Below, in pieces: positions 1 through 64,000 of a DNA stretch of 64,000 nt. Numbering within the stretch: the first letter of the stretch is position 1; each line of letters begins with the position of its first letter. The DNA comes from Cystobasidiomycetes sp. EMM_F5. Its lineage: Eukaryota. Both the position numbers and the translations under genes were made by a program. The stretch covers positions 1 through 64,000 of the forward strand of contig JBPGPT010000039.1 of NCBI GenBank assembly GCA_051047955.1, read 5' to 3'. The notes under the pieces are model-generated. The model did not search any database and was not told where the DNA came from. It saw only the letters and a list, made by a program, of their open reading frames with translations.

Positions 1-1004
1 CGTCGCCCTTACGGCAGCAAACCTGTTTACAATAATCCGATACGTTGTTTTTTGCTCGTACCGGCGTCACAATTAACCTACCGCGCCTTACACGTTGAAG
101 AAGGTGACCTGTCGGTAATCAACAGCCCAGATAACTATTACGACGAGTTCTCAGAGCCGCACCTCTGCACACTGCCTGAACATTTAGGTGGCCTGAAAGT
201 CTGGTCTCTGATGTTTTACGGAGTTCTGACTCAGGATGAGGAAGAATGGGGTTTCAAGGTGCGACTCCTCGAATATGTAATATGCAGCATCATCTGACAG
301 GCGGTTTCCTTGCAATCTGGCAGGACCAGACGAGGGCACCCCGACGCGTGGAAGACAAGCTGCGCCTGTTTAGTGAAGCCCTAAAGGCGGGCGGCTACCC
401 GTCACCGGATCTAGTCATCACGCATTCTGGGTATGGTCATTAGTATCAGTATCAAGATGTGCGTCTTTCTGCTAATTGTTTGCCCATCGTTATTACAGCC
501 TGTGGGACTTGGCGACATCCAATATTCGCGACGTCAGAGCAGATGCGCCGGCTGCCGAAGTACTATCTCTGAAGACTATCTCAACAATTCGGTCAAGGAC
601 GATAGAACATCTGACTGCCATCAAGGAGACCTGGCCTGAGAGCAAGCTCATGTATCGCACGGTTCACAACGTTGTGCCCAATCCCGCCGGCGATTGGTTC
701 CTGAAGTCATTGCCGTTGCCGCCTTCTGGCAAGCCGTACGCAAAGATTGCACGCGTACCCATGGCCACGCCCAAGGTGTGGCAGCTGAATGCGCTCACAC
801 ATTCACTGTACAATGAGCAAGGCAAGCAATCAAGCAATGCATCCACAATACCCCACTTCGACCTGTTCGATGTGTCTCAAGTGACGCAAGCGTACACTGC
901 CGACTGTGAGTCCATGTCTCGTATGCGGTTGAGTGCGGGGAATATCCTACTGACGCTATCAACGTAATTTTCAAGTCAACGATTTCGTCCATTTACAGGG
1001 GATA
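1..1004 (+). CDS. 3' part of a spliced gene, possible Cap64/Cas3-like (SGNH-type) polysaccharide-modifying protein
   Basis: ORF pieces 52-297, 246-443 and 476-967 join through GT..AG introns, giving '...PDLVITHSG|LWDL...WPESKLMYRT...QLNA'. This resembles the HSGLWD motif of fungal capsule-associated Cap64/Cas3 proteins. The 5' end is outside the window and the 3' end is approximate. Confidence 0.4.
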
Positions 1005-1274
1005 GGTCTATCTCTGTATGCGCAGATGCTTTTATACTATATGAGGACGTATTTCGCCTGATGTGCGATCCACGGACCTTGTTTCGCGATTCAGTAATCA
1101 GTTAGCATATGTTCACTGTACCTCTACCATGTCGCCATACTATGTATGAATGCAAATACACCTAGAATACACCACTGACGGTCTCGACACTCGACAGCGC
1201 TGAGTCTGGTGCTGCGGCTGTCACTTGATATTGCCGTTTCTGGCGGGGGGCTGGTCGACGGCTCGTTGGTCGGG

Positions 1275-3008
1275 ATGTCCCTTCTGCGACTGAGTGCAGT
1301 GGGCGACGCTGGACAGCATGCACGCTCTGAGCAAGGTCAACAATGGCCTCTACAACCCCAGCAGGCGTACACTTCGTACCCGTTGCGCTCATCTCACAGA
1401 CATACCGAGTCCATCTTTGAGGATGTCAAATTGGGCAAGGCCAAGCTGCATCGGGAGTGGAAGTGGATGCGAAGCCATGCACGCAGTCTGGGCGTGCTCC
1501 TACTCTGTTCTATCTACATCTGGCGATACCTTGCTGCTCCAGCTCGGGTGTCAAGCGGAGAAGCCATTCCTGCAGCACCTTCAGCGCCGAGAAGCCTCAC
1601 GAGCGTGCAGCCCATGACGCTCGTAGCAACATGGCTGGGCGACAACGAAAGAAGCATGAACTCCTTTCCTGCATGGCTGCATTCAATCAAGGCTCAAAAG
1701 GCGCCAGTCGAGGTCATCTGGCTCAACTTTTATTCAGAATCCTCCCCGAATTGCCTCGACCTTCAAGCGGTCGCAGGGGAATGGAGCAAAGTCCGACAGC
1801 TCTGTGTGCACCGAGACGATTTTTACAAGCACATAGCGGAGGAGTTGTGTAGATCCTGGGAATGCACGGCGGTGGAGAAGGACCAGATCCTCAGCCATAT
1901 GCAGTGGTTAAATGATAATGATGACAACCTGGTCTTGATGAGGGTGAGCCACACCTACATTGGCACGAGGTTTGACTACTGAAAATCTGCTTAGCCGTTT
2001 CTTGGACACTATCTGAGAGATCACATCAAAACTGATTGGTGGGCATGGACGGATTCAGTGAGTAGACCTGCATTGCTGCAATACAGGCGACTATACTTAA
2101 TCGCCTCTCTAGGACATGTTCCTTGGCGATTTGTCGGTCAACTTCCCCTACAGCGTCATGGAACAATTCGATATTATCACGATCGCTGAGGGGCCAAAGG
2201 AAAGCTTCTACCTGCATGGTCAATTCACAGCGTTTCGCAAGTCTGCTCTACTCGAGCATCTACAGTCAGCACGAGCGTACTCATCACCAGAGGAATTCAT
2301 TGACAAGATGCACCCGGATCATAATGCAGAAGAAGTGTTCTGGAGCGACGCTCTCATGCTGAACGAGCGTTTGCGCAACAAGCTGAATTGGTTGCAGATC
2401 AAGGGCAAGCAAAATGATGTCCGAGGTACAGAACGCATCGTCGTGCACCGTGACACCATCATCAAAGTCGACGCAGTAGCCAGTCGCCAGCAGGTTGAGG
2501 AGCGGCTTCACCGCTCGAGTGTGCCCTATATTGCATTTACCGACACTGGGCAAATCTACGAAATGAATCGGACTTTCGACTCTGGAGCTTGCGCACCATG
2601 GGTATGTCCCTACGCGCATGTCTTGGTAGGTCAGTCCACGTACTGACGTTCGTTAATCAGAACCCAATTCATTTTTGCCCGGTCCTGGATACCGAGGACG
2701 AGCGGAACTTTCATGTATATTGGATGAGGAAGAATGGCGACTACCTTGTCCGCTTTGAGCCAATGACAGCACAATCGCAGTCTTCGTGGCACGACGATGT
2801 TTTCGAAGCACACTTTCAATGCTCAAAGGAGTGGCTTCGCTTGCCCCGCACACAAGATGTCGGAGGCAGCTTGCACGATCTCGTGTATGACTTCCAGGCT
2901 CAGTCTGTCAACGTCTGGCGCAAAGGGCAGCCGCATACGACTTTATACAGTCAAGCCAAACCAGCCTACCCACCGGACCGTGGGTCTTTTGGATATTGTC
3001 CGTGGTAG
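1275..3008 (+). CDS. Type II membrane protein, putative GT-A glycosyltransferase (DUF6625-like)
   Basis: About 4 exons (~1275-1942, 1995-2057, 2114-2601, 2661-3008). One N-terminal TM segment (LGVLLLCSIYIW). The spliced motif WWAWTDSDMFLGD contains a DxD and is followed by YLHGQFTAFR. Confidence 0.55.
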
Positions 3009-3161
3009 CTGTAACAGGACTATAAGTTCACCAGGAGTTCAGTGCGCCGGATCAACACGACCGCAATGTAGCATAGCCTATTCGAAACTTTGATGATGTA
3101 GTTTAGCAAACAAATGGCCTTTCTTTCGCCCGACTTGGACTGAGAGCTATGAAGGCCGACG

Positions 3162-5415
3162 ATGACTATGACCACGCTCTCGCTAGAACCTCTGCGGGCT
3201 GCTCTGACTGACGTTGACGAAAAGGGCGAGGCTGTCCTCGATGTCGCGCCTGATATCGCTGCAACGGCAACACTGGCAGCCCGTCTGCAGCGGCTATGGC
3301 TCGAACGGGGGGACTTTGGCAAGATATCGACGTCCAGTCTGCAGCAGGAAGCTGGCGATGACCAGAAAAAGTCCGCCGAAACATCTTTACTCGTTGGTAC
3401 AGAAGAGAGCCTGGTTGAAACGGCAGCAGCGTCGAGCGGTGATGACGATGAAGTCAACAGCCAGTTGACGCCCGAGCAGCTGTGGAATGTCAAGAGCGAG
3501 ATACTTCAAGGTCTCAAGTGAGCAGCTTTCAGGGATTTCTCATGTTTCAATATCGGTATTCATGTCTGGGGTCTCATTACAACCATTGCAGCCTGGCAAG
3601 AATCGACATTACATCGGCATTGGACTTGCTGCAGTTGTTACTCAATCCACTGGGCGCATTGAATCCAGTAGTCCCCGAAGATGCACTGGCACTACCATCG
3701 GGCAGCCTTTCGGCATCCCTGCTACACGTACCCTTGCCCCCACCCTCTGAGCAAGTACTCTTGAACAACATGGCATTGTCATTTGCTACCAAAGTCAAAT
3801 CTGTGGGAGCTGCATCCTCCGTACTCCGTAAAGCAAGTCAGCGGCTCGGACGAACTACCAACACAACACAAAACGAATGGACAGAGCTGCTTCGCTTAAA
3901 GCGGGCTGGCGAATGGCGTCTTGAAGCACACGGTTCTCGCGTTCCTGCATCCAGCTTGGATGTCGGCGCACCTGTCAACATTGACAAGCTTGCGAAGGAC
4001 GTTTTCGTCTTTTGTGGCATTGAGGAGGCTCAGCTACAATGGCGCCAGGCTGGTATTGCACGACTCAAGGACTCGACAACACCAACGTCGGGCACTGATG
4101 AGAAAGGATCTTTTCGCTTTGCGGAACGAGTCGAAGGCAGGCGTCGCTTGGCTGTCAAGATTAGCCTGTCCAGAGCCATCGCTTCTACCATGGATGATGT
4201 CAAGCCTGACGATAGGGAAGACTATGAGTATACTCCCTTAAGCCTCACAAAAGATGATGAGGAATCGACGGCGGGTGTGACCTCCTCCTTGAGCCGAGCG
4301 CAACGGGAGCTGTTCGAAGAAGAGCTGTTCGCGCAAATTGTGCACGAGGCGAGAGAATCCTCTCATAAAGTAAATGCTACACGCGAGTCTATCACTCTCA
4401 CGTTCCAAGCCGACCAGGGCAAGCCAATTGCCATCACCTTTACTATGGTGCCAAGCGATACAACACCCCGAGACGCAAGTTCAACTACAAGAGAGTCCGC
4501 GCGAAATGTACCTTTAGCCCGCATTGCGCACGCTGTCGTGCGATTAGCTCTGGTTGAAATCTACAGATCACGGCGCAGGAATCTGCAAATCACCTCTGCT
4601 CAAACGGCCATAGCGATGCCAGCTGATCCTCCAAGATTGCTGCCCCTGCTCGTGGAGTTGCTCACTTACTACGCATACGTTACCAACTTCCGGAACCACC
4701 TTCTAGCCATTCGTAATACTGTAGCTGGTCTATGTATTTTCGACGCTCAGCGACCTTTGCTGGTCGACTTTGTCGGACTCCTCGATGAGCCCAACGACGT
4801 TTGGACAGGCTTGCAGAATGGTGCGACGAGTGAAGGAGGACAAGCTGTTCGCCTAGGGAGCTCGATCATCTTACAATTAGGCGATCATTCTCTGCACTTT
4901 ACCTTGTCGTCCAGCAAATATACGACAATCTTGCATCTTCCAGAGCGCGACGTAACCCTGCCTTCACGGTCAGAAGTCGACACTGTTCTACAGCAAGGAG
5001 TTAGAGCGGCCGTGCTAGGGCAGTTGGAACATGTCCTGAACAATGCTACGAATGGTAAGCAAGGCTGGGAGGTCTTGCCTACCCCTCCAAACATTGGCAA
5101 AAATGCTCGTGCGCTTGCGAGACGCTCTGTCCCTGGGGTTACAGCGCATATTGCGGAGTTCATGTAAGCTCTGTCTATAGACGTGTGCGTCATTTTATCT
5201 AACGACACAATGCGCACGTTATCTTATTTGACAGTGCCGTCACACCTGTTGTCTCTATTTCCAACGGTACATCTAAGATTTCTCTAGAAGCCATCTTCTC
5301 CATTCGCAGTGAAGACCGTACCGTCCGATCTACATTCATTTCTACACCTGATGCGACAGACCACTCCGGACAGCCTAATCTTCCTGTATGGCTGGCTGAA
5401 CAGCTATCGGGCTGA
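3162..5415 (+). CDS. MED17: Mediator subunit 17 (Srb4)
   Basis: N-terminal 'LSLEP...LQRLWLERGDFGKIS', then 'ARIDITSALDLLQLLL' and 'LSRAQRELFEEELFAQIVHEA', all typical of fungal Med17. Introns at ~3518-3590 and ~5164-5234. Confidence 0.85.
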
Positions 5416-5503
5416 AATTCTGTGAAGCTACATTTGCTTGCTCACAGTTCGCAAGAGCTATGCTGGGTAAGTGGAACTCTACGATGTTGCGAAAGAATGC
5501 GCT

Positions 5504-7304
5504 CTAATGGAGTGCAGTGCGGTCCGCCCAAGCTTTTGTGCCCATCTCCACAAGACGGGACTGATGGCAAGTAAAACGCACCCAACATCAGCAAACATCC
5601 GCCCGGGGAACTGCACATGCAGAGTAACACTCACGACAGCTCGGGCAAAAGCAAAAACCTCCTCATCTCCTGTGAAGATGGAGGACGCGCCGACAGTTTC
5701 GGCATTCAGGCCAAGATCGTCCATCATTGATCTCTGGTGTGCTGAAATATCTTCGGATGCTGGACCTCGCTTATCGCTAAAGATTTCCGTTATCGGCACG
5801 TCGGACAGTGTCAATATTTTGGTTTTGCCCTCATAAGCGGCATCTATAAAGAGGATGAATCGCCTCGCACGATCTCGTTCGTTGAAGGTGAGTTGCGGTA
5901 TTTCATCGATGAAGATGGTTTCGAAATTGTTGACAATCTCAATGTAGTCTGCAGCAGACATAGGCTGCCCGCATAGCTCTGCAAAAGTGAAGCGCGCTAC
6001 GCGACCGCTCGATTGCGGGACGTGCAATTGACGACCCCAGACATTGAGCGTGCGAGTGGTGCTTACGCTATCAGCACCAAGGCCGCTTGCAGATGACGTC
6101 AAGCCGCCAAAGAGCTTGTCGAATTCGGAACGGTTCTCATTGGTGATTGGGTGGTAGTAGACTTTGGAGAGTGCCCGCGGCAATTTACGGTAATCTGTGG
6201 GTGAATCGAGATCTACGACCTTGAAACGCTCGTTTATGAGCTCAATGCACGGGATGAAGGAGGAGCGTTGTATGCCGTTCTTGTAGAGATCGTCAGGCGG
6301 GCGACTGGAAGAGAAGACAAATTCAGTCATACTGTGCGAATCAAGCAAGAAACCCGAAGTAGCTTCACTTTGACGTTATGACCACCACGAAGCCATAGCC
6401 GATGAGCGCTTCCAGTAGGCGTCTTAGTATCATTGCTGATTACAGCGGGAACAGTCAGGCGATGCGTCAATGTAAAAAGTTCGCGCCTACCATCCGCAAT
6501 ATCCGTCACTTGAAACTCGTCAAAGCACAGCATCCGACCGTCGCGTGCCAATTCTCTTGCTACTGGCACGATTGCATCGCCCTTGTTTGTTTGACCATCC
6601 TGCTGGCTGGCCATCCTATGCAATCGCTTGTGCACGTCCATCATGAAGGCATGAAAGTGTACTCTGCGTTTGCGTACGCTTGCAGGGAGGCTCTCGTAGA
6701 ACAAGTCCATAAGCATAGTCTTTCCGCAGCCCACGTCCCCGTAGAGATAGAGCGATTTCGGCACGTCTGGCGGAATCTCGGGCAGCGGTGGGACTGTCGA
6801 CACTGCGTCTCCAAACAGCCTGCCCATCCATCCAGACCTGGGCGAGGCATTCGACTCTGCCAGCGGTTCCGGGACTGGGGGTGGGTCATACTCGAGCACG
6901 GCTCTGTACAGCGACTCCAAATCTTCGACTACGGTCAGCTGGTGGGCGTCTTTTCTGAGCTGCCCCGCTTTGACGCGCTCTGCATATTCGTCTGCGGGTC
7001 CTTCTGGCGGTTCTGCGCTGGATGTGTATCTTCTGGCGCGTTGCTGGCGGGAATAGGGGATTGTATTGACTGCAGAATGACGGCGGAGCAGTGAAGGCGG
7101 CGTATATAAAACCTCAGCAGCAGCATTGGCAGCGGAATGGACGCCAGCTGTCCGAGTAATATGGCTATGCTTGAGTCTGCTGGGCTGCAGAGTGCGGTGA
7201 CCGAGAATGGCGGCTTTGGCTGCAATACTGCGACTACTGCCCGCGCTGATGCCATGTCCACAGGTGCATACAGCGCTACGCAGCATCGACTTCATGGCAG
7301 TCAT
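5504..7304 (-). CDS. AFG1: AFG1/ZapE-family mitochondrial ATPase
   Basis: Walker A YGDVGCGKT, HFHAFM, Walker B LCFDEFQVTDIAD, RPPDDLYKNGIQR, C-terminal FAFARAV|SRLVEM. Arg/Ser/Ala-rich presequence. Several introns. Confidence 0.93.
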
Positions 7305-7548
7305 GGCTGCATACCGGTAATTCGCTGAAAAGAGAAACCACCTTGGACCGGCCAGGAACGGCACTCGAGCCGAAAGCGGGGCAGGGCATATTATCCTAAC
7401 GAGGTAAACAATCGCGAGATTTTTGGATTGTTGCACATGTAGACTGTTACAATTGCTCATAACGACCATTCAATGGGCTTTGGCTATTCCCGCCACGTGA
7501 GCGTCAAGCATCACGTCTGCTGAAATGTCAGGACACTCAAATAATGTA

Positions 7549-8581
7549 TTACTTGTGCCTTCCGAAGGCTTTCCTTGTGCCTTGCCAAACGCGACTGTCC
7601 CTCAGAACATCCCGCATCCGTACCCTCCCGGCACCTGCATTGTCGCCAATCATCGGATCGCCATCGTTGTAAGGAAGGGAGGTCTGGTACGCCGCAGTAC
7701 TGAATGCACCACTGGCGCGCGACTGACGTCTGTCTTCACTTGGTCCGGCAGGATTTGGAGTTGTTGAACGCAAATTAGTGAGTGATTGCTGCGAAGCGCG
7801 ATTCGAGGCGGTTGTTCCAGCGTAGAATCGCTCCGCTCGCGTACCTGGGCCGCTTGAATGGTTCACACTGGTCGAGGCACCGCTGTCGCGTCGTCCGTGA
7901 TCCTCAGAACGGATCGGCAGGTTGGTACTGGATCCTAAATAACGCTCGTCAGCCGGTTGTTTGTTACGACGTGGCATTCAGCGCGGATTTGGATTCACCA
8001 AGCTGGAGTCCCGTCATCGGAACCTGGATACTGGGCTTACGGCTTGCCACAGATCCTTTGCTCCCTTCAGTAGGGTGTAGGTACAACTGGCTGCTTGACC
8101 CGCCTCCTGGTCGTCCAGATGCGAACGAGGGGAAGCCAGCGCTGTTCATCAGCTGCCTTGCATCGGAGCTGGTGCCCACGTTATACGATACAGCAGATGT
8201 AGGTGTTGAACCTACATCGTTTGAGCGGAACGGCATGCGAACACCAGAATCACCTGACGTGGCTCTGCTCTTCTGCTGCGACATTGTCAAACTTGTGGAA
8301 GAGGCATTCGGCGTGGGTACTGGCCGATGGATACGAATGGGCGTACGCTGTGATAGATTACTGATCCATTCACCAGCATTTGCTTTGTTTACGGTCAGCG
8401 TTTCGGACACAACGTGCCCGTCTGCCATTTGATGATTTATGCCGAATGTCTTCATGTCGCCATGTACAAGCACATACTGCACGCCAGATGTAGCTTTCGG
8501 GATAGGACGAATGCGGAGATAAGCCTGCTTGTTGACATTGATAGGCTGTTGTGTAAGGGCGTCGAGTATAGGTGTAGACAT
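7549..8581 (-). CDS. Orphan family B, member 1 (hypothetical; N-terminal beta-rich domain plus Ser/Arg-rich tail)
   Basis: ORF from ATG 8581 (MSTPILDALTQQPINVNK) can join ORF 7549-7977 through a phase-1 intron ending at CTGAC...TTTAG (7935). The N-terminus aligns with that of 10185-11015. Confidence 0.6.
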
Positions 8582-9129
8582 AGTGCTTTGTGTATTGTGA
8601 ACTCGAAACGATAGTTCGATGGTGAGGGATAGGGATAGAGAGGCAAGATGCAAGAGGCAAATAAATGCCTAAAATGTACCTGGAAAGCACCAGGACGGAT
8701 GGATCCCGATACTTCGGCCCAGCCGCCGTCCTGCTTCAGCACTGCCGGGCGCTGAGGCTGTTCTACGGGTGGTCCTCACATAGCGGTCTTTTCGAAAGGA
8801 TGCCTTGCAAAACCCGGACCATTCCTTTGCCTGGGGCCTGGCTGGCTTTCGTATCGCATTGCCGAACTGTTGTCAATTTTGCGATAGCACTAAGTGTCTG
8901 TTTCAGACTGAGAAGGTTGAAAAAAAGAGTCAGCCCTGCGGTTGGAAATGTCCGCGATTTGGATCTGGCGATTTGCTTATATTGTGCGCTGAGTCTGGGC
9001 ACCGAAGCAACAGAGTTTGAGCGGCATACACACTATCTGAACAGCGTATAGTATGAAAGCTGTATGTTTCAACTAGCAAAATCGCCGCGCGAGTGTATGA
9101 GTGTATGAGTGTATGATTGTGTGAATCTG

Positions 9130-9750
9130 TTACCATCTACGGCGAAGGAAAAACTGGCTCAACCAGCCCGCGGCTCTGGGACGTTTCTTCCCTTGTCGAG
9201 AAGCTGTCGGCTGCACAAATGATCGATTATTGACCGCAGGCGCATGTAACGGGTGCAGAAAGGCGTCTATGTCATTAAGGACTTGTTCCCGCGTGCGGTC
9301 GTGCTGAGGGGGAATGGTTGTCCGTGGCGCAGGCTTATCATTTCGATTACCTGCGCTCGCGCTCGTGCCGATAGTAGTGGACACCAACTTCTGTCTTCGA
9401 ACAGAGTGAGAGGTTGCCGGTACCTGCGTTACTTGCTGCAGTGAGTGAAACGATCGTGCCAGTTGTACACGATGTGGCCTGTTCTTCACATAGCAAATTG
9501 GTCGATTGAGCGCGTTTTCCACGTAATAACAATCACCGTCGGAAGACTTCGTCCAGATTTCTTTTTGAGAGTCTGGATGACTGCGAGCTGAATGGCGAAC
9601 CACGACTGTAGGTGGCGGACTGCCACCAACCCAGACATGGATGGGGGCGCCATCTGCGTGCAAGGACGGCACAACAATGTGTTCTACACTGCCCCAGTCG
9701 ATTGGTGTGCCCGTGTTGGTGATGTGATCATGCTGGATGTTCGGAGTCAT
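9130..9750 (-). CDS. Orphan family B, member 2 (hypothetical, 206 aa)
   Basis: Uninterrupted ORF. Shares PID...EHIVVPSL, ETW/EIWT.S.D...YYV...RP...(V/I)KNR and 'FLHP' motifs with 10185-11015. Confidence 0.7.
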   Translation of the reverse strand: MTPNIQHDHITNTGTPIDWGSVEHIVVPSLHADGAPIHVWVGGSPPPTVVVRHSARSHPDSQKEIWTKSSDGDCYYVENALNRPICYVKNRPHRVQLARSFHSLQQVTQVPATSHSVRRQKLVSTTIGTSASAGNRNDKPAPRTTIPPQHDRTREQVLNDIDAFLHPLHAPAVNNRSFVQPTASRQGKKRPRAAGWLSQFFLRRRW

Positions 9751-10184
9751 ATCAGGAGAGAAAATGGGTTCAGCGTTCCCGATTTGTGCAATGTGTATGT
9801 CACAGGTCAAGGTTGCTATAATGCAAGGGTTCTATACCGCAAAAGTGCGGCCTATATTCGCGCTTAAAAGGGGAATCTGCAGCGTCAAACGCAGCCACAA
9901 ACACAAAGGCACTAGCACGTCACCTACACTTTTCAAGGGTTTCACCGGGCGTGTATAAATAAAGGGCTTGCTATGCTTTTGCAATCGCGACGGCTACAGA
10001 GTCCGTCAATATAACTGAGGAGGTTGGCCTTTTATTATGAGTGAGTACTGCGACAGAAAGAGGCTGCTCAGTGCGGAGGATGTGTGACTAGACTTGATGT
10101 GTGACAGCTCTACAATTCTATGCGAATGGAATGCTCTACTGGCAGCGAACGGCAGTGGGAGAGAGCGCGATGACAATAAGAGGT

Positions 10185-11015
10185 CTAATGGGCCCCGCTG
10201 CGCGTAAAGGGGTGTCTGATCTTTTGACGGAGCCATTCCCTCTTTCGACCGGTACGATCGTCTGCGGAACGATTGGCGTCTCCGGAATCTTGCCGTAGCG
10301 GAGACGGCTGCCGCGCAGTTTGTCCGCTTGCGCCTTGAGAAAGCGATAGACGCGACCCTTGCCGAGAGGTCGGAAGCGTCTGACGGGATCGATTGGGGTG
10401 TAAAAATTCCTCGAGACCTGCTTGAAGGTCCTGTCTGGATCGTGTTGGATTGTCGAAGATGGCGGTACGACCTGACTGCTGACTGCTAGCAGATGGACGA
10501 CGTGCCGTGTTTTGCGTCAAGCCATACGTTTGTGGAAGAGTAAGGTTCGTAGCACTGGCAGATTGCTGTCGAGGTGTCCAGGCTCCGCCCAAGTTAGACT
10601 TCGGTATTGCGAGATTGGTGCGACTACCGGATGGTGTTGACCCTCTGCCTTGCCCTCCAGACTGAATTAAAGTGGCAGAGGCCGCGTACTGCTGGTTGCC
10701 GTATGGATTTTGTGCAGACGAGCGCTGTGCAGAGGCCACTGGCATCACAGTATACGGCATGTAGCGGTTGCGAATGTGTGCTACCGGTCGCTCAGCACTG
10801 CCTCTCACGTAATATGAAGTCCTATCATCTGAAAGCGTCCAGGTCTCCGCATCCTCACCGGGATGAGTGATCCAGATGCTCGGGTCGATGTTACTGTGAA
10901 CTCGGATATAGAGAGGCCCACTAGTCTTTCCTAGAGAAGGTATGACAATGTGTTCGTCTTTCGTGATGTCAATCGGTTGCTTGGTGCGATGGTCTAGTAT
11001 TTGTGCGTTTGACAT
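10185..11015 (-). CDS. Orphan family B, member 3 (hypothetical, 276 aa)
   Basis: Uninterrupted ORF MSNAQILDHRTKQPIDITKDEHIVIPSL..., homologous by eye to both neighbours. TATA-like element about 100 bp upstream. Confidence 0.72.
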   Translation of the reverse strand: MSNAQILDHRTKQPIDITKDEHIVIPSLGKTSGPLYIRVHSNIDPSIWITHPGEDAETWTLSDDRTSYYVRGSAERPVAHIRNRYMPYTVMPVASAQRSSAQNPYGNQQYAASATLIQSGGQGRGSTPSGSRTNLAIPKSNLGGAWTPRQQSASATNLTLPQTYGLTQNTARRPSASSQQSGRTAIFDNPTRSRQDLQAGLEEFLHPNRSRQTLPTSRQGSRLSLSQGASGQTARQPSPLRQDSGDANRSADDRTGRKREWLRQKIRHPFTRSGAH

Positions 11016-11107
11016 TTTGGGAATGGGTGGTGTTTGGATTGCTTGCGGTCTCAACTGTACACTGTGGAGAAGAGGTTAGAGGAAAAGCAAGGCCGTTGAC
11101 GGTGTTC

Positions 11108-11120
11108 TCTTTTTATAGGG
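11108..11120 (-). promoter_or_regulatory. Candidate TATA box for the 10185-11015 gene
   Basis: Minus strand reads CCCTATAAAAAG about 100 bp upstream of ATG 11015, followed by a pyrimidine-rich leader. Confidence 0.4.
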
Positions 11121-11382
11121 TTGCGGCGGCGTATGCACGGATCCAGCCCGCAGAAAGCTACGCCGACGTGCAGGACAGCCAGCTACTGCCTCTCCGACAA
11201 AGGCGTTAGTCAGCTCGCTCCGTACGCTCTTTGCTTTGCGTCGACTGGAGTGAGCTCGTCAGCTGCATCTTCAGTACATTTCATCGCTTTTTGTCAAAGT
11301 CGTAATTAGCTGATGCGTTGCCATTGAACAGCGGTCAGCGACACTCGAGTCTCCGCAATTACTCGCATTGCATCCAGCAGCC

Positions 11383-13445
11383 ATGTCGGAAGAACCCCCA
11401 GCGACGGCTGCGTCCATGGGCTTCTCAGCCATTCAGCAGCCATTGGCGGCCATGCGGGCCCTGGTCGATGCCGAACGCAAGGACGCCAGCAGGCTCAAGG
11501 TGAGCACAGTGAGCTGGCACTCGGATGTATGGCGATTGCGGGGCTCAGCAGTGCCGTGAGTTGGTCGATGGGCGAGGCAGTCGCGCTGGCTGATATGGTG
11601 GACGGGCATTTGGCAGTCGCGTATGGAAACCCGTTTTCTGGATAACCCTGTGGGCGACAGGTGGGCTGATGGATGCAAAGAGCTGAGACTGGCTGAAGAA
11701 TAATGGCTGAATTGCATTCACATTTACTCGCTGACACGGTTTACATCCCATCTGCCCCGCTTTGCTCACAGTCGTCGCAGTCATCGATCTCATCTTTGAA
11801 AAGGATCTCGGACTCACAAACAACGTCATGCCGCTCCTCTCAGTCGTGATTGGTCTCCTCCTCGTGTTCAGAAACAGTACCGCATTCGCGCGATGGCAAG
11901 AAGGGCGTGCTCTGTACAGCAACCTGTCCAACAACGTCCGCAATCTGGCACGCTTCACCTGGTGTGCTGTTGGAGCTCCAGTAGAAGAGCATGGGAGGCT
12001 CGACAGTGCTGGCAAACGTGTTCCTTACCGCGAAGGCGCATACGGGCCGAAGGAGCGGAGAGAAAAGATTGCAGCGCTCAGGTGGATGGTGAGTGGGCGT
12101 ACTGAGTGTAAAGATGGCCCGTCTAAACGCGTCACCTTATATAGGTGGCTTTCGTCGTCGCCAGCAAGTGCGTCTTCGCACGTTACACGGAATGGCTATC
12201 CTGTTTACATCTGAAATTGACGTTCCATCCGTGAAGGCATCACGTCAGAGAAGAGTATTCGACAGACTACGAAGATCTCCGCGCACTCCTACCTGCCAGA
12301 TTCTTGGCGCAGTTTGCCAAGTTTGGGTATGGATACGGATCCGTCGAGTATGTGTCTTCGCTCTGAACGAATGGGTCACAATTACCTAAAAGGCTTCAAC
12401 AGTGCTGATCTTACTCGAGAGCGCAGTGCGAGTGACGCTCCACCGAACCTTGTCGGGAAACCTTCGATAGCTTCGCTCAACTCCAATGCGACCGATGTAA
12501 TCGCAATTGAGGGAGAAGGCGATGTCACAACACCACTGCTATCCAGCAGATCATACGACGAGACGGTCGTTGTCCATAAGTTGAATGGTCGGCCAACACT
12601 GCCACTGCCGTTGTGCATTGCACATAGGCTTCAGCTATATTTTGCGAGTAAGCTCGCGACGTGGGCTGATTTCGCATGCTTGCTTATCGAACTTCACAGA
12701 ATGCAAGGCGAAAGGACTTCTAGAAAGTGTTGGTCCTGCTGGGTAAATCAAAGCAGCACGCGGCCTGCTAGTAAACGCTGACTACGCATCGCGATAGCTA
12801 CAACAACGCTACCCAGACTATATCGTCGTTGGTAAACGAGTTCACAGGCATGGAGAGGCTTCTCACGCTTCCGTTACCTACTATTTATGGCGTCCACCTG
12901 TGAGTGTGGCGAACTTTTCTGCTTGCGATGCCATCTGACAGAGGTCATTTCTCAGCAAGCAGACCGTCACATTGTATCTTGCAGTGTTGCCCCTCGTTCT
13001 AGTAGACAGTGAGTAGGCGTGCAAGGTGATTGTGTTCGCTACCCGGTGGTCGCATTGACTCTGTCTTTTGATGTATCAGCTCTTGGATGGAAGATCGTCC
13101 CCACAGTGACTGTCATCGCGTTTACCCTGCTCGGCATTGAAGTCAGTATTGGTGACACTCCGACAAAATTAGATCCTGCTGATCTATAGCACACAGGGCA
13201 TTGCCAGCGAAATCGAACAGGTACAGCCTATATCAAACGCTTTCATGCATCTCTGACGGATACTATGCAGCCGTACGGTTTCGACAAGTCTGACCTGCCT
13301 TTGGACTACATGGCGGCAGAGTTGCGTAATGAAGTAAGCTCGGCTCATGACTACCTCGAGAACAGCGTGCACTGACGCCCGTCGACAGATTGAGCAGATG
13401 ATAGCGAGACTGAGGGAGGTTCCCGAGGACGATCTACTTTTCTGA
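11383..13445 (+). CDS. Bestrophin-family (UPF0187/YneE-like) anion channel
   Basis: LLSVVIGLLLVFRNSTAFARWQEGR in 11762-12214. Downstream exons give MERLLTLPLP.IY..HL and GIASEIEQ|PYGFDKSDLPLD, the canonical E-P-[FY]-G-x-D-x-x-DL motif. Many short exons. Confidence 0.88.
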
Positions 13446-14139
13446 AGCTGCTATTGATTGCGATTATGGTGTAACGTCTGTGTAGCGCACTTGCCATAGA
13501 CAGGCATGTCTCTGTAGCTTGATGATTCGATTGCAAAAGCAGTTAATACTAGGTGACGGTCGCGTTCTCCGCTTCCGTCTTGCCCCCACATCGAATCTGT
13601 CACCACTACCTCATAGCAGCCTCATAATGTCCCTGGGCTCATTGGCACCATACGAAGGCACGCTCCAGTCTGCCAGCTCTTTGCAGGACGCTCAAATTAC
13701 AGGACCTCAACTCCGCGCATGATGCAGCAGACTTCGCTCACTGACATAGACCACGCCGAATACTGATGCGACTCTGATATCTGTTTACAATACACTGCTG
13801 GCGCGGCGTGACTGGCGTGCTGCTAGAAGCTCAATTGCGCACTTTGCTCGCGATGCCCGATACCCTTAGCGACAAACACCAGCGTGCACCTTCAAGTTTC
13901 ACCGGCTGCATATACAATAGAACATGACGCTGAATTTGACGCACTCATCTTCTGGGTTTGGGGTTGCCTAGTACTGGCGGTCACCGCGCCGCAACATGCA
14001 TGGCTGCGGGCGTCTGACGAAATGGTCAAATAGCATCGCCTCGCGGTCGCTACAGATACACACTGATGCCTCTAAATGCCTTCAAGGCCTGACTCCGCTC
14101 CTGAGCTGCCTTCACTCTCCATTCTTACCGCCGTCTGAT

Positions 14140-14505
14140 ATGTCAGATCGATCTCGACACTTACCTCCGCTGCCCCAGCCGGGACGTAACGGTGCGCCGC
14201 GACACTATACGTCCCGCGATCAGAGATTTCACCGCAGTTTCCACGACCAATTCGATTACGCTGAGAGCAATCCTGATATCGCCATTCCCCTCTTCATATT
14301 AGGGACCGCGACACAGGAAGCGCTTCGAAGAGATCAGCGCAGGTATGGACGGCATACACGTACTGGCAGGCATGTACGACGAAGGCTGCCCATTTCAAAT
14401 TTCGATCGTGCCGTAGCCATTCTATCTGGTGTGCTGCGGCGTACTGGTCGGTACACGGTGTTGGCGCGCTTAGCGCCGCCTCAGGTGCTCGAGGTGGATG
14501 AATAA
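14140..14505 (+). CDS. Orphan family A, member 1 (121 aa, Arg/His-rich)
   Basis: Uninterrupted ORF from ATG 14140. Motifs PQPGRNGAPRHY..RDQRF / ALRRDQRRYG / SNFDRAVAILSGVLRRTGRY are shared with six neighbours. Confidence 0.8.
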   Translation: MSDRSRHLPPLPQPGRNGAPRHYTSRDQRFHRSFHDQFDYAESNPDIAIPLFILGTATQEALRRDQRRYGRHTRTGRHVRRRLPISNFDRAVAILSGVLRRTGRYTVLARLAPPQVLEVDE

Positions 14506-15297
14506 AAGATTGGTGCCAAAGCTGAAGATGTCTGTAGTTGACATGACTGCATCGTGAAAATCACTACAGTATCCGAAGGCCAGGTGGCTTCGGTGGGATG
14601 ACAAGCTAACAATACGCGAGTGTTCCAGCCTTGCGCAGTGCCCACCATGACATTCTCGACTCACATTCACATAGCGTACATATGGCCATGGTTCATATTG
14701 CTCGTATAACCCTTCGTAATCCCTTTGGAGTCGCACGGCACACCTTCTGACGACTCGTTCGACATTGCTCACACCCCAGTGGCCTCGCGTCATCCCGTGC
14801 CGGGTACCCACTGGCAAGCTGATATCAGTATCGCAGCAGGGCGCTGTGTATTCCTTGCATGATACTCGCATATAGTCCCGAGAACGCTCATACGACACTC
14901 AGTCTTCGGACAATGCTCAAGCACAACTTGGCAAGCTTGTATTGAGACCGCTGCAGTTGCGCCTGGCTGGATGAACCTGCCTGTAGACACCCGGATCTCG
15001 CCTTGGGTACCTTAGGTATCTGGCGATGACCGAAAACATGCACGTCCGGAGATGGCTGTGCAGACTCGATGCCTCCATCACCAATCACACGAAAGAGGGT
15101 GGTCTTTGCCACTGAATCTAGCATTGCCATAACTTAGCAGCGTGGGAAGGTCTGACGCTTCGCATCCTACACTGGCGCCCCAGATTGCTGCCGACGGAGT
15201 GCATCTCTGGCCTGGCTTGCCTCAACGCAAACTGTCGTGCCAACGCCACTCTTCGTCTCCACGCAGTCTAGGACAGGACTGACCTCATCATCACATA

Positions 15298-15648
15298 ATG
15301 GCTCGTAGGAATTCGGACTCAGACTGGTCGATGCCTCCCCCTGGAGTTAACGGGGCGCCTCGTCACTGGACGCGTGCAGATCAGAGATTCTTTCGCAATT
15401 ATAGTCGCCTGGAGGATGCTGATGACTGGATGTACCCTGCATTCGCCGGTGGAGACGCTCTGCGACGTGCGTTGGATAAAGATCGGCGCAAACATGGCCC
15501 GCGTTCGTCTGCACACTATAGACGCAGACCGCCAGCGTCGAATTTCAATCGGGGAGTCAATATCCTACGCCGGACGCTCAGATACGCTGGGCGCAACATG
15601 ACGATCATGAGGCTAGCGCCGCCTGTGATAACTGTCGTCGAAGACTAG
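15298..15648 (+). CDS. Orphan family A, member 2 (116 aa)
   Basis: PPPGVNGAPRHWTRADQRFF / ALRRALDKDRRKHG / SNFNRGVNILRRTLRYAGR. Confidence 0.8.
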   Translation: MARRNSDSDWSMPPPGVNGAPRHWTRADQRFFRNYSRLEDADDWMYPAFAGGDALRRALDKDRRKHGPRSSAHYRRRPPASNFNRGVNILRRTLRYAGRNMTIMRLAPPVITVVED

Positions 15649-16401
15649 AGCAACGACATCTAGCCACATCTAGTCGGGCGACTTGTGATTTTTAGACAAT
15701 AGACTGCCTGCATAGAATACCACGATGCTCTGCTGCACATTCTGATTAAATTCTGATTCACGAATGGCGTCGCTTCCGTATGAGACCGTTTCCTGAAAAG
15801 AGCTTCTCATAATGCGGGGCTGTAGCGATACTGTAATGTCGGCTATGCTCAAACAAGACCACGACTAGCGCTGTCGGAAAGAGGTCCGCATAGATAATGA
15901 CGATAATGACGGCCTTGGAGCTCAGTACCAGTTCAAGAAAGACGCGCAGTCACGGTCATGGTCAGGTATCCGACATGGCTGGCTCACGATGAAACAAGAC
16001 GGCAACTAGGCTCTGGCGACACGACGGGCTATGGCTTCTCATTACATGCCGACACCGTCGTGAATATATGACAGAATCAGTGTACGGCCAGCGCGTACTG
16101 GCAATTGGCGAATAAATATCGACATTATATCACACTGCCAATGTCCTCACAGTCCTGACTGCTCAGTGACGGGAGGCAGCAAGGCGGTGTGTTTTCGCAT
16201 CTTAGAGGGCACAACATCAGCTGTGCTTCCCACGGAGACCGGACAGTCACCCACTGCAAACAGCATAGCCGCGACATGACGGGCTTCTGAGAAATGTGGA
16301 CTCGCTGGCAACCATTCGAAAAGTCTCGCTGCTTGACTATCTCCATCCATCCCAGTCAGAGCGCTCTTTCTCTACTCTCGACAGCTCCCGTGTCACTCCA
16401 A

Positions 16402-16821
16402 ATGGTGTCGGATATAGATATACGTCCAGTGGGACCACCAGGACTTCCACCACCTCCCAACCGCTCAAATGGCCGACCGGGGCGCTGGACTAGTTCTGAA
16501 CAACGTTTCTTCAATCTTGCCCACCAAGTTGGTCCCAGCATGGACGGTTGGATGATTCCGGTGTTTACTGCCGGATATGCTGCACACCGTGCACTTTGTG
16601 AAGACCAAGATCTCTACAATTCTCGTCACTCACGACGCGGCCGTCACGCAAGACACCATCGCCGTCATGGCCGAGGATCAGACGGGCGTCCGCCCCCCTC
16701 TTTCGACCGTGCGCTACAAATAATGACGGGAGCTATTCAGAGGATGGGTCGCTTGTCGCACATGCTCCATGTGGCCCACGTCCGTACCAACGGCTCTGAG
16801 GGGTCCGGCTATGACATCTGA
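16402..16821 (+). CDS. Orphan family A, member 3 (139 aa)
   Basis: NGRPGRWTSSEQRFF / AAHRALCEDQDLYN / PSFDRALQIMTGAIQRMGR. Confidence 0.8.
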   Translation: MVSDIDIRPVGPPGLPPPPNRSNGRPGRWTSSEQRFFNLAHQVGPSMDGWMIPVFTAGYAAHRALCEDQDLYNSRHSRRGRHARHHRRHGRGSDGRPPPSFDRALQIMTGAIQRMGRLSHMLHVAHVRTNGSEGSGYDI

Positions 16822-17493
16822 TGTACAAAGGGTACGATACGGGGCATACATATGATACCAAAAAAAGCTGCTTGTTGCGCATCCCTGCAAGGTCGAATCA
16901 TACCGTTAACGCAACGATGTACAATTTCAGATTACTAGACTAACAGCTATCGTACCTCATGCCGTGATTGTGTCGCTAAGAACTGGGCGTTTGCGTATCT
17001 GTCATCGATTTCTTCATGTTCACGAGGCTCAGTATGCATCGCCCTGACATTTCCCCCTCCCTTGGCCAGCTAGCACCGTGCGCACTTGTAATCTACAGAT
17101 CATTGATAGTGCTTTGCTGGAGCATCTTCAAGTGCCAGCTAAAGCTATGCTCTACCAGATTAAGCAAGTATCGGAATCAGCTTTCGTGGTGAAGAGGGAC
17201 CGCCTCCGAAGAGTAGTACAATCAAAGTTTCACAGCTATATCTACGACTCCATATACCTGCTGGATGACTGGCTCGAACCGGCTCAATTCAAATTCGCAT
17301 TCATTGGTGTCTTTACCGTCCGCACCGCCTCGCGCAATACTGCTCTATGGGAAATGGCTGCGACTGCCTGACAACACTACGTACATTCTCACATTGTCTT
17401 ATACAAGTCGTGCGACAAGTGTACGTACTGATTGTCCATTCTACTCCAGTATCTTTTTACTGAGCCACTTCGGATTTGCTTTGATTGCCTCGT

Positions 17494-17913
17494 ATGTCTG
17501 ATAGGAACGCGTCTCGCTCTGGACCGCCGAACATACCCGCGCCCGGTCAACACGGTGCCCCGCGACGCTGGAGGAGAAGCGAACAACGAGATTTTCAACG
17601 TATACACCCACATCTTGTCGACGAGTCTCCAGACTGGGTGCTCCCTGTGATAGCTGGCGGATTTGCATTATATCGCGCAGTTCGTCGGGATCAGCACTTG
17701 TACAACCCTCACTCAACGACACATCATCGTCATTCAGGCCATCATCGTTACTCGAATTACCGTCGTCATGAGCGAAACAGACCGGTGCCCTCCAACTTCA
17801 ATCGGTCAATCCAAATCATTGATCGTGCCCTCAGAAACTCCGGTCGACTGATAATGATGTTAAGGTTGTCCGTACAGAACCACAGCGATAGCGGTAGCCT
17901 CGCTGATGACTAA
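17494..17913 (+). CDS. Orphan family A, member 4 (139 aa)
   Basis: PAPGQHGAPRRWRRSEQRDF / ALYRAVRRDQHLYN / SNFNRSIQIIDRALRNSGR. Confidence 0.8.
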   Translation: MSDRNASRSGPPNIPAPGQHGAPRRWRRSEQRDFQRIHPHLVDESPDWVLPVIAGGFALYRAVRRDQHLYNPHSTTHHRHSGHHRYSNYRRHERNRPVPSNFNRSIQIIDRALRNSGRLIMMLRLSVQNHSDSGSLADD

Positions 17914-18591
17914 ATGACAATCACGACATTGATAAAATTGTTTACTATGTCAACCATAATTGCTATGCTTGCTTACACGAATCTCTGCTCTAATCATAGT
18001 GAATAAAATGACTGATGGCGTCGAAGCTCCCGACTGTCATCTGTGCATCACCCATCTTTCTACTGTAGACATTGCGCGCCCACGCTCTGTAGCAGACTTG
18101 AATGCAACTCCACTTTCGGTGAAACCTGACCGTTCGGCACCCAGCTGCTACCAGGAGTCACCCATGCCATCGTATTTATAGACTGAGCCTGGTGCATCTC
18201 CCAGAGTGCAGTAAGCAAACTTAACTCATTGAACACGCCTCATCTTAAGCTGCAGCTGAACATACAGGCCGCAAGCATGGATCAACATAGTCGCTTCACC
18301 ACAGGCCGTAGATTCGTGACATTCCAGCGTAAAGCCACTTACCTTTTGTCAAACGAGCTCACCGCCTCGCCGAATTATTGCAATCCGGTTTCGGGAGTCA
18401 CACGGCATACCCACTCTCTACTGTACAACAAACAGACTAGACTAACCGCTCTGCGCGAAGAGTGAGAAATTGCAACGGGATGTTGTATAAATTCCCCAAA
18501 TTTCAAGGCCTCCCCAAAAAAGGCATGACTTGGAGACTATGCGAAGTGTAGCTCGACTCCAATCACATAGACCCGCATCAAGTTCTGCGCG

Positions 18592-18753
18592 ATGGCTCAA
18601 CTTCCCCAACCAGGGCACACTGGTCCTCCACCACCACCAGGGTATCCACCTCAACAGGGTCAATTCAACCAGTACCAAGCATATCCCGGTCATGCTCAAC
18701 AAGGTCCCTTCGATGCGCACCAACCACAGGAACATCAATTTCAGGCTAGAATT

Positions 18754-18788
<35 letters not shown>

Positions 18789-19185
18789 CAACATCAACAG
18801 CAGGCGAAACAGAAACGTCCGCACAAGCTCGCTTCCTCCTCTTCCTCCTCCTGCAAGAAGAAGTGCAGGGGGAGGAAGAAGATCCTGGAAAGGTCATGAG
18901 CAGGATATGTTCCGTAAGGCACATAAAAACCTTCAAAACGCAAATGAAACGGAAAATGCACTGTTTGTTCTGGGCATGGCCGCACGTCACGTTTTGCGCC
19001 AAGATCAACGCAGGTATGGCCAGCGATCGCAAAGAAGCCACTATCGCACTCAGCACAGTCAACGAAGAGACCCGGCAGCGTCCCCCTTTAACCGAGGCTT
19101 AAGTATATTGTCCGGCTTCCTGAAAACCACCGGGCGTTATGTCGAAATGCTTAGCCTGTCGCCGGTACATCAGTATGAAGCTTGA
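18592..19185 (+). CDS. Orphan family A, member 5 (197 aa, with Q/P-rich and poly-Ser N-terminal extension)
   Basis: GRRSWKGHEQDMF / AARHVLRQDQRRYG / SPFNRGLSILSGFLKTTGRY. Confidence 0.8.
18754..18783 (+). repeat. (AGC)10 trinucleotide microsatellite encoding poly-Ser in family A member 5
   Basis: Perfect AGC run, continuing imperfectly as AACAGCAACATCAACAGC. Confidence 0.9.
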
Positions 19186-19684
19186 ATGGGGTAAAGTGTA
19201 ATATGGAGCAGACCACGTAGCTCCATGATTCGAATTATCGGCGCGATATCGATACTCCTGTACAATATGTGCTCGCAACTGTTCTGCGCTGCAATTTCCA
19301 ACTGCACTGTGTTCCGAACGAAGCGGCTTGGACACGAAAGTAGTAGTGCAGCTCATCCATGCAGTGCTGTTGCGTTCGGTATGCAGGGATGAATGCTGTA
19401 AGGATTCAGAGCCGTCTAACCCCGATCCGAGAACAGAGGAGTCTCCACAAGGTCAATTTGGTCTCCGCAACTTATTGCAAGCGACTGATTACGCGCTTTT
19501 GACTGATGACACCGCAGTAACACCTCCCTATGTCTTCCGAACGGACAGTCCGACATTGGACTAGAGCACCGCCTCAATGTTGAACACAAACAGGGCACTG
19601 GTGTCACGGAATAGCAACCGCGCGTTTTCCCCCTGTTGATTCAAGACCAACTGTCGCCTTGTGCTTCCTCGACGAATCCTCAAA

Positions 19685-20155
19685 ATGAGCGACATACAAT
19701 TCCGAACAGCGCAGCGACATCCGCAATTGCCAGCACCCCAGCAATTTGGAAGAAGGAATTGGCGAAGCCACCATCAAGCCTTCCACACTCGTATGAATGG
19801 TCTTGTGCAGGGAGATGCTAGTGCGCTGTCTGCAGCACCGTGGGTCCCTGCTGTCTACATTGGAGGCAGCGCTCTCTTGCATGCCATCAAGAGTGACCAG
19901 CAGAAGTATCCTTCTAGAGGAGGCAACAATCACGGACGTCATCATGATCGTCATTCCCACCACCGTAGAGACAGAGAAGACCGACATTCTCGCCATAGAC
20001 ATAGACAGAGACGTCCCCCTCCAGCTACTTGGGACCGTGCGCTAAGATTTTTCGACAAGCTCTTCGAGACAGTCGGAGCTTATAGTGTACTCGGAATGTC
20101 GGTGCAGGTAGGAAGCCAAGCAGGAAGCTTAGTTAGTGACATGACCGAGCCGTGA
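19685..20155 (+). CDS. Orphan family A, member 6 (156 aa)
   Basis: LPAPQQFGRRNWRSHHQAF / ALLHAIKSDQQKY / ATWDRALRFFDKLFETVGAY. Longest His/Arg insert of the family. Confidence 0.78.
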   Translation: MSDIQFRTAQRHPQLPAPQQFGRRNWRSHHQAFHTRMNGLVQGDASALSAAPWVPAVYIGGSALLHAIKSDQQKYPSRGGNNHGRHHDRHSHHRRDREDRHSRHRHRQRRPPPATWDRALRFFDKLFETVGAYSVLGMSVQVGSQAGSLVSDMTEP

Positions 20156-20822
20156 CGGCATGTCTGCCTGAACCTGCCGCACCCATTTTCAGACTACGCG
20201 ACTGAAAGCCGTCATTGTTTTTCTGTAGCAAACAGACGTTGTCGGACAGCTGATTACGATAAGATGTACATGCTATTACGGATGGAACAATCCACGTGTG
20301 AAGCTGTCAAGTCTTGGATATTGGTGCTCGCAGGTACTTGCGAGGCATTGATGCTGACACCTCACGCCCAGAGAATAGGTGGATGAGAGATCCTCCTGTA
20401 CCGAGGCTGACGATTTCAATGACAATTGAGCTGCACTCAGCCCTCGAACCCGATGATAGATCAGTTTCCTTATCGTCGACACCGGTGCAGTCTCTGTGTG
20501 CACTTACCTGTATACCTGTGTATGTGATGCTCAACTTCAGTAATGAGTGAACGCGTTTGCCACATCGAATGACCCTATCAGCACAGCATTGTCCAATGGG
20601 TCAAAGAAGTCCGAAGCACCGCATTGTCCTTATTGCGTGGCACGGCACTGTCTTACAGACATGACAAACACCCGTCTGGATTAATAGATTGTTGCAGTAG
20701 CAGTAGCAGCTGGTAGTGAAGAGCGGTCCGCTCATCATTGCTCTCACACACCAAACCCCAGGAAGGAGCCATCGACGTGACTCGGGCCTGTCCTGGAAGC
20801 TTAACGAACAGAGCATCGCACA

Positions 20823-21203
20823 ATGTCAGCACGCGGCAGACCGTATGCAACTATGCCATCTCCCGCAACGTTCGGCTTGACCAGATGGCATCACCGCGAT
20901 CAGAGATTTTTAGCGCAACTCCACCAGCTGGAAGGTAGCGATATGCCTTTTAACAATGCCTTGGTTCTAGGCGCATTTGCGTTTGGTCAGGCCGCACGCC
21001 TTGCAATTCGCAGGGATCAACAGCGGTACAATGGTCGGCATCGCAATAATCGTCATGGCCATGGCCGACATTCGCGGGGTTCCACGCGTGCACCACCATC
21101 GACTTGGGATAGGGGACTGAGGCTTCTTCGCACTATCATAGAAACTACTGGGCGGTACGGTGCACTCGCATCGGCAGGTATAGAAGTTGTGAACGACGAT
21201 TGA
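20823..21203 (+). CDS. Orphan family A, member 7 (126 aa)
   Basis: MPSPATFGLTRWHHRDQRF / AARLAIRRDQQRYNG / STWDRGLRLLRTIIETTGRY. Alternative ATG at 20853. Confidence 0.8.
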   Translation: MSARGRPYATMPSPATFGLTRWHHRDQRFLAQLHQLEGSDMPFNNALVLGAFAFGQAARLAIRRDQQRYNGRHRNNRHGHGRHSRGSTRAPPSTWDRGLRLLRTIIETTGRYGALASAGIEVVNDD

Positions 21204-21781
21204 GCGGGAGGCTTGTCAAATCTGTAAAGCTACACAAGTTGGACGCGAGTGATGTCGTATGTGAAAGTGAAGCTTCGTCCCAGATTTATTAATATTCAGA
21301 GTGTCACAGCTCCGTTTTGACAGTCTTGTGAGCATTCAAAGCGGATGAGCGAGTCTGAACCGCAACAGTGACAGCATTCTCCAACATCTTCGCGAGCATA
21401 GTGTCCTTGAGACGTAGGTGAATTTTGCCGACGTCCCTACAATCATGAAACGCCGGTATAGCATGCATTGCGTCGTGGACCCCGTCCGTCGGTGACCTGT
21501 CAGTTACTTGTTGATATCGGGGGTCGCAGGGGCGATCCGCCTATAAACGCCTTTGACCGCCGAATCTGGATGCCTCAATCGCAACAGGCATGCAGTCTCG
21601 CAATACCAATCTTCCGTAAAGATGAGTCTCCCGCTAGACATACGAAAGCTGCTGGCGACCGAATCTTCCCTGCGGGACCTGCGTAATGAGTGGCGCAGTG
21701 CGAAAGCGACGACAAAGATTCCCGTGCATTGGAGCGCTGTCTTGGGATCATGTGATGAGAGCATCAGGAGCTGTGCGCGTT

Positions 21782-22262
21782 TCAAGCTTCCTCCTTTTCG
21801 AGCTGCTCCCTCCACGTTCTCCAGTGTTCGCCCTGCGCTTTTGCCAGTTCTGTTGCGCTCGCATCCTGTGCTATGGCTTCCCGGAATGCGGGGCTCTCGA
21901 CGAGCAGCTCGAGGTGGTGAAAGCACTGCGGATAGTGGACAAACTTGCTGTAGCTAGGTCTGCGAAAGTAAGCGAGGTAGTCGAGGTACTGGATGAATGC
22001 AGGATTGGAGAGGACGCCTTGCTGAGCCAGAGCTGAGCAATATCAGTAGGGATGCACCTCGTCAGCCCCGTCTGTTAGCTGGCCATTGCTCCAATTTGCG
22101 CACTCTGCAGATAGAATGGGTTGGCGAGGCATTGCACAAACTGGAGCACAAATGGGTCCAGGTCAGCGTCAGTATGCTGCCATTGCATTTGTATTAAATA
22201 CAAACCTCGAGGTCAGCTTCAAAGCGAGCTCGGTTGGCAGCCTTGAAGGCTTCCGAAGTCAT
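21782..22262 (-). CDS. MED31: Mediator subunit 31 (Soh1)
   Basis: Manual splicing of 3 exons gives MTSEAFKAANRARFEADLE|FVQCLANPFYLQ|TLAQQGVLSNPAFIQYLDYLAYFRRPSYSKFVHYPQCFHHLELL...FREAI...HWRTWR, the classic SOH1 signature. Not present in the ORF track. Confidence 0.92.
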
Positions 22263-22478
22263 GGCGGGCAGTCGTGGTGAGATGAACGACTTCAAGCAAG
22301 TCTGCAGACTGCACGAGCTGATGTTGGCAAGTACACGGCACTGACGCTAGCATACACGGCCCATAACAGACACAACAGACCCTTGCGCAAAGGCAAACGC
22401 TGAATACTCCTTCACTTCCAAAATCCCCGCTCAGACCCCATCGCCCAACGCATAGCAAAATGCGGGGAAACAATCCAT

Positions 22479-25400
22479 TCAACCCAGCGTACCGGCAGCT
22501 AGGGTACCTTGTCCTCTCTCCGGATCCGCCTGTGTTCATCGTCGTCATCAGCTAACTCATCGCCATGCTACTCCACACCTGCTCACAATCTTGATAATCT
22601 TGACCCCGGCGGCAGTAGCATGCCCGCCAGCCATCGCCTGCGGACTAATCAAAATCATTTGCGTGTTGTTTGACGTTTGTCCAGCCTCGATCAGCTGGGA
22701 GAATTTGAAATAGTCAGGACAAGCAACAACAGAGTGTGACTTGTTTCGAAGTGCACAAACATACCATCTTGGTGGCGACTCCTCGGTTGACCGAGTCCAG
22801 GTAAACGTCGTACTCGTCGAGACCACGGATAGGGCATCCAGCAGACTGCCACAATGCCAACAACAAGCACACTGTCGAGAATGATCTGCAAGATTTGGGT
22901 AAATAATCATCAGCCGGACTCGCTCCCTTCAGTTGGATTCGGAGTACAGCAAAGGCTTACGCTTCTCCTCCAGACAGAGTGGCCGGATCCTTGATGCGCA
23001 ACGTCTTGATTGCAGACTCGGTTGGGTTCACTTCCATGACCAGCTTTTGCTGATCGTGCCTGAATTTCAAGTCGCCCTCGACTGAGATGTGCAACCATGA
23101 ATTAGCTGCGCGTCGCTTCTGCAAGAACCTCGCTACGTACAGCCACGCATCGTCAGATGATGTATAAACTGCATCCGGGCTCGCTGTCCAATATGATTTC
23201 TGAACAACATCCAGCGATCGACACGGATATTGTAAGCTGTGCGCAATGCCTGCAGTGCCAGGAGTATCTTAGTGTTCTACCCAAAATGTATCCGAAGGAC
23301 GGTACCCACCGAAATGCACTCGCGAAGATCCCGAGTCGTGGCGTCGGCAACCTCATATTCCTTCTTGGCTGCAATATATCGTTTGTGAATTGTCTCAGAA
23401 TCCCCGCCTACGGCTGCCTCCCGCGCTCTCAAAGCCTTTTCGAGGGACTTGATGTCTGTCTCGTATTTGCTAACTTTCTTGCCCTTGTCTAGATTGACTT
23501 CTGCTCTCGGACACATTCCAGCGGCCAAATCCATGTCGTTCTACACATTATTCCATCAGTACGTACATTGCCATCGATTGCGAATAAATCTTCCCCTTAC
23601 CTGCAGTTTCTCTTCCATCTGCCTCAGCTTAGCCTCTTTCTCCGCTACAAGCTCTCTTTTGGCCAGAAGCTGGTCCTCGCGCTTGCGCAACTGATCACGA
23701 GCCGTGACTTCTGCCGCAACTGCTTTCTCCAGTACCCCCTGCATCCAAGGTATGTCAGAAGGCCGCCGTACTCTATGCCTTTGCCAATGGTCAACTTACC
23801 TGCCGCTCGTTCATCGATGCAATTCGCTGATCCAGCATGGCCGCTATCGCTTCCAGTCGCTGACTGATAGGCACTGCTTCCTGCTTGAGATCAGAGACGT
23901 GAGCGTCGGCAGCTTCGTCTTGAGAACGTGCAGAGTCAATCTGCCTGGTTGCTTCCTGGAATAAGGAAAACGAATAAGATAAAGCTCGACTAGCTAAAGA
24001 AGAGACACTTACTGTGATAGAGTCTTCCAAAGCCCTGATATTTGGTGGCTCTTCCTCGCGCGTGTCCTCTTTAAGATTCTCAATGCGGACGACTAATTGT
24101 CGTAGTTGGCCAGAGCCGGCTCCAGCGTCATTCTGTACGGAATGATGTTAGTTTCGGAGGACCGGATGAGGATTTTCGGAAAGTGGGAGCTTGCCTCCAA
24201 TTTGCGTCTGCTTTGGGCTAAATTAGCAAGTTGGCGATCAAAGTGTTTGTACTGTTCCGCCGCCTCTCGTAGTCGAGCTTCGAGACCTTGGTGCTCTTCT
24301 TGAGCGCGCCTGTGAGGCGAGGACTGTCAGTACGGGCGATGATGCACACTTCATTGACCACATTTGACCAACCTTTTGTCAAGTTCAACATCTTGCGTCA
24401 ATCTTGTGTGCCCTCTCCATTCATTGAGCGCTTGGGTGCGCGCTCCGCCACCCCTGAAAGCGCTGAGATCAGACCGTGCTATTTGAAATGCCTAGAGTGG
24501 GGAGCCCTTACAAACCGCCAAGTTTGTAGCAGTCTTTAGAATAGCAATTGACGATGTTAGTGACACTCATGGCGTTGAACCTCATGATTCTGTCCCCCTC
24601 TTTGGGCGAGTCCACTATCACGGAACATTCGATTTTCGCAGAGTCAACCAGCAATTTGAAGACGGCTCGGTCCGTGATGTCAAGTACGTCCAAAAGTGTT
24701 ACAAATTTGTACGGCTGTAGATTTCCGTTTGGTTCGGTGATCACGCCGCGCGGCACTGAATTTACTTCGATCAGAGCGTTACTCCATCTATATGCAAACT
24801 AACTCACGCCCGCCTGAGAAGTCCCAATTGGCGTCAGATTCTACGAGGTAGATGGAATGTTTTCTGAGGCACACAGATCAACTAAGGTTACCTCTCAGGC
24901 CGGATTCGACGCACCCTCTCACGTCTTGAATAATGTTCTTCAGCTGCAATCGATCTTCCTCGTTCGTGACGATGAATGCATTGAGAGTTTCGCCAAGCAC
25001 ACTCTCGCACAGTCGGGAGCAGGAGCGATCTTTCAGCGTGACGTAACGTCCTACAGGTCCGATCTTTTATGCTGAAGAATTAGCACGTTCATATACGCAG
25101 TCTTGCTACTCGAGCGCACCGGTTTGTTTCGCCATCGTGCGGAATTTATAGCGGCTATGATTCTCGGCGCCTGAGGTCCGTAGGCCATTAGGTCATCAGC
25201 CTGCCGTGCCCTCAAGGACGCAATGATGGTTTCGTTATGCTGGAGAGCGTCACGCGCCGCCCGTTGTTCGTGGTCGGCCGCGTCACGAGCCTTCCGATCT
25301 TTGTCAGCTTGTTCGTCAATGACTCCCATCTCGGATCTACACCTCGCGACCTTCTCTGTAATCTCCTTTCTCTTCGCGTGGAGCTCCTCGAGCTCCGCTC

Positions 25401-27478
25401 TGGCCCGTAGCACTCGTTCGCGTTCGGATCCATCAAGCATCTTGCGAGCAGCCTCGATCTGTACGTTGTACTCCTTGATGTTGATTTGCAGATTCTTGAT
25501 TCCTTCCCCAGATCTTCTTTGTTCGTCCTGTCATGTCGTAGCCAGTCAGTAATACTCGCAGACAGTAAAATGACATTACTCACTTTGACCCTCTTGATTT
25601 TTGCGCCAATCTCCCTCTTTCGCACCGTCAATTCTCTCTGCTCGTCTTGCAAATCGTTGTTGTCATTGGCCGCGTCGTCCTTTCGTGCATCATTGACAGC
25701 CGCTTCTGCTTCCAACACGTTGTCCTTCAACTCCTTGATGAGACGGGTAGCCTTCCGCACAATGTCCTCTGCATCCATATGATTATCGACAGCTTTGGCA
25801 ACGTCCTGTCATTCAAACCAATAAGCGTTCGCCAGGGTAAAGCTCCAGAGGACCGATCCTACCTTTTCAGTCTCTTGCACTTTGGTCCAGGCAAGCTCAT
25901 TCTTCATGATGCGGATCTGAGTTTCCACCATACGAGCCTTTTCAATCTCCTTCCATGCAGTAGCCGCTTCCTTACACTTGTTCTTGAGCAGCTTGACCTT
26001 GTCAGTGTGGCTACCGACGGTCGACTTGAGCGCAATCGTTCGCTCGTTTATAGCATTGTACTCCTCGGTGAGCTGCGCCAGCTGAGTGCCCTTTAGAAAC
26101 ATTCTATACTTCTCCTGCGCACTCTTAGACCTGATGAACTCTTTAGCCATGTCTTGATTTAGAATCTAAGTCCGTTGAAGAAAGTCATAGTCAGCATGGA
26201 TGATCCCAAAACAAGACGCAATCAATGGAGAACATACATTGATTGGATTTTCCACTTGAATCATGAAGAAATCGCAAATGCTAGCGACCTCTTCGCGCTT
26301 GGTAGACACTGTGACTTTCTCAGCATTCTGGATCTTGAAGGTACTCGAGCCGTTTGCGGTGACTCTGCGAATAATCCAGATTGTTTTGCCATACACTTCC
26401 GGTCGATACGCTTCCTCTCCTCTGTTGCGCACGGAGAGTGCGACCTCGGCGTAGCTGTGTACGACCTGAGATCAGCCGGTTGCAACGCCATGGGCCACAT
26501 TGACTTACGTAGCGCCTCTCTGTACAAAGTCCTTCTGACTGGCGGCGCGATTCTGGCGTTATTATGGCGCACTCAGTATGCGCCACAAGCCGCTACATCG
26601 TCTGCTCACAGTGACAGCGGCTTTAGCGCCGAATCCGAATGTGATTGCGGCCAGTACGACACTCTTGCCACCTGAATGTACACAGTATGCTTTTGCTCAG
26701 TCACCCGAGGAAAGGAATGACGAGCAGGCTACATACTTCCGTTATGCCCAATGATGAAGTTGATCTGAGGACCGAACGTCACTTCTAAGTGCTTGTGGCA
26801 CATGAAGTTCTTTAGACTGAATACGTGTGTCAGTTGCGTTGAAGGCCGATAGCAAGCGAGTCTACAATATCCACGCACATGATCTTGTCTAGAATACCAG
26901 CTTCGGCGATAATCTGATGTCGAAAGTCAGTATGTATTCCGTACCCTTGAGACGCGTTCAAAGAAGACTTACTCCACGCTCCCGATGACGTCCGAGTTCG
27001 GCAGCGCCTTGAGTGATGTACGCTTCCTCTTCAGGATCAACTTCGCTTTCTGCATCGCTATCGCCGCCTGCTTCATGTAACGATCTCATCAGCATCACAC
27101 CAAAACACCTATTCTACACGTATTCCGCTTGCCATCTCCGGGCGGCGGAGGCAGCAAAGGCGGTCTCTGCTGGCTGGCTTCATCTTCGTCGAGCTCGTCG
27201 AGCTCGTCAGCGTCGTCTCCATCCGAATCACGCGCCCCGTTGGATGTTATTGTTGTTAGATTGGAAGCGCCGTTCAAGCGTGTCCGCTGCAGCAATAAGC
27301 CATCACCAAGAGCAGCACAGTCACCAGATCGAGCCATACAAGTCAGCTTGTGCCAGTCTAGACTTGCAGTAACCCGCCATTGCATGACTGCCCGCACCTT
27401 TGACCTGGCTGACCCAGTACTGACATCGACAGAGGGGTCGTTGTTTTCCTCGTCGCTGTCTGCTGGTCGCTTCACCAT
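22479..27478 (-). CDS. SMC6: Structural maintenance of chromosomes protein 6
   Basis: N-head NFMCHKHL..FGPQINFIIGHNGS|GKS, IQVENP, coiled coils, hinge segment, C-head LSGGE and GLDEYDVYLDSVNR, QMILISPQ. Many introns. Confidence 0.92.
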
Positions 27479-27825
27479 CGCTGATATTGCTCCAGGAGCT
27501 GTTTATTCTTGTCGGAGGCTGGTCGCCGGTTGATGCAAAACAAAAAGAAAATAAACAAGTCAAGTTCAACCTGAGGTGTTTTTGAGGGGCAGGCGACAGG
27601 CTGGATGCTCATTTAGCGGGACATGAACGCGAAGAACTCGTTCTAATGGCTGCAGCTGGCTCACACTGGCCACTGTACGCGGTTTCAAACGCGCAAAACG
27701 CGTAAACATGTCAAATGCCAGACCAAATTGCGTGTATGCTACATCAGATCTGCACAACGATCTCCTGACTAGTTACCAATGTCTCGCACCCTTTCGGTGA
27801 CCCTTGTTGTTGTACTTCCGCTACG

Positions 27826-30800
27826 TCAATCCTCCTCATTCTCCTGTCGTAAAGACTCATAGTGCTGTTTCTGCAGCTTGTGTCGCATATAGAGTGTCCA
27901 AGCAAGTGTGCTGATTGCGACTAGTGCGACGAGGCCTAGGACGACCGTCTGGTATAGATAGATTTCATAATGCGGGGAGAGCAATCAGCAGACATTCAGG
28001 GCTGCATCGTATAAACGTGAAACAGGTTACTCACCAATACGATATAACCCCATCGATGGAACCAGCTCGGATAGTATGGCTCGAGTACTGTATCGATCAG
28101 GAGTACACCTCCGCCAAACACCATAGTTGCCGCTGAGCTGCTCGTCTCCACATCCCCGTCAAAGCCCGCACGCTGCCGGATGAGCGGAGTATTACGGCCG
28201 TGGTTGATTATACGAGCTGCATCATGGTTGCCATCGGTGCCTCGTGCGCCTTGTATGCCGACCAACCACTCTCCCTCGCCTGCTTGCCGGAAAGAGACGG
28301 CGCCGTACTTGGACGAACCGCCTTCGGAAGTACTGTACAATGTCGGATAGACAGCCTCATCCAGCAAGGCGATAGGCCTGCCATCTGAAGGGAACTTGAG
28401 AGGATCCTTCAGTGCTCCCTTGGCAGGTGGCGCTGATGGGATAATGTGCAATTGTACAAGCGCCAATAGTGACGTAGTATCATTCAGATACTTCTGAAGA
28501 TTGATGCGCGTGAAGGCCTTGTCTGTCGGGCACAGTATAGTATACGAAGAATGCTGAAACAGCTCCTTCTTGATTTGGCGTCTCTTACGACGCCTTTTAC
28601 CGAAGGTCTCAATCACATCGGTTCCCTGACTTGGTTCTGGTAGACCATCGGCAATCCAAGATAAATTGGCCAATCGAAGCAGATCCGGAAAAGTTGTTGC
28701 TTTGGCACCACGCATGAGTTTGGCGGACGTCATGTTCAAGCTCGGTGGGAGCTCTACCTGGTCGATGACATGTAAAACACCAGTCGAAGTCAGCAGATCT
28801 GCATCGACTATTTGAGCGTCGCGGTTATCGCCGTTGGCTGGGAATCCGCCTGCTCGAGGCCCGTGCACGTGTACCTTCTCGGACGCGTTAACGGGTCTAT
28901 CGAGATAGATGTCGGATCCATCAAGCGTCTTGTGATGCGTGTTGTCAAATGGTAGGTCGTCCAAGTACGTAATGCCCTTGACAGCGTGGTACTTCAATAA
29001 TCTCCGCAATTCCTCCTGTGCACTAGGAGCCAAAAAGTAATTCAAAGCGAGACCTAGAAAGTCGAAAGCTGCGTTTGTCGGTGCAAGATACGTGGTTGCC
29101 GGTGCACCACTTGAGAATTTATGATCAAGTCCAGCCGTATACACTGACGCCACAAATGTCGACAGTCCGCGATCGAGAGCTGTCGTGATGACGCTGTCTG
29201 GAGGTGACAGGATGTGGGAGAGCAAGTAAATGACGGATCCACCGATTTCTATGGGATCAGCTACCACGCTCGCACTACCAAACCCAATCTCCCTGCTTTC
29301 TGTCGACCCAAGTTTGTTGTCTGTGATGGAAACGGCAATCCTTTGCTGCTCGCCTCCCAGATCATGCGACCGCAGCATAGTCTTGAGTAGTTGTCCGTCT
29401 TGCAGATGCTTCTTACTCCATTTGCCTTCAAGTATATGATATGAGAGTGTGTGCTGCAGGTCTTGGCTGCCCGTAGGTGGTATCGCATGCCACGGACTTT
29501 GCGAGAGGCGCTCAATGACATCGTCCCGCACTGCCAGAATTGTGTAAGATCCGTTGTTGGTTGGATTGTGCGGAGATGATTGCAGAAGATGCGACAAGCC
29601 GGCGGTTCGAAACATCTCGACAAATTTGGTAGCATTGAGTGCAATCAGGTATTTCTCTGCAGTCAGTGCGAGCGAACCTAGAGGTAACAGGAGCGAGTCC
29701 ACGATGTGCATGACGCCATTGCTGGCTAGGATATCGCCAGCTACTATGTTCGAGCCATTTACTGAGATGTGGCCTTCTTTATTCTCCACCGTCAAGGGTT
29801 GGCCAGACAAGGCGGGGACTGCTAAAGTCGGTAAGCTTACATATAGCGGCCACAGCAATTGGGCTTCTTTACCGGTTTGCTTGGCAACAAGCCTATCTAA
29901 GTAGCCGACCTTGTCATACTGGCTATCCGAATCACAGTACATGCTCTGATGATTGCTCGCAATTTCGAGGATATCGTCGGCAGCGTAACCGCTTGTCAGG
30001 TACCGCCACTCCAGCGGATCCAGTGCATCAAACGCCTTGTCTTGAGGTGCAAACAACGTCAAGTGTCCAACTGTTGCTAACTTGTCTGATAGTCCAGCAG
30101 CAAGCAAGCTAGAGAATTTGCTCAGACCGCTGCCGTCTTCTGTGTAGTTACTTCTCTGACGTAATTGGTGCTGGAGTGAGTGTGGAGGTTCGAGCACTCT
30201 CTCAATAGCAATGACGACTCCGTTCTTTGCGCCTCCACCTTTGTTGGCAATCACGGATACGCCGTTCTGGCCGTTCTCATCCAAACCAACGATTAGATTA
30301 GCGTAAGAATCGATTGGTGTGATATTGAAAGCGGAGAACAAGTGATCTCGCCCGACTTCTCTTCTGCCAATGACGAGCTTCTGGCCTTCGCCGCCCAGCA
30401 GAGTATTCTCTGGATCTGGATATGGCGTATCTCCCGGTCTCCCGTGCTGTTCGTGCGTTGTGGGGAAAAGGAGTGTAGTTTCTCTTGAGATGTTGGACAC
30501 AGAGTCAGTCGTTCTAGACGGATCTTGAAGTGTGTAATTGAGCATGTGGTAAAACAGCCGTTCTCGTAGGCGATTCTGAATGTTGTCGTGGTCGTTTTCG
30601 GCGGTTCCCGAATCAACCTGCCCATCGTTCTCGATGTACCACATCAGACTACCGCTGCCTCCCCCATGCTGCCGGATTGCATCGTTCGTAGGCGCAAATA
30701 TCGTTGCGGCCGTCATTCTGTTCAGCGTTGGAATTAGCCTGGCTCGCTGGAGGAGCCGGATGAAGAGGCTGAAGTCTGCGTCGCTCGACAGGACATCGAC

Positions 30801-30989
30801 GAGCGTCGTAGTAGCTGTTTGCACCGTTTCAAGGTCACTGCTCCCGATATTGGCAGTCAAATGCGTTTGAACTGCCGCACTGACGGGCAGCGTCATCGAA
30901 ACAGCGAGCATGACTGACAGCGCGGCAGCTGTGACTGGGCGACATATTGACGAGAGGCGCTTCCATCGTGTGCGAGTGGGCTGCGGCAT
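27826..30989 (-). CDS. Multi-FAS1 (fasciclin) domain type I membrane protein
   Basis: Signal-like N-terminus and repeated FAS1 motifs (TIFAPTNDA, TLFAPQDKAF, NGVMHIVDSLL, TYLAPTNAAF, GVLHVIDQV, TILCPTDKAF). The last exon (~27950-27826) gives a TM helix and the cytosolic tail HYESLRQENEED. Confidence 0.9.
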
Positions 30990-31275
30990 TATAACGAAAA
31001 AGATGCTCAGCTGGCAACCTTCGTCCAACATTGAAGACAAATGAAAGCCTCAAGGGGACATCCTTGAAACGACATCCGTCTGAACGCACGCACTGATGTT
31101 CTCACGCTGACGCGCCTGACAACAGAGATACACTAACATAAACACGCGTTAATGGCGTGCCGAAAGTGTCCTGAAAGCCCTTTTGTTGGGTTCTGCGCCC
31201 TCATCCGACGGCCTGAAATGCACGACGTTAAGGCATGCGAGAAGCCTTCAGCCTTGCGACGACACCGTCCATAAC

Positions 31276-32164
31276 ATGCGCCGGGTGTTGAAACCTCCCA
31301 GCAATGCCCCGCAACCCAGACCGAGGCGCAACCTGCCGTCATCAGGGCTCATCACTACGGTCGTGTATGGCCTGGGCAACAACAACGCTCTGACTAGTAA
31401 ACACAGCGTTCGTGCCGCTTCAACTTCAGTGTATCGCTTGACGACTCACTGCGAATGCTATCCACAGATTGGTCAGTATGTATTACTTTCGCTAGCAAAG
31501 TTGGCATCAGATGGCAAGGCGTGCTTCTGGGAACAGGACAAGAGTCTGGAGGGATTCAGAATGACTGTACACCGCGATGCGTCCAATGACCACCCAGCCC
31601 AGAAAGTCGTCTTTGTCAAGGTGAGAGGACGCTTTATGCTATTCGTCAGATGCTAACACAGAAGCACATCTTTGTCGTATCTTATATGTACACTAGAGTA
31701 AACATCTCATGAATTCTAGCGGAAAGACGGCTCGACTCATTGATAAGGCTTGGCCTGAACTCATACCTAGCGGCAAACTGCTCGTAATTCACGATGTCTT
31801 GAACCTTGAGCCGACGCAGACAATGCCGAGGAAGGATGGCCTTGACCAAGGTCATCTTGGTGTCCGAGACGTTATGGAAACGCTGAGAACAACAAATTTC
31901 CACCGCTTCGCTATCGGGATTGGCAGGCCTTCCGCTCAAGCTCGGAGACGCGGGACAACCGCAGGTTGGGTGACGAGCCAATGCGGAAGAGACGAGCTGG
32001 ATGCTTGTGACGATAATGGCAGCGTAACATTGACGGCATGGAGCTGGCTGCATGACATAATGTACCCGTCTCTCGAGAGCAAGCCGAGACGGCAGCCTGC
32101 CAAGATGCCCAGGAAGGTTTGGGAGGCTTTGAAAGCTTACGAGATGTCAAGATGCACTCTGTGA
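31276..32164 (+). CDS. PTH1: Peptidyl-tRNA hydrolase (Pth1-type), copy 1
   Basis: Exons ~31276-31407, 31468-31620, 31697-32164. Motifs YGLGN..KHS|IG, MNSSG, VIHD, GHLG, RFAIGIGRP. Confidence 0.8.
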
Positions 32165-32433
32165 CTACACTGGTCCAGCAGAGAAGCGATCCAGAGATCG
32201 TTATCAGTAATGGTATCAATGTCAGTCGGAAAGCCGAGAGGATTCGAGATTCTCGAGCGCTGAGGTGAAGAGATTCGTAGAAGCGTTCCCTTGAAGTGTT
32301 GTCTCCTTATTAGCTTGTATTACAAGTCAAATGACTTAGCGGAGAAAGAACTTGCAGGGTCCAGCTCAACTTCGACCCGACTTCATGGCAACCTCGAGTC
32401 AGCAAACGTAGTCAACATGACTCCCTTCACGCC

Positions 32434-33273
32434 ATGTCCTTTCTAATGCAAACGTTACGACATGGCCTGATCCGATGTAATTATTCTACTTCGTCAGGTG
32501 TGACCGTCGTGTACGGCCTCGGGAACAGCCATTTGCCTGATACAAAGCACAACGTTGAGTCTGGACGTGTTCTGGCAATCGCACAGTACCATGCTGACCC
32601 ATGGCGGTTGTCCAGCTCGGACAGCGAGTCTTGGAGCCTCTGGCAAGACTGGCGGCCGATGGAAGGCAATGCTCTTGGTCGCAAGATAAACTGCTAGAAG
32701 GCTCTACTATCACTGTTCGTCGGCCTTCCGTGGACGATAGTCCAGCTCAGGAAATCGTATTTATCAAGGTCGGTGATGTCGCGAGGATTGCATGAGTCCG
32801 CAATCTGATTTCAGCTTTTGTTCTCTCGTACATACCTACAGAGCAAGCATGCCATGAATCTGAGCGGCAAGACGGCTCGCCAGATTGTCAAGCGGTGGCC
32901 TTCAATCTTAGCTGACGGTCGCTTTCTCGTCATTCACGATTATTTACACAAAGAGCCTGTGACATGTACAGCCAAGTCTGGTGGCTCCGCAGAGGGTCAC
33001 GGTGGTCTGAAGGACATCGTCGCAAAGCTCGGGACCCAAGAGTTCGAACGCTTCAAAATTGGAATAGGCAAACCTGCCACAGCTGAAGATCCCCGCTTGC
33101 AAAGGCTGTCGATTCCTGATTGGGTTCTAGGCCAATGCGGGCGGGACGAGCTGGAAGCTTGCGACGATAATGGAGTGATTGCTTTGGCTGCGTGGAACTG
33201 GCTCCGCACTATACTGTACCCCGTCTCAAACGTCAAGCAGATCAAGCGACGTGTCATTCCGCAACGCGGGTAG
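32434..33273 (+). CDS. PTH1: Peptidyl-tRNA hydrolase (Pth1-type), copy 2
   Basis: Exons ~32434-32553, 32616-32768, 32842-33273. Motifs YGLGN..TKHN|LG, MNLSG, VIHD, GGSAEGHGGLKDI, RFKIGIGKP, WVLG. Confidence 0.85.
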
Positions 33274-33397
33274 ATATCTGCCTCAATAGTGCTTTATACA
33301 AACTAGGCTCCTGATCCTGACCGTCTGGCTACAAGTTTTGACCCGAAAGTCAGTCAGCAAGTGCTGCTCACAAAACATCACCTCACTCTATACGCCT

Positions 33398-36300
33398 TCA
33401 CGTCGGAACTTCCAGAGTCTGCTTGCCTGAAACACTTTCATGTTTTTTGTGCCACTCTGATAGCACCGGCTGAAGCTTATCAACCGTCTCGTCGTCCATG
33501 AGTCCGCTATAGCGCTTATGCGCGGGGTTGTCAACCTTGTCTGCACCACCAGTGACGACAGCGTCCGTCAAGGTAGTTTTGGCACGCTCTAAGAAGCGCA
33601 TTGTTGGGGCAACAAGCGCTTCGGCAGAGAAAGCTGTTGGCGAGACTAGCATACGATGAGTGCGCCCAGTTGATGACGTATTGCCGTTCTTCAAGCCATC
33701 CGCACTTTTCGCTTGTGCCGATGGTGCAACGACACCGGCACTGAACACCGTAGGAACTCCTTCCGCAAGAGAAGACACTAATCCAGGCACCGACTGCTTC
33801 AATGAACGATTGAGGGCATCTTCGTATGGCCGCAGCCGTCGAGACGAGGCCTTCCCGTCCGTCTCACCAAACTTGAACAGATTCTTTTTCTGATCGCGCA
33901 TGGGCCGTCCCGATCGCAGCGTCTCGTTGATAGAAGCTACTGCTGATTTTGAGGATGTTGCACCACCTTGCTCGTCGATCAGATAATCGTGCAAAAGGGC
34001 TTGTATCTGTAGACATGACTCTGTAAAAACTTTCGCATGTCTACGTCTCAATCACATGCACGCACCTCTACTTGTATTGGCTTCCATATGTCAGTCAAGC
34101 TATACACGAGCCGTCCTTGCCGATTAGTCATGGCTGAATCCTTGAAATCAGGACGACTTGCTATCCGCTGCACGACCTCGTGCATTACGCGGAACCCTTG
34201 CAGAACTGCATCTAATTTCGAGAAGAGTGTCCAGAAGAAGTCGAGCAGTATGCTGGTGTTGGTTTCATTTAGTGAAGCTGACAATCCTGATTCGTCAAGT
34301 GCAGCAAGATTAGTCCCGCCTATGCTCGACCGTACAAGAAGCGAGTAGGCCACAGAGTTTGAGGCATTGGAAGCGGGAAACGAGCCACTGTAAGTCATTT
34401 TTGGCGACACTCCGCTAGTGCCGAATTTCGCCAAACGTATCGAGTTCCGTCTGACGGGATCGTTTCTACAAAGTGTCACCCTGTCAATGTGCTGTCGCTT
34501 ACAGTGCGCTAATAGTTGCGCCTTACCTCTCATCCACCTCGGCGATTGTAGATTCTATGAGATTGTATATTTCGATCGGAGCTCGCTGCAGAACCGAATC
34601 CATGGCGAAGCTTAGCTTTCCAAAGTGCGTCAAGCTCTCCAGTAGGGTTTCGATGTATGCAAAACTGTCCTGCTCTGGGTTCGCCTTGTTACTCGCGCTA
34701 GTATGTCCGTTGGTCGGGTTGAAGCCAGCCATACCATCCATTGTTCCGTTTGAACTCGATCGAGGTACGCCAAGCGACCGCGAAGATGCGCTAGCCGTTA
34801 CACCGAGATTATCATCGCCATTACCGCTTCCCTGTCCTTGGACGTCAGGTTGCCCCTCATTATCGAGTAGCTCTTCCAGGTTTAGCGCTGTGGACGATCT
34901 CTGGGAAAGTTGAAGGAGGTATTGGTCGAGTTTGGTCTGCTTCTTTGGCGTGCCCGGATCAGAGTCGTTCCCGTTTGTCAACTTGTTTCGAGGATAGTCA
35001 AATATTGACTTGAATGTGTTTTCAACCAAGAAGGCAGGTACTAGAGCCGTGGCATAAGTCTTCATGTGCCTCTAAAGATCGTCAGCGTCACTTACAGTCA
35101 GTTTGGCCAGGTGTGTAATTTTTCCACCTTGCTTCCGTATAGAACGACTTGAGGTACAGATGACTATGCAGCTCTTCAGCCAAATACTCGAGCATTAGCT
35201 GCGGGTTACACCAAGTCAGCTCCAACTGCCGATGAACGACGGGTCTCAACTCGACTTGCATTTTCTTGTGACACAAAATAGCTTCTCAGGTCGGCGGTTG
35301 CGGCAATTTCGACTAAATCAGGCTTGTTGACCGTCTTGAGCGATTTCACGAGAAGAGCCGTCGCAGGTAGGAATCGTTTCTCGCTAGTCAACGATTCCAA
35401 AGTATCCGGCACGTTCCTTAACGTCTCGATGGACGCGAGAATCTTGTCCATCTCTGCCAACTCTGTCCTGCGTGCTTCGAGCACACCGAGTTCTGTGCGT
35501 GCTTTGCCAAGCGTGGTCCGGACATCGTCTAAAGTGCTACGTAAGGATGATGTGTTTTTCTGTGCTGCACTGAGGTTGGATAGGAGACCGTTGTAAGCTG
35601 ATACAGAGGCATCGAACGCCCTGTAGTGGGTCTGGATAGAGCTTTTGAGCGATCTCGACAAGGCTTCTTTGGTGGCCATGAAGTTGCGGAAGCGGTCGGG
35701 ACTCGCGTCGGGTGCGACGAGCGTCAGGGCAAGGGTGACTGGGTCAAAGACGTCTTCCCCATTCTCATCGTTGCCGACCTGATCTTCTCTGACGGAGGGT
35801 GGTAGCAATTCCGGCCAGTCTGCCGTCACTTGTGCCAGGACGCGTTCCATCTCGCGGAAAGCGGGTGTAGATGGAATTGCAGCCTTCTGGCCCTTCTTCA
35901 TCCGCGCTGATTCTCCCTGTACGCCTACTGCACCTCTCCTCGTCCGACCGCCCCCTTCCTTCCCTGCGAGACCGCTGTCCGATCTGTCTCGATTCATCAC
36001 GTTTGTGGGCGAGTTTGCTCTACTCCGATTTGATAGATTGTCGTTGGAGTCGCTACGGGATTTAGCGGCTGCCCCGGCGTTGGAGAAGGCCGCTATCGCA
36101 TTTCGCATTGCCAACTGCTGCTTTGGGAGGTGAGGCGGAGGGGACTGATCTTCTACCACCATGCTATTGTCGAGGTCGTCGTCGGAAAAGCTTGCTCGCC
36201 TATCGCCCGGCCTGTGCCGTTCTTCCTGCTGGATAGCTTGAGCGAGACGGGCTGCACGGGAGGATTGGCCATTTGACGAGGAGGTGGATGGGTTGGGAGC

Positions 36301-36642
36301 GAGTGTTGGAGCAGTGATGGCTGGAGCAGGAGGTGCTCTTCTTTGCTGCTGCTGCTGCTGCTGCATCATTCCCGGCCCCGCAGCGTAGTCTATCGAAAGC
36401 GAGGCCGTGCTATCGCGGCTGTCAGTTACGGCGTGCCCCATAGGACGGCGTTGGCTTCTTGCAGGTCTTGCGGGCGTCGGTGCTCCATTCCCTCTGGGTG
36501 GTGCAGCCATTCCAGCGTTGCTAGTCGCCATGGAATACCCGGCAAACGGACTCTGCGAACTATCATTACTCTGCTGCCCAGCCATACTGCTGTAGCTGCC
36601 TTGCTGAGGCTGCTGGTCATACTGCCGCTGCTGCCGGCTCAT
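33398..36642 (-). CDS. SEC8: Exocyst component Sec8 (long low-complexity N-terminus; C-terminal half apparently absent)
   Basis: FDPVTLAL, IQTHYRAFDASVSAYN, VPDTLESLTSEKRFL, EELHSHLYLKS, NPEQDSFAYIETLLESL, IWKPIQVE|IQALLHDYL, HRMLVSP. About 5 exons. Confidence 0.85.
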
Positions 36643-36723
36643 CTTTGTTGCATATCTGATTGTCTAGACGTCAAAGTCCAAGCGGCCCTTGACTTGGTTC
36701 AATATCATTTGTTTTGATGGGAC

Positions 36724-38791
36724 ATGACCCAGAATTATGCTATCGCTACAGCTGCTCGCCTGTCGCATCGTCTAGCCCCGCCTCCCAGTCTGCCATGCAC
36801 CTGCTCAGTGTCGATATTCACACAAAAAAGAGCTAGATCTCCAATACAATTCCCGAGCAAGCGTGAGCCTTTTCAGCGATGTTATTGTAGACTCTGAGCA
36901 CTAACCAGACCCTTCTTTGCTAATTGCAGGCCATCTCTCGTCCGCACCGCTTCCTCCGCCCTTACGGCATCCATACACAAGCAACACCGACACATCCATC
37001 CCATCATCATCATCATCTTCGTACTCACCCTCCTTGCCATCTTCCTCGCTGACGGGGTACGGTCAACCGCTGCCCTCGACGCATTCACATATTCTCAGCC
37101 ATGGCCAGCTCACAGAAGGGATACCGTACTCGGAGTACGAGTCGAGGCGGAAGAAGCTCATGGATGGTCTGCCTAGTCGCAGTATAGTAGTGTTGCCGGG
37201 AAACCGCTTACAGTACATCAGCCAAAGTATATTGTCAGTCGGCAACACCCTTTCGACTATATACACGTCTACTCACACAACTGCTGTCTCCCCAAAGTCA
37301 TAAATTCAGACAGGCTACAGACTTCTTCTACCTGACAGGCTGGTTGGAACCGGACGCAGCAGTCATATTAGGTAGGCTACCCTGCAAATCTCCATTGTTG
37401 ATACTGATGTTGGGCTGACTATATATCTCTTGTAGAAAAGGATAGTTCGCGTAGAGGATACAAGATGACCCTCTTCTGCCGCTCTCGAGATGCCGAGCAA
37501 GAGTTATGGGAAGGGCCACGAAATGGGCCGAATGGTGCTGTCGATGTATTCGGGGCTGATCAGGTCGGTCGGTGCAATACAACCATCAAGATGCATATTT
37601 ACTCATGCCTTCTAAATCAGGCGATGGATATTGCGCACTTTACGTCCCACCTCAAAACGCTACTGACATCAGGCAACACGGACGGTCCAATCTACGTCGA
37701 CCTGCCAGACAACCCAACTGCATCTATTCGCGCACCACGAGGGGCAAGCAAGAGCGCAAAGAGCATCTTTAATTTCCTTTCCGGCAACGCTACTTCGGGC
37801 GGACGTCGTACTGCACTCGATCTCGGCATGACGACAAAGAAGTCAGACTATGATCAGGTTTTAGCTCTTCTTGGCGGAAATGGAGGGAACGGGAGCCGAA
37901 GTACGAAAAGCCTAAAGGAAGAAGTGGAGAAGTTGCGGATCATCAAGAGCCCCAACGAGATTGTGTTGATGCGAAAAGCAGCAGACATTTCTGCGGATGC
38001 GCATGCCAAAGTCATGAGGCTCGCCGAACCCGGCGGGAATGAGAACACGCTCGTCAGTACATTCGAGTATCACTGTGCTATTGCTGGATCAGCAAGACCA
38101 GCCTACCTACCCGTATGCGCAAGCGGGGCAAACACCCGCTTTCTACATTATACTCATAACAATGCTATACTAGAAGCTGGCTCTCTCGTTCTGACTGATG
38201 CAGGCTGCGAGTACGCAGGGTATGCATCGGACATAACACGGACATTTCCCGTCTCTGGCAAATTCACACAACCTCAGCGGGACCTATATCAAGCTGTCCT
38301 CAGCACCGTCAAAGAGTGTACCAAAGTCTGTACAGCCAAAGCCTCACTTACCCTGTACGATCTGCACGAGAAGAGCAAAGAAGCCCTCTCGGACAACCTG
38401 CGACAACTCGGTGTCGATGTAAGAGGTAACGAAGCACTCTTCAACAAGATCTATCCGCACTTTGTGGGACATCCGCTCGGCCTAGACTTGCACGATTGCG
38501 CGACATTTCAACGGCACTCTCCTCTGAAGAGTGGAAACGTTATCACTATCGAGCCGGGCGTATTGTAGGTTCTTGTCGGGTTGATCCTTACCCTCGCATT
38601 GTGCTTACGTACCTTCGTGTCGGTCCAGCATGCCTGACGATCGCTCAATACCGTCTCACTTCCGCAATATCGCTGTCAGACTGGAGGACGAGATACTGAT
38701 CGGCGAGGAAGACCCGATAGTACTGTCTATAAACGCGCCTCGAGAGATTGTGGATGTCGAGGCATGCTGTCAGGGGTTGTTGGAGCGGTAG
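36724..38791 (+). CDS. ICP55: Mitochondrial Xaa-Pro aminopeptidase (peptidase M24B, intermediate cleaving peptidase 55)
   Basis: YGQP..THSH...GI..SEYESRR, FRQATDFFYLTG, ELWEGPR, LRIIKS, LHY, DAGCEYAGYASDITRTFP, HFVGHPLGLDLHD, TIEPG, RLEDE. Start inferred through an intron at 36863-36929. Confidence 0.9.
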
Positions 38792-39022
38792 CAATCCCAT
38801 GTGGCAACTATTGATTCAAGTTGACGGAGTAAAGCTGATTCCTGTCGTCTTTGACGTCGTAGATTACTGTACTATTGAGAGCTGACAATTCTTATTCTGT
38901 GACTGCTAACTTTCGTCTCACTGATCAATGTCTTATCTTATCTACCTTACTGTCTGCATCCAAATTAATCATTCCCCTTGCGTTCTCTTCCTCGCTTTTC
39001 TTTCTTTAGCGAAACTCAGAAT

Positions 39023-39901
39023 TTATGGTCCAGGGTTGGCTCCCGATCCAGTCGCGACAGCAACAGCATTATCGATCAAGATGAGCACGCCAGCTTGACT
39101 GAGTGTGTATGGATTGGAGTGTCCCTCTGGATCAGGGACGTCGAGTGCTGCATTTGCAAACAGGTCGAGATTCTGTTCGAGAACGGAGCAGGTATTCTTG
39201 TTGCCTGATAATGCCAACGACGCGACGTCGAGTCAGCGGGTACGGCAGCATTGTAATGGCGAAGGGAACTTACTATCTGGAGCGATACACAGGGTAGTCA
39301 AAACCTTGTTCATTTCCTTGATGCGATTGGCTGTCGATGTGACAGCGTCAAAGTAAGTATGTACGAACCTCAAGGGAAAGCTGCACACTCACCTCCGAGC
39401 TGCTTGCCGAACGAAGTCATGCTGATCTTTGCTTCGGCCGCATAAATGGCCGCTGCTGCGAACGCTGCTGCTTCTCCGCAGATCTGTCCTTGGTCTGGAG
39501 GGAGATCATAGTAAGCGAATGAGGAGCGGTATGGGAATGAGAGATCACTCACTGAATTGTGCAATACATAGATCGTCGCCGAGATTATCGAGTGCTTGTA
39601 CTCGCTGTTTCTGAATTCAAGCAGGGTTATTTACCTTCTCGTCAGTAGGTCACCCTCGCTGATGCTCTCTCCATTAACTCACCCCCAACACCAACGTAAT
39701 ATGACCCGTCAAGTCTGCAATCTGCCTCCCAGTCGCTGCATTCACATACATTGCTGCAAACTGATTCATGCTGACGGTGAACTTGTTTAGCTGGTCTGCT
39801 GGGGTCGGCGATGTGGTTGTCGCTGGCAATGGAGCTGCTTTGGCGAGGCTGATGAGGGCTGCACTAGCCATTGCGAGGGATCTGATGGACGAAGAGAGCA
39901 T
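39023..39901 (-). CDS. Small secreted hypothetical protein (spliced)
   Basis: Signal peptide MLSSSIRSLAMASAALISLAKA/AP. ORF fragments 39674-39901, 39370-39600 and 39023-39320 are separated by GT..AG introns. TATAAAT on the minus strand at ~39994-40000. Confidence 0.6.
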
Positions 39902-41059
39902 GATGAGATGATTGGAGGCTGTCGAAGAGGCTTTGGGAGGGGACTTGAGTAGGGTGAGCGAAGAGAAGGGAGCAAAAGACGGCGACCAGTCCCATTTATA
40001 CCGTCGAAGCAACCAACTACTCTACATCGAACCACCTCCATTGCATCACTCAGAGACAGTCGAGCGTATGCTTGTCCAACGCGATGTAAGGGTGTAGAGT
40101 ATTTATGCCGTCATGGGAGTGGGCAGGTTGAGGGAGAGCACAGAGAGTGCAGCGATCACTCCTGTATTATGTCATCAGTCCAAGCTATGGCATGCGCAAG
40201 TGGACTAAAATGAGGTGGAATAATACGCCAGTGTGCGAATTAATGATCCTAGTCTGCAATAATTAATTTCTGAGCTTTTTGGCCTTGCAAAAGGGCTGAT
40301 AGCTAAGCAATTCAATTATTCTTCACGACAAATCAGTTATTAGTGTCTAATTTCCCAAGTGTTGATATCTAATATCTGTTCCGCTATTAACACTCTGCTC
40401 TTTTAGAACTAATAATTCCTGCTAACAATATTATATTATCTGCTTATGTCATCATCTCTGTGGTGACAATATTATATTTCTGTGCTGGCTAGAGGGAGTG
40501 AGGGAAGTTCATTTCGCGTAGAACCGTCAAACGCGTCTGAAACGGTGGTAAACATGGGTGAAGAGCAACATACAAGAGCATGGAGGTGATGCTACATGAC
40601 CTCTCTCCTCCAGAATGGATCAAGCAAGCCCAAGGAACCGCACAGCCGTGTGTAGAGGTCGCTGTTCAGGCCTTCCAGAGCAGCATGGAAATTTGAGGAG
40701 GCCGTCATACTGTTGAACTGTTTAACGTTGTATCAATTAATGTGACAAGAATTATTATCAACTCGGAATTATTGTATTGCGCGCGCAAATTGTATAATGC
40801 ACACGACGCATATTGTATTTCTATTTTGTCCACTTTCGAGTACCATACAAGCAGCCTTATGTCATCTTCCGAGTCCGTTGCTGTCGACGATGTTCCTGAA
40901 AACAGGTACACGACCGTTGTCTGCTCAGAGTCAACATGGACAACATGGACAGTGTCAGTGGACGATACATTGACATGGACAGGGCGAGGGCAATGGTGGA
41001 CGCAAAGAGCGAGGAGTGGGTGATGATAATAATGATAATGGAGTGGTGAACGAGCACCC

Positions 41060-41859
41060 ATGACGACCACTTGCAGACTCGACAGACGCATACTCACTCC
41101 GGCAAAGGAGACGCTCAGTCGGGCAGCAGCAGAATATCCATTCGCGACGGCAAGTCTTTGGCAGTATGACCCACTCATATCCAGTCTGACCGAGTCCATT
41201 CTACGCGTCGTTGTTGCATTCACGCTGCAGATCTTTGGATCAATCTTCCTCGTCCTCTCTCTCGGCCCGCTACTCGCCTTTGTGTGCTTTGTGGTATTTG
41301 CAGGATCCATACTCCTCGCGACAAGTCTCGTCTTCTTTGTCTTTTGGGCAGGGGTGATTATCGGATCTGCAGGTGGGCGAGCGATTCCCAAGCGCACTGC
41401 AAACAACTCAATAGCTGATAGATTCACTCTACTACGGGCTCGTGTTGTCCAGCCATCGTACTCGCAGCAATCCTGTCCATCACGTTTGGCATCGCAGTCG
41501 CGCTCACATCCACTGCCATGGTCGCAGCGGCACTCCGGAACCTCTACATTAATATAAATGCAAAGAAATCAATCAGAGCCGGTACAGTGGTCCGTCGTCT
41601 TCTTTTCAATACAACTAGCAACCAGCTCACGCTGTGTGACACTGCACGCCAGGCCACGATTGACGAGATAAAAATGTATGCAGTAGAGAGCATAAAGGAG
41701 GTGCAGAGTGCAGTGGAGGCTAGAGGTCATTCATCACTCAGAGGCTTACAGGCGAGTGGGCTGTCGATTGGCGATGCAGGTGGGCACGGCAAGGCGTATA
41801 TGAACGGACATGCGAATGGACACGCCAATGGGCAAGTAACAATCAAGGCTGAGCAGTAA
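41060..41859 (+). CDS. Promethin/LDAF1-like hydrophobic hairpin protein
   Basis: Long uninterrupted hydrophobic stretch with Pro kink (FLVLSLGPLLAFVCFVVFAG...FWAGVIIGSAG), continuing after an intron (AIVLAAILSITFGIAVAL), then a hydrophilic tail. Confidence 0.5.
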
Positions 41860-42051
41860 AGAACATGTTGCACAGAGTGTGGAGTTCAGTGCGTATCAGT
41901 GTTTGGTAGCAAGGTCGTAAATTCAGTCATAGAGGTCGTTCTGGCATTACGATGGACAGATACAGCGTTTCGATCATGGTATGGCATTCAGACAACGTAA
42001 AAGAGCGCGTGCCATTAGGTGATATTTATGCGTCATGCTACCTCACATCCC

Positions 42052-43387
42052 CTACTGATGTCGTATGAATCGATTATGCTTGATGGGTTTGCGCATGAGG
42101 CGCCACAGCATGATTGTCGTTGCGAAAGAGAGCGAGTACCACGTTATGGCATACGTAGCATGCATGTTTCGTAGTTCGATGGTCGGGGCCCGGCCTAGCG
42201 GAACACCATGCGAAATCATAGACTTCATCTGTCCAGCATTGCCCTCTGATCCACCACAGTCGGCGTCAGCAAGCCCAAGTGCGTTCTGTCAGACAAGCAA
42301 ATGATAGCTCACCGAATATCTGGTCGACAAGGACTGGTTGCGTGCCCATCGCACTGGCCATCTGCTCAATGTCCATGAATTGGTATTCTCCGATTTCAGG
42401 TCGATTCGCAGGGCTGAACATGTTGCGCTTCTCTTGAGATCGAAGCATGCCCACAATCTCTTGCGATTCATTGATCTTATAAAACAATAGAGTCTCATTA
42501 GCAAAAGGAGGCTCTAGTAGATTGATGGTGGACACACAAGCGATTCTGGCCTATCAGCCTGCTTCATTCTTGTGAGGGAGACATGCCCTCTGTTGACGAG
42601 TATCGCGCTAGCTGGGTCGCCGTCGACTCGCACAAACGGTGTAATGACGGAATAGCCTAGCACACCCTCTCGAGTCCGCGGACCCAGTAAGACTTCTCGG
42701 GAATGGTCAAACCGACCAGACACTTCGACTTTGCGGTAGGCAAACTGTATGAGCAGATTACCGACATGAACTGAAGTGTCAGTGGTATATTGGTCGCGTG
42801 CTCTACGAGGCGAGTGATTACCTCTGGCACTGCAGCAGGACTGAAACGACGGGGGTGACAGGCATTAGAGATTTACGCTACGCATGTATGCACACGCTAT
42901 ACTCACTCCAAGTGCACGGGTATGAGCATCGGAGGCTTTGCCAGCTTTTCGTCCAGCTCCTTTATGAGACTCTGTTTCCATTGCAAACGGCGCACTTGCC
43001 ATGTCCCCAGGCCGAAAGTGAGGATGGGCTACAGTGTGTCAAGTGTGCAAATGCGTTAATAGCGTCAAAAGTCGCCGTCAAGTATCGCATCGCCAAAAAG
43101 TGATATATCTGATGTCAGTACCGGTCTTTCGTTCTCCATCAGCCAACCAAATCACAACTTGCAATGCAAGCCAGCACCAACGTCGAGCCAGAGATGTCGT
43201 ACCGAGGCTGGCCATAAGTCGCTTCTCCCGCAGCTTCTGATGCGTACCCGCGATATTGACGGCGATAGCGGGCTCTGCCGATGCTGCTGCTGCTCTGGAC
43301 AGCACTCCGAGCAGGCTGGTCAGGCCGCTGATTCCCGACCGCACGTAGACATCCGGAAAGCCATTGCGGGCATCTATGCAAGCTCAT
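42052..43387 (-). CDS. SHY1: SURF1/Shy1 cytochrome c oxidase assembly factor
   Basis: Spliced motifs PILTFGLGTWQVRRLQWK, GRFDHSREVLLGPR, LVNRG, LRNMHATYAITWYSLS. Mitochondrial-type N-terminus. Confidence 0.9.
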
Positions 43388-44233
43388 GACGGTGTTATCA
43401 GGTCGGCAGCGACTAAACAGGCTTGGATTGGGTCTGGCATTCTGACGGCTAACCAGCTGATGTCCCGCGTTATGGCTGAAACACAGACACAAGAGCACAG
43501 CATGGAGTACACTCAACCACAGTTCGCACTCGCAGCTCCAGTCGAAGCCTTCGAATTCGGTCCTCTCGTCCAAATCCGGCTAAACGGCTGGCATTGCCAT
43601 TTCCGGGCATGAAGTCCATTCATTACTGGCATCAGGGCTAATTACACTGAAGATACTGAAGAAAGGTGTTGATTATCGTCCTTTTATCGCCCGCGGTGCT
43701 GTTGGAGCGCAGACGTCAGTAAATTCCGTTGCTACCGCAAATGTCCGGAATTGGTCAACCTTAAGCGAGTCGATGGGCGAATTCTGTGTATCGTGGACGG
43801 CCGCATCCCATTCATACCACTGATTGCATAGGACCTGACAATTACCGGAGGCGAATCTGTGCGACCCAGAGCCGCATCGGTGAACCTCAACTGCCGGTAT
43901 CAATTGATCATTCGTAATTCCTGATTCCCGAATTCCACAATAGATCACTCCCGCTCTTGCAAGCTGGTCCTTGTGGTCTCTTTCCTTCCTTCTCTCGTTT
44001 CGCCATTTCTCACTGCCGCAGCGCTTTCGACTTGGGCTTCTCGCCTATTATACCCACACTGGATCGGTGCTACTCATCGAGTACTTATTGTCCTACCCAC
44101 AGCTCTCTTCAAACTTCTCAAGTACTTTGACTCAAGACGCATTGACAACCAGCTTTTCGAAAACCCACCTTCCCTTGCGTAACACTACAGGCAGATCAAA
44201 AAGAAAAAGACAACAGCACATTTCCTCCTGAAC

Positions 44234-47098
44234 ATGGTCTCTACATATCAAGGTCGAAGACGCTCGTCTGCCGGGTTGATTTTAGCTGCTCTCGGTGCAG
44301 CCACACTTGCGACTGCTCCCATAGCAAGCGCAGCTCCTACGACAGAACCCAGCTCAGGGGGTATATTTGGCGATTTCGGCTTTCAACGACGCAATTCGCA
44401 ACCAGATATCTATGAGCGTCAAGACGGTGGCTACCGCAGCAAGTACGCTCCAGAGGAGAAGCGGAGTTCATTGAGCAAACGTAGTCAGGAACGACTGCTT
44501 CGAGCTCGTGCAGCACCGTGCCTCGATGGCACTTACGATCAGAGCGATATAAACAATCTCTTCTCCACAGGAGGAGATAATACGATCGTCCAGCTCTGCC
44601 AGGGCATCACGATGAGAATTACGGGACCAGTCATTTTTACCAACTATGCCCAGGAGCTGTCGACGATCGGATACCCAACCGGATCCGCCCGAGGGAAGCT
44701 GGTCGTTACTGGTCAATAGTCAGTAGAAAGCACGCGCTTGATATCATGCATACTGACACTTACATATTGCAGCCAAGACGTCGCTATCTACAACAACTGC
44801 GATCGCTGCGTCTCCGCAAAGATCAGAAATATCGAAGTTGATGGCTCTAGGCCATCGCTTGGCGTTCTCGGTGGTGGTGCCGGCTTACTCGAAGTAGGAG
44901 GCAACGCTGCCGATCAGACGGTCGATAATTGCTATATTCACGATCCGCGAGGCTGGACCGCACTACATGTAATCGGTGAGTATATAACATTTGCCAAGCC
45001 TGACATAAACGTCCAGCTGAATGAGGGGAATGAATGCAGAGGGCTATCAAGACAGCTGTCAGGGAGCTGTTCTGACCAATAATCAGGTCGGTCCGTCTGG
45101 GACAGCGCCCAACACGGCCGCTCAGTTCAAGCGAGATTTGCAAGAATACAAGACGTTCAAGCAGACTCCGCCTCGCGTTATTGCCGAGCGAGACTATCAA
45201 GCACCAGGACAGTGGTGAGTGTCCCAAATGACGGACGTAGAATACCGCACAGCTTACAGTCTGCTTGGCTACAGGGCGGATGGCCTGTCGATTGCTTGCA
45301 GAGGCTCCACTGTTACTGGCAATGTTATCACTGGCGCCACAGAGTGAGCGCTCCCTTGCGGCTATTTTCTGCATATGTGCTGATGCTCAGCTCGACCAGT
45401 GGCGGCATCGTGCTGTTCGGGTCACCTGGTTCCACAATCACTGGTAATACGTAAATCGCAATCCAGCTCTCGTTCTACTGAGGTGGCGCTAATCACTCCG
45501 TACAGCGTCGTTGCAAAGGGAAATACGCTTCTGGGTGGAATCAATCTCGTAGACCACGGTCCATTTGGTGGAGACTATACCGGAGTCGTCATTTCAGGCA
45601 ACACTATCCGGACGGAGGACGCAATGATCAAGATTGGCGTTGCTGTCGGGTTGATGGTGTGGGGTACTTATAACGACACTTCATTCCGGACATTTGGGGC
45701 ATCTATCACGGGCAATAACTTCGTCAGCAACGGTGGTACAGGCTACTTTACCTACGGCATGTCAGTACGGAGGATTACGAATTATAAGCTGTTCACTGAC
45801 TCGCATGTAGTGCAAATGCCGGACACGATAACGCCGTCATAACGGGCAACAACTTCGCAGGAGCGCTATTTGGAGGCACAACCTCAAATCCGTGCATACA
45901 AGGCGACACCCCTACACCACAGGCTGCGTACGTTATTCTGGGCTCTGGGCAGAGCGTCAAACTAATGAACATTTGCTGCAGCGTCTGGGATCCGTACTCA
46001 ACAACAGGATCTGTGCTGCAGGCAGACTATTTCAACGCCGCGGACATTGCCTTCCTGATAGTGAGTATTCTGGCACAACTGTGTCTTGCTCGGTCTGACG
46101 TCGTCGTCCAGTGCATGATGCCTTGTCAATACGACTCTACGTGTGCTTCTACAATGCGTCTGAGTGGTCCTCGATTGGCCACAAGCGGGCAAATCACAAG
46201 CACGAGCAGCACAAGCTCGTCAAGCAGCTCGTCCAGCATTCAGACCACGACCACCTCGTCGAGTAGCACAGCGACATCGTCGGTCCTTCCCACAACGTCG
46301 ACGAAGCCGTCATCCAGCTCCACTTCGACAAGCAAAAGCACATCGTCCGCAAGTGAGTATAAGATCCTACTTGCATGAAGGTCACAGTGGCTGAACTCGC
46401 GCTTTGTGACAGAAGCCGTATTTACGCCCAAGGCCCCCGCTACTACATCTACAAGCTCCTCACATTCAACATCAACTAGCACTACCCCCAAGCCGTCGTC
46501 GACATCCACGAGTTCCTCTTCTTCGACAAGTACGTCTTCTTCGACCAGTACGTCTGCAATTGCCATGCTGCAGCAGACTAGTCTAAGGATGTTTACTCCT
46601 ATAGCCAAGCCCTCTACGTCTACTACATCCTCCACATCGACCAAATCGTCATCATCATCTTCGTCATCTTCATCGTCCTCGAGTAGCAGCTCCTCTTCTG
46701 TCTCTCTCAATACTGCTCTTTCTACAGTCATCACAACAACCGCAACAACCTCAGTCGATGGTAAATTGACTACTCAGACAATCACCACAACGATACCCCG
46801 TCCAACTACCACCAGCACAACTTCCGGTAGCTCAACGACTCAAAAGCCAATGTTCACCCCAAAGAAACCTCCGCGCTCGGTCTATCAGCCAACAGCTGCT
46901 TCGCAACCAAACGCGAAAAAGAGAGCCATTGACCAAGTTCGAGACCTGGAACATCAGCTGGAGGTGCTGCGAGACTACATCCTACCGGGCGCTGTGAGAA
47001 CTCCTCGAGCCAAGAAGAGTGGCCTGGACGATACCTGGCAAGAGCGCGGCTATGATAAGCGGATGGTCTTGGCCGACGCTGATTACTGGATAGACTGA
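44234..47098 (+). CDS. Secreted right-handed beta-helix (pectin lyase-like fold) protein with Ser/Thr-rich stalk
   Basis: Signal peptide, propeptide with dibasic sites, PbH1-like repeats (IRNIEVDGSR, DPRGWTALH, ADGLSIAC, GGIVLFGSPGSTITGNT, VISGNTI), long S/T region. About 10 introns. Confidence 0.75.
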
Positions 47099-47318
47099 TA
47101 GGAGATCGTGACGAGCATGCCTGTAATATGTAGCCGGAGGGATCGGGTGATGCAGGCATCACGCATCGGAAGAACACCTTGCCTGATGATCGATAGTAGT
47201 ACAAGTCTTACAGCTGTAGATAATCCATCTACTGCAGGAAAAAATCTGACAAGCGTGTACGACAATCATCACCACTACTAATTAGAGTAACGCACAGACT
47301 TATTCATACATTGCCTCT

Positions 47319-50300
47319 TCATGGAATGTCCAACAGAGGTTTCATGTTCTTGATCAATACCCAATCTTCTTTCGGCACCTCAGCCCTGAAAACATTCTTG
47401 AGTGTATCGATGCTTTCGCGGGTCAACATCGAGATCAATTCGTCCTTTTCGTCAAAATGCCGACCGAAAAGTTTTGCGCTTTCGTACACGGCGTGCTCGA
47501 TCTTGACGGCTACACCAGCACCAACTTGGCTCTTCTTCACTACGTCTTGAGTCTTGTGGTTGATTTCCAAGGATGTGCTGCATGCAACGTCAGCATCATT
47601 CGTTAAGAGCTCTCGAACTTTGGGCATTGCACGTACACTTTGCCCAATCGAATGATCTCCTTCTTCTTCGTTTCATTGCCATCTTTGTCCTTGTCTACAT
47701 GGATTTTCACTACACATATCGGTGTCCCAACGCGTAACGATCCTTCGATAATCTGAGCGTGCGGTAGAGTTAGCAGTGGTTCAATCCGGGCCATGTATAG
47801 GCTCTAGAGACTCACATCGCAGCCAAGGATGATCGGATCGCGCTTTGCAAAGCATTTCAGGACTTTAAGCCTGCATGGCCAGACTGCATTGGGGGCCGAG
47901 TCTCTTCGCTTGGCTTCGAGAACTTCGGCATTGTGTTTTGTGAAAGCATCAAACAAGTGATAGATAATATCGGCTGTGTTATCATTGTGAGCAATGAAGA
48001 GCCCGACCGATTTCAGGAGGGCATGTGCTCACCTTTGAAGATTTTGATGTGTAGCTCTTCCGCCATCCGCTCTGCGTCCTTATCAACTGTCACATCGAAA
48101 GCGAGGAGCACAGCAAATTCGGGAGCCCTTTCCAGCATGACAGCACATCTTGTGATGTCCTTCTTGTGGACGGGACCAATATTGATACCAGCGACGGGAA
48201 TCTTCGAAACGCGTAAAAATTCGAGCAACGCTTCAAGAGATCCCAACGTCGAGGCTTGCACATATACGCCCCGTCCACTTTTGTCGACAGACTTCATGAT
48301 GGTCTGTAAGTCCTCCATCACTTCCTCCATCATATCTTCCTCATCGTCATCCGGGCCCACGACAAGAAGTCGCGACCCAGCAATAGCCTTCTCGAGGTCG
48401 GGCGCGGAGATCTTGATACCCATAGCCGCTTTAATCTCTTTGTGATGGACGTACTGACCCTGCACGCAAAACGGACTCAGATCGACTGTCTGACGAAGTC
48501 GAGCGTGGTTGACCTACTCGGACACGTAACTCCTTCATTGGCTGCGGCGTCAATAACGCTCGCACTGTTGTTAGTATTGGACCGTTGAGTCCGCACACCA
48601 CGATTCTGTCTCCTTCATGTAAGACACCATTGGAAAGCACTACGTCCAACGTCGTTCCCAGGCCCTCGATGACCTTTACTTCCAGTACAGTGCACTCGAG
48701 GTTTGAGATATACATCAATTGTGAGCTCATGCGTTCTTGTGTGAGCTTAATGAGCAGCATGAGCATATCTGGAACACCTTCACCAGTGTGCGCTGATGTC
48801 GGGACGAGGGAGATGTTCTTTGCGAAGTTGTCGTTTTCGTAATATGGTTTCGCGTTAAAACCCTGCTCATTGAAAGCCAATATCGTTTGCTGGAGTCGTT
48901 TATCAAATTCATTTTGCACGTTCTTGCCTTGCTTGGCAAGGGAGTCGCGGAATGAGTTGTCTGGTGTCTGTTGCCATCCGTAAAGACGATCAATCTGTAG
49001 AAATCCTGCAGTCAGCAAGCGGTATTCCGTCACGACAACTACACTGACTTTATTCAGAGCTACAATGAAGGGTGTCTTTCCAGCTCTCAACAGTCTCATA
49101 GACTCCAGCGTCTGCGGTTCCAAGCCATGCATAATATCAACGACGAGCACTGCGATGTTACAAAGAGAGCTTCCTCTTGTCCTCAAGTTGGTGAAAGACT
49201 CGTGTCCTGGTGTGTCGATGACGAGGAGACCGGGCAATTTGTATTCTTTGAGATTATGTTCTCCGAGTACTTTGGTCTTGGCTTGTATGGCCTCCATGGG
49301 GAAGTACGTGGCGCCAATTTGCTGAGTAATACCACCAGCTTCGCCTTCTTGCACGTTAGTCTGTCGAATCTTGTCCAATAGCTTGGTTTTACCAGTATCG
49401 ACGTGTCCGAGGATACAGCAGATTGGACTTCGCAGATTGTCCTTTGAGGCAGCAGCGATAGCATCCTGACGTTGTTGTTCGCGCCTCGCTGCTGCCTCTG
49501 CTTTCTTGGCGGCAGCAGCTCGCTTCGTTTTCGACATTTCGTCATCGCTGCTGTCCTCGTCTGACGAGTCATCATCACTATCATCATCACTGTCATCGTC
49601 TTCTTCCTCAGAGGACTCCTCCTCGGACGATTCACTCGTAGCTGGCTTCTTGGCTGTTTTGTTACTTGTTCCATTGACGGCCGGCGTTGCTGACTTAGGT
49701 GGCTGCTGTTGATCAGCCTTCCCTTGTACTGCTGCCTTTGCAGAAGTAGTTGGTTGCGCTGGAGTTACTTTAGGTGCAGCTGTGGATGCCTGCTGCACAG
49801 ACTGAGCAGGTGGCGCTTCGTCTGCACTGCTGGCATCCCAGTCGTCAAGCTCCTGGGTAGCTTTCTCTACCGGCTTGTCGTCAGCTTCATCCGGACTGTC
49901 GGCATCCCAATCATCCGCTGCTGGTGATGCTTTGCCATTAGCTGTAACATCGGTGTTCTCGTGCTCGACAGATCGAGTAGGGTCCGTAGCAATTGGCGGC
50001 TCTGCAGCACTCTCCGCAATAGCAGCTGGAGAAGAAGGTGTCGCGCCATTCACAGTTCGGGCTGGTCCCTTTTGAGGCTTCTTTTTGCCGTAAGAAACTT
50101 TTTTGGATTTACTTTCTTCCGTATCCTTATTCTCAAGGGCTTCTACCTTGATCTGACCCGAAGCTATCATTGCGTCACGACGAGCGCGAGCAATAGCTGC
50201 ATCTTGCTTCTGCTTTGGTGTAAGGTACTTTCCTTCGCGCTTCAGTTGCTCTGTCTTGGCCTTCTCCTTCTCCTTCTTGCGCTGCTTTTCTTCCTCCTTC

Positions 50301-51567
50301 TTGCGCTCAATCTCGGCAGCTCGCGCTTCTTCCTCCTCTATCCGCCTCCTCTCTTCCTCCTCTTTTCGGCGTGCTTCTTCCTCTGCAGCCTTCTGCTTCT
50401 CCATCGCCGCACGCAATGCTGCAATATGCGCTGGTACCTTTTTACCAGCTGCAGGAGCTTTGGCTGCAGCGGCAGCGGCCTCCTCTTTCTCGGCAGCTCC
50501 ACCCTTCTTCTTCTTCTTTTTGTTTTTCGAAGCGGAACTTCCGCCTGCAGCTTCTGCATCTTCCCCATCTTCGCCACCAGCAGCAGCGGCACTGTCTGCT
50601 TGAGCGGTCGCCGTTTCCGCATCTGCCGGAGCCGCCTCATTATCTGCTGCATCATCCGCTTTAGAACTACCGGTAGTCGCCTTCTTTGCTGCCGCCTGGG
50701 CTTTCTTTTTGGCCTGTTGTATTTACAGGTTGATCAGCATCAGAGATGCGACCAATCTGTCCCATGGCCTACCTTGTCCTTTTCTTTCTTTAGTCGCTCC
50801 TTCTCCTTCTTCGAAAGGACCTTGGTTCCGCCAGCATCGTCACCGTCGTCATCGTCACCAGCATCACCGTTAGTCGTTGCTGCCACAGGCGTGGTTGCGG
50901 TTGTAGTAGTATCCTTCTTTTCATCCTTCGCCTTCGGCTCGCCATCCACAGTCAAGTCTTTCGCCTTGTCCGCTAGGAGATCATCGTCGTTGTCAAATGG
51001 GTCTGGCTGCTGAGCTTTGCCCTTCTTGCCCTTTTTGCCCTTGCCCTTCTTTGCCGTGGGTTCCCCAAACTCTTCGTCCATCAGTTGTTCGGCAGTCATT
51101 GCAATTGGCGCTTTGCTAGCGAGATCAACAGCGGGCTCAGCTGCGGCGGTCTCTGCTCCATTTTCGTCCGCGTCTTCGTCGTCCAACGCAGTCGTCTTCT
51201 TCTTCTTCTTGTCCTTCTTGTCCTTTTTCCGCTTCTCGCTAGCTTTCGCAGCAGCCATCAGCCCTCCGCCTTCATCGTCCTCATCGTCGTCGTCGTCGTT
51301 GTTGTTAGCTGCGCCCAGAGCTGCAAAGCTGAACCGAGATGCGCTGCTTGGCGCCGGGACATCGTCTTCATCTTCGTCGTCTGGAACAGGGTTGGCCTTC
51401 CCAGGCGGCTTGATAGCTGGCTCCCCGTCAGACCTAGTCATGCCACAAATTCCCCAAAGTGATCCAATTTCCAGTCAATTGAAATGGCCATTACACCTCG
51501 CCATGGCGTAGCAGCCTTACCAGTCTCCCGCTTGCTGCACCTTCTTACCCTTCTTGCCTTTCGCCAT
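47319..51567 (-). CDS. FUN12: Eukaryotic translation initiation factor 5B
   Basis: Charged K/E/D-rich N-terminus, [53 protein letters not shown]-terminal SIDTLK..FR. Confidence 0.96.
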
Positions 51568-51829
51568 GTTTGCAGAATTTAGGATTGTTGCAAAGGCAAG
51601 CCTAGTCGACGGTCAGACATTCGCAGTCACACGCTCAAGCATGGCAAAAAGACATCTAAGACACTCCGCAGGTATTGCATGACTCTACCAAGTTCCATTA
51701 CGGAAAACGACAACAGTAGCCTCTATTGTGACTTAACAGCCGACGTCTGCAAACAAAAACTAAAACTGATAGTCAACATCAACATCCTACACATACGTAC
51801 TTCCTGATGACGCCTGATCATACACATGA

Positions 51830-54800
51830 TTAGATCTGGCCGTTAGAAACGTCGGCGGTCTTGGCCGGAACGCTCGGCGCATCATTCTCGTCCTGGTAGT
51901 CGATATCCTGCATCTGATGCATCAGTCGATTGAGATCAGAGTCGGCACTCAGACGAAACGATGTGTCGGCCCTGTTAGGACGTGTCGATATACCATTCGG
52001 ACCCAGAGAGGCAGGATAGTCAGGCTGAACGGATGCAGGCGTGACGGGTGCCGACGATGGCAGATACTGCACGCCGTTGAGACGTGAATCACTATTGTAA
52101 CTATGGAAGAAGGGTTTGGGCGGGATCGCGTTGGCTGCCGGCGAATATGGCAGCCCATCTTCACCAATACGATACGGCAGTGTCACCGACAAATCGAATG
52201 ACGGTGCTCCTCGGACCTGATTACGGAGTGCATTCAAAGGCGGGAAGCCTTCTGTTTGATGCTGCGTTACAGCCGGCGGGGCACTCAGAGGTGGAGCGCT
52301 GCCATTCTTTGGCGGATATGACGGCATCCATGAAGGGAGTCGGCTAGGAATAGTAGCTGAGATATCGAGCGACGAAGACCGCGACATGTAGGACTGGCGG
52401 TCATCGAATGGTGGTATACCGGCAGATAAGCTGCGCATCGGTGGCGTAGGCAACGAAGTGTGTGTCGGTGGACTTGGTACATCACCATCCTTGAACATGC
52501 TCGTACCACCAGGCGTAGTTGGCAGTCCAAAGGGCATCTGTTGTGATCCCATGTTGGGGGTAGCGGCCATGTTGGGCGACAAGGAATCTGACCGCGGCGA
52601 TGGTCTAATCGCCGACTTCATGCTCGCTAGAGATGATTTTCGAGGTAGACGCAATGTAGAGACGGTCTCGCCATTGTTGGTGACAGTCGGCGGACTCATG
52701 GGAGACATGGGAAGGGTGGTCTGCTCGGCTGTATCTGCAACGGCACTCATCAGTTAAATTGCGTTGCAAATTATGGGAACAATGACGCCTACGTTGCGTT
52801 GCATCAAGCTCAGCTGATGGATTAGCTTGCCAAAACTTCAATTTTTGCAAACCCTGCAAGCCGTTCTGAAGGTTGTTTTGCAAGCTACTCGCTGATGACT
52901 TGTCCGAAACTTGCCCTTTCGGAGGAAGTCCGCCAGGAAGATCCGACTTCTCATCCTTGAGGTCCTTGCTGCCTTTACTACCTGGCCATGCTTTCAGCTT
53001 CAACGCCCCGAACTTGCTAGGAGCCGAAGTGGCGGATTTAGGCGATCTGGCACCTTCACGCTGATCGTTGCGTCGAGCAGGGTATCCCGGCGGACCTGTC
53101 ACTGGAGCAGATAGAGGACTGTCTTTATGTGGCACGCCACGATCAACTCGAACTTCGTGGAGATTGCTGTCATTTCCACTTGGACCCGATCGACTCGAGC
53201 CAAAGGGAGAACTGGCTCTGGCTGGGGACGCACTGGCAGAGAAAGGCAATTGGTCTTGTCGACCAAGGGATTGCAGAAGGTGATTAGTGGAAGCCGTAAT
53301 GTCGGGTCGGTTGATTGTTAACTGTCTGCTAGCAGAGCCAGACGCTGGCGCTTTGTAGGATACACTTCCGTCTCTACTGCCGACTTGCGGTGTTGCCGGA
53401 GCATTATATTCTGTCGGGGATCGATGGTCGTAACCTGCAACAGTCGCTACGGGTCTGTCGGTACCATCAGTACCCACGTGCATACTGGAAAAGCTCTGAA
53501 GGCGCATCTGCTAATAAAAGTGTCAGACTGGCGCTCTCTGCACCTGGACTTCAAGCTCACATCGTTGGTGGACTTGAGAGACCGTGGAGACAACTCCCTT
53601 AATGCCCTTTCGATTTCGTCAAGGTTGTTCATCATCTCTATACTCGAAGATCGGCTGCGCGCTAGCATTTCCTGGCGCAGAAAACCAGCCGTAACACTGA
53701 CATCGGGCTTTAGAGACTCCTGCGACGGGAAAACGAAGTTGGTCACACCCTTAGCCGGTGAATTTGATGGGACAGGACTATTTGCGCTTGCAGACGCTTC
53801 CGCAAAGCCGTCAGGATCCGACTGCTCATTTCTCGCTTGTGACCGTTCAGATATTGACTCGCTAGTAGCGGGTCCCTCTACATGATGTCCAAGTGATCGC
53901 TCAAGCATGGACGATTTATCAGCATACTGTAGGTCCAGTGATCTCGAGTCGGACGTCGTGGAAATGGTCGACAGAGTTTGGCTAAATTCCGATTTCGGCA
54001 TCGGTAAAGACCGAGGTGGATCATGCTGAGTCTGGCTTGCTCCAAGTACACTACTCGTGTCGGAAGCAGCTGAAGATTCGGAAAGACGACGATGTCGCAA
54101 GTCGGCGACTGGCGAAGTTCGACGCTCCTCCTCTTGCTGCAGCGTTTTCATAAAAGTCTGCTGTTGTGCAGGAGGAGACATACGACCATCATTGAGAATA
54201 ATAGGAGACGACAAGCCAAAAGATTCATTAGGTTTATGCGCCTTCAGCAATTCCACAATCTCTTGTACCTCGTTTGTCGGTGATGGTGGCTGATCCAGGT
54301 CTGTTTCATACTCGAAGGGATCCAAAGATGAGGACGCGGATGCTGGCAGACCCGTGATGGCACTAAGCCTTGCCATGCCGGCCGAAGCGGACAGACGATC
54401 GCCGTGACTGGAAGGTTCGGAAGGCGGTTCGACGGAATCCACCCTATCGTGCTCATCTGATGACCGTAAGTCCGCCCATGTAACAGCATCTGGTGGGAAG
54501 ACATCATGCAATGGGTCTGCATGATAGTGCAAGGTGTGCGATAGGCTAAGACTCTCATCATTGTCTGAGTCAGTCAAGCCTTCGTCGGCATGTTCACCAT
54601 GCTGGACCGGCATCGGGGCAATTCTTTCGTTGCCATCAATAAAGTGCGCGCTCGTGTCGTCCCTGTCATCCGCGCTATTATCGTCGTCATCAAAAGGCTG
54701 ATAGTCTGCATTAGATTGGCCTTCGTGGACGCTGCCGGCACCACTAGACACTGATGCTGACGCTCTTCGCCGTAAAGGCGAAATTTGTGCAGAATGAGAG

Positions 54801-57004
54801 CGGCCAGAATGACTTCTAGCCAAAGGCGAGACCGTAGATGGGGCAGGTTGACTATTTCTACTATGTTGCAATTCAAATTCGCGAGCCAGAGAAGCGACAG
54901 ACGAGCTTCTCGAAATATGCTCCGAAGCAATGCTGGTTGTGGGTGACGCCGCGTTCTTGCTGTGCTCAAACTCCTTGACTCGAGAGGCGACGGAAGATGT
55001 AGTCGACAGTGACCGACGTAACGCAGCTCGGTTGTTTGGCTTTTGCGAAGTGCTATCGGGAGCCGTAGCTGACTGTCGGGCCTCGCTAGACGCATGTATG
55101 TCTTCAGAAGGCAGAGACTCGCGCTTCGGTGATGTGGAAGGCCCCTCGAAAGCCGTAACGTCTCTGGCACGAGGGGTCTCGCGCACGAATCCAGTCGCGA
55201 CGGAGGATGCTTCACTAGCGCGACTGTCTGAGCGAGTATAATCACTTTCATAAGCGGATGCACGCTGTTCTGGCTGTCCCTCTACGTCTGACTCTCCATC
55301 TGTCTCACGCGAAGGAGGGACATCCGCAGCTGTCAAATGCAGTCGATGTGCTGACGAGACATTACTCTGGGTGCTCCCCGTCCGCTCCAGGTACGTCTCC
55401 GCTGCCAGTGAATTTGGTAAACTTGTGCTCGTCGAGGCAACAGGTTCAGACGTCAAATTTGCCATTGCAACTGCTACACTCGTCTCTGCTTCGGAATGAA
55501 GCGAGGGAATTGCGGCTGCAGTAGCCTTCTCTGCTCGACTCGAACCAGGCAACGGTTGTGCAGCATAAGTGCTCTGACCTTGACTCCTGAGCGGCTTGAG
55601 ACTCCTCACCGGCGATACTGTAGGGGATATATTTGAAGAGCGAGAGTGAGCAGACTCTAGCCACGCATCATACCATTTCGCGCCTTTTCTGCGATCAATA
55701 TCAAATTCCACCTTGCCCACCACTACAGCTTCGCCATAGACGGGCTGATAGCTCTCAACGCTACTGCTTCCAGCAGCACTCGGGGTGTATGTCCTGCGAG
55801 TCCGGCGACCTGCTGCACTGGTGGTCGAATAGCTAGACGTATTCTGCTGATGGAAAGTGGAAGGCGATGCTGCTACGGACGGCTTGGCGGAATGAGAGTA
55901 TCCAGATCGATTTGAGGGATGATGGTGACGACTAGAGCGAGTTTTGTGGGATTGTTGGGGTTCGATTGGAGATTTGGGCGTATGGGGATCAATCGGCTGA
56001 TAGTCTGGGTGATTTATGGGTATGCTGGGATGGTCCATTGGCGATTCTCTGTCGTAGGGTGATACAGAGGATACTTCTGCCAGGGATGACACATCAGAGT
56101 GTTGTTCGCTGGGTGATTGCGCTCGTCTACTCTTGGGCAGTATCGGCGAAGCATGTTGACTCGCATGCTGCCTGTGGGGCACATGAGGATGAGTGCGAGG
56201 TGAGGTGTAGGTCGTGCGAGTTTGCCCTTCTGAGCGTGCCTGCGTCGACATGCCAATCGCTTCTTCAGTACTGTTCTCTTCGTCCTCGCTGAGTGCAGTG
56301 TGGGAGGAAACGGAGAGGTCATCTCTGGCCGTGTGACTTGGATGCTCAAACAGCTGTGCCCAGAGGAGTCGCCATGCTTCATCGCCTATTCGAGGTCCTC
56401 CGAGGAGGGTATCGCTGAGACTGCCGGACAGAGTCGGTTGAGGATTGAGCTCGACGAGGTAGAGGACGATACCTCCGACGCTGGGCAGACCATACTCGCG
56501 CGCTATAGCAGACGTCTGTCCGGCGAGTGTCGGATACAATGGAATCAGGGTTCCGCGTCTACGACGTCGACGACACACCTAGCCATTCAGCGTAGTTTTC
56601 TCTGCGCATATTGAACCATCCACCCACCTAAACTTGCTCGGAGGACCATACCCGCTACACGCTGTGGATACCCTGGGCGGATCTTCAGGCAGCGAGTCTG
56701 GGGGGAGGACTGTGACGAGGAACCTCGACGGCGGTTGCAGCCTGTGTGCTGAGCCGTGGACACTGCCAGATTGGACCATCGGTAGCCCGTTATTGGATAT
56801 GCTCTGCGCTCGCCGTTTTCTGATGCGGACCCCTCCGCTCGACGACGCTGGAGCCGATATCGACGTGTCTGTCATGGTGGAGGACTCGTTCTCAGCTGAT
56901 GACCATGGCTGGGTGGTGCTGAACGAGGTGCTGCCATGGGAGAGCAGAGAGCAGTCCTGACACGAGTCGGAGTGAGATGCAAAGTCGAGCATGGGTTGGC
57001 TCAT
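51830..57004 (-). CDS. Large (>1600 aa) mostly disordered Ser/Pro-rich hypothetical protein with structured N-terminal blocks
   Basis: Four long consecutive same-strand ORFs (56579-57004, 53447-56578, 52605-53507, 51830-52750) can be joined by short introns. Ordered blocks RGTLIPLYPTL..Q..AIAREYGLPSVGG, GPRI.DEAW..LW and VVGKVEFDID.RK..WY. Confidence 0.75.
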
Positions 57005-57695
57005 GACCGACTGGACGCAGTCAACGGCGAGGAGTGCTGATGGTCATGCATGCACACCCTCGCAGAGCATCATCATTCAGGACTGCGCTGGTAGTTACTA
57101 GCACATCCGCGCATTAATGACCATCTTCATCTTTCGAATCAATCAACAACACCCCGTCTCGAAATGGCACAACCTTGGACGACTCTGCCAGCAGCGTCAT
57201 GCAAACCTTACACCCCGCGTCGCTCTGCATCCAGTGGACGACTGAGTTATATGCATGCCTCTGCAAAAGTGCGGCTGGAATGTGTCTGAACCTTCGGGGT
57301 GTTTGCAATTTGGATTGCGCTTCTGTCGCTCTGCATCCTTGACATGCGTTTAATGCTTGTTTATGCAGGACATTCCTCCACTTTACGATTTGAGAGTGCC
57401 TCGAAGTTGCAGCTTGGAGTCCCATTCTGAGAGGTGAAGCTGTTCACAAGGCCGCAGCGGAGTTTTGTAGAATGCAGGGTAACCTTGTCATTGCGCATTC
57501 TGCGGACTTTCTGCATGCTGTAACTTTATGCATATCGTGCCAAGTAGCTTTGAAGCTTGCCTACATTTTCTTCCTCCCATCAACAAACGCGTTTCAGGCA
57601 CACGGCACCCGATGTGACAGCTGAATGAAATGGCAGACCACGCCAGAAAGAATACCATGTCCGTACAGGCTTACTGAGGAAAACAGTGACAGTCA

Positions 57696-58684
57696 TCACG
57701 CCGCCATCAAACAAGCAGAACTAATAGCCGCCAGGAGTAGCCATATTGGAATGCCGGAAACGCCATGCTGTGCGCCACTGTCTGCAGCTGAACCTCCGTT
57801 CGAAGTGTCTGATGTATCATTGCCAGCAACCAGGAGATTACCAGTGACGACCGTATATCCTGCGCGATACAACTTCATCAGCTACAAATACCAAGCATGT
57901 CGGAAATACATTTACCAGTCTCGAGGCCCGTGTAAGTCGTCGTCATGTTTGTATTGTCGGACGTCACTATCTGCACCACAGGTACAGTGCTTATTGGCCG
58001 TGAAGCAACATCGTTCGCCTTGTCATTCGGACGTGGCGTTGGCTGACCACTCGACAATGACGAGCCCGTCGAAGTAGCATTTATACTTTGATTGCTGAGT
58101 GTATCGGAAGACGACGTCGAGCTGATGGTATTGGTACTTGTGCTCGAGCTGGAGTCGGACGATGATGACGATGACGAAGTTGATGAAGTTGTAATAGTCT
58201 GCGATGTCGACAAGGTTGATGTAGTGCTGCTTGATTTTGTAGACGCTGAACTACTACTGCGCGAGCTTGGAGTAGGAGGCGCACTGGTAGTCGACGCAAG
58301 CTGTATTTTGGATAACGACTCGCTGACTTGCTTGGAGGATTGCTGACGTATAGCCTGTGGTCAGGCAAATCCTAATATCGCCAAAGATAAGCTCTTACCG
58401 CTTTGGTGGCTACAGCTCCAGCTGCATCTGGAGCAGCTATCGAAACAGCATCGGGAGACGATCCGGACCCTCTGCTGCCCAGTGACCTTGCAGCAACAGC
58501 CGTATTGGATCGTACTGCGGGCCTGATGATCCCAACATGCGTCAGGACCACACAGCATACTGCCCCATAGACACCTGGCTCACCTAGATTGCGTGTGAAC
58601 CAGCACGTTCGCGGAGACCAATAATATAGTCAAGATAATGCGCAGGAGCACCACTGATAACCGCGTTTGTGATGCACGAGCCAT
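57696..58684 (-). CDS. Ser/Thr-rich secreted, probably GPI-anchored cell-wall protein
   Basis: Signal MARASQTRLSVVLLRIILTILLVSA, S/T-rich middle (57878-58330), hydrophobic C-terminus GIPIWLLLAAISSACLMAA. 3 introns. Confidence 0.7.
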
Positions 58685-59143
58685 TACGGTAACGTAACCG
58701 TGTCAATACTCGTATGGCTGCTGAGCCCGTCAGCCGTTTGTGCAGGGTACACAGTAAAATATTGTGGTAAGGGCCAGATGCGATGCCTGAAGGGTTCCAG
58801 CCGGGACCTTTGGGGGCTCATACTTCCTTTGTATTGTGACGATTACTTTGCACCTTTGACTGCTCCGGTGCGTTGCCGCCATTGTGGCTAGTCTTGATCA
58901 TGTGCTTACTGCAGAATGGCTTGAAAGCGCTACGTTTACGTTTTGTTATGGAGATGTAGCGGTGCAACGTCAGATATCGAAGGCGAACTAGGTCAAGAGT
59001 AATCTTCCTGAATGGATAAAAAGATGACAGAGGTAATCGGATGCTTTACAGATATTAATATGTATATTAGACTCCTGCCTGGCCAGATGTGACAGTGCCT
59101 CCGGGTCAGACGGTTCTATCTCGAACTGCGCCCAAAGGAAATG

Positions 59144-60356
59144 TTATACTCCCGCATGCACGAGCACGAGGCCAAGAATCAGCCATACAGCACTGGCGGC
59201 CACTAAGACGGGCGGCCGCAAGATGCGAAGGACGGCTGTACTTTGCATATCGGCCGAACCCGAGCCCAGCGTGACGAGACTGACTCCCGTGACGAGCGTG
59301 AAGGCTGCACGATCGCGACAAGTCAGCACTCTGCGTTGTATGAGATTCTCACACTTGCTCACCAATGGTTTCTGAGGCACCACCTTCTCCTTGTGTACGA
59401 GTGACGGTCTGCGTAGACGCACTCCCCCACGCGATAGTTGACATTGTGGACTTGCTTGTATCAGCAGGGACTGTGGAATCTACGAGGTCATCGTCCGATG
59501 ATGTGCTTGTATAATTATTTGTAGTATCGCCCGTTGCGTATGCGCTATACACATCATCTTCGTCCGTGCTTGTCGGTCTGTGGGGGCCGTTCAATGAGTC
59601 AGACTCATCAGAGTCATTCTGGGAAGTTTGCGAGGTTTTCGATGTGATCGCTTTGGCATATGAAGTATGATTATCGTGTTTCGTTGTTGCAGCCGTAGAG
59701 GACGCTGCAGTAGTTTTCTGGTTACTCCGAGCCACAGTCGTCTGGTTGTCGGATGAGGCAGGCAAGCGTGAAGGAAGCTGATGCTGTACAATTGGCGCAC
59801 TTTGTTCAGCAGGTTGAGTTCGGGACGATGCTGCGCCAGAGTCTCTCTGAGGCGTCGTGGTGACAGCGACTTGAGTGTTCGCTGCCTGAGAAACAGGATT
59901 TCCAATGGACGGTAACGTAGGTACGTTTTGAGCTGTCATCCGACCATTGCCTGCCTGTATGTCGACGCATTGAGCGGCCAGCAAGGCGCACCGAGAACAA
60001 TACTCACCTTGTCCTGTGGTATCTGGCTACTCCAAGCTGCCCACTGGTCAGGAAATCTAGCTTGGTCTGACCAGTCTCCGCTTGAATCGACAGCATTAGC
60101 TGCCAGGCATCCCGCAGTCGGAAGATCTTCGTCTGCAAATGCAAGAATCAGAATGCGCACATTGGCGAGGAGTGCACACGTGTAACCTCACCACGGCAAG
60201 TGTCCATACAGATATGCGAATATTCGAGCCAGGGGTCGTTACCGCACAGGAATTGTGATAGCCCTACCCCGCCTTGGCTTCTCGGCGTGAGCGCTGCTAT
60301 CCGACCCAGTGTACGCTGACAGCCCTGCACAGTGCCGCCTTTGAAAGCAACACCAT
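59144..60356 (-). CDS. Second Ser/Thr-rich putative GPI or membrane-anchored protein (5' end uncertain)
   Basis: 211-aa S/T/D-rich ORF (59349-59984) followed by an exon ending in hydrophobic PPVLVAASAVWLILGLVLVHAGV. Upstream exon structure not resolved. Confidence 0.45.
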
Positions 60357-61499
60357 TTCGTATGTCAAAGCAGACGCATCTGTTTCCGGCTCGTAAGCGA
60401 AAGATTTGCTATTTACGAAGCACTCTGTACGCACTTTTGATCGCTGGAGGCATGCACGCAGGGAAGTGTTAGTGATACTGTTACGTATCGCTGGAGACAC
60501 CAACTTACGAATCCGTGCCAACGTATTGAACGGCTGAAGCAGATTTGCATATAGTGACAGCTGCATAAATCCATTGAAGGAGGTAGATGCGACGCCTCTT
60601 TGAAGAACGCATGGAGATGTTGAGACTGTATCGCGACTTGGCCGGCGGATTGAGGATGGCACATTCAGGCTATCTCCACATGTATGACGTCTGTTTGGTA
60701 TTGTATACCGGGCCGCATAGGCTGAGGCAATTCCTGGGTTGAAAGCCTGGCTCTACTGGATAGTCTCCATCCCTTCATGCCGCTACTGTGCCGCTGTCCC
60801 GTTCGCGTTGGCTCCGATGGGAAATCGTGAGTATTCAGTCAATGCAGCAAACAGTCAGCTTCTCTGCCGTGTTCGCAACGACAATCAGTCAATGTCTCCA
60901 GTCCTAATCATTCGCAATGTTCAGGCTCCATTCGAATTAGCATTACGCGTTGTCGCACTTGAAGCCGGAATATGGAGAGGTGTTTGCCCTCAGACCGAAC
61001 AGACGTCTACGATTCCGGTTGTATTCATTGGGACGCGGAACATGATCCTCAACAGGATTCTTGCGGGCTGAGTCTCATCGCTGCGCAAGGCTGTCGTAAT
61101 GGATGCACCGGCTCTTCGAGTTTGGCTGGGCCGTATCGACTCCGACTGTCGCAGGATGCCTTCCGTCGCCGGCATTGACAAGCTGATGGAGACTTCAGCG
61201 ACGGACAGTTGACACTTTGACAGCTGACCACTCACTTTTACTGACAATATTCGGTACACAATCATTCAGTGATGCCGCTCGAGATTTACAGCTACAAAGA
61301 AGTGGGGCCCGATTTCCGTCTACAACATAGTATGATGAAAGGGTGACCAACTCGTTCTAATGTTCATCAACAGGGCTCTCGCTCAACGCCGAAGCTGCGC
61401 CGTAACCAATCTAACTGGACTTACGGGAAGGGCAACAGTAGCATCGACTCATTCACCTCGTTGCGACCTGATTCCCCTGACGATTTATGTGTGGACGCG

Positions 61500-61994
61500 A
61501 TGCACTCTCCTGCCTCGCTTACATCGCCTCAGCAGAGTGTACCGAGCGCCTGGAAGACATTCAATCCATCCAGTCCAAGCACGTCCGTGGACCCCGAAAA
61601 GACCGGCGAAAAGCTAGGCCCTGCCAAACACAGATGCAAGCGGGAACTACTGCACGAGAACAGCTATATGCTCAAGTCGTGTCCGCGCATTGTCAATCGG
61701 GCTGCATTCTCGTCAGAAGCTCTAGTGGCTCTCGAGTTGGACTTGCAGCCGTGTGAGGTGCTCGTTACAAGCAAGATGAACGAGAAGGGCCACAGCAAGC
61801 TTTTCGACAGGGATGGAAACAACATCACTCACCGCTTCAACGGACTGGAGGCGTTTGAGGACCTGTATGAACGCGAGAAGGAGGTTGCAGACACGCGTAG
61901 AGAGAAGTTTGGTCATTTCCTGACAAAGTGCTCCATCAAGCTGTTTCGTCGGCGCGTGCACACGTACGTGTTTGAAGTGTGGCATCGTAGATAG
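61500..61994 (+). CDS. Hypothetical protein
   Basis: Open frame of ~164 aa from ATG 61500 with globular composition. No family recognised. Confidence 0.4.
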   Translation: MHSPASLTSPQQSVPSAWKTFNPSSPSTSVDPEKTGEKLGPAKHRCKRELLHENSYMLKSCPRIVNRAAFSSEALVALELDLQPCEVLVTSKMNEKGHSKLFDRDGNNITHRFNGLEAFEDLYEREKEVADTRREKFGHFLTKCSIKLFRRRVHTYVFEVWHRR

Positions 61995-62446
61995 TGTAGA
62001 GCTAGCAGTCAAGGCGAAAGATGCATCTTGATCGTCAGTATAGGTGTCTCCCGGCTGCCCTCAGACCCACCAACCCAGCCGCACACCTCTACATAGTACG
62101 ACCCCAGGACCTGCATACACCGCACATCAACACACATTACAAACACAACACACCACGTCGACGACCTGCATTGCACTAATCCAGATTGCAAGTCCCTTGA
62201 CGTCGGCGCGCATCAAAGGGGGACTCATTTCAAAGACCCAAGCTCAGCGTTGCAACACTCCTACACACCCTACACGCACACCTTCATTCGACAAGCACTA
62301 CAATATAATCACCTTTCTGCTCGAGCTCAAGGACTAGCAATTCCACGAGATAACCGCGAAAGACCGCGCAGCGCTCTCGCACCAGCTCGGATTTGACTAC
62401 ACTCTCGCTGTCCACTACGAAAACGTTCTGATACAGTTCATTCGCC

Positions 62447-63417
62447 ATGGCTTATGCATCGCCAATCCAAGGCCAGGTGGGTACTGTACCCCCACCATCC
62501 GCTTTAGGCGTTAGCGGCGTACTGCCCGGCCAAGCGTCCATCAACACGACGCGCATCCTTTCGTTCACTGGGTTTAGTAAAGACCTCAAGACGCGCGACA
62601 TCCAGTCCATCTTTGTCGATTACGAAGACGACCGTGGCGGTTACAGAATTAAATGGCTAGATGATACTGGCTGCCTCATGGTCTTTAACGATCCCATTAC
62701 TGGTGAGTCTTACGCGTACTGTGCTACTAGCGCAGAAAGCTGATAAACGGCGCCTTCGCAGCCAAGCGCGCGTTTCTCAACCTCCTCGCCAACCCGCATC
62801 CGCACCTGCAAGTTTCTACTGCAAGCGATGGCAGCATTGTAGAACCCAAGCTGGCTCCTTACCTTGGTGAAGATGCATCTCAGGTAGTTGCATCTGTTGC
62901 CAACCGGCCCCGGTCGCGAAGCATCTCTACCAATGTGCAGAATGGCTCTCCCGGAGGAGCCGCTTCCGGCCAGCACAGTCGCAGATTGTCAAACTCTACC
63001 GGAGTATCCAACATTCACTCGCGTATGGCGAGCAGCGGAAGTAGTGGCAGTATCCACGCCCAGTCTATGGGTCTGAATGGAAGTAACGGTCGTGGAGGAT
63101 TTGGACGTCCATCTGTCAGCCAAGGTCAGATGCAGTCCATCATGGACGAAGCAGTCATTGCAGAGGAAGAATCATCTCCTCCTGCTGCGACTACCAACCT
63201 CAACGGGACTAGCTCACCACCCAGCCCAACAGCTGCAGCCAATGCAAACGCAAACGGCGGGGCTATCGATTGGTCTGCGGTACAACAGCAGCAGGCAGTG
63301 AATGCGCGCACCAGAGGCGCTTCTCCACACTTTACTTCTCCTCCCATCAGCCCGGAACGCGGTCTGGGTGCCAACTCTCCGACGCGTCTCCGCCGTCTGA
63401 TGATGCCTTCCAGGTGA
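62447..63417 (+). CDS. RRM-like domain protein (R3HCC1/Thc1-like RRM) with disordered tail
   Basis: RILSFTGFSKDLKTRDIQSIF...YRIKWLDDTGCLMVFNDP..|AKRAFL fits the 'IKWxDDT' RRM-like class. Introns at ~62703-62761 and one further downstream. 3' end approximate. Confidence 0.65.
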
Positions 63418-63749
63418 GGCAAGCAAGACAAAGGGACAAGCCGAGCAAGTTGGTGGACCAAGTCGCTGATGTCGACGTCGTCGACGAGTCGGGCAGTCTC
63501 GCAAGACGGGTAAATGCGCAATGTATTCGATGCAGCAGTCTGTTTGTTCCAATGTAGCTCGGTACTCAGCTTTCGAGCTGTTTTCTCGCCCATCAGACCA
63601 GTCCACTGGTCTGTTCTGTGCCGTCTTTGCTGTCATTACGCTTGCCAGTTGCTGTTCCAAATCCAAAGCGCACCTTGGATTCCAAACTGCCTGCGACCTT
63701 TCAACTCAGCTCAAACCCAGCATACGCAGTTCTGGACACGCAGGCAGCA

Positions 63750-64000
63750 ATGTCGTTCAGCAAGAAGGACGACGAGGGCGCTGGTGAGTGGGCCGAGTGA
63801 GCGAGTGAATGGCCAGTCTGGGTGAGCTGAAAGAGCTGGCTTGGATATCTTGAAACGGCAAACACGACGACAACGCGGACGACAATGTAAACCACAAATG
63901 GTCAATGTGCGATAATTCAATATACCTATCCCAGTCGGCGTCTTCTTCCAGGACAAGACCACAGTCATCCAAGAGGCGCGCGTCTTTAATGAGTCCCCCA
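63750..64000 (+). CDS. SEC21: Coatomer subunit gamma, 5' end
   Basis: MSFSKKDDEGA|VGVFFQDKTTVIQEARVFNESP matches the gamma-COP N-terminus. The gene runs off the window. Confidence 0.9.

Follow-up and report, generated by a model that had tools for sequence, protein, structure and literature searches.

Seven tandem paralogs for small, arginine-rich, predicted three-helix proteins in a presumably fungal genome: candidates for polyanion binding

What are seven small, strongly basic proteins that are encoded one after the other between ordinary genes and that resemble no described family, and what might such a set of proteins do? The question arises at positions 14140-21203 of a 64,000-nucleotide stretch of DNA (the window), where ORF list and translation give seven uninterrupted ORFs of 116-197 aa, all on the plus strand (Table 1) and all at the positions that an earlier, sequence-only reading had given for a co-oriented array. 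The genes are intact and co-oriented and look intronless, and the array goes back to an old tandem duplication whose unit measured about 1.1 kb. The ATG-to-ATG spacing is even (1092-1158 bp), but this is in part a coincidence, since a homologous anchor is spaced at 874-1317 bp. For two of the genes, an upstream ATG would give a longer product: an in-frame ATG at 13996 would extend o1 to 169 aa, and o3 would comprise 175 aa if started at 16294. In case of o5, an extension of about 75 aa, Gln/Pro-rich and with a poly-Ser run, precedes the family core, and the conserved N-terminal block requires the ATG at 18592, because the first internal Met falls within helix 1.

Table 1. The seven array genes, a microsatellite within o5 and the flanking exons (positions in the window)
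Feature	Positions	Strand	Length	Remarks and basis
Bestrophin-like exon	11735-12211			array flank
o1	14140-14505	+	121 aa	ORF, BLASTP links, HMM (E 6e-45), AF2 model
o2	15298-15648	+	116 aa	ORF, BLASTP, HMM
o3	16402-16821	+	139 aa	ORF, BLASTP, HMM
o4	17494-17913	+	139 aa	ORF, BLASTP, HMM (E 9e-57)
o5	18592-19185	+	197 aa	ORF, alignment, BLASTP, HMM
AGC microsatellite	18754-18803	+	16.7 copies	codes for the poly-Ser run of o5
o6	19685-20155	+	156 aa	ORF, BLASTP, HMM, AF2 model
o7	20823-21203	+	126 aa	ORF, BLASTP, HMM
Med31 exon	21785-22042			array flank

Similarity that survives low-complexity masking had been set as a test of this family. In an all-vs-all BLASTP of the SEG-masked proteins, for which the database size was set to a nominal 1e8 residues, 11 of the 21 pairs reached E<1e-3 (e.g. 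o1-o2 3e-16, o2-o4 9e-15, o5-o1 4e-11, o4-o3 2e-9, o7-o1 4e-7, o6-o7 1e-4) and a twelfth, o4-o6, stood at 0.001; one linked network joins all members from o1 to o7. The similarity is thus significant, which confirms, at the level of sequence comparison, that the ORFs are true paralogs whose likeness exceeds chance. The family HMM matched exactly seven of the 1626 six-frame pieces of the window (next best E 0.14), with o4 as top-scoring member, and protein identities range from 23 to 46% (34-46% to o1, 23-35% to o6). The alignment makes the five-block architecture visible that had been described, i.e. a Pro-rich N-terminal block, a hydrophobic helix, an Arg/His-rich insert, an amphipathic helix and a short acidic tail, and P12, P14, G18, Q28, G55, A57, D65, R90 and G103 (o1 numbering) are invariant. 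The C-termini EVDE, VVED, GYDI, LADD, QYEA, MTEP and VNDD equally match the translations. At the DNA level, the claim that there is no obvious repeat was borne out: in BLASTN with word size 7, none of the eight spacers matched another and the coding sequences gave just three matches, all of them short, and in a MAFFT alignment of the seven units the coding parts align and the spacers do not. No second conserved ORF was found in the spacers.

Does this family have a name? The sequence-only reading had recognised none, and Pfam, sequence, profile, structure and metagenome searches gave no specific match either. Six of the seven proteins lacked any Pfam-A family at E<=1, and a match of o5 to IMUP was rejected, as its score of 15.5 bits falls short of the cut-off of 27 and it lies within the low-complexity extension. 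A word-indexed search of 5.8 billion clusters returned two matches, both of them the window's own genes, and a HMMER profile scan of 1.84 billion representatives returned four at E<=1e-10, again all from the window itself; o3 is identical in sequence to P0003 of the representative search. Five weaker matches in the HMMER scan were repeat-summing artefacts. Two metagenome scans yielded 205 and 179 pattern matches, none of which was confirmed, and PDB sequence, Foldseek, VIA-align, BFVD and ESM Atlas searches gave nothing specific. CHAD and SPX are helical domains that bind polyphosphate or inositol phosphates; neither has a Pfam match in the seven proteins, and the SPX domain of Vtc4 appears in the Foldseek list only at E 5.1-7.3 with a probability of at most 0.06. 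The family is new in a narrow sense only: we cannot place it in any described family or fold class, and no new mechanism is implied.

The array is flanked by ordinary housekeeping genes of fungal type, and the named relative that best matches the window's Med17 is from a Pucciniomycotina yeast; judged from these sequences, the host is a fungus and looks basidiomycete-like. That the family would be lineage-specific says little, because even for a neighbouring gene the closest relative that has been sampled is only 40-42% identical, and orphan status is weak evidence when the nearest sampled relative is so distant.

With the seven paralogs alone as input alignments, AlphaFold2 (AF2) modelled o1 with pLDDT 76.2 and pTM 0.67 (helices 25-41, 45-69 and 87-111) and o6 with pLDDT 73.2 and pTM 0.59 (helices 28-50, 53-74 and 115-153). 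The two paralogs are predicted to share one up-down-up three-helix bundle, and by extension every family member is predicted to be a soluble bundle of this kind, with about two thirds of each protein in the predicted folded part. The Arg/His-rich insert would then be a disordered loop of 16 aa (o2) to 40 aa (o6) between helix 2 and helix 3; in o6, this loop (75-114) has block-mean pLDDT values of about 47-51. In these models, the conserved motifs fall on the helix ends: the Pro-rich N-block ends in R-x-W and [DE]-Q-R-F opens helix 1, R-x-D-Q-x-x-Y closes helix 2, and P-S-x-[FW]-[DN]-R opens helix 3. By topology, these polar motifs are predicted to share one pole of the bundle, and the Arg/His loop would emerge at the same pole. 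The fold itself gives no functional lead, as the closest structures are helical hairpins and bundles of a generic kind, with best Z values of 5.9 for o1 (rmsd 3.0, 85 aligned) and 7.5 for o6 (rmsd 4.0, 98 aligned); none reached 8, and according to the structure-search tool's note, Z<8 is background for helical models.

Many of these top neighbours are transmembrane hairpins (FtsX, ABC exporters, TMC/TMEM16), the Gly/Ala-rich helix 2 contains an invariant G-x-A and an apolar run of 11-13 residues, and mitochondria have many basic proteins that are rich in Arg. One could therefore imagine a membrane or organelle association, e.g. as mitochondrial inner-membrane or lipid-surface hairpins in which helix 2 and the amphipathic helix 3 dip into the bilayer. 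We regard this as improbable. The hydrophobic character of block 2 holds as an apolar run, but not as a membrane-grade segment, since the best 19-residue Kyte-Doolittle means are 0.59-1.34, below the usual mark of 1.6 for a membrane span, the Z values are within helical-model noise, and the N-termini, in which the third residue is Asp and Pro occurs in runs, are unlike a presequence. The N-termini are polar, and hydropathy reveals no segment of signal-peptide or transmembrane grade, which, together with a single Cys, fits the intracellular look and the absence of signal peptides that had been noted. Four of the N-termini (o1, o3, o4 and o6) start with M-S-D or M-V-S-D followed by a Pro-rich stretch, which we take to resemble the MSDIN leader. 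That the genes encode MSDIN-type RiPP precursors is nevertheless extremely improbable, as such precursors are short, with about 35 aa, a conserved leader and a core flanked by Pro, and the array proteins comprise 116-197 aa and share a folded core that is conserved, and no prolyl oligopeptidase or tailoring enzyme was found in the 106 ORFs or pieces, part of the window, that were scanned with Pfam.

Are the proteins maintained by selection at all? Over the 21 paralog pairs, pN is 0.37-0.55 and pS 0.69-0.92, with pN<pS in every pair and saturated synonymous sites, and we therefore regard the genes as old duplicates under purifying selection; together with the unalignable spacers, this upholds what had been proposed from the retained motifs. 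Identities at codon positions 1, 2 and 3 are 0.46, 0.55 and 0.30. It could still be argued that the ORFs are untranslated or non-functional, either what is left of a duplicated segment or de novo ORFs that are young and have no role, given that no homologue exists in the searched collections, that no upstream k-mer motif common to the array genes exceeded shuffles, and that codon usage does not separate the coding frame of the array ORFs from other frames, a test that also misses several known genes in the window. Such relics would hardly be expected to keep seven of seven frames intact despite saturated synonymous sites, to be alignable only in their coding parts, to retain 55% identity at position 2 while position 3 is near random, or to give a confident AF2 fold when the alignment holds seven sequences, and we consider this explanation very unlikely. 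Co-regulation of the genes is unsupported, because of the missing shared upstream motif.

The terminal branches of the paralog tree are long (0.42-1.29 substitutions per site), and o7 clusters with the adjacent o6 (support 92/97). Seven tandem copies of an orphan family that are so diverged and have a highly variable loop could also reflect an arms race, as expected for genetic conflict genes such as killer or meiotic-drive, toxin-antidote or intracellular immunity genes. However, pN<pS in all pairs and the conserved motifs argue against this, the single architecture across copies shows no two-component pairing, and no transposon or repeat signature was seen around the array in its housekeeping surroundings, so that we consider genetic conflict a little less probable than a membrane role.

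The seven proteins have a pI of 11.3-11.7 and a net charge of +8 to +15, and their 994 residues include 144 Arg, 62 His, only 9 Lys and, in line with the earlier remark on Cys, a single Cys. Arg thus makes up 14.5% and His 6.2%, as compared to 6.8% and 2.5% in eight housekeeping ORFs of the window, in which Lys accounts for 4.6%. No Lys occurs in any of the loops between helix 2 and helix 3. A high His content is not a family constant, as the number of His varies from 3 to 14 per protein. This variation matters for the idea that the His loops chelate Zn, Ni or Cu and that tandem copies add buffering capacity, like amplified metallothionein genes. In o3, o4, o6 and o7, the loop contains 4-7 His, which frequently form H-x-H or HH, and the overall His enrichment would suit such a function; o2 has only three His in total, one of them in the loop, and the loops of o1 and o5 have two each. 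As His is never among the invariant residues, which are P, G, Q, A, D and R, as Cys is practically absent, and as the copies diverged anciently without recent amplification, metal binding appears about as doubtful as a membrane function. The composition need not reflect function, because young de novo ORFs in DNA of about 52% GC also tend to high Arg and low Lys.

Considering charge and topology, the reading that we favor, with a probability of roughly one third, is a lineage-restricted family of soluble proteins that may bind polyanions, i.e. RNA or DNA. The bundle pole and the cationic loop would together form the polyanion-binding face, and the ligand would most likely be nuclear or nucleolar RNA or DNA. 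Specificity or self-association could come from the folded core, a non-specific electrostatic grip from the loop, and the short acidic C-terminal tail might act as an intramolecular damper. The paralogs would differ above all in the length and charge of the loop and may represent graded or condition-specific forms of a single activity. The family would be restricted to a Pucciniomycotina-like lineage that has been poorly sampled, and in which a de novo origin is possible. A far more speculative extension, to which we assign little weight, is that the proteins constitute an undescribed class of three-helix proteins with Lys-free Arg/His loops that act as graded compactors or protectors of nucleic acids in dormant or stress-resistant cells of Pucciniomycotina yeasts, tuned by loop length and with a Lys avoidance selected against ubiquitylation or acetylation. 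As part of this same unlikely scenario, they would play in fungi the part of protamine-like or small-basic-protein systems.

If the proteins are made, the array offers a natural series of one small fold in seven versions, with a conserved pole and a Lys-free cationic loop of 16-40 residues. Such a series would be a system for relating loop length and Arg/His content to polyanion binding or condensate formation, and for finding the reason for the Lys avoidance. It is also a clean case of an orphan family whose synonymous sites are saturated and which is yet invisible beyond its lineage, and it bears on the persistence of de novo or fast-evolving genes. The interest is tempered by the fact that small basic protein families restricted to one lineage are frequent among fungi with poor sampling.

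How does the family compare with known systems? HIG1-type integral membrane hairpins have two transmembrane-grade hydrophobic spans; the array proteins, with Kyte-Doolittle values of 0.59-1.34 and no Pfam match, do not belong to them. With hairpins and bundles of the PDB, such as FtsX (8hd0_C), ribosome recycling factor, AHSP and coat proteins of rod-shaped archaeal viruses, they share antiparallel long helices, but at a sequence identity of 1-12%, and none of these families is set apart from the others. The repeat unit of the weak matches P0006-P0009, which we take from their sequences to be TPR-repeat proteins with a kinase-like or ATPase-like N-terminal part, shares [FY]-D-R-A-[IL]-x-I ... 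G-R with the start of helix 3. We regard this as a chance pattern, as single stretches reach at most 10.6 bits (per-stretch E at least 5e4 for the library) and the whole-protein E values of 3e-5 to 5e-7 are sums over 5-10 repeats. TPR domains are tandem 34-residue helix pairs, whereas each array protein has one copy of the pattern and no Pfam TPR model. The mitochondrial LYR-motif (Complex1_LYR) proteins, which are small, basic three-helix bundles, are similar in size (about 100-140 aa), pI (>10) and helix number, but their defining tripeptide L-Y-R/K is conserved within helix 1; here, L-Y-R occurs only in o4, in helix 2, and no Pfam match exists. The 50 best chains listed for the o1 and o6 models, all with Z<8, include no LYR protein, which says nothing against a shared fold. 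With protamines and sperm nuclear basic proteins, the family shares high pI, the lack of a signal peptide and the Arg-over-Lys bias that had suggested a protamine-like nature. The bias stands, but overall composition and predicted fold do not fit: protamines, which are expressed stage-specifically and compact chromatin, are largely unstructured chains in which Arg accounts for about half of the residues or more, as compared to 14.5% here, and three predicted helices span most of the array proteins. Arginine-rich-motif RNA-binding proteins of the small helical Rev/Tat/N class are likewise small and strongly basic, with Arg greatly exceeding Lys and a helical scaffold adjoining an Arg-rich stretch that would hold on to phosphate backbones; no sequence or profile relation to them was found, and the Arg-rich part of the array proteins would not be a recognition helix, but a variable, disordered loop between helix 2 and helix 3.

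The seven small Arg-rich proteins that are encoded in tandem and in one orientation (o1 to o7, see the table) form a real, old and constrained paralog family without detectable relatives. In their MAFFT protein alignment (A1), from which the family profile was built, they share five blocks: a Pro-rich N-terminal block that ends with G-x-P-R-x-W and [DE]-Q-R-F, a hydrophobic block that contains Gly/Ala and ends with R-x-D-Q-x-x-Y, a variable Arg/His-rich insert, a P-S-x-[FW]-[DN]-R motif that leads into an amphipathic stretch containing G-R, and a short C-terminal end that is acidic in most members. Both this architecture and the seven-gene array as a whole had been noticed in the sequence-only reading, and both are borne out. 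Ten columns of A1 are invariant, o1 is 34-46% identical to the other paralogs, and the Q-R-F and D-Q blocks lie 34-41 residues apart, a nearly uniform distance. The ATG-to-ATG spacing is 1092-1158 bp, and this regularity is in part coincidental, since the Q in the Q-R-F block, taken as a homologous anchor, recurs at intervals of 874 to 1317 bp because the N-terminus of o5 is extended by about 75 aa. The extension (18592-18810, +), present in o5 alone, is Gln/Pro-rich and prion-like; it carries a motif of the P-P-x-Y type, and an AGC microsatellite with 16.7 copies codes for its poly-Ser run.

Array ORFs and annotated neighbours, in order of position
Feature	Position	Strand	Remark
Med17	3482-5167	+	
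AFG1-like ATPase	5479-6348 and 6327-7469	-	two ORFs, ends overlap
Bestrophin-like exon	11735-12211		directly upstream of array
o1	14140-14505	+	121 aa, uninterrupted ORF
o2	15298-15648	+	116 aa, uninterrupted ORF
o3	16402-16821	+	139 aa, uninterrupted ORF
o4	17494-17913	+	139 aa, uninterrupted ORF
o5	18592-19185	+	197 aa, uninterrupted ORF
o6	19685-20155	+	156 aa, uninterrupted ORF
o7	20823-21203	+	126 aa, uninterrupted ORF
Med31/SOH1 exon	21785-22042	-	directly downstream of array

The similarity goes beyond chance: in SEG-masked BLASTP, with the search space set nominally to 1e8 residues, E<1e-3 was reached by 11 of the 21 pairs (best 3e-16) and 0.001 by one further pair, and all seven proteins belong to a single linked set. 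Among the 1626 six-frame pieces of the window, the A1 profile matched only these seven (E 3e-42 to 9e-57); the best other piece had an E of 0.14, and the 64 kb therefore contain no more copies, intact or decayed. At the DNA level the repeat units can be aligned in their coding parts alone, the eight spacers show no similarity to each other by BLASTN, and no second conserved element was found in them by six-frame BLASTP or BLASTN, which agrees with the earlier remark that no DNA repeat is obvious. The postulated old duplication under purifying selection holds as well. Between pairs, pN is 0.37-0.55 and pS 0.69-0.92 (Nei-Gojobori, codon alignment), the synonymous sites are thus saturated, pN is below pS in 21/21 pairs, and dN/dS is 0.21-0.35 in the only 4 pairs for which it can be computed. 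Identity at codon positions 1/2/3 is 0.46/0.55/0.30, and in the maximum-likelihood tree the terminal branches measure 0.42-1.29 changes per site, with moderate support for two groupings only, o6+o7 (92/97) and o1+o5 (82/88). The genes are old duplicates that have been maintained as proteins. That they are non-functional ORFs is very improbable, even if their codon usage (RSCU) correlates with that of eight housekeeping ORFs at 0.21 in frame and at 0.60 in frame +1; Sec8 as a control gave 0.31 in frame versus 0.57, and as the test fails for known genes too, it is uninformative on translation in this weakly biased genome.

Do these proteins belong to any known family? For six of the seven, Pfam contains no family at E<=1, and the one match of o5 is sub-threshold and lies inside the low-complexity extension. 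A word-indexed profile search of 5.8 billion clusters returned 2 matches, both of them the window's own genes, and a full HMMER scan of 1.84 billion representatives returned 9 at E<=1e-3, four strong ones (1e-33 to 1e-47) being o3, o7, o1 and o2 themselves and five weak ones being four TPR-repeat proteins and one internally repetitive protein. The whole-protein E-values of the weak matches result from the summation of 5-10 repeats; upon re-scoring, each single stretch reached at most 10.6 bits, with a per-stretch E of at least 5e4, and the TPR proteins were rejected as homologues for this reason. The repetitive protein (P0005, 595 aa) contains a repeat unit, about 50-100 aa long, with an end pattern that resembles the helix 3 region of o1-o7; it was likewise rejected at 7-9 bits per repeat, and the resemblance is taken as chance. 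Sequence searches of the PDB gave best E-values of 0.51 and 0.75 across coiled stretches, the named clusters of the ESM Atlas held no usable match to o4 and o2, metagenome pattern scans with the sub-alignments A3 and A5 produced 205 and 179 pattern matches of which 0 were confirmed, and the entries listed by full-text literature searches contained nothing on such a family. The proteins are assigned to none of the families considered (Pfam, TPR, LYR, HIG1-type hairpins, protamine-like, MSDIN, CHAD/SPX), and the family thus stays unrecognised, with no credible Pfam, PDB, cluster or metagenome relative outside the window. Orphan status by itself is not remarkable. As a database control, the Med17 ORF retrieves fungal relatives, the best non-self matches being merely 40-42% identical and the best species-named one, from Cystobasidium minutum, 37%; the host therefore resembles a Pucciniomycotina-type basidiomycete, apparently with no close relative sequenced in the collection. 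Orthologues in other classes could lie beyond detection, because the nearest relative of this neighbouring gene is at 40-42% and the paralogs are only 23-46% identical to each other.

The array lies in fungal DNA among ordinary genes, which also include a five-fasciclin protein, Sec8, an M24 peptidase and an EF-Tu-type translational GTPase. The Mediator subunits Med17 and Med31 flank it less than 20 kb apart, probably by coincidence. The AFG1-like ATPase profile is split between two ORFs (positions 3-142 and 161-339), which implies an intron or a frame change. No tRNA or Rfam family was found in the window, and neither transposon-like repeats nor biosynthetic enzymes were seen. In such surroundings, genetic-conflict genes, for which multiple diverged copies without relatives might be cited, appear quite improbable, and RiPP precursors extremely so. 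Elsewhere in the window, 53447-56578 (-) is an uninterrupted 1043-aa ORF without Pfam match at E<=1e-3, the largest unassigned gene; 50001-52000 has the strongest strand asymmetry (AT skew -0.286, GC skew -0.179) and includes several tandem repeats of short length, at 50325-50383 and 51025-51055; and within 7500-11700 several ORFs, 216-296 aa long and distributed over both strands, lack a Pfam match (7782-8429 +, 9133-9831 -, 10188-11075 -).

AlphaFold2, supplied with an alignment of the seven sequences, predicted for o1 (mean pLDDT 76.2, pTM 0.67) helices at 25-41, with one kink, 45-69 and 87-111, and for o6 (pLDDT 73.2, pTM 0.59) helices at 28-50, 53-74 and 115-153; o6 residues 75-114, the Arg/His insert, have a block-mean pLDDT of about 47-51. 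As the two models agree, an up-down-up three-helix arrangement is predicted twice, with the insert as a disordered loop between helices 2 and 3, and the proteins are predicted to be soluble three-helix bundles with a disordered cationic loop. The loops measure 18, 16, 28, 31, 23, 40 and 25 aa in o1 to o7 (the 40 aa of o6 were read by eye from sequence and model), and all seven are devoid of Lys. Judged by topology from the secondary-structure boundaries, helices 1 and 3 would begin, and helix 2 would end, at one pole of the bundle, where all conserved polar motifs and the loop exit would thus cluster. Structural neighbours of the models are generic helical proteins only: at E<=1e-3 there were 0 matches by Foldseek in the PDB (best 3.3) and 0 in BFVD (best 0.81), and VIA-align wide gave 0 chains at Z>=8 (best 5.9 for o1, 7.5 for o6). 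For a complex of two o1 copies, a predictor that made no use of the alignment gave no answer either way (score 0.01, mark 0.32).

Chemically, the proteins are very basic (pI 11.3-11.7, net charge +8 to +15), with 144 Arg, 9 Lys, 62 His and 1 Cys among 994 residues, as compared to 6.8% Arg, 4.6% Lys and 2.5% His in the eight housekeeping ORFs. Metal binding could draw on the His residues, 3-14 per protein, whose positions are not conserved, and is unlikely. Membrane or organelle association could use the hydrophobic block and is improbable; the mean hydropathy over 19 residues is at best 0.59-1.34, therefore no span is membrane-grade, and the N-termini are polar. The interpretation given in the sequence-only reading is supported in part: the family is unrecognised, intracellular-looking, old and constrained (Pfam, hydropathy, pN<pS), and the functions proposed there are candidate ones.

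With a probability of roughly one in three, we regard the proteins as putative polyanion binders, the target most likely being RNA or DNA and the place nucleus or nucleolus. The conserved pole of the bundle would then be the specific binding site, and the Arg/His loop would act as an electrostatic arm. Against polyanion binding stand upstream regions without a shared motif (no 6-, 7- or 8-mer in 7, at least 6 or at least 5 of them exceeded Markov shuffles; one 6-mer was shared versus a null mean of 0.81), the uninformative codon-usage test, and the possibility that the proteins owe their abundance of Arg and scarcity of Lys to a de novo origin and not to function. Functions beyond those named take up the remaining probability. 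The array has no feature that alone upsets current views; it is a tidy, well-defined family with a testable structural hypothesis, and the putative likeness is to small Arg-rich nucleic-acid binders, like which these proteins may at most work.
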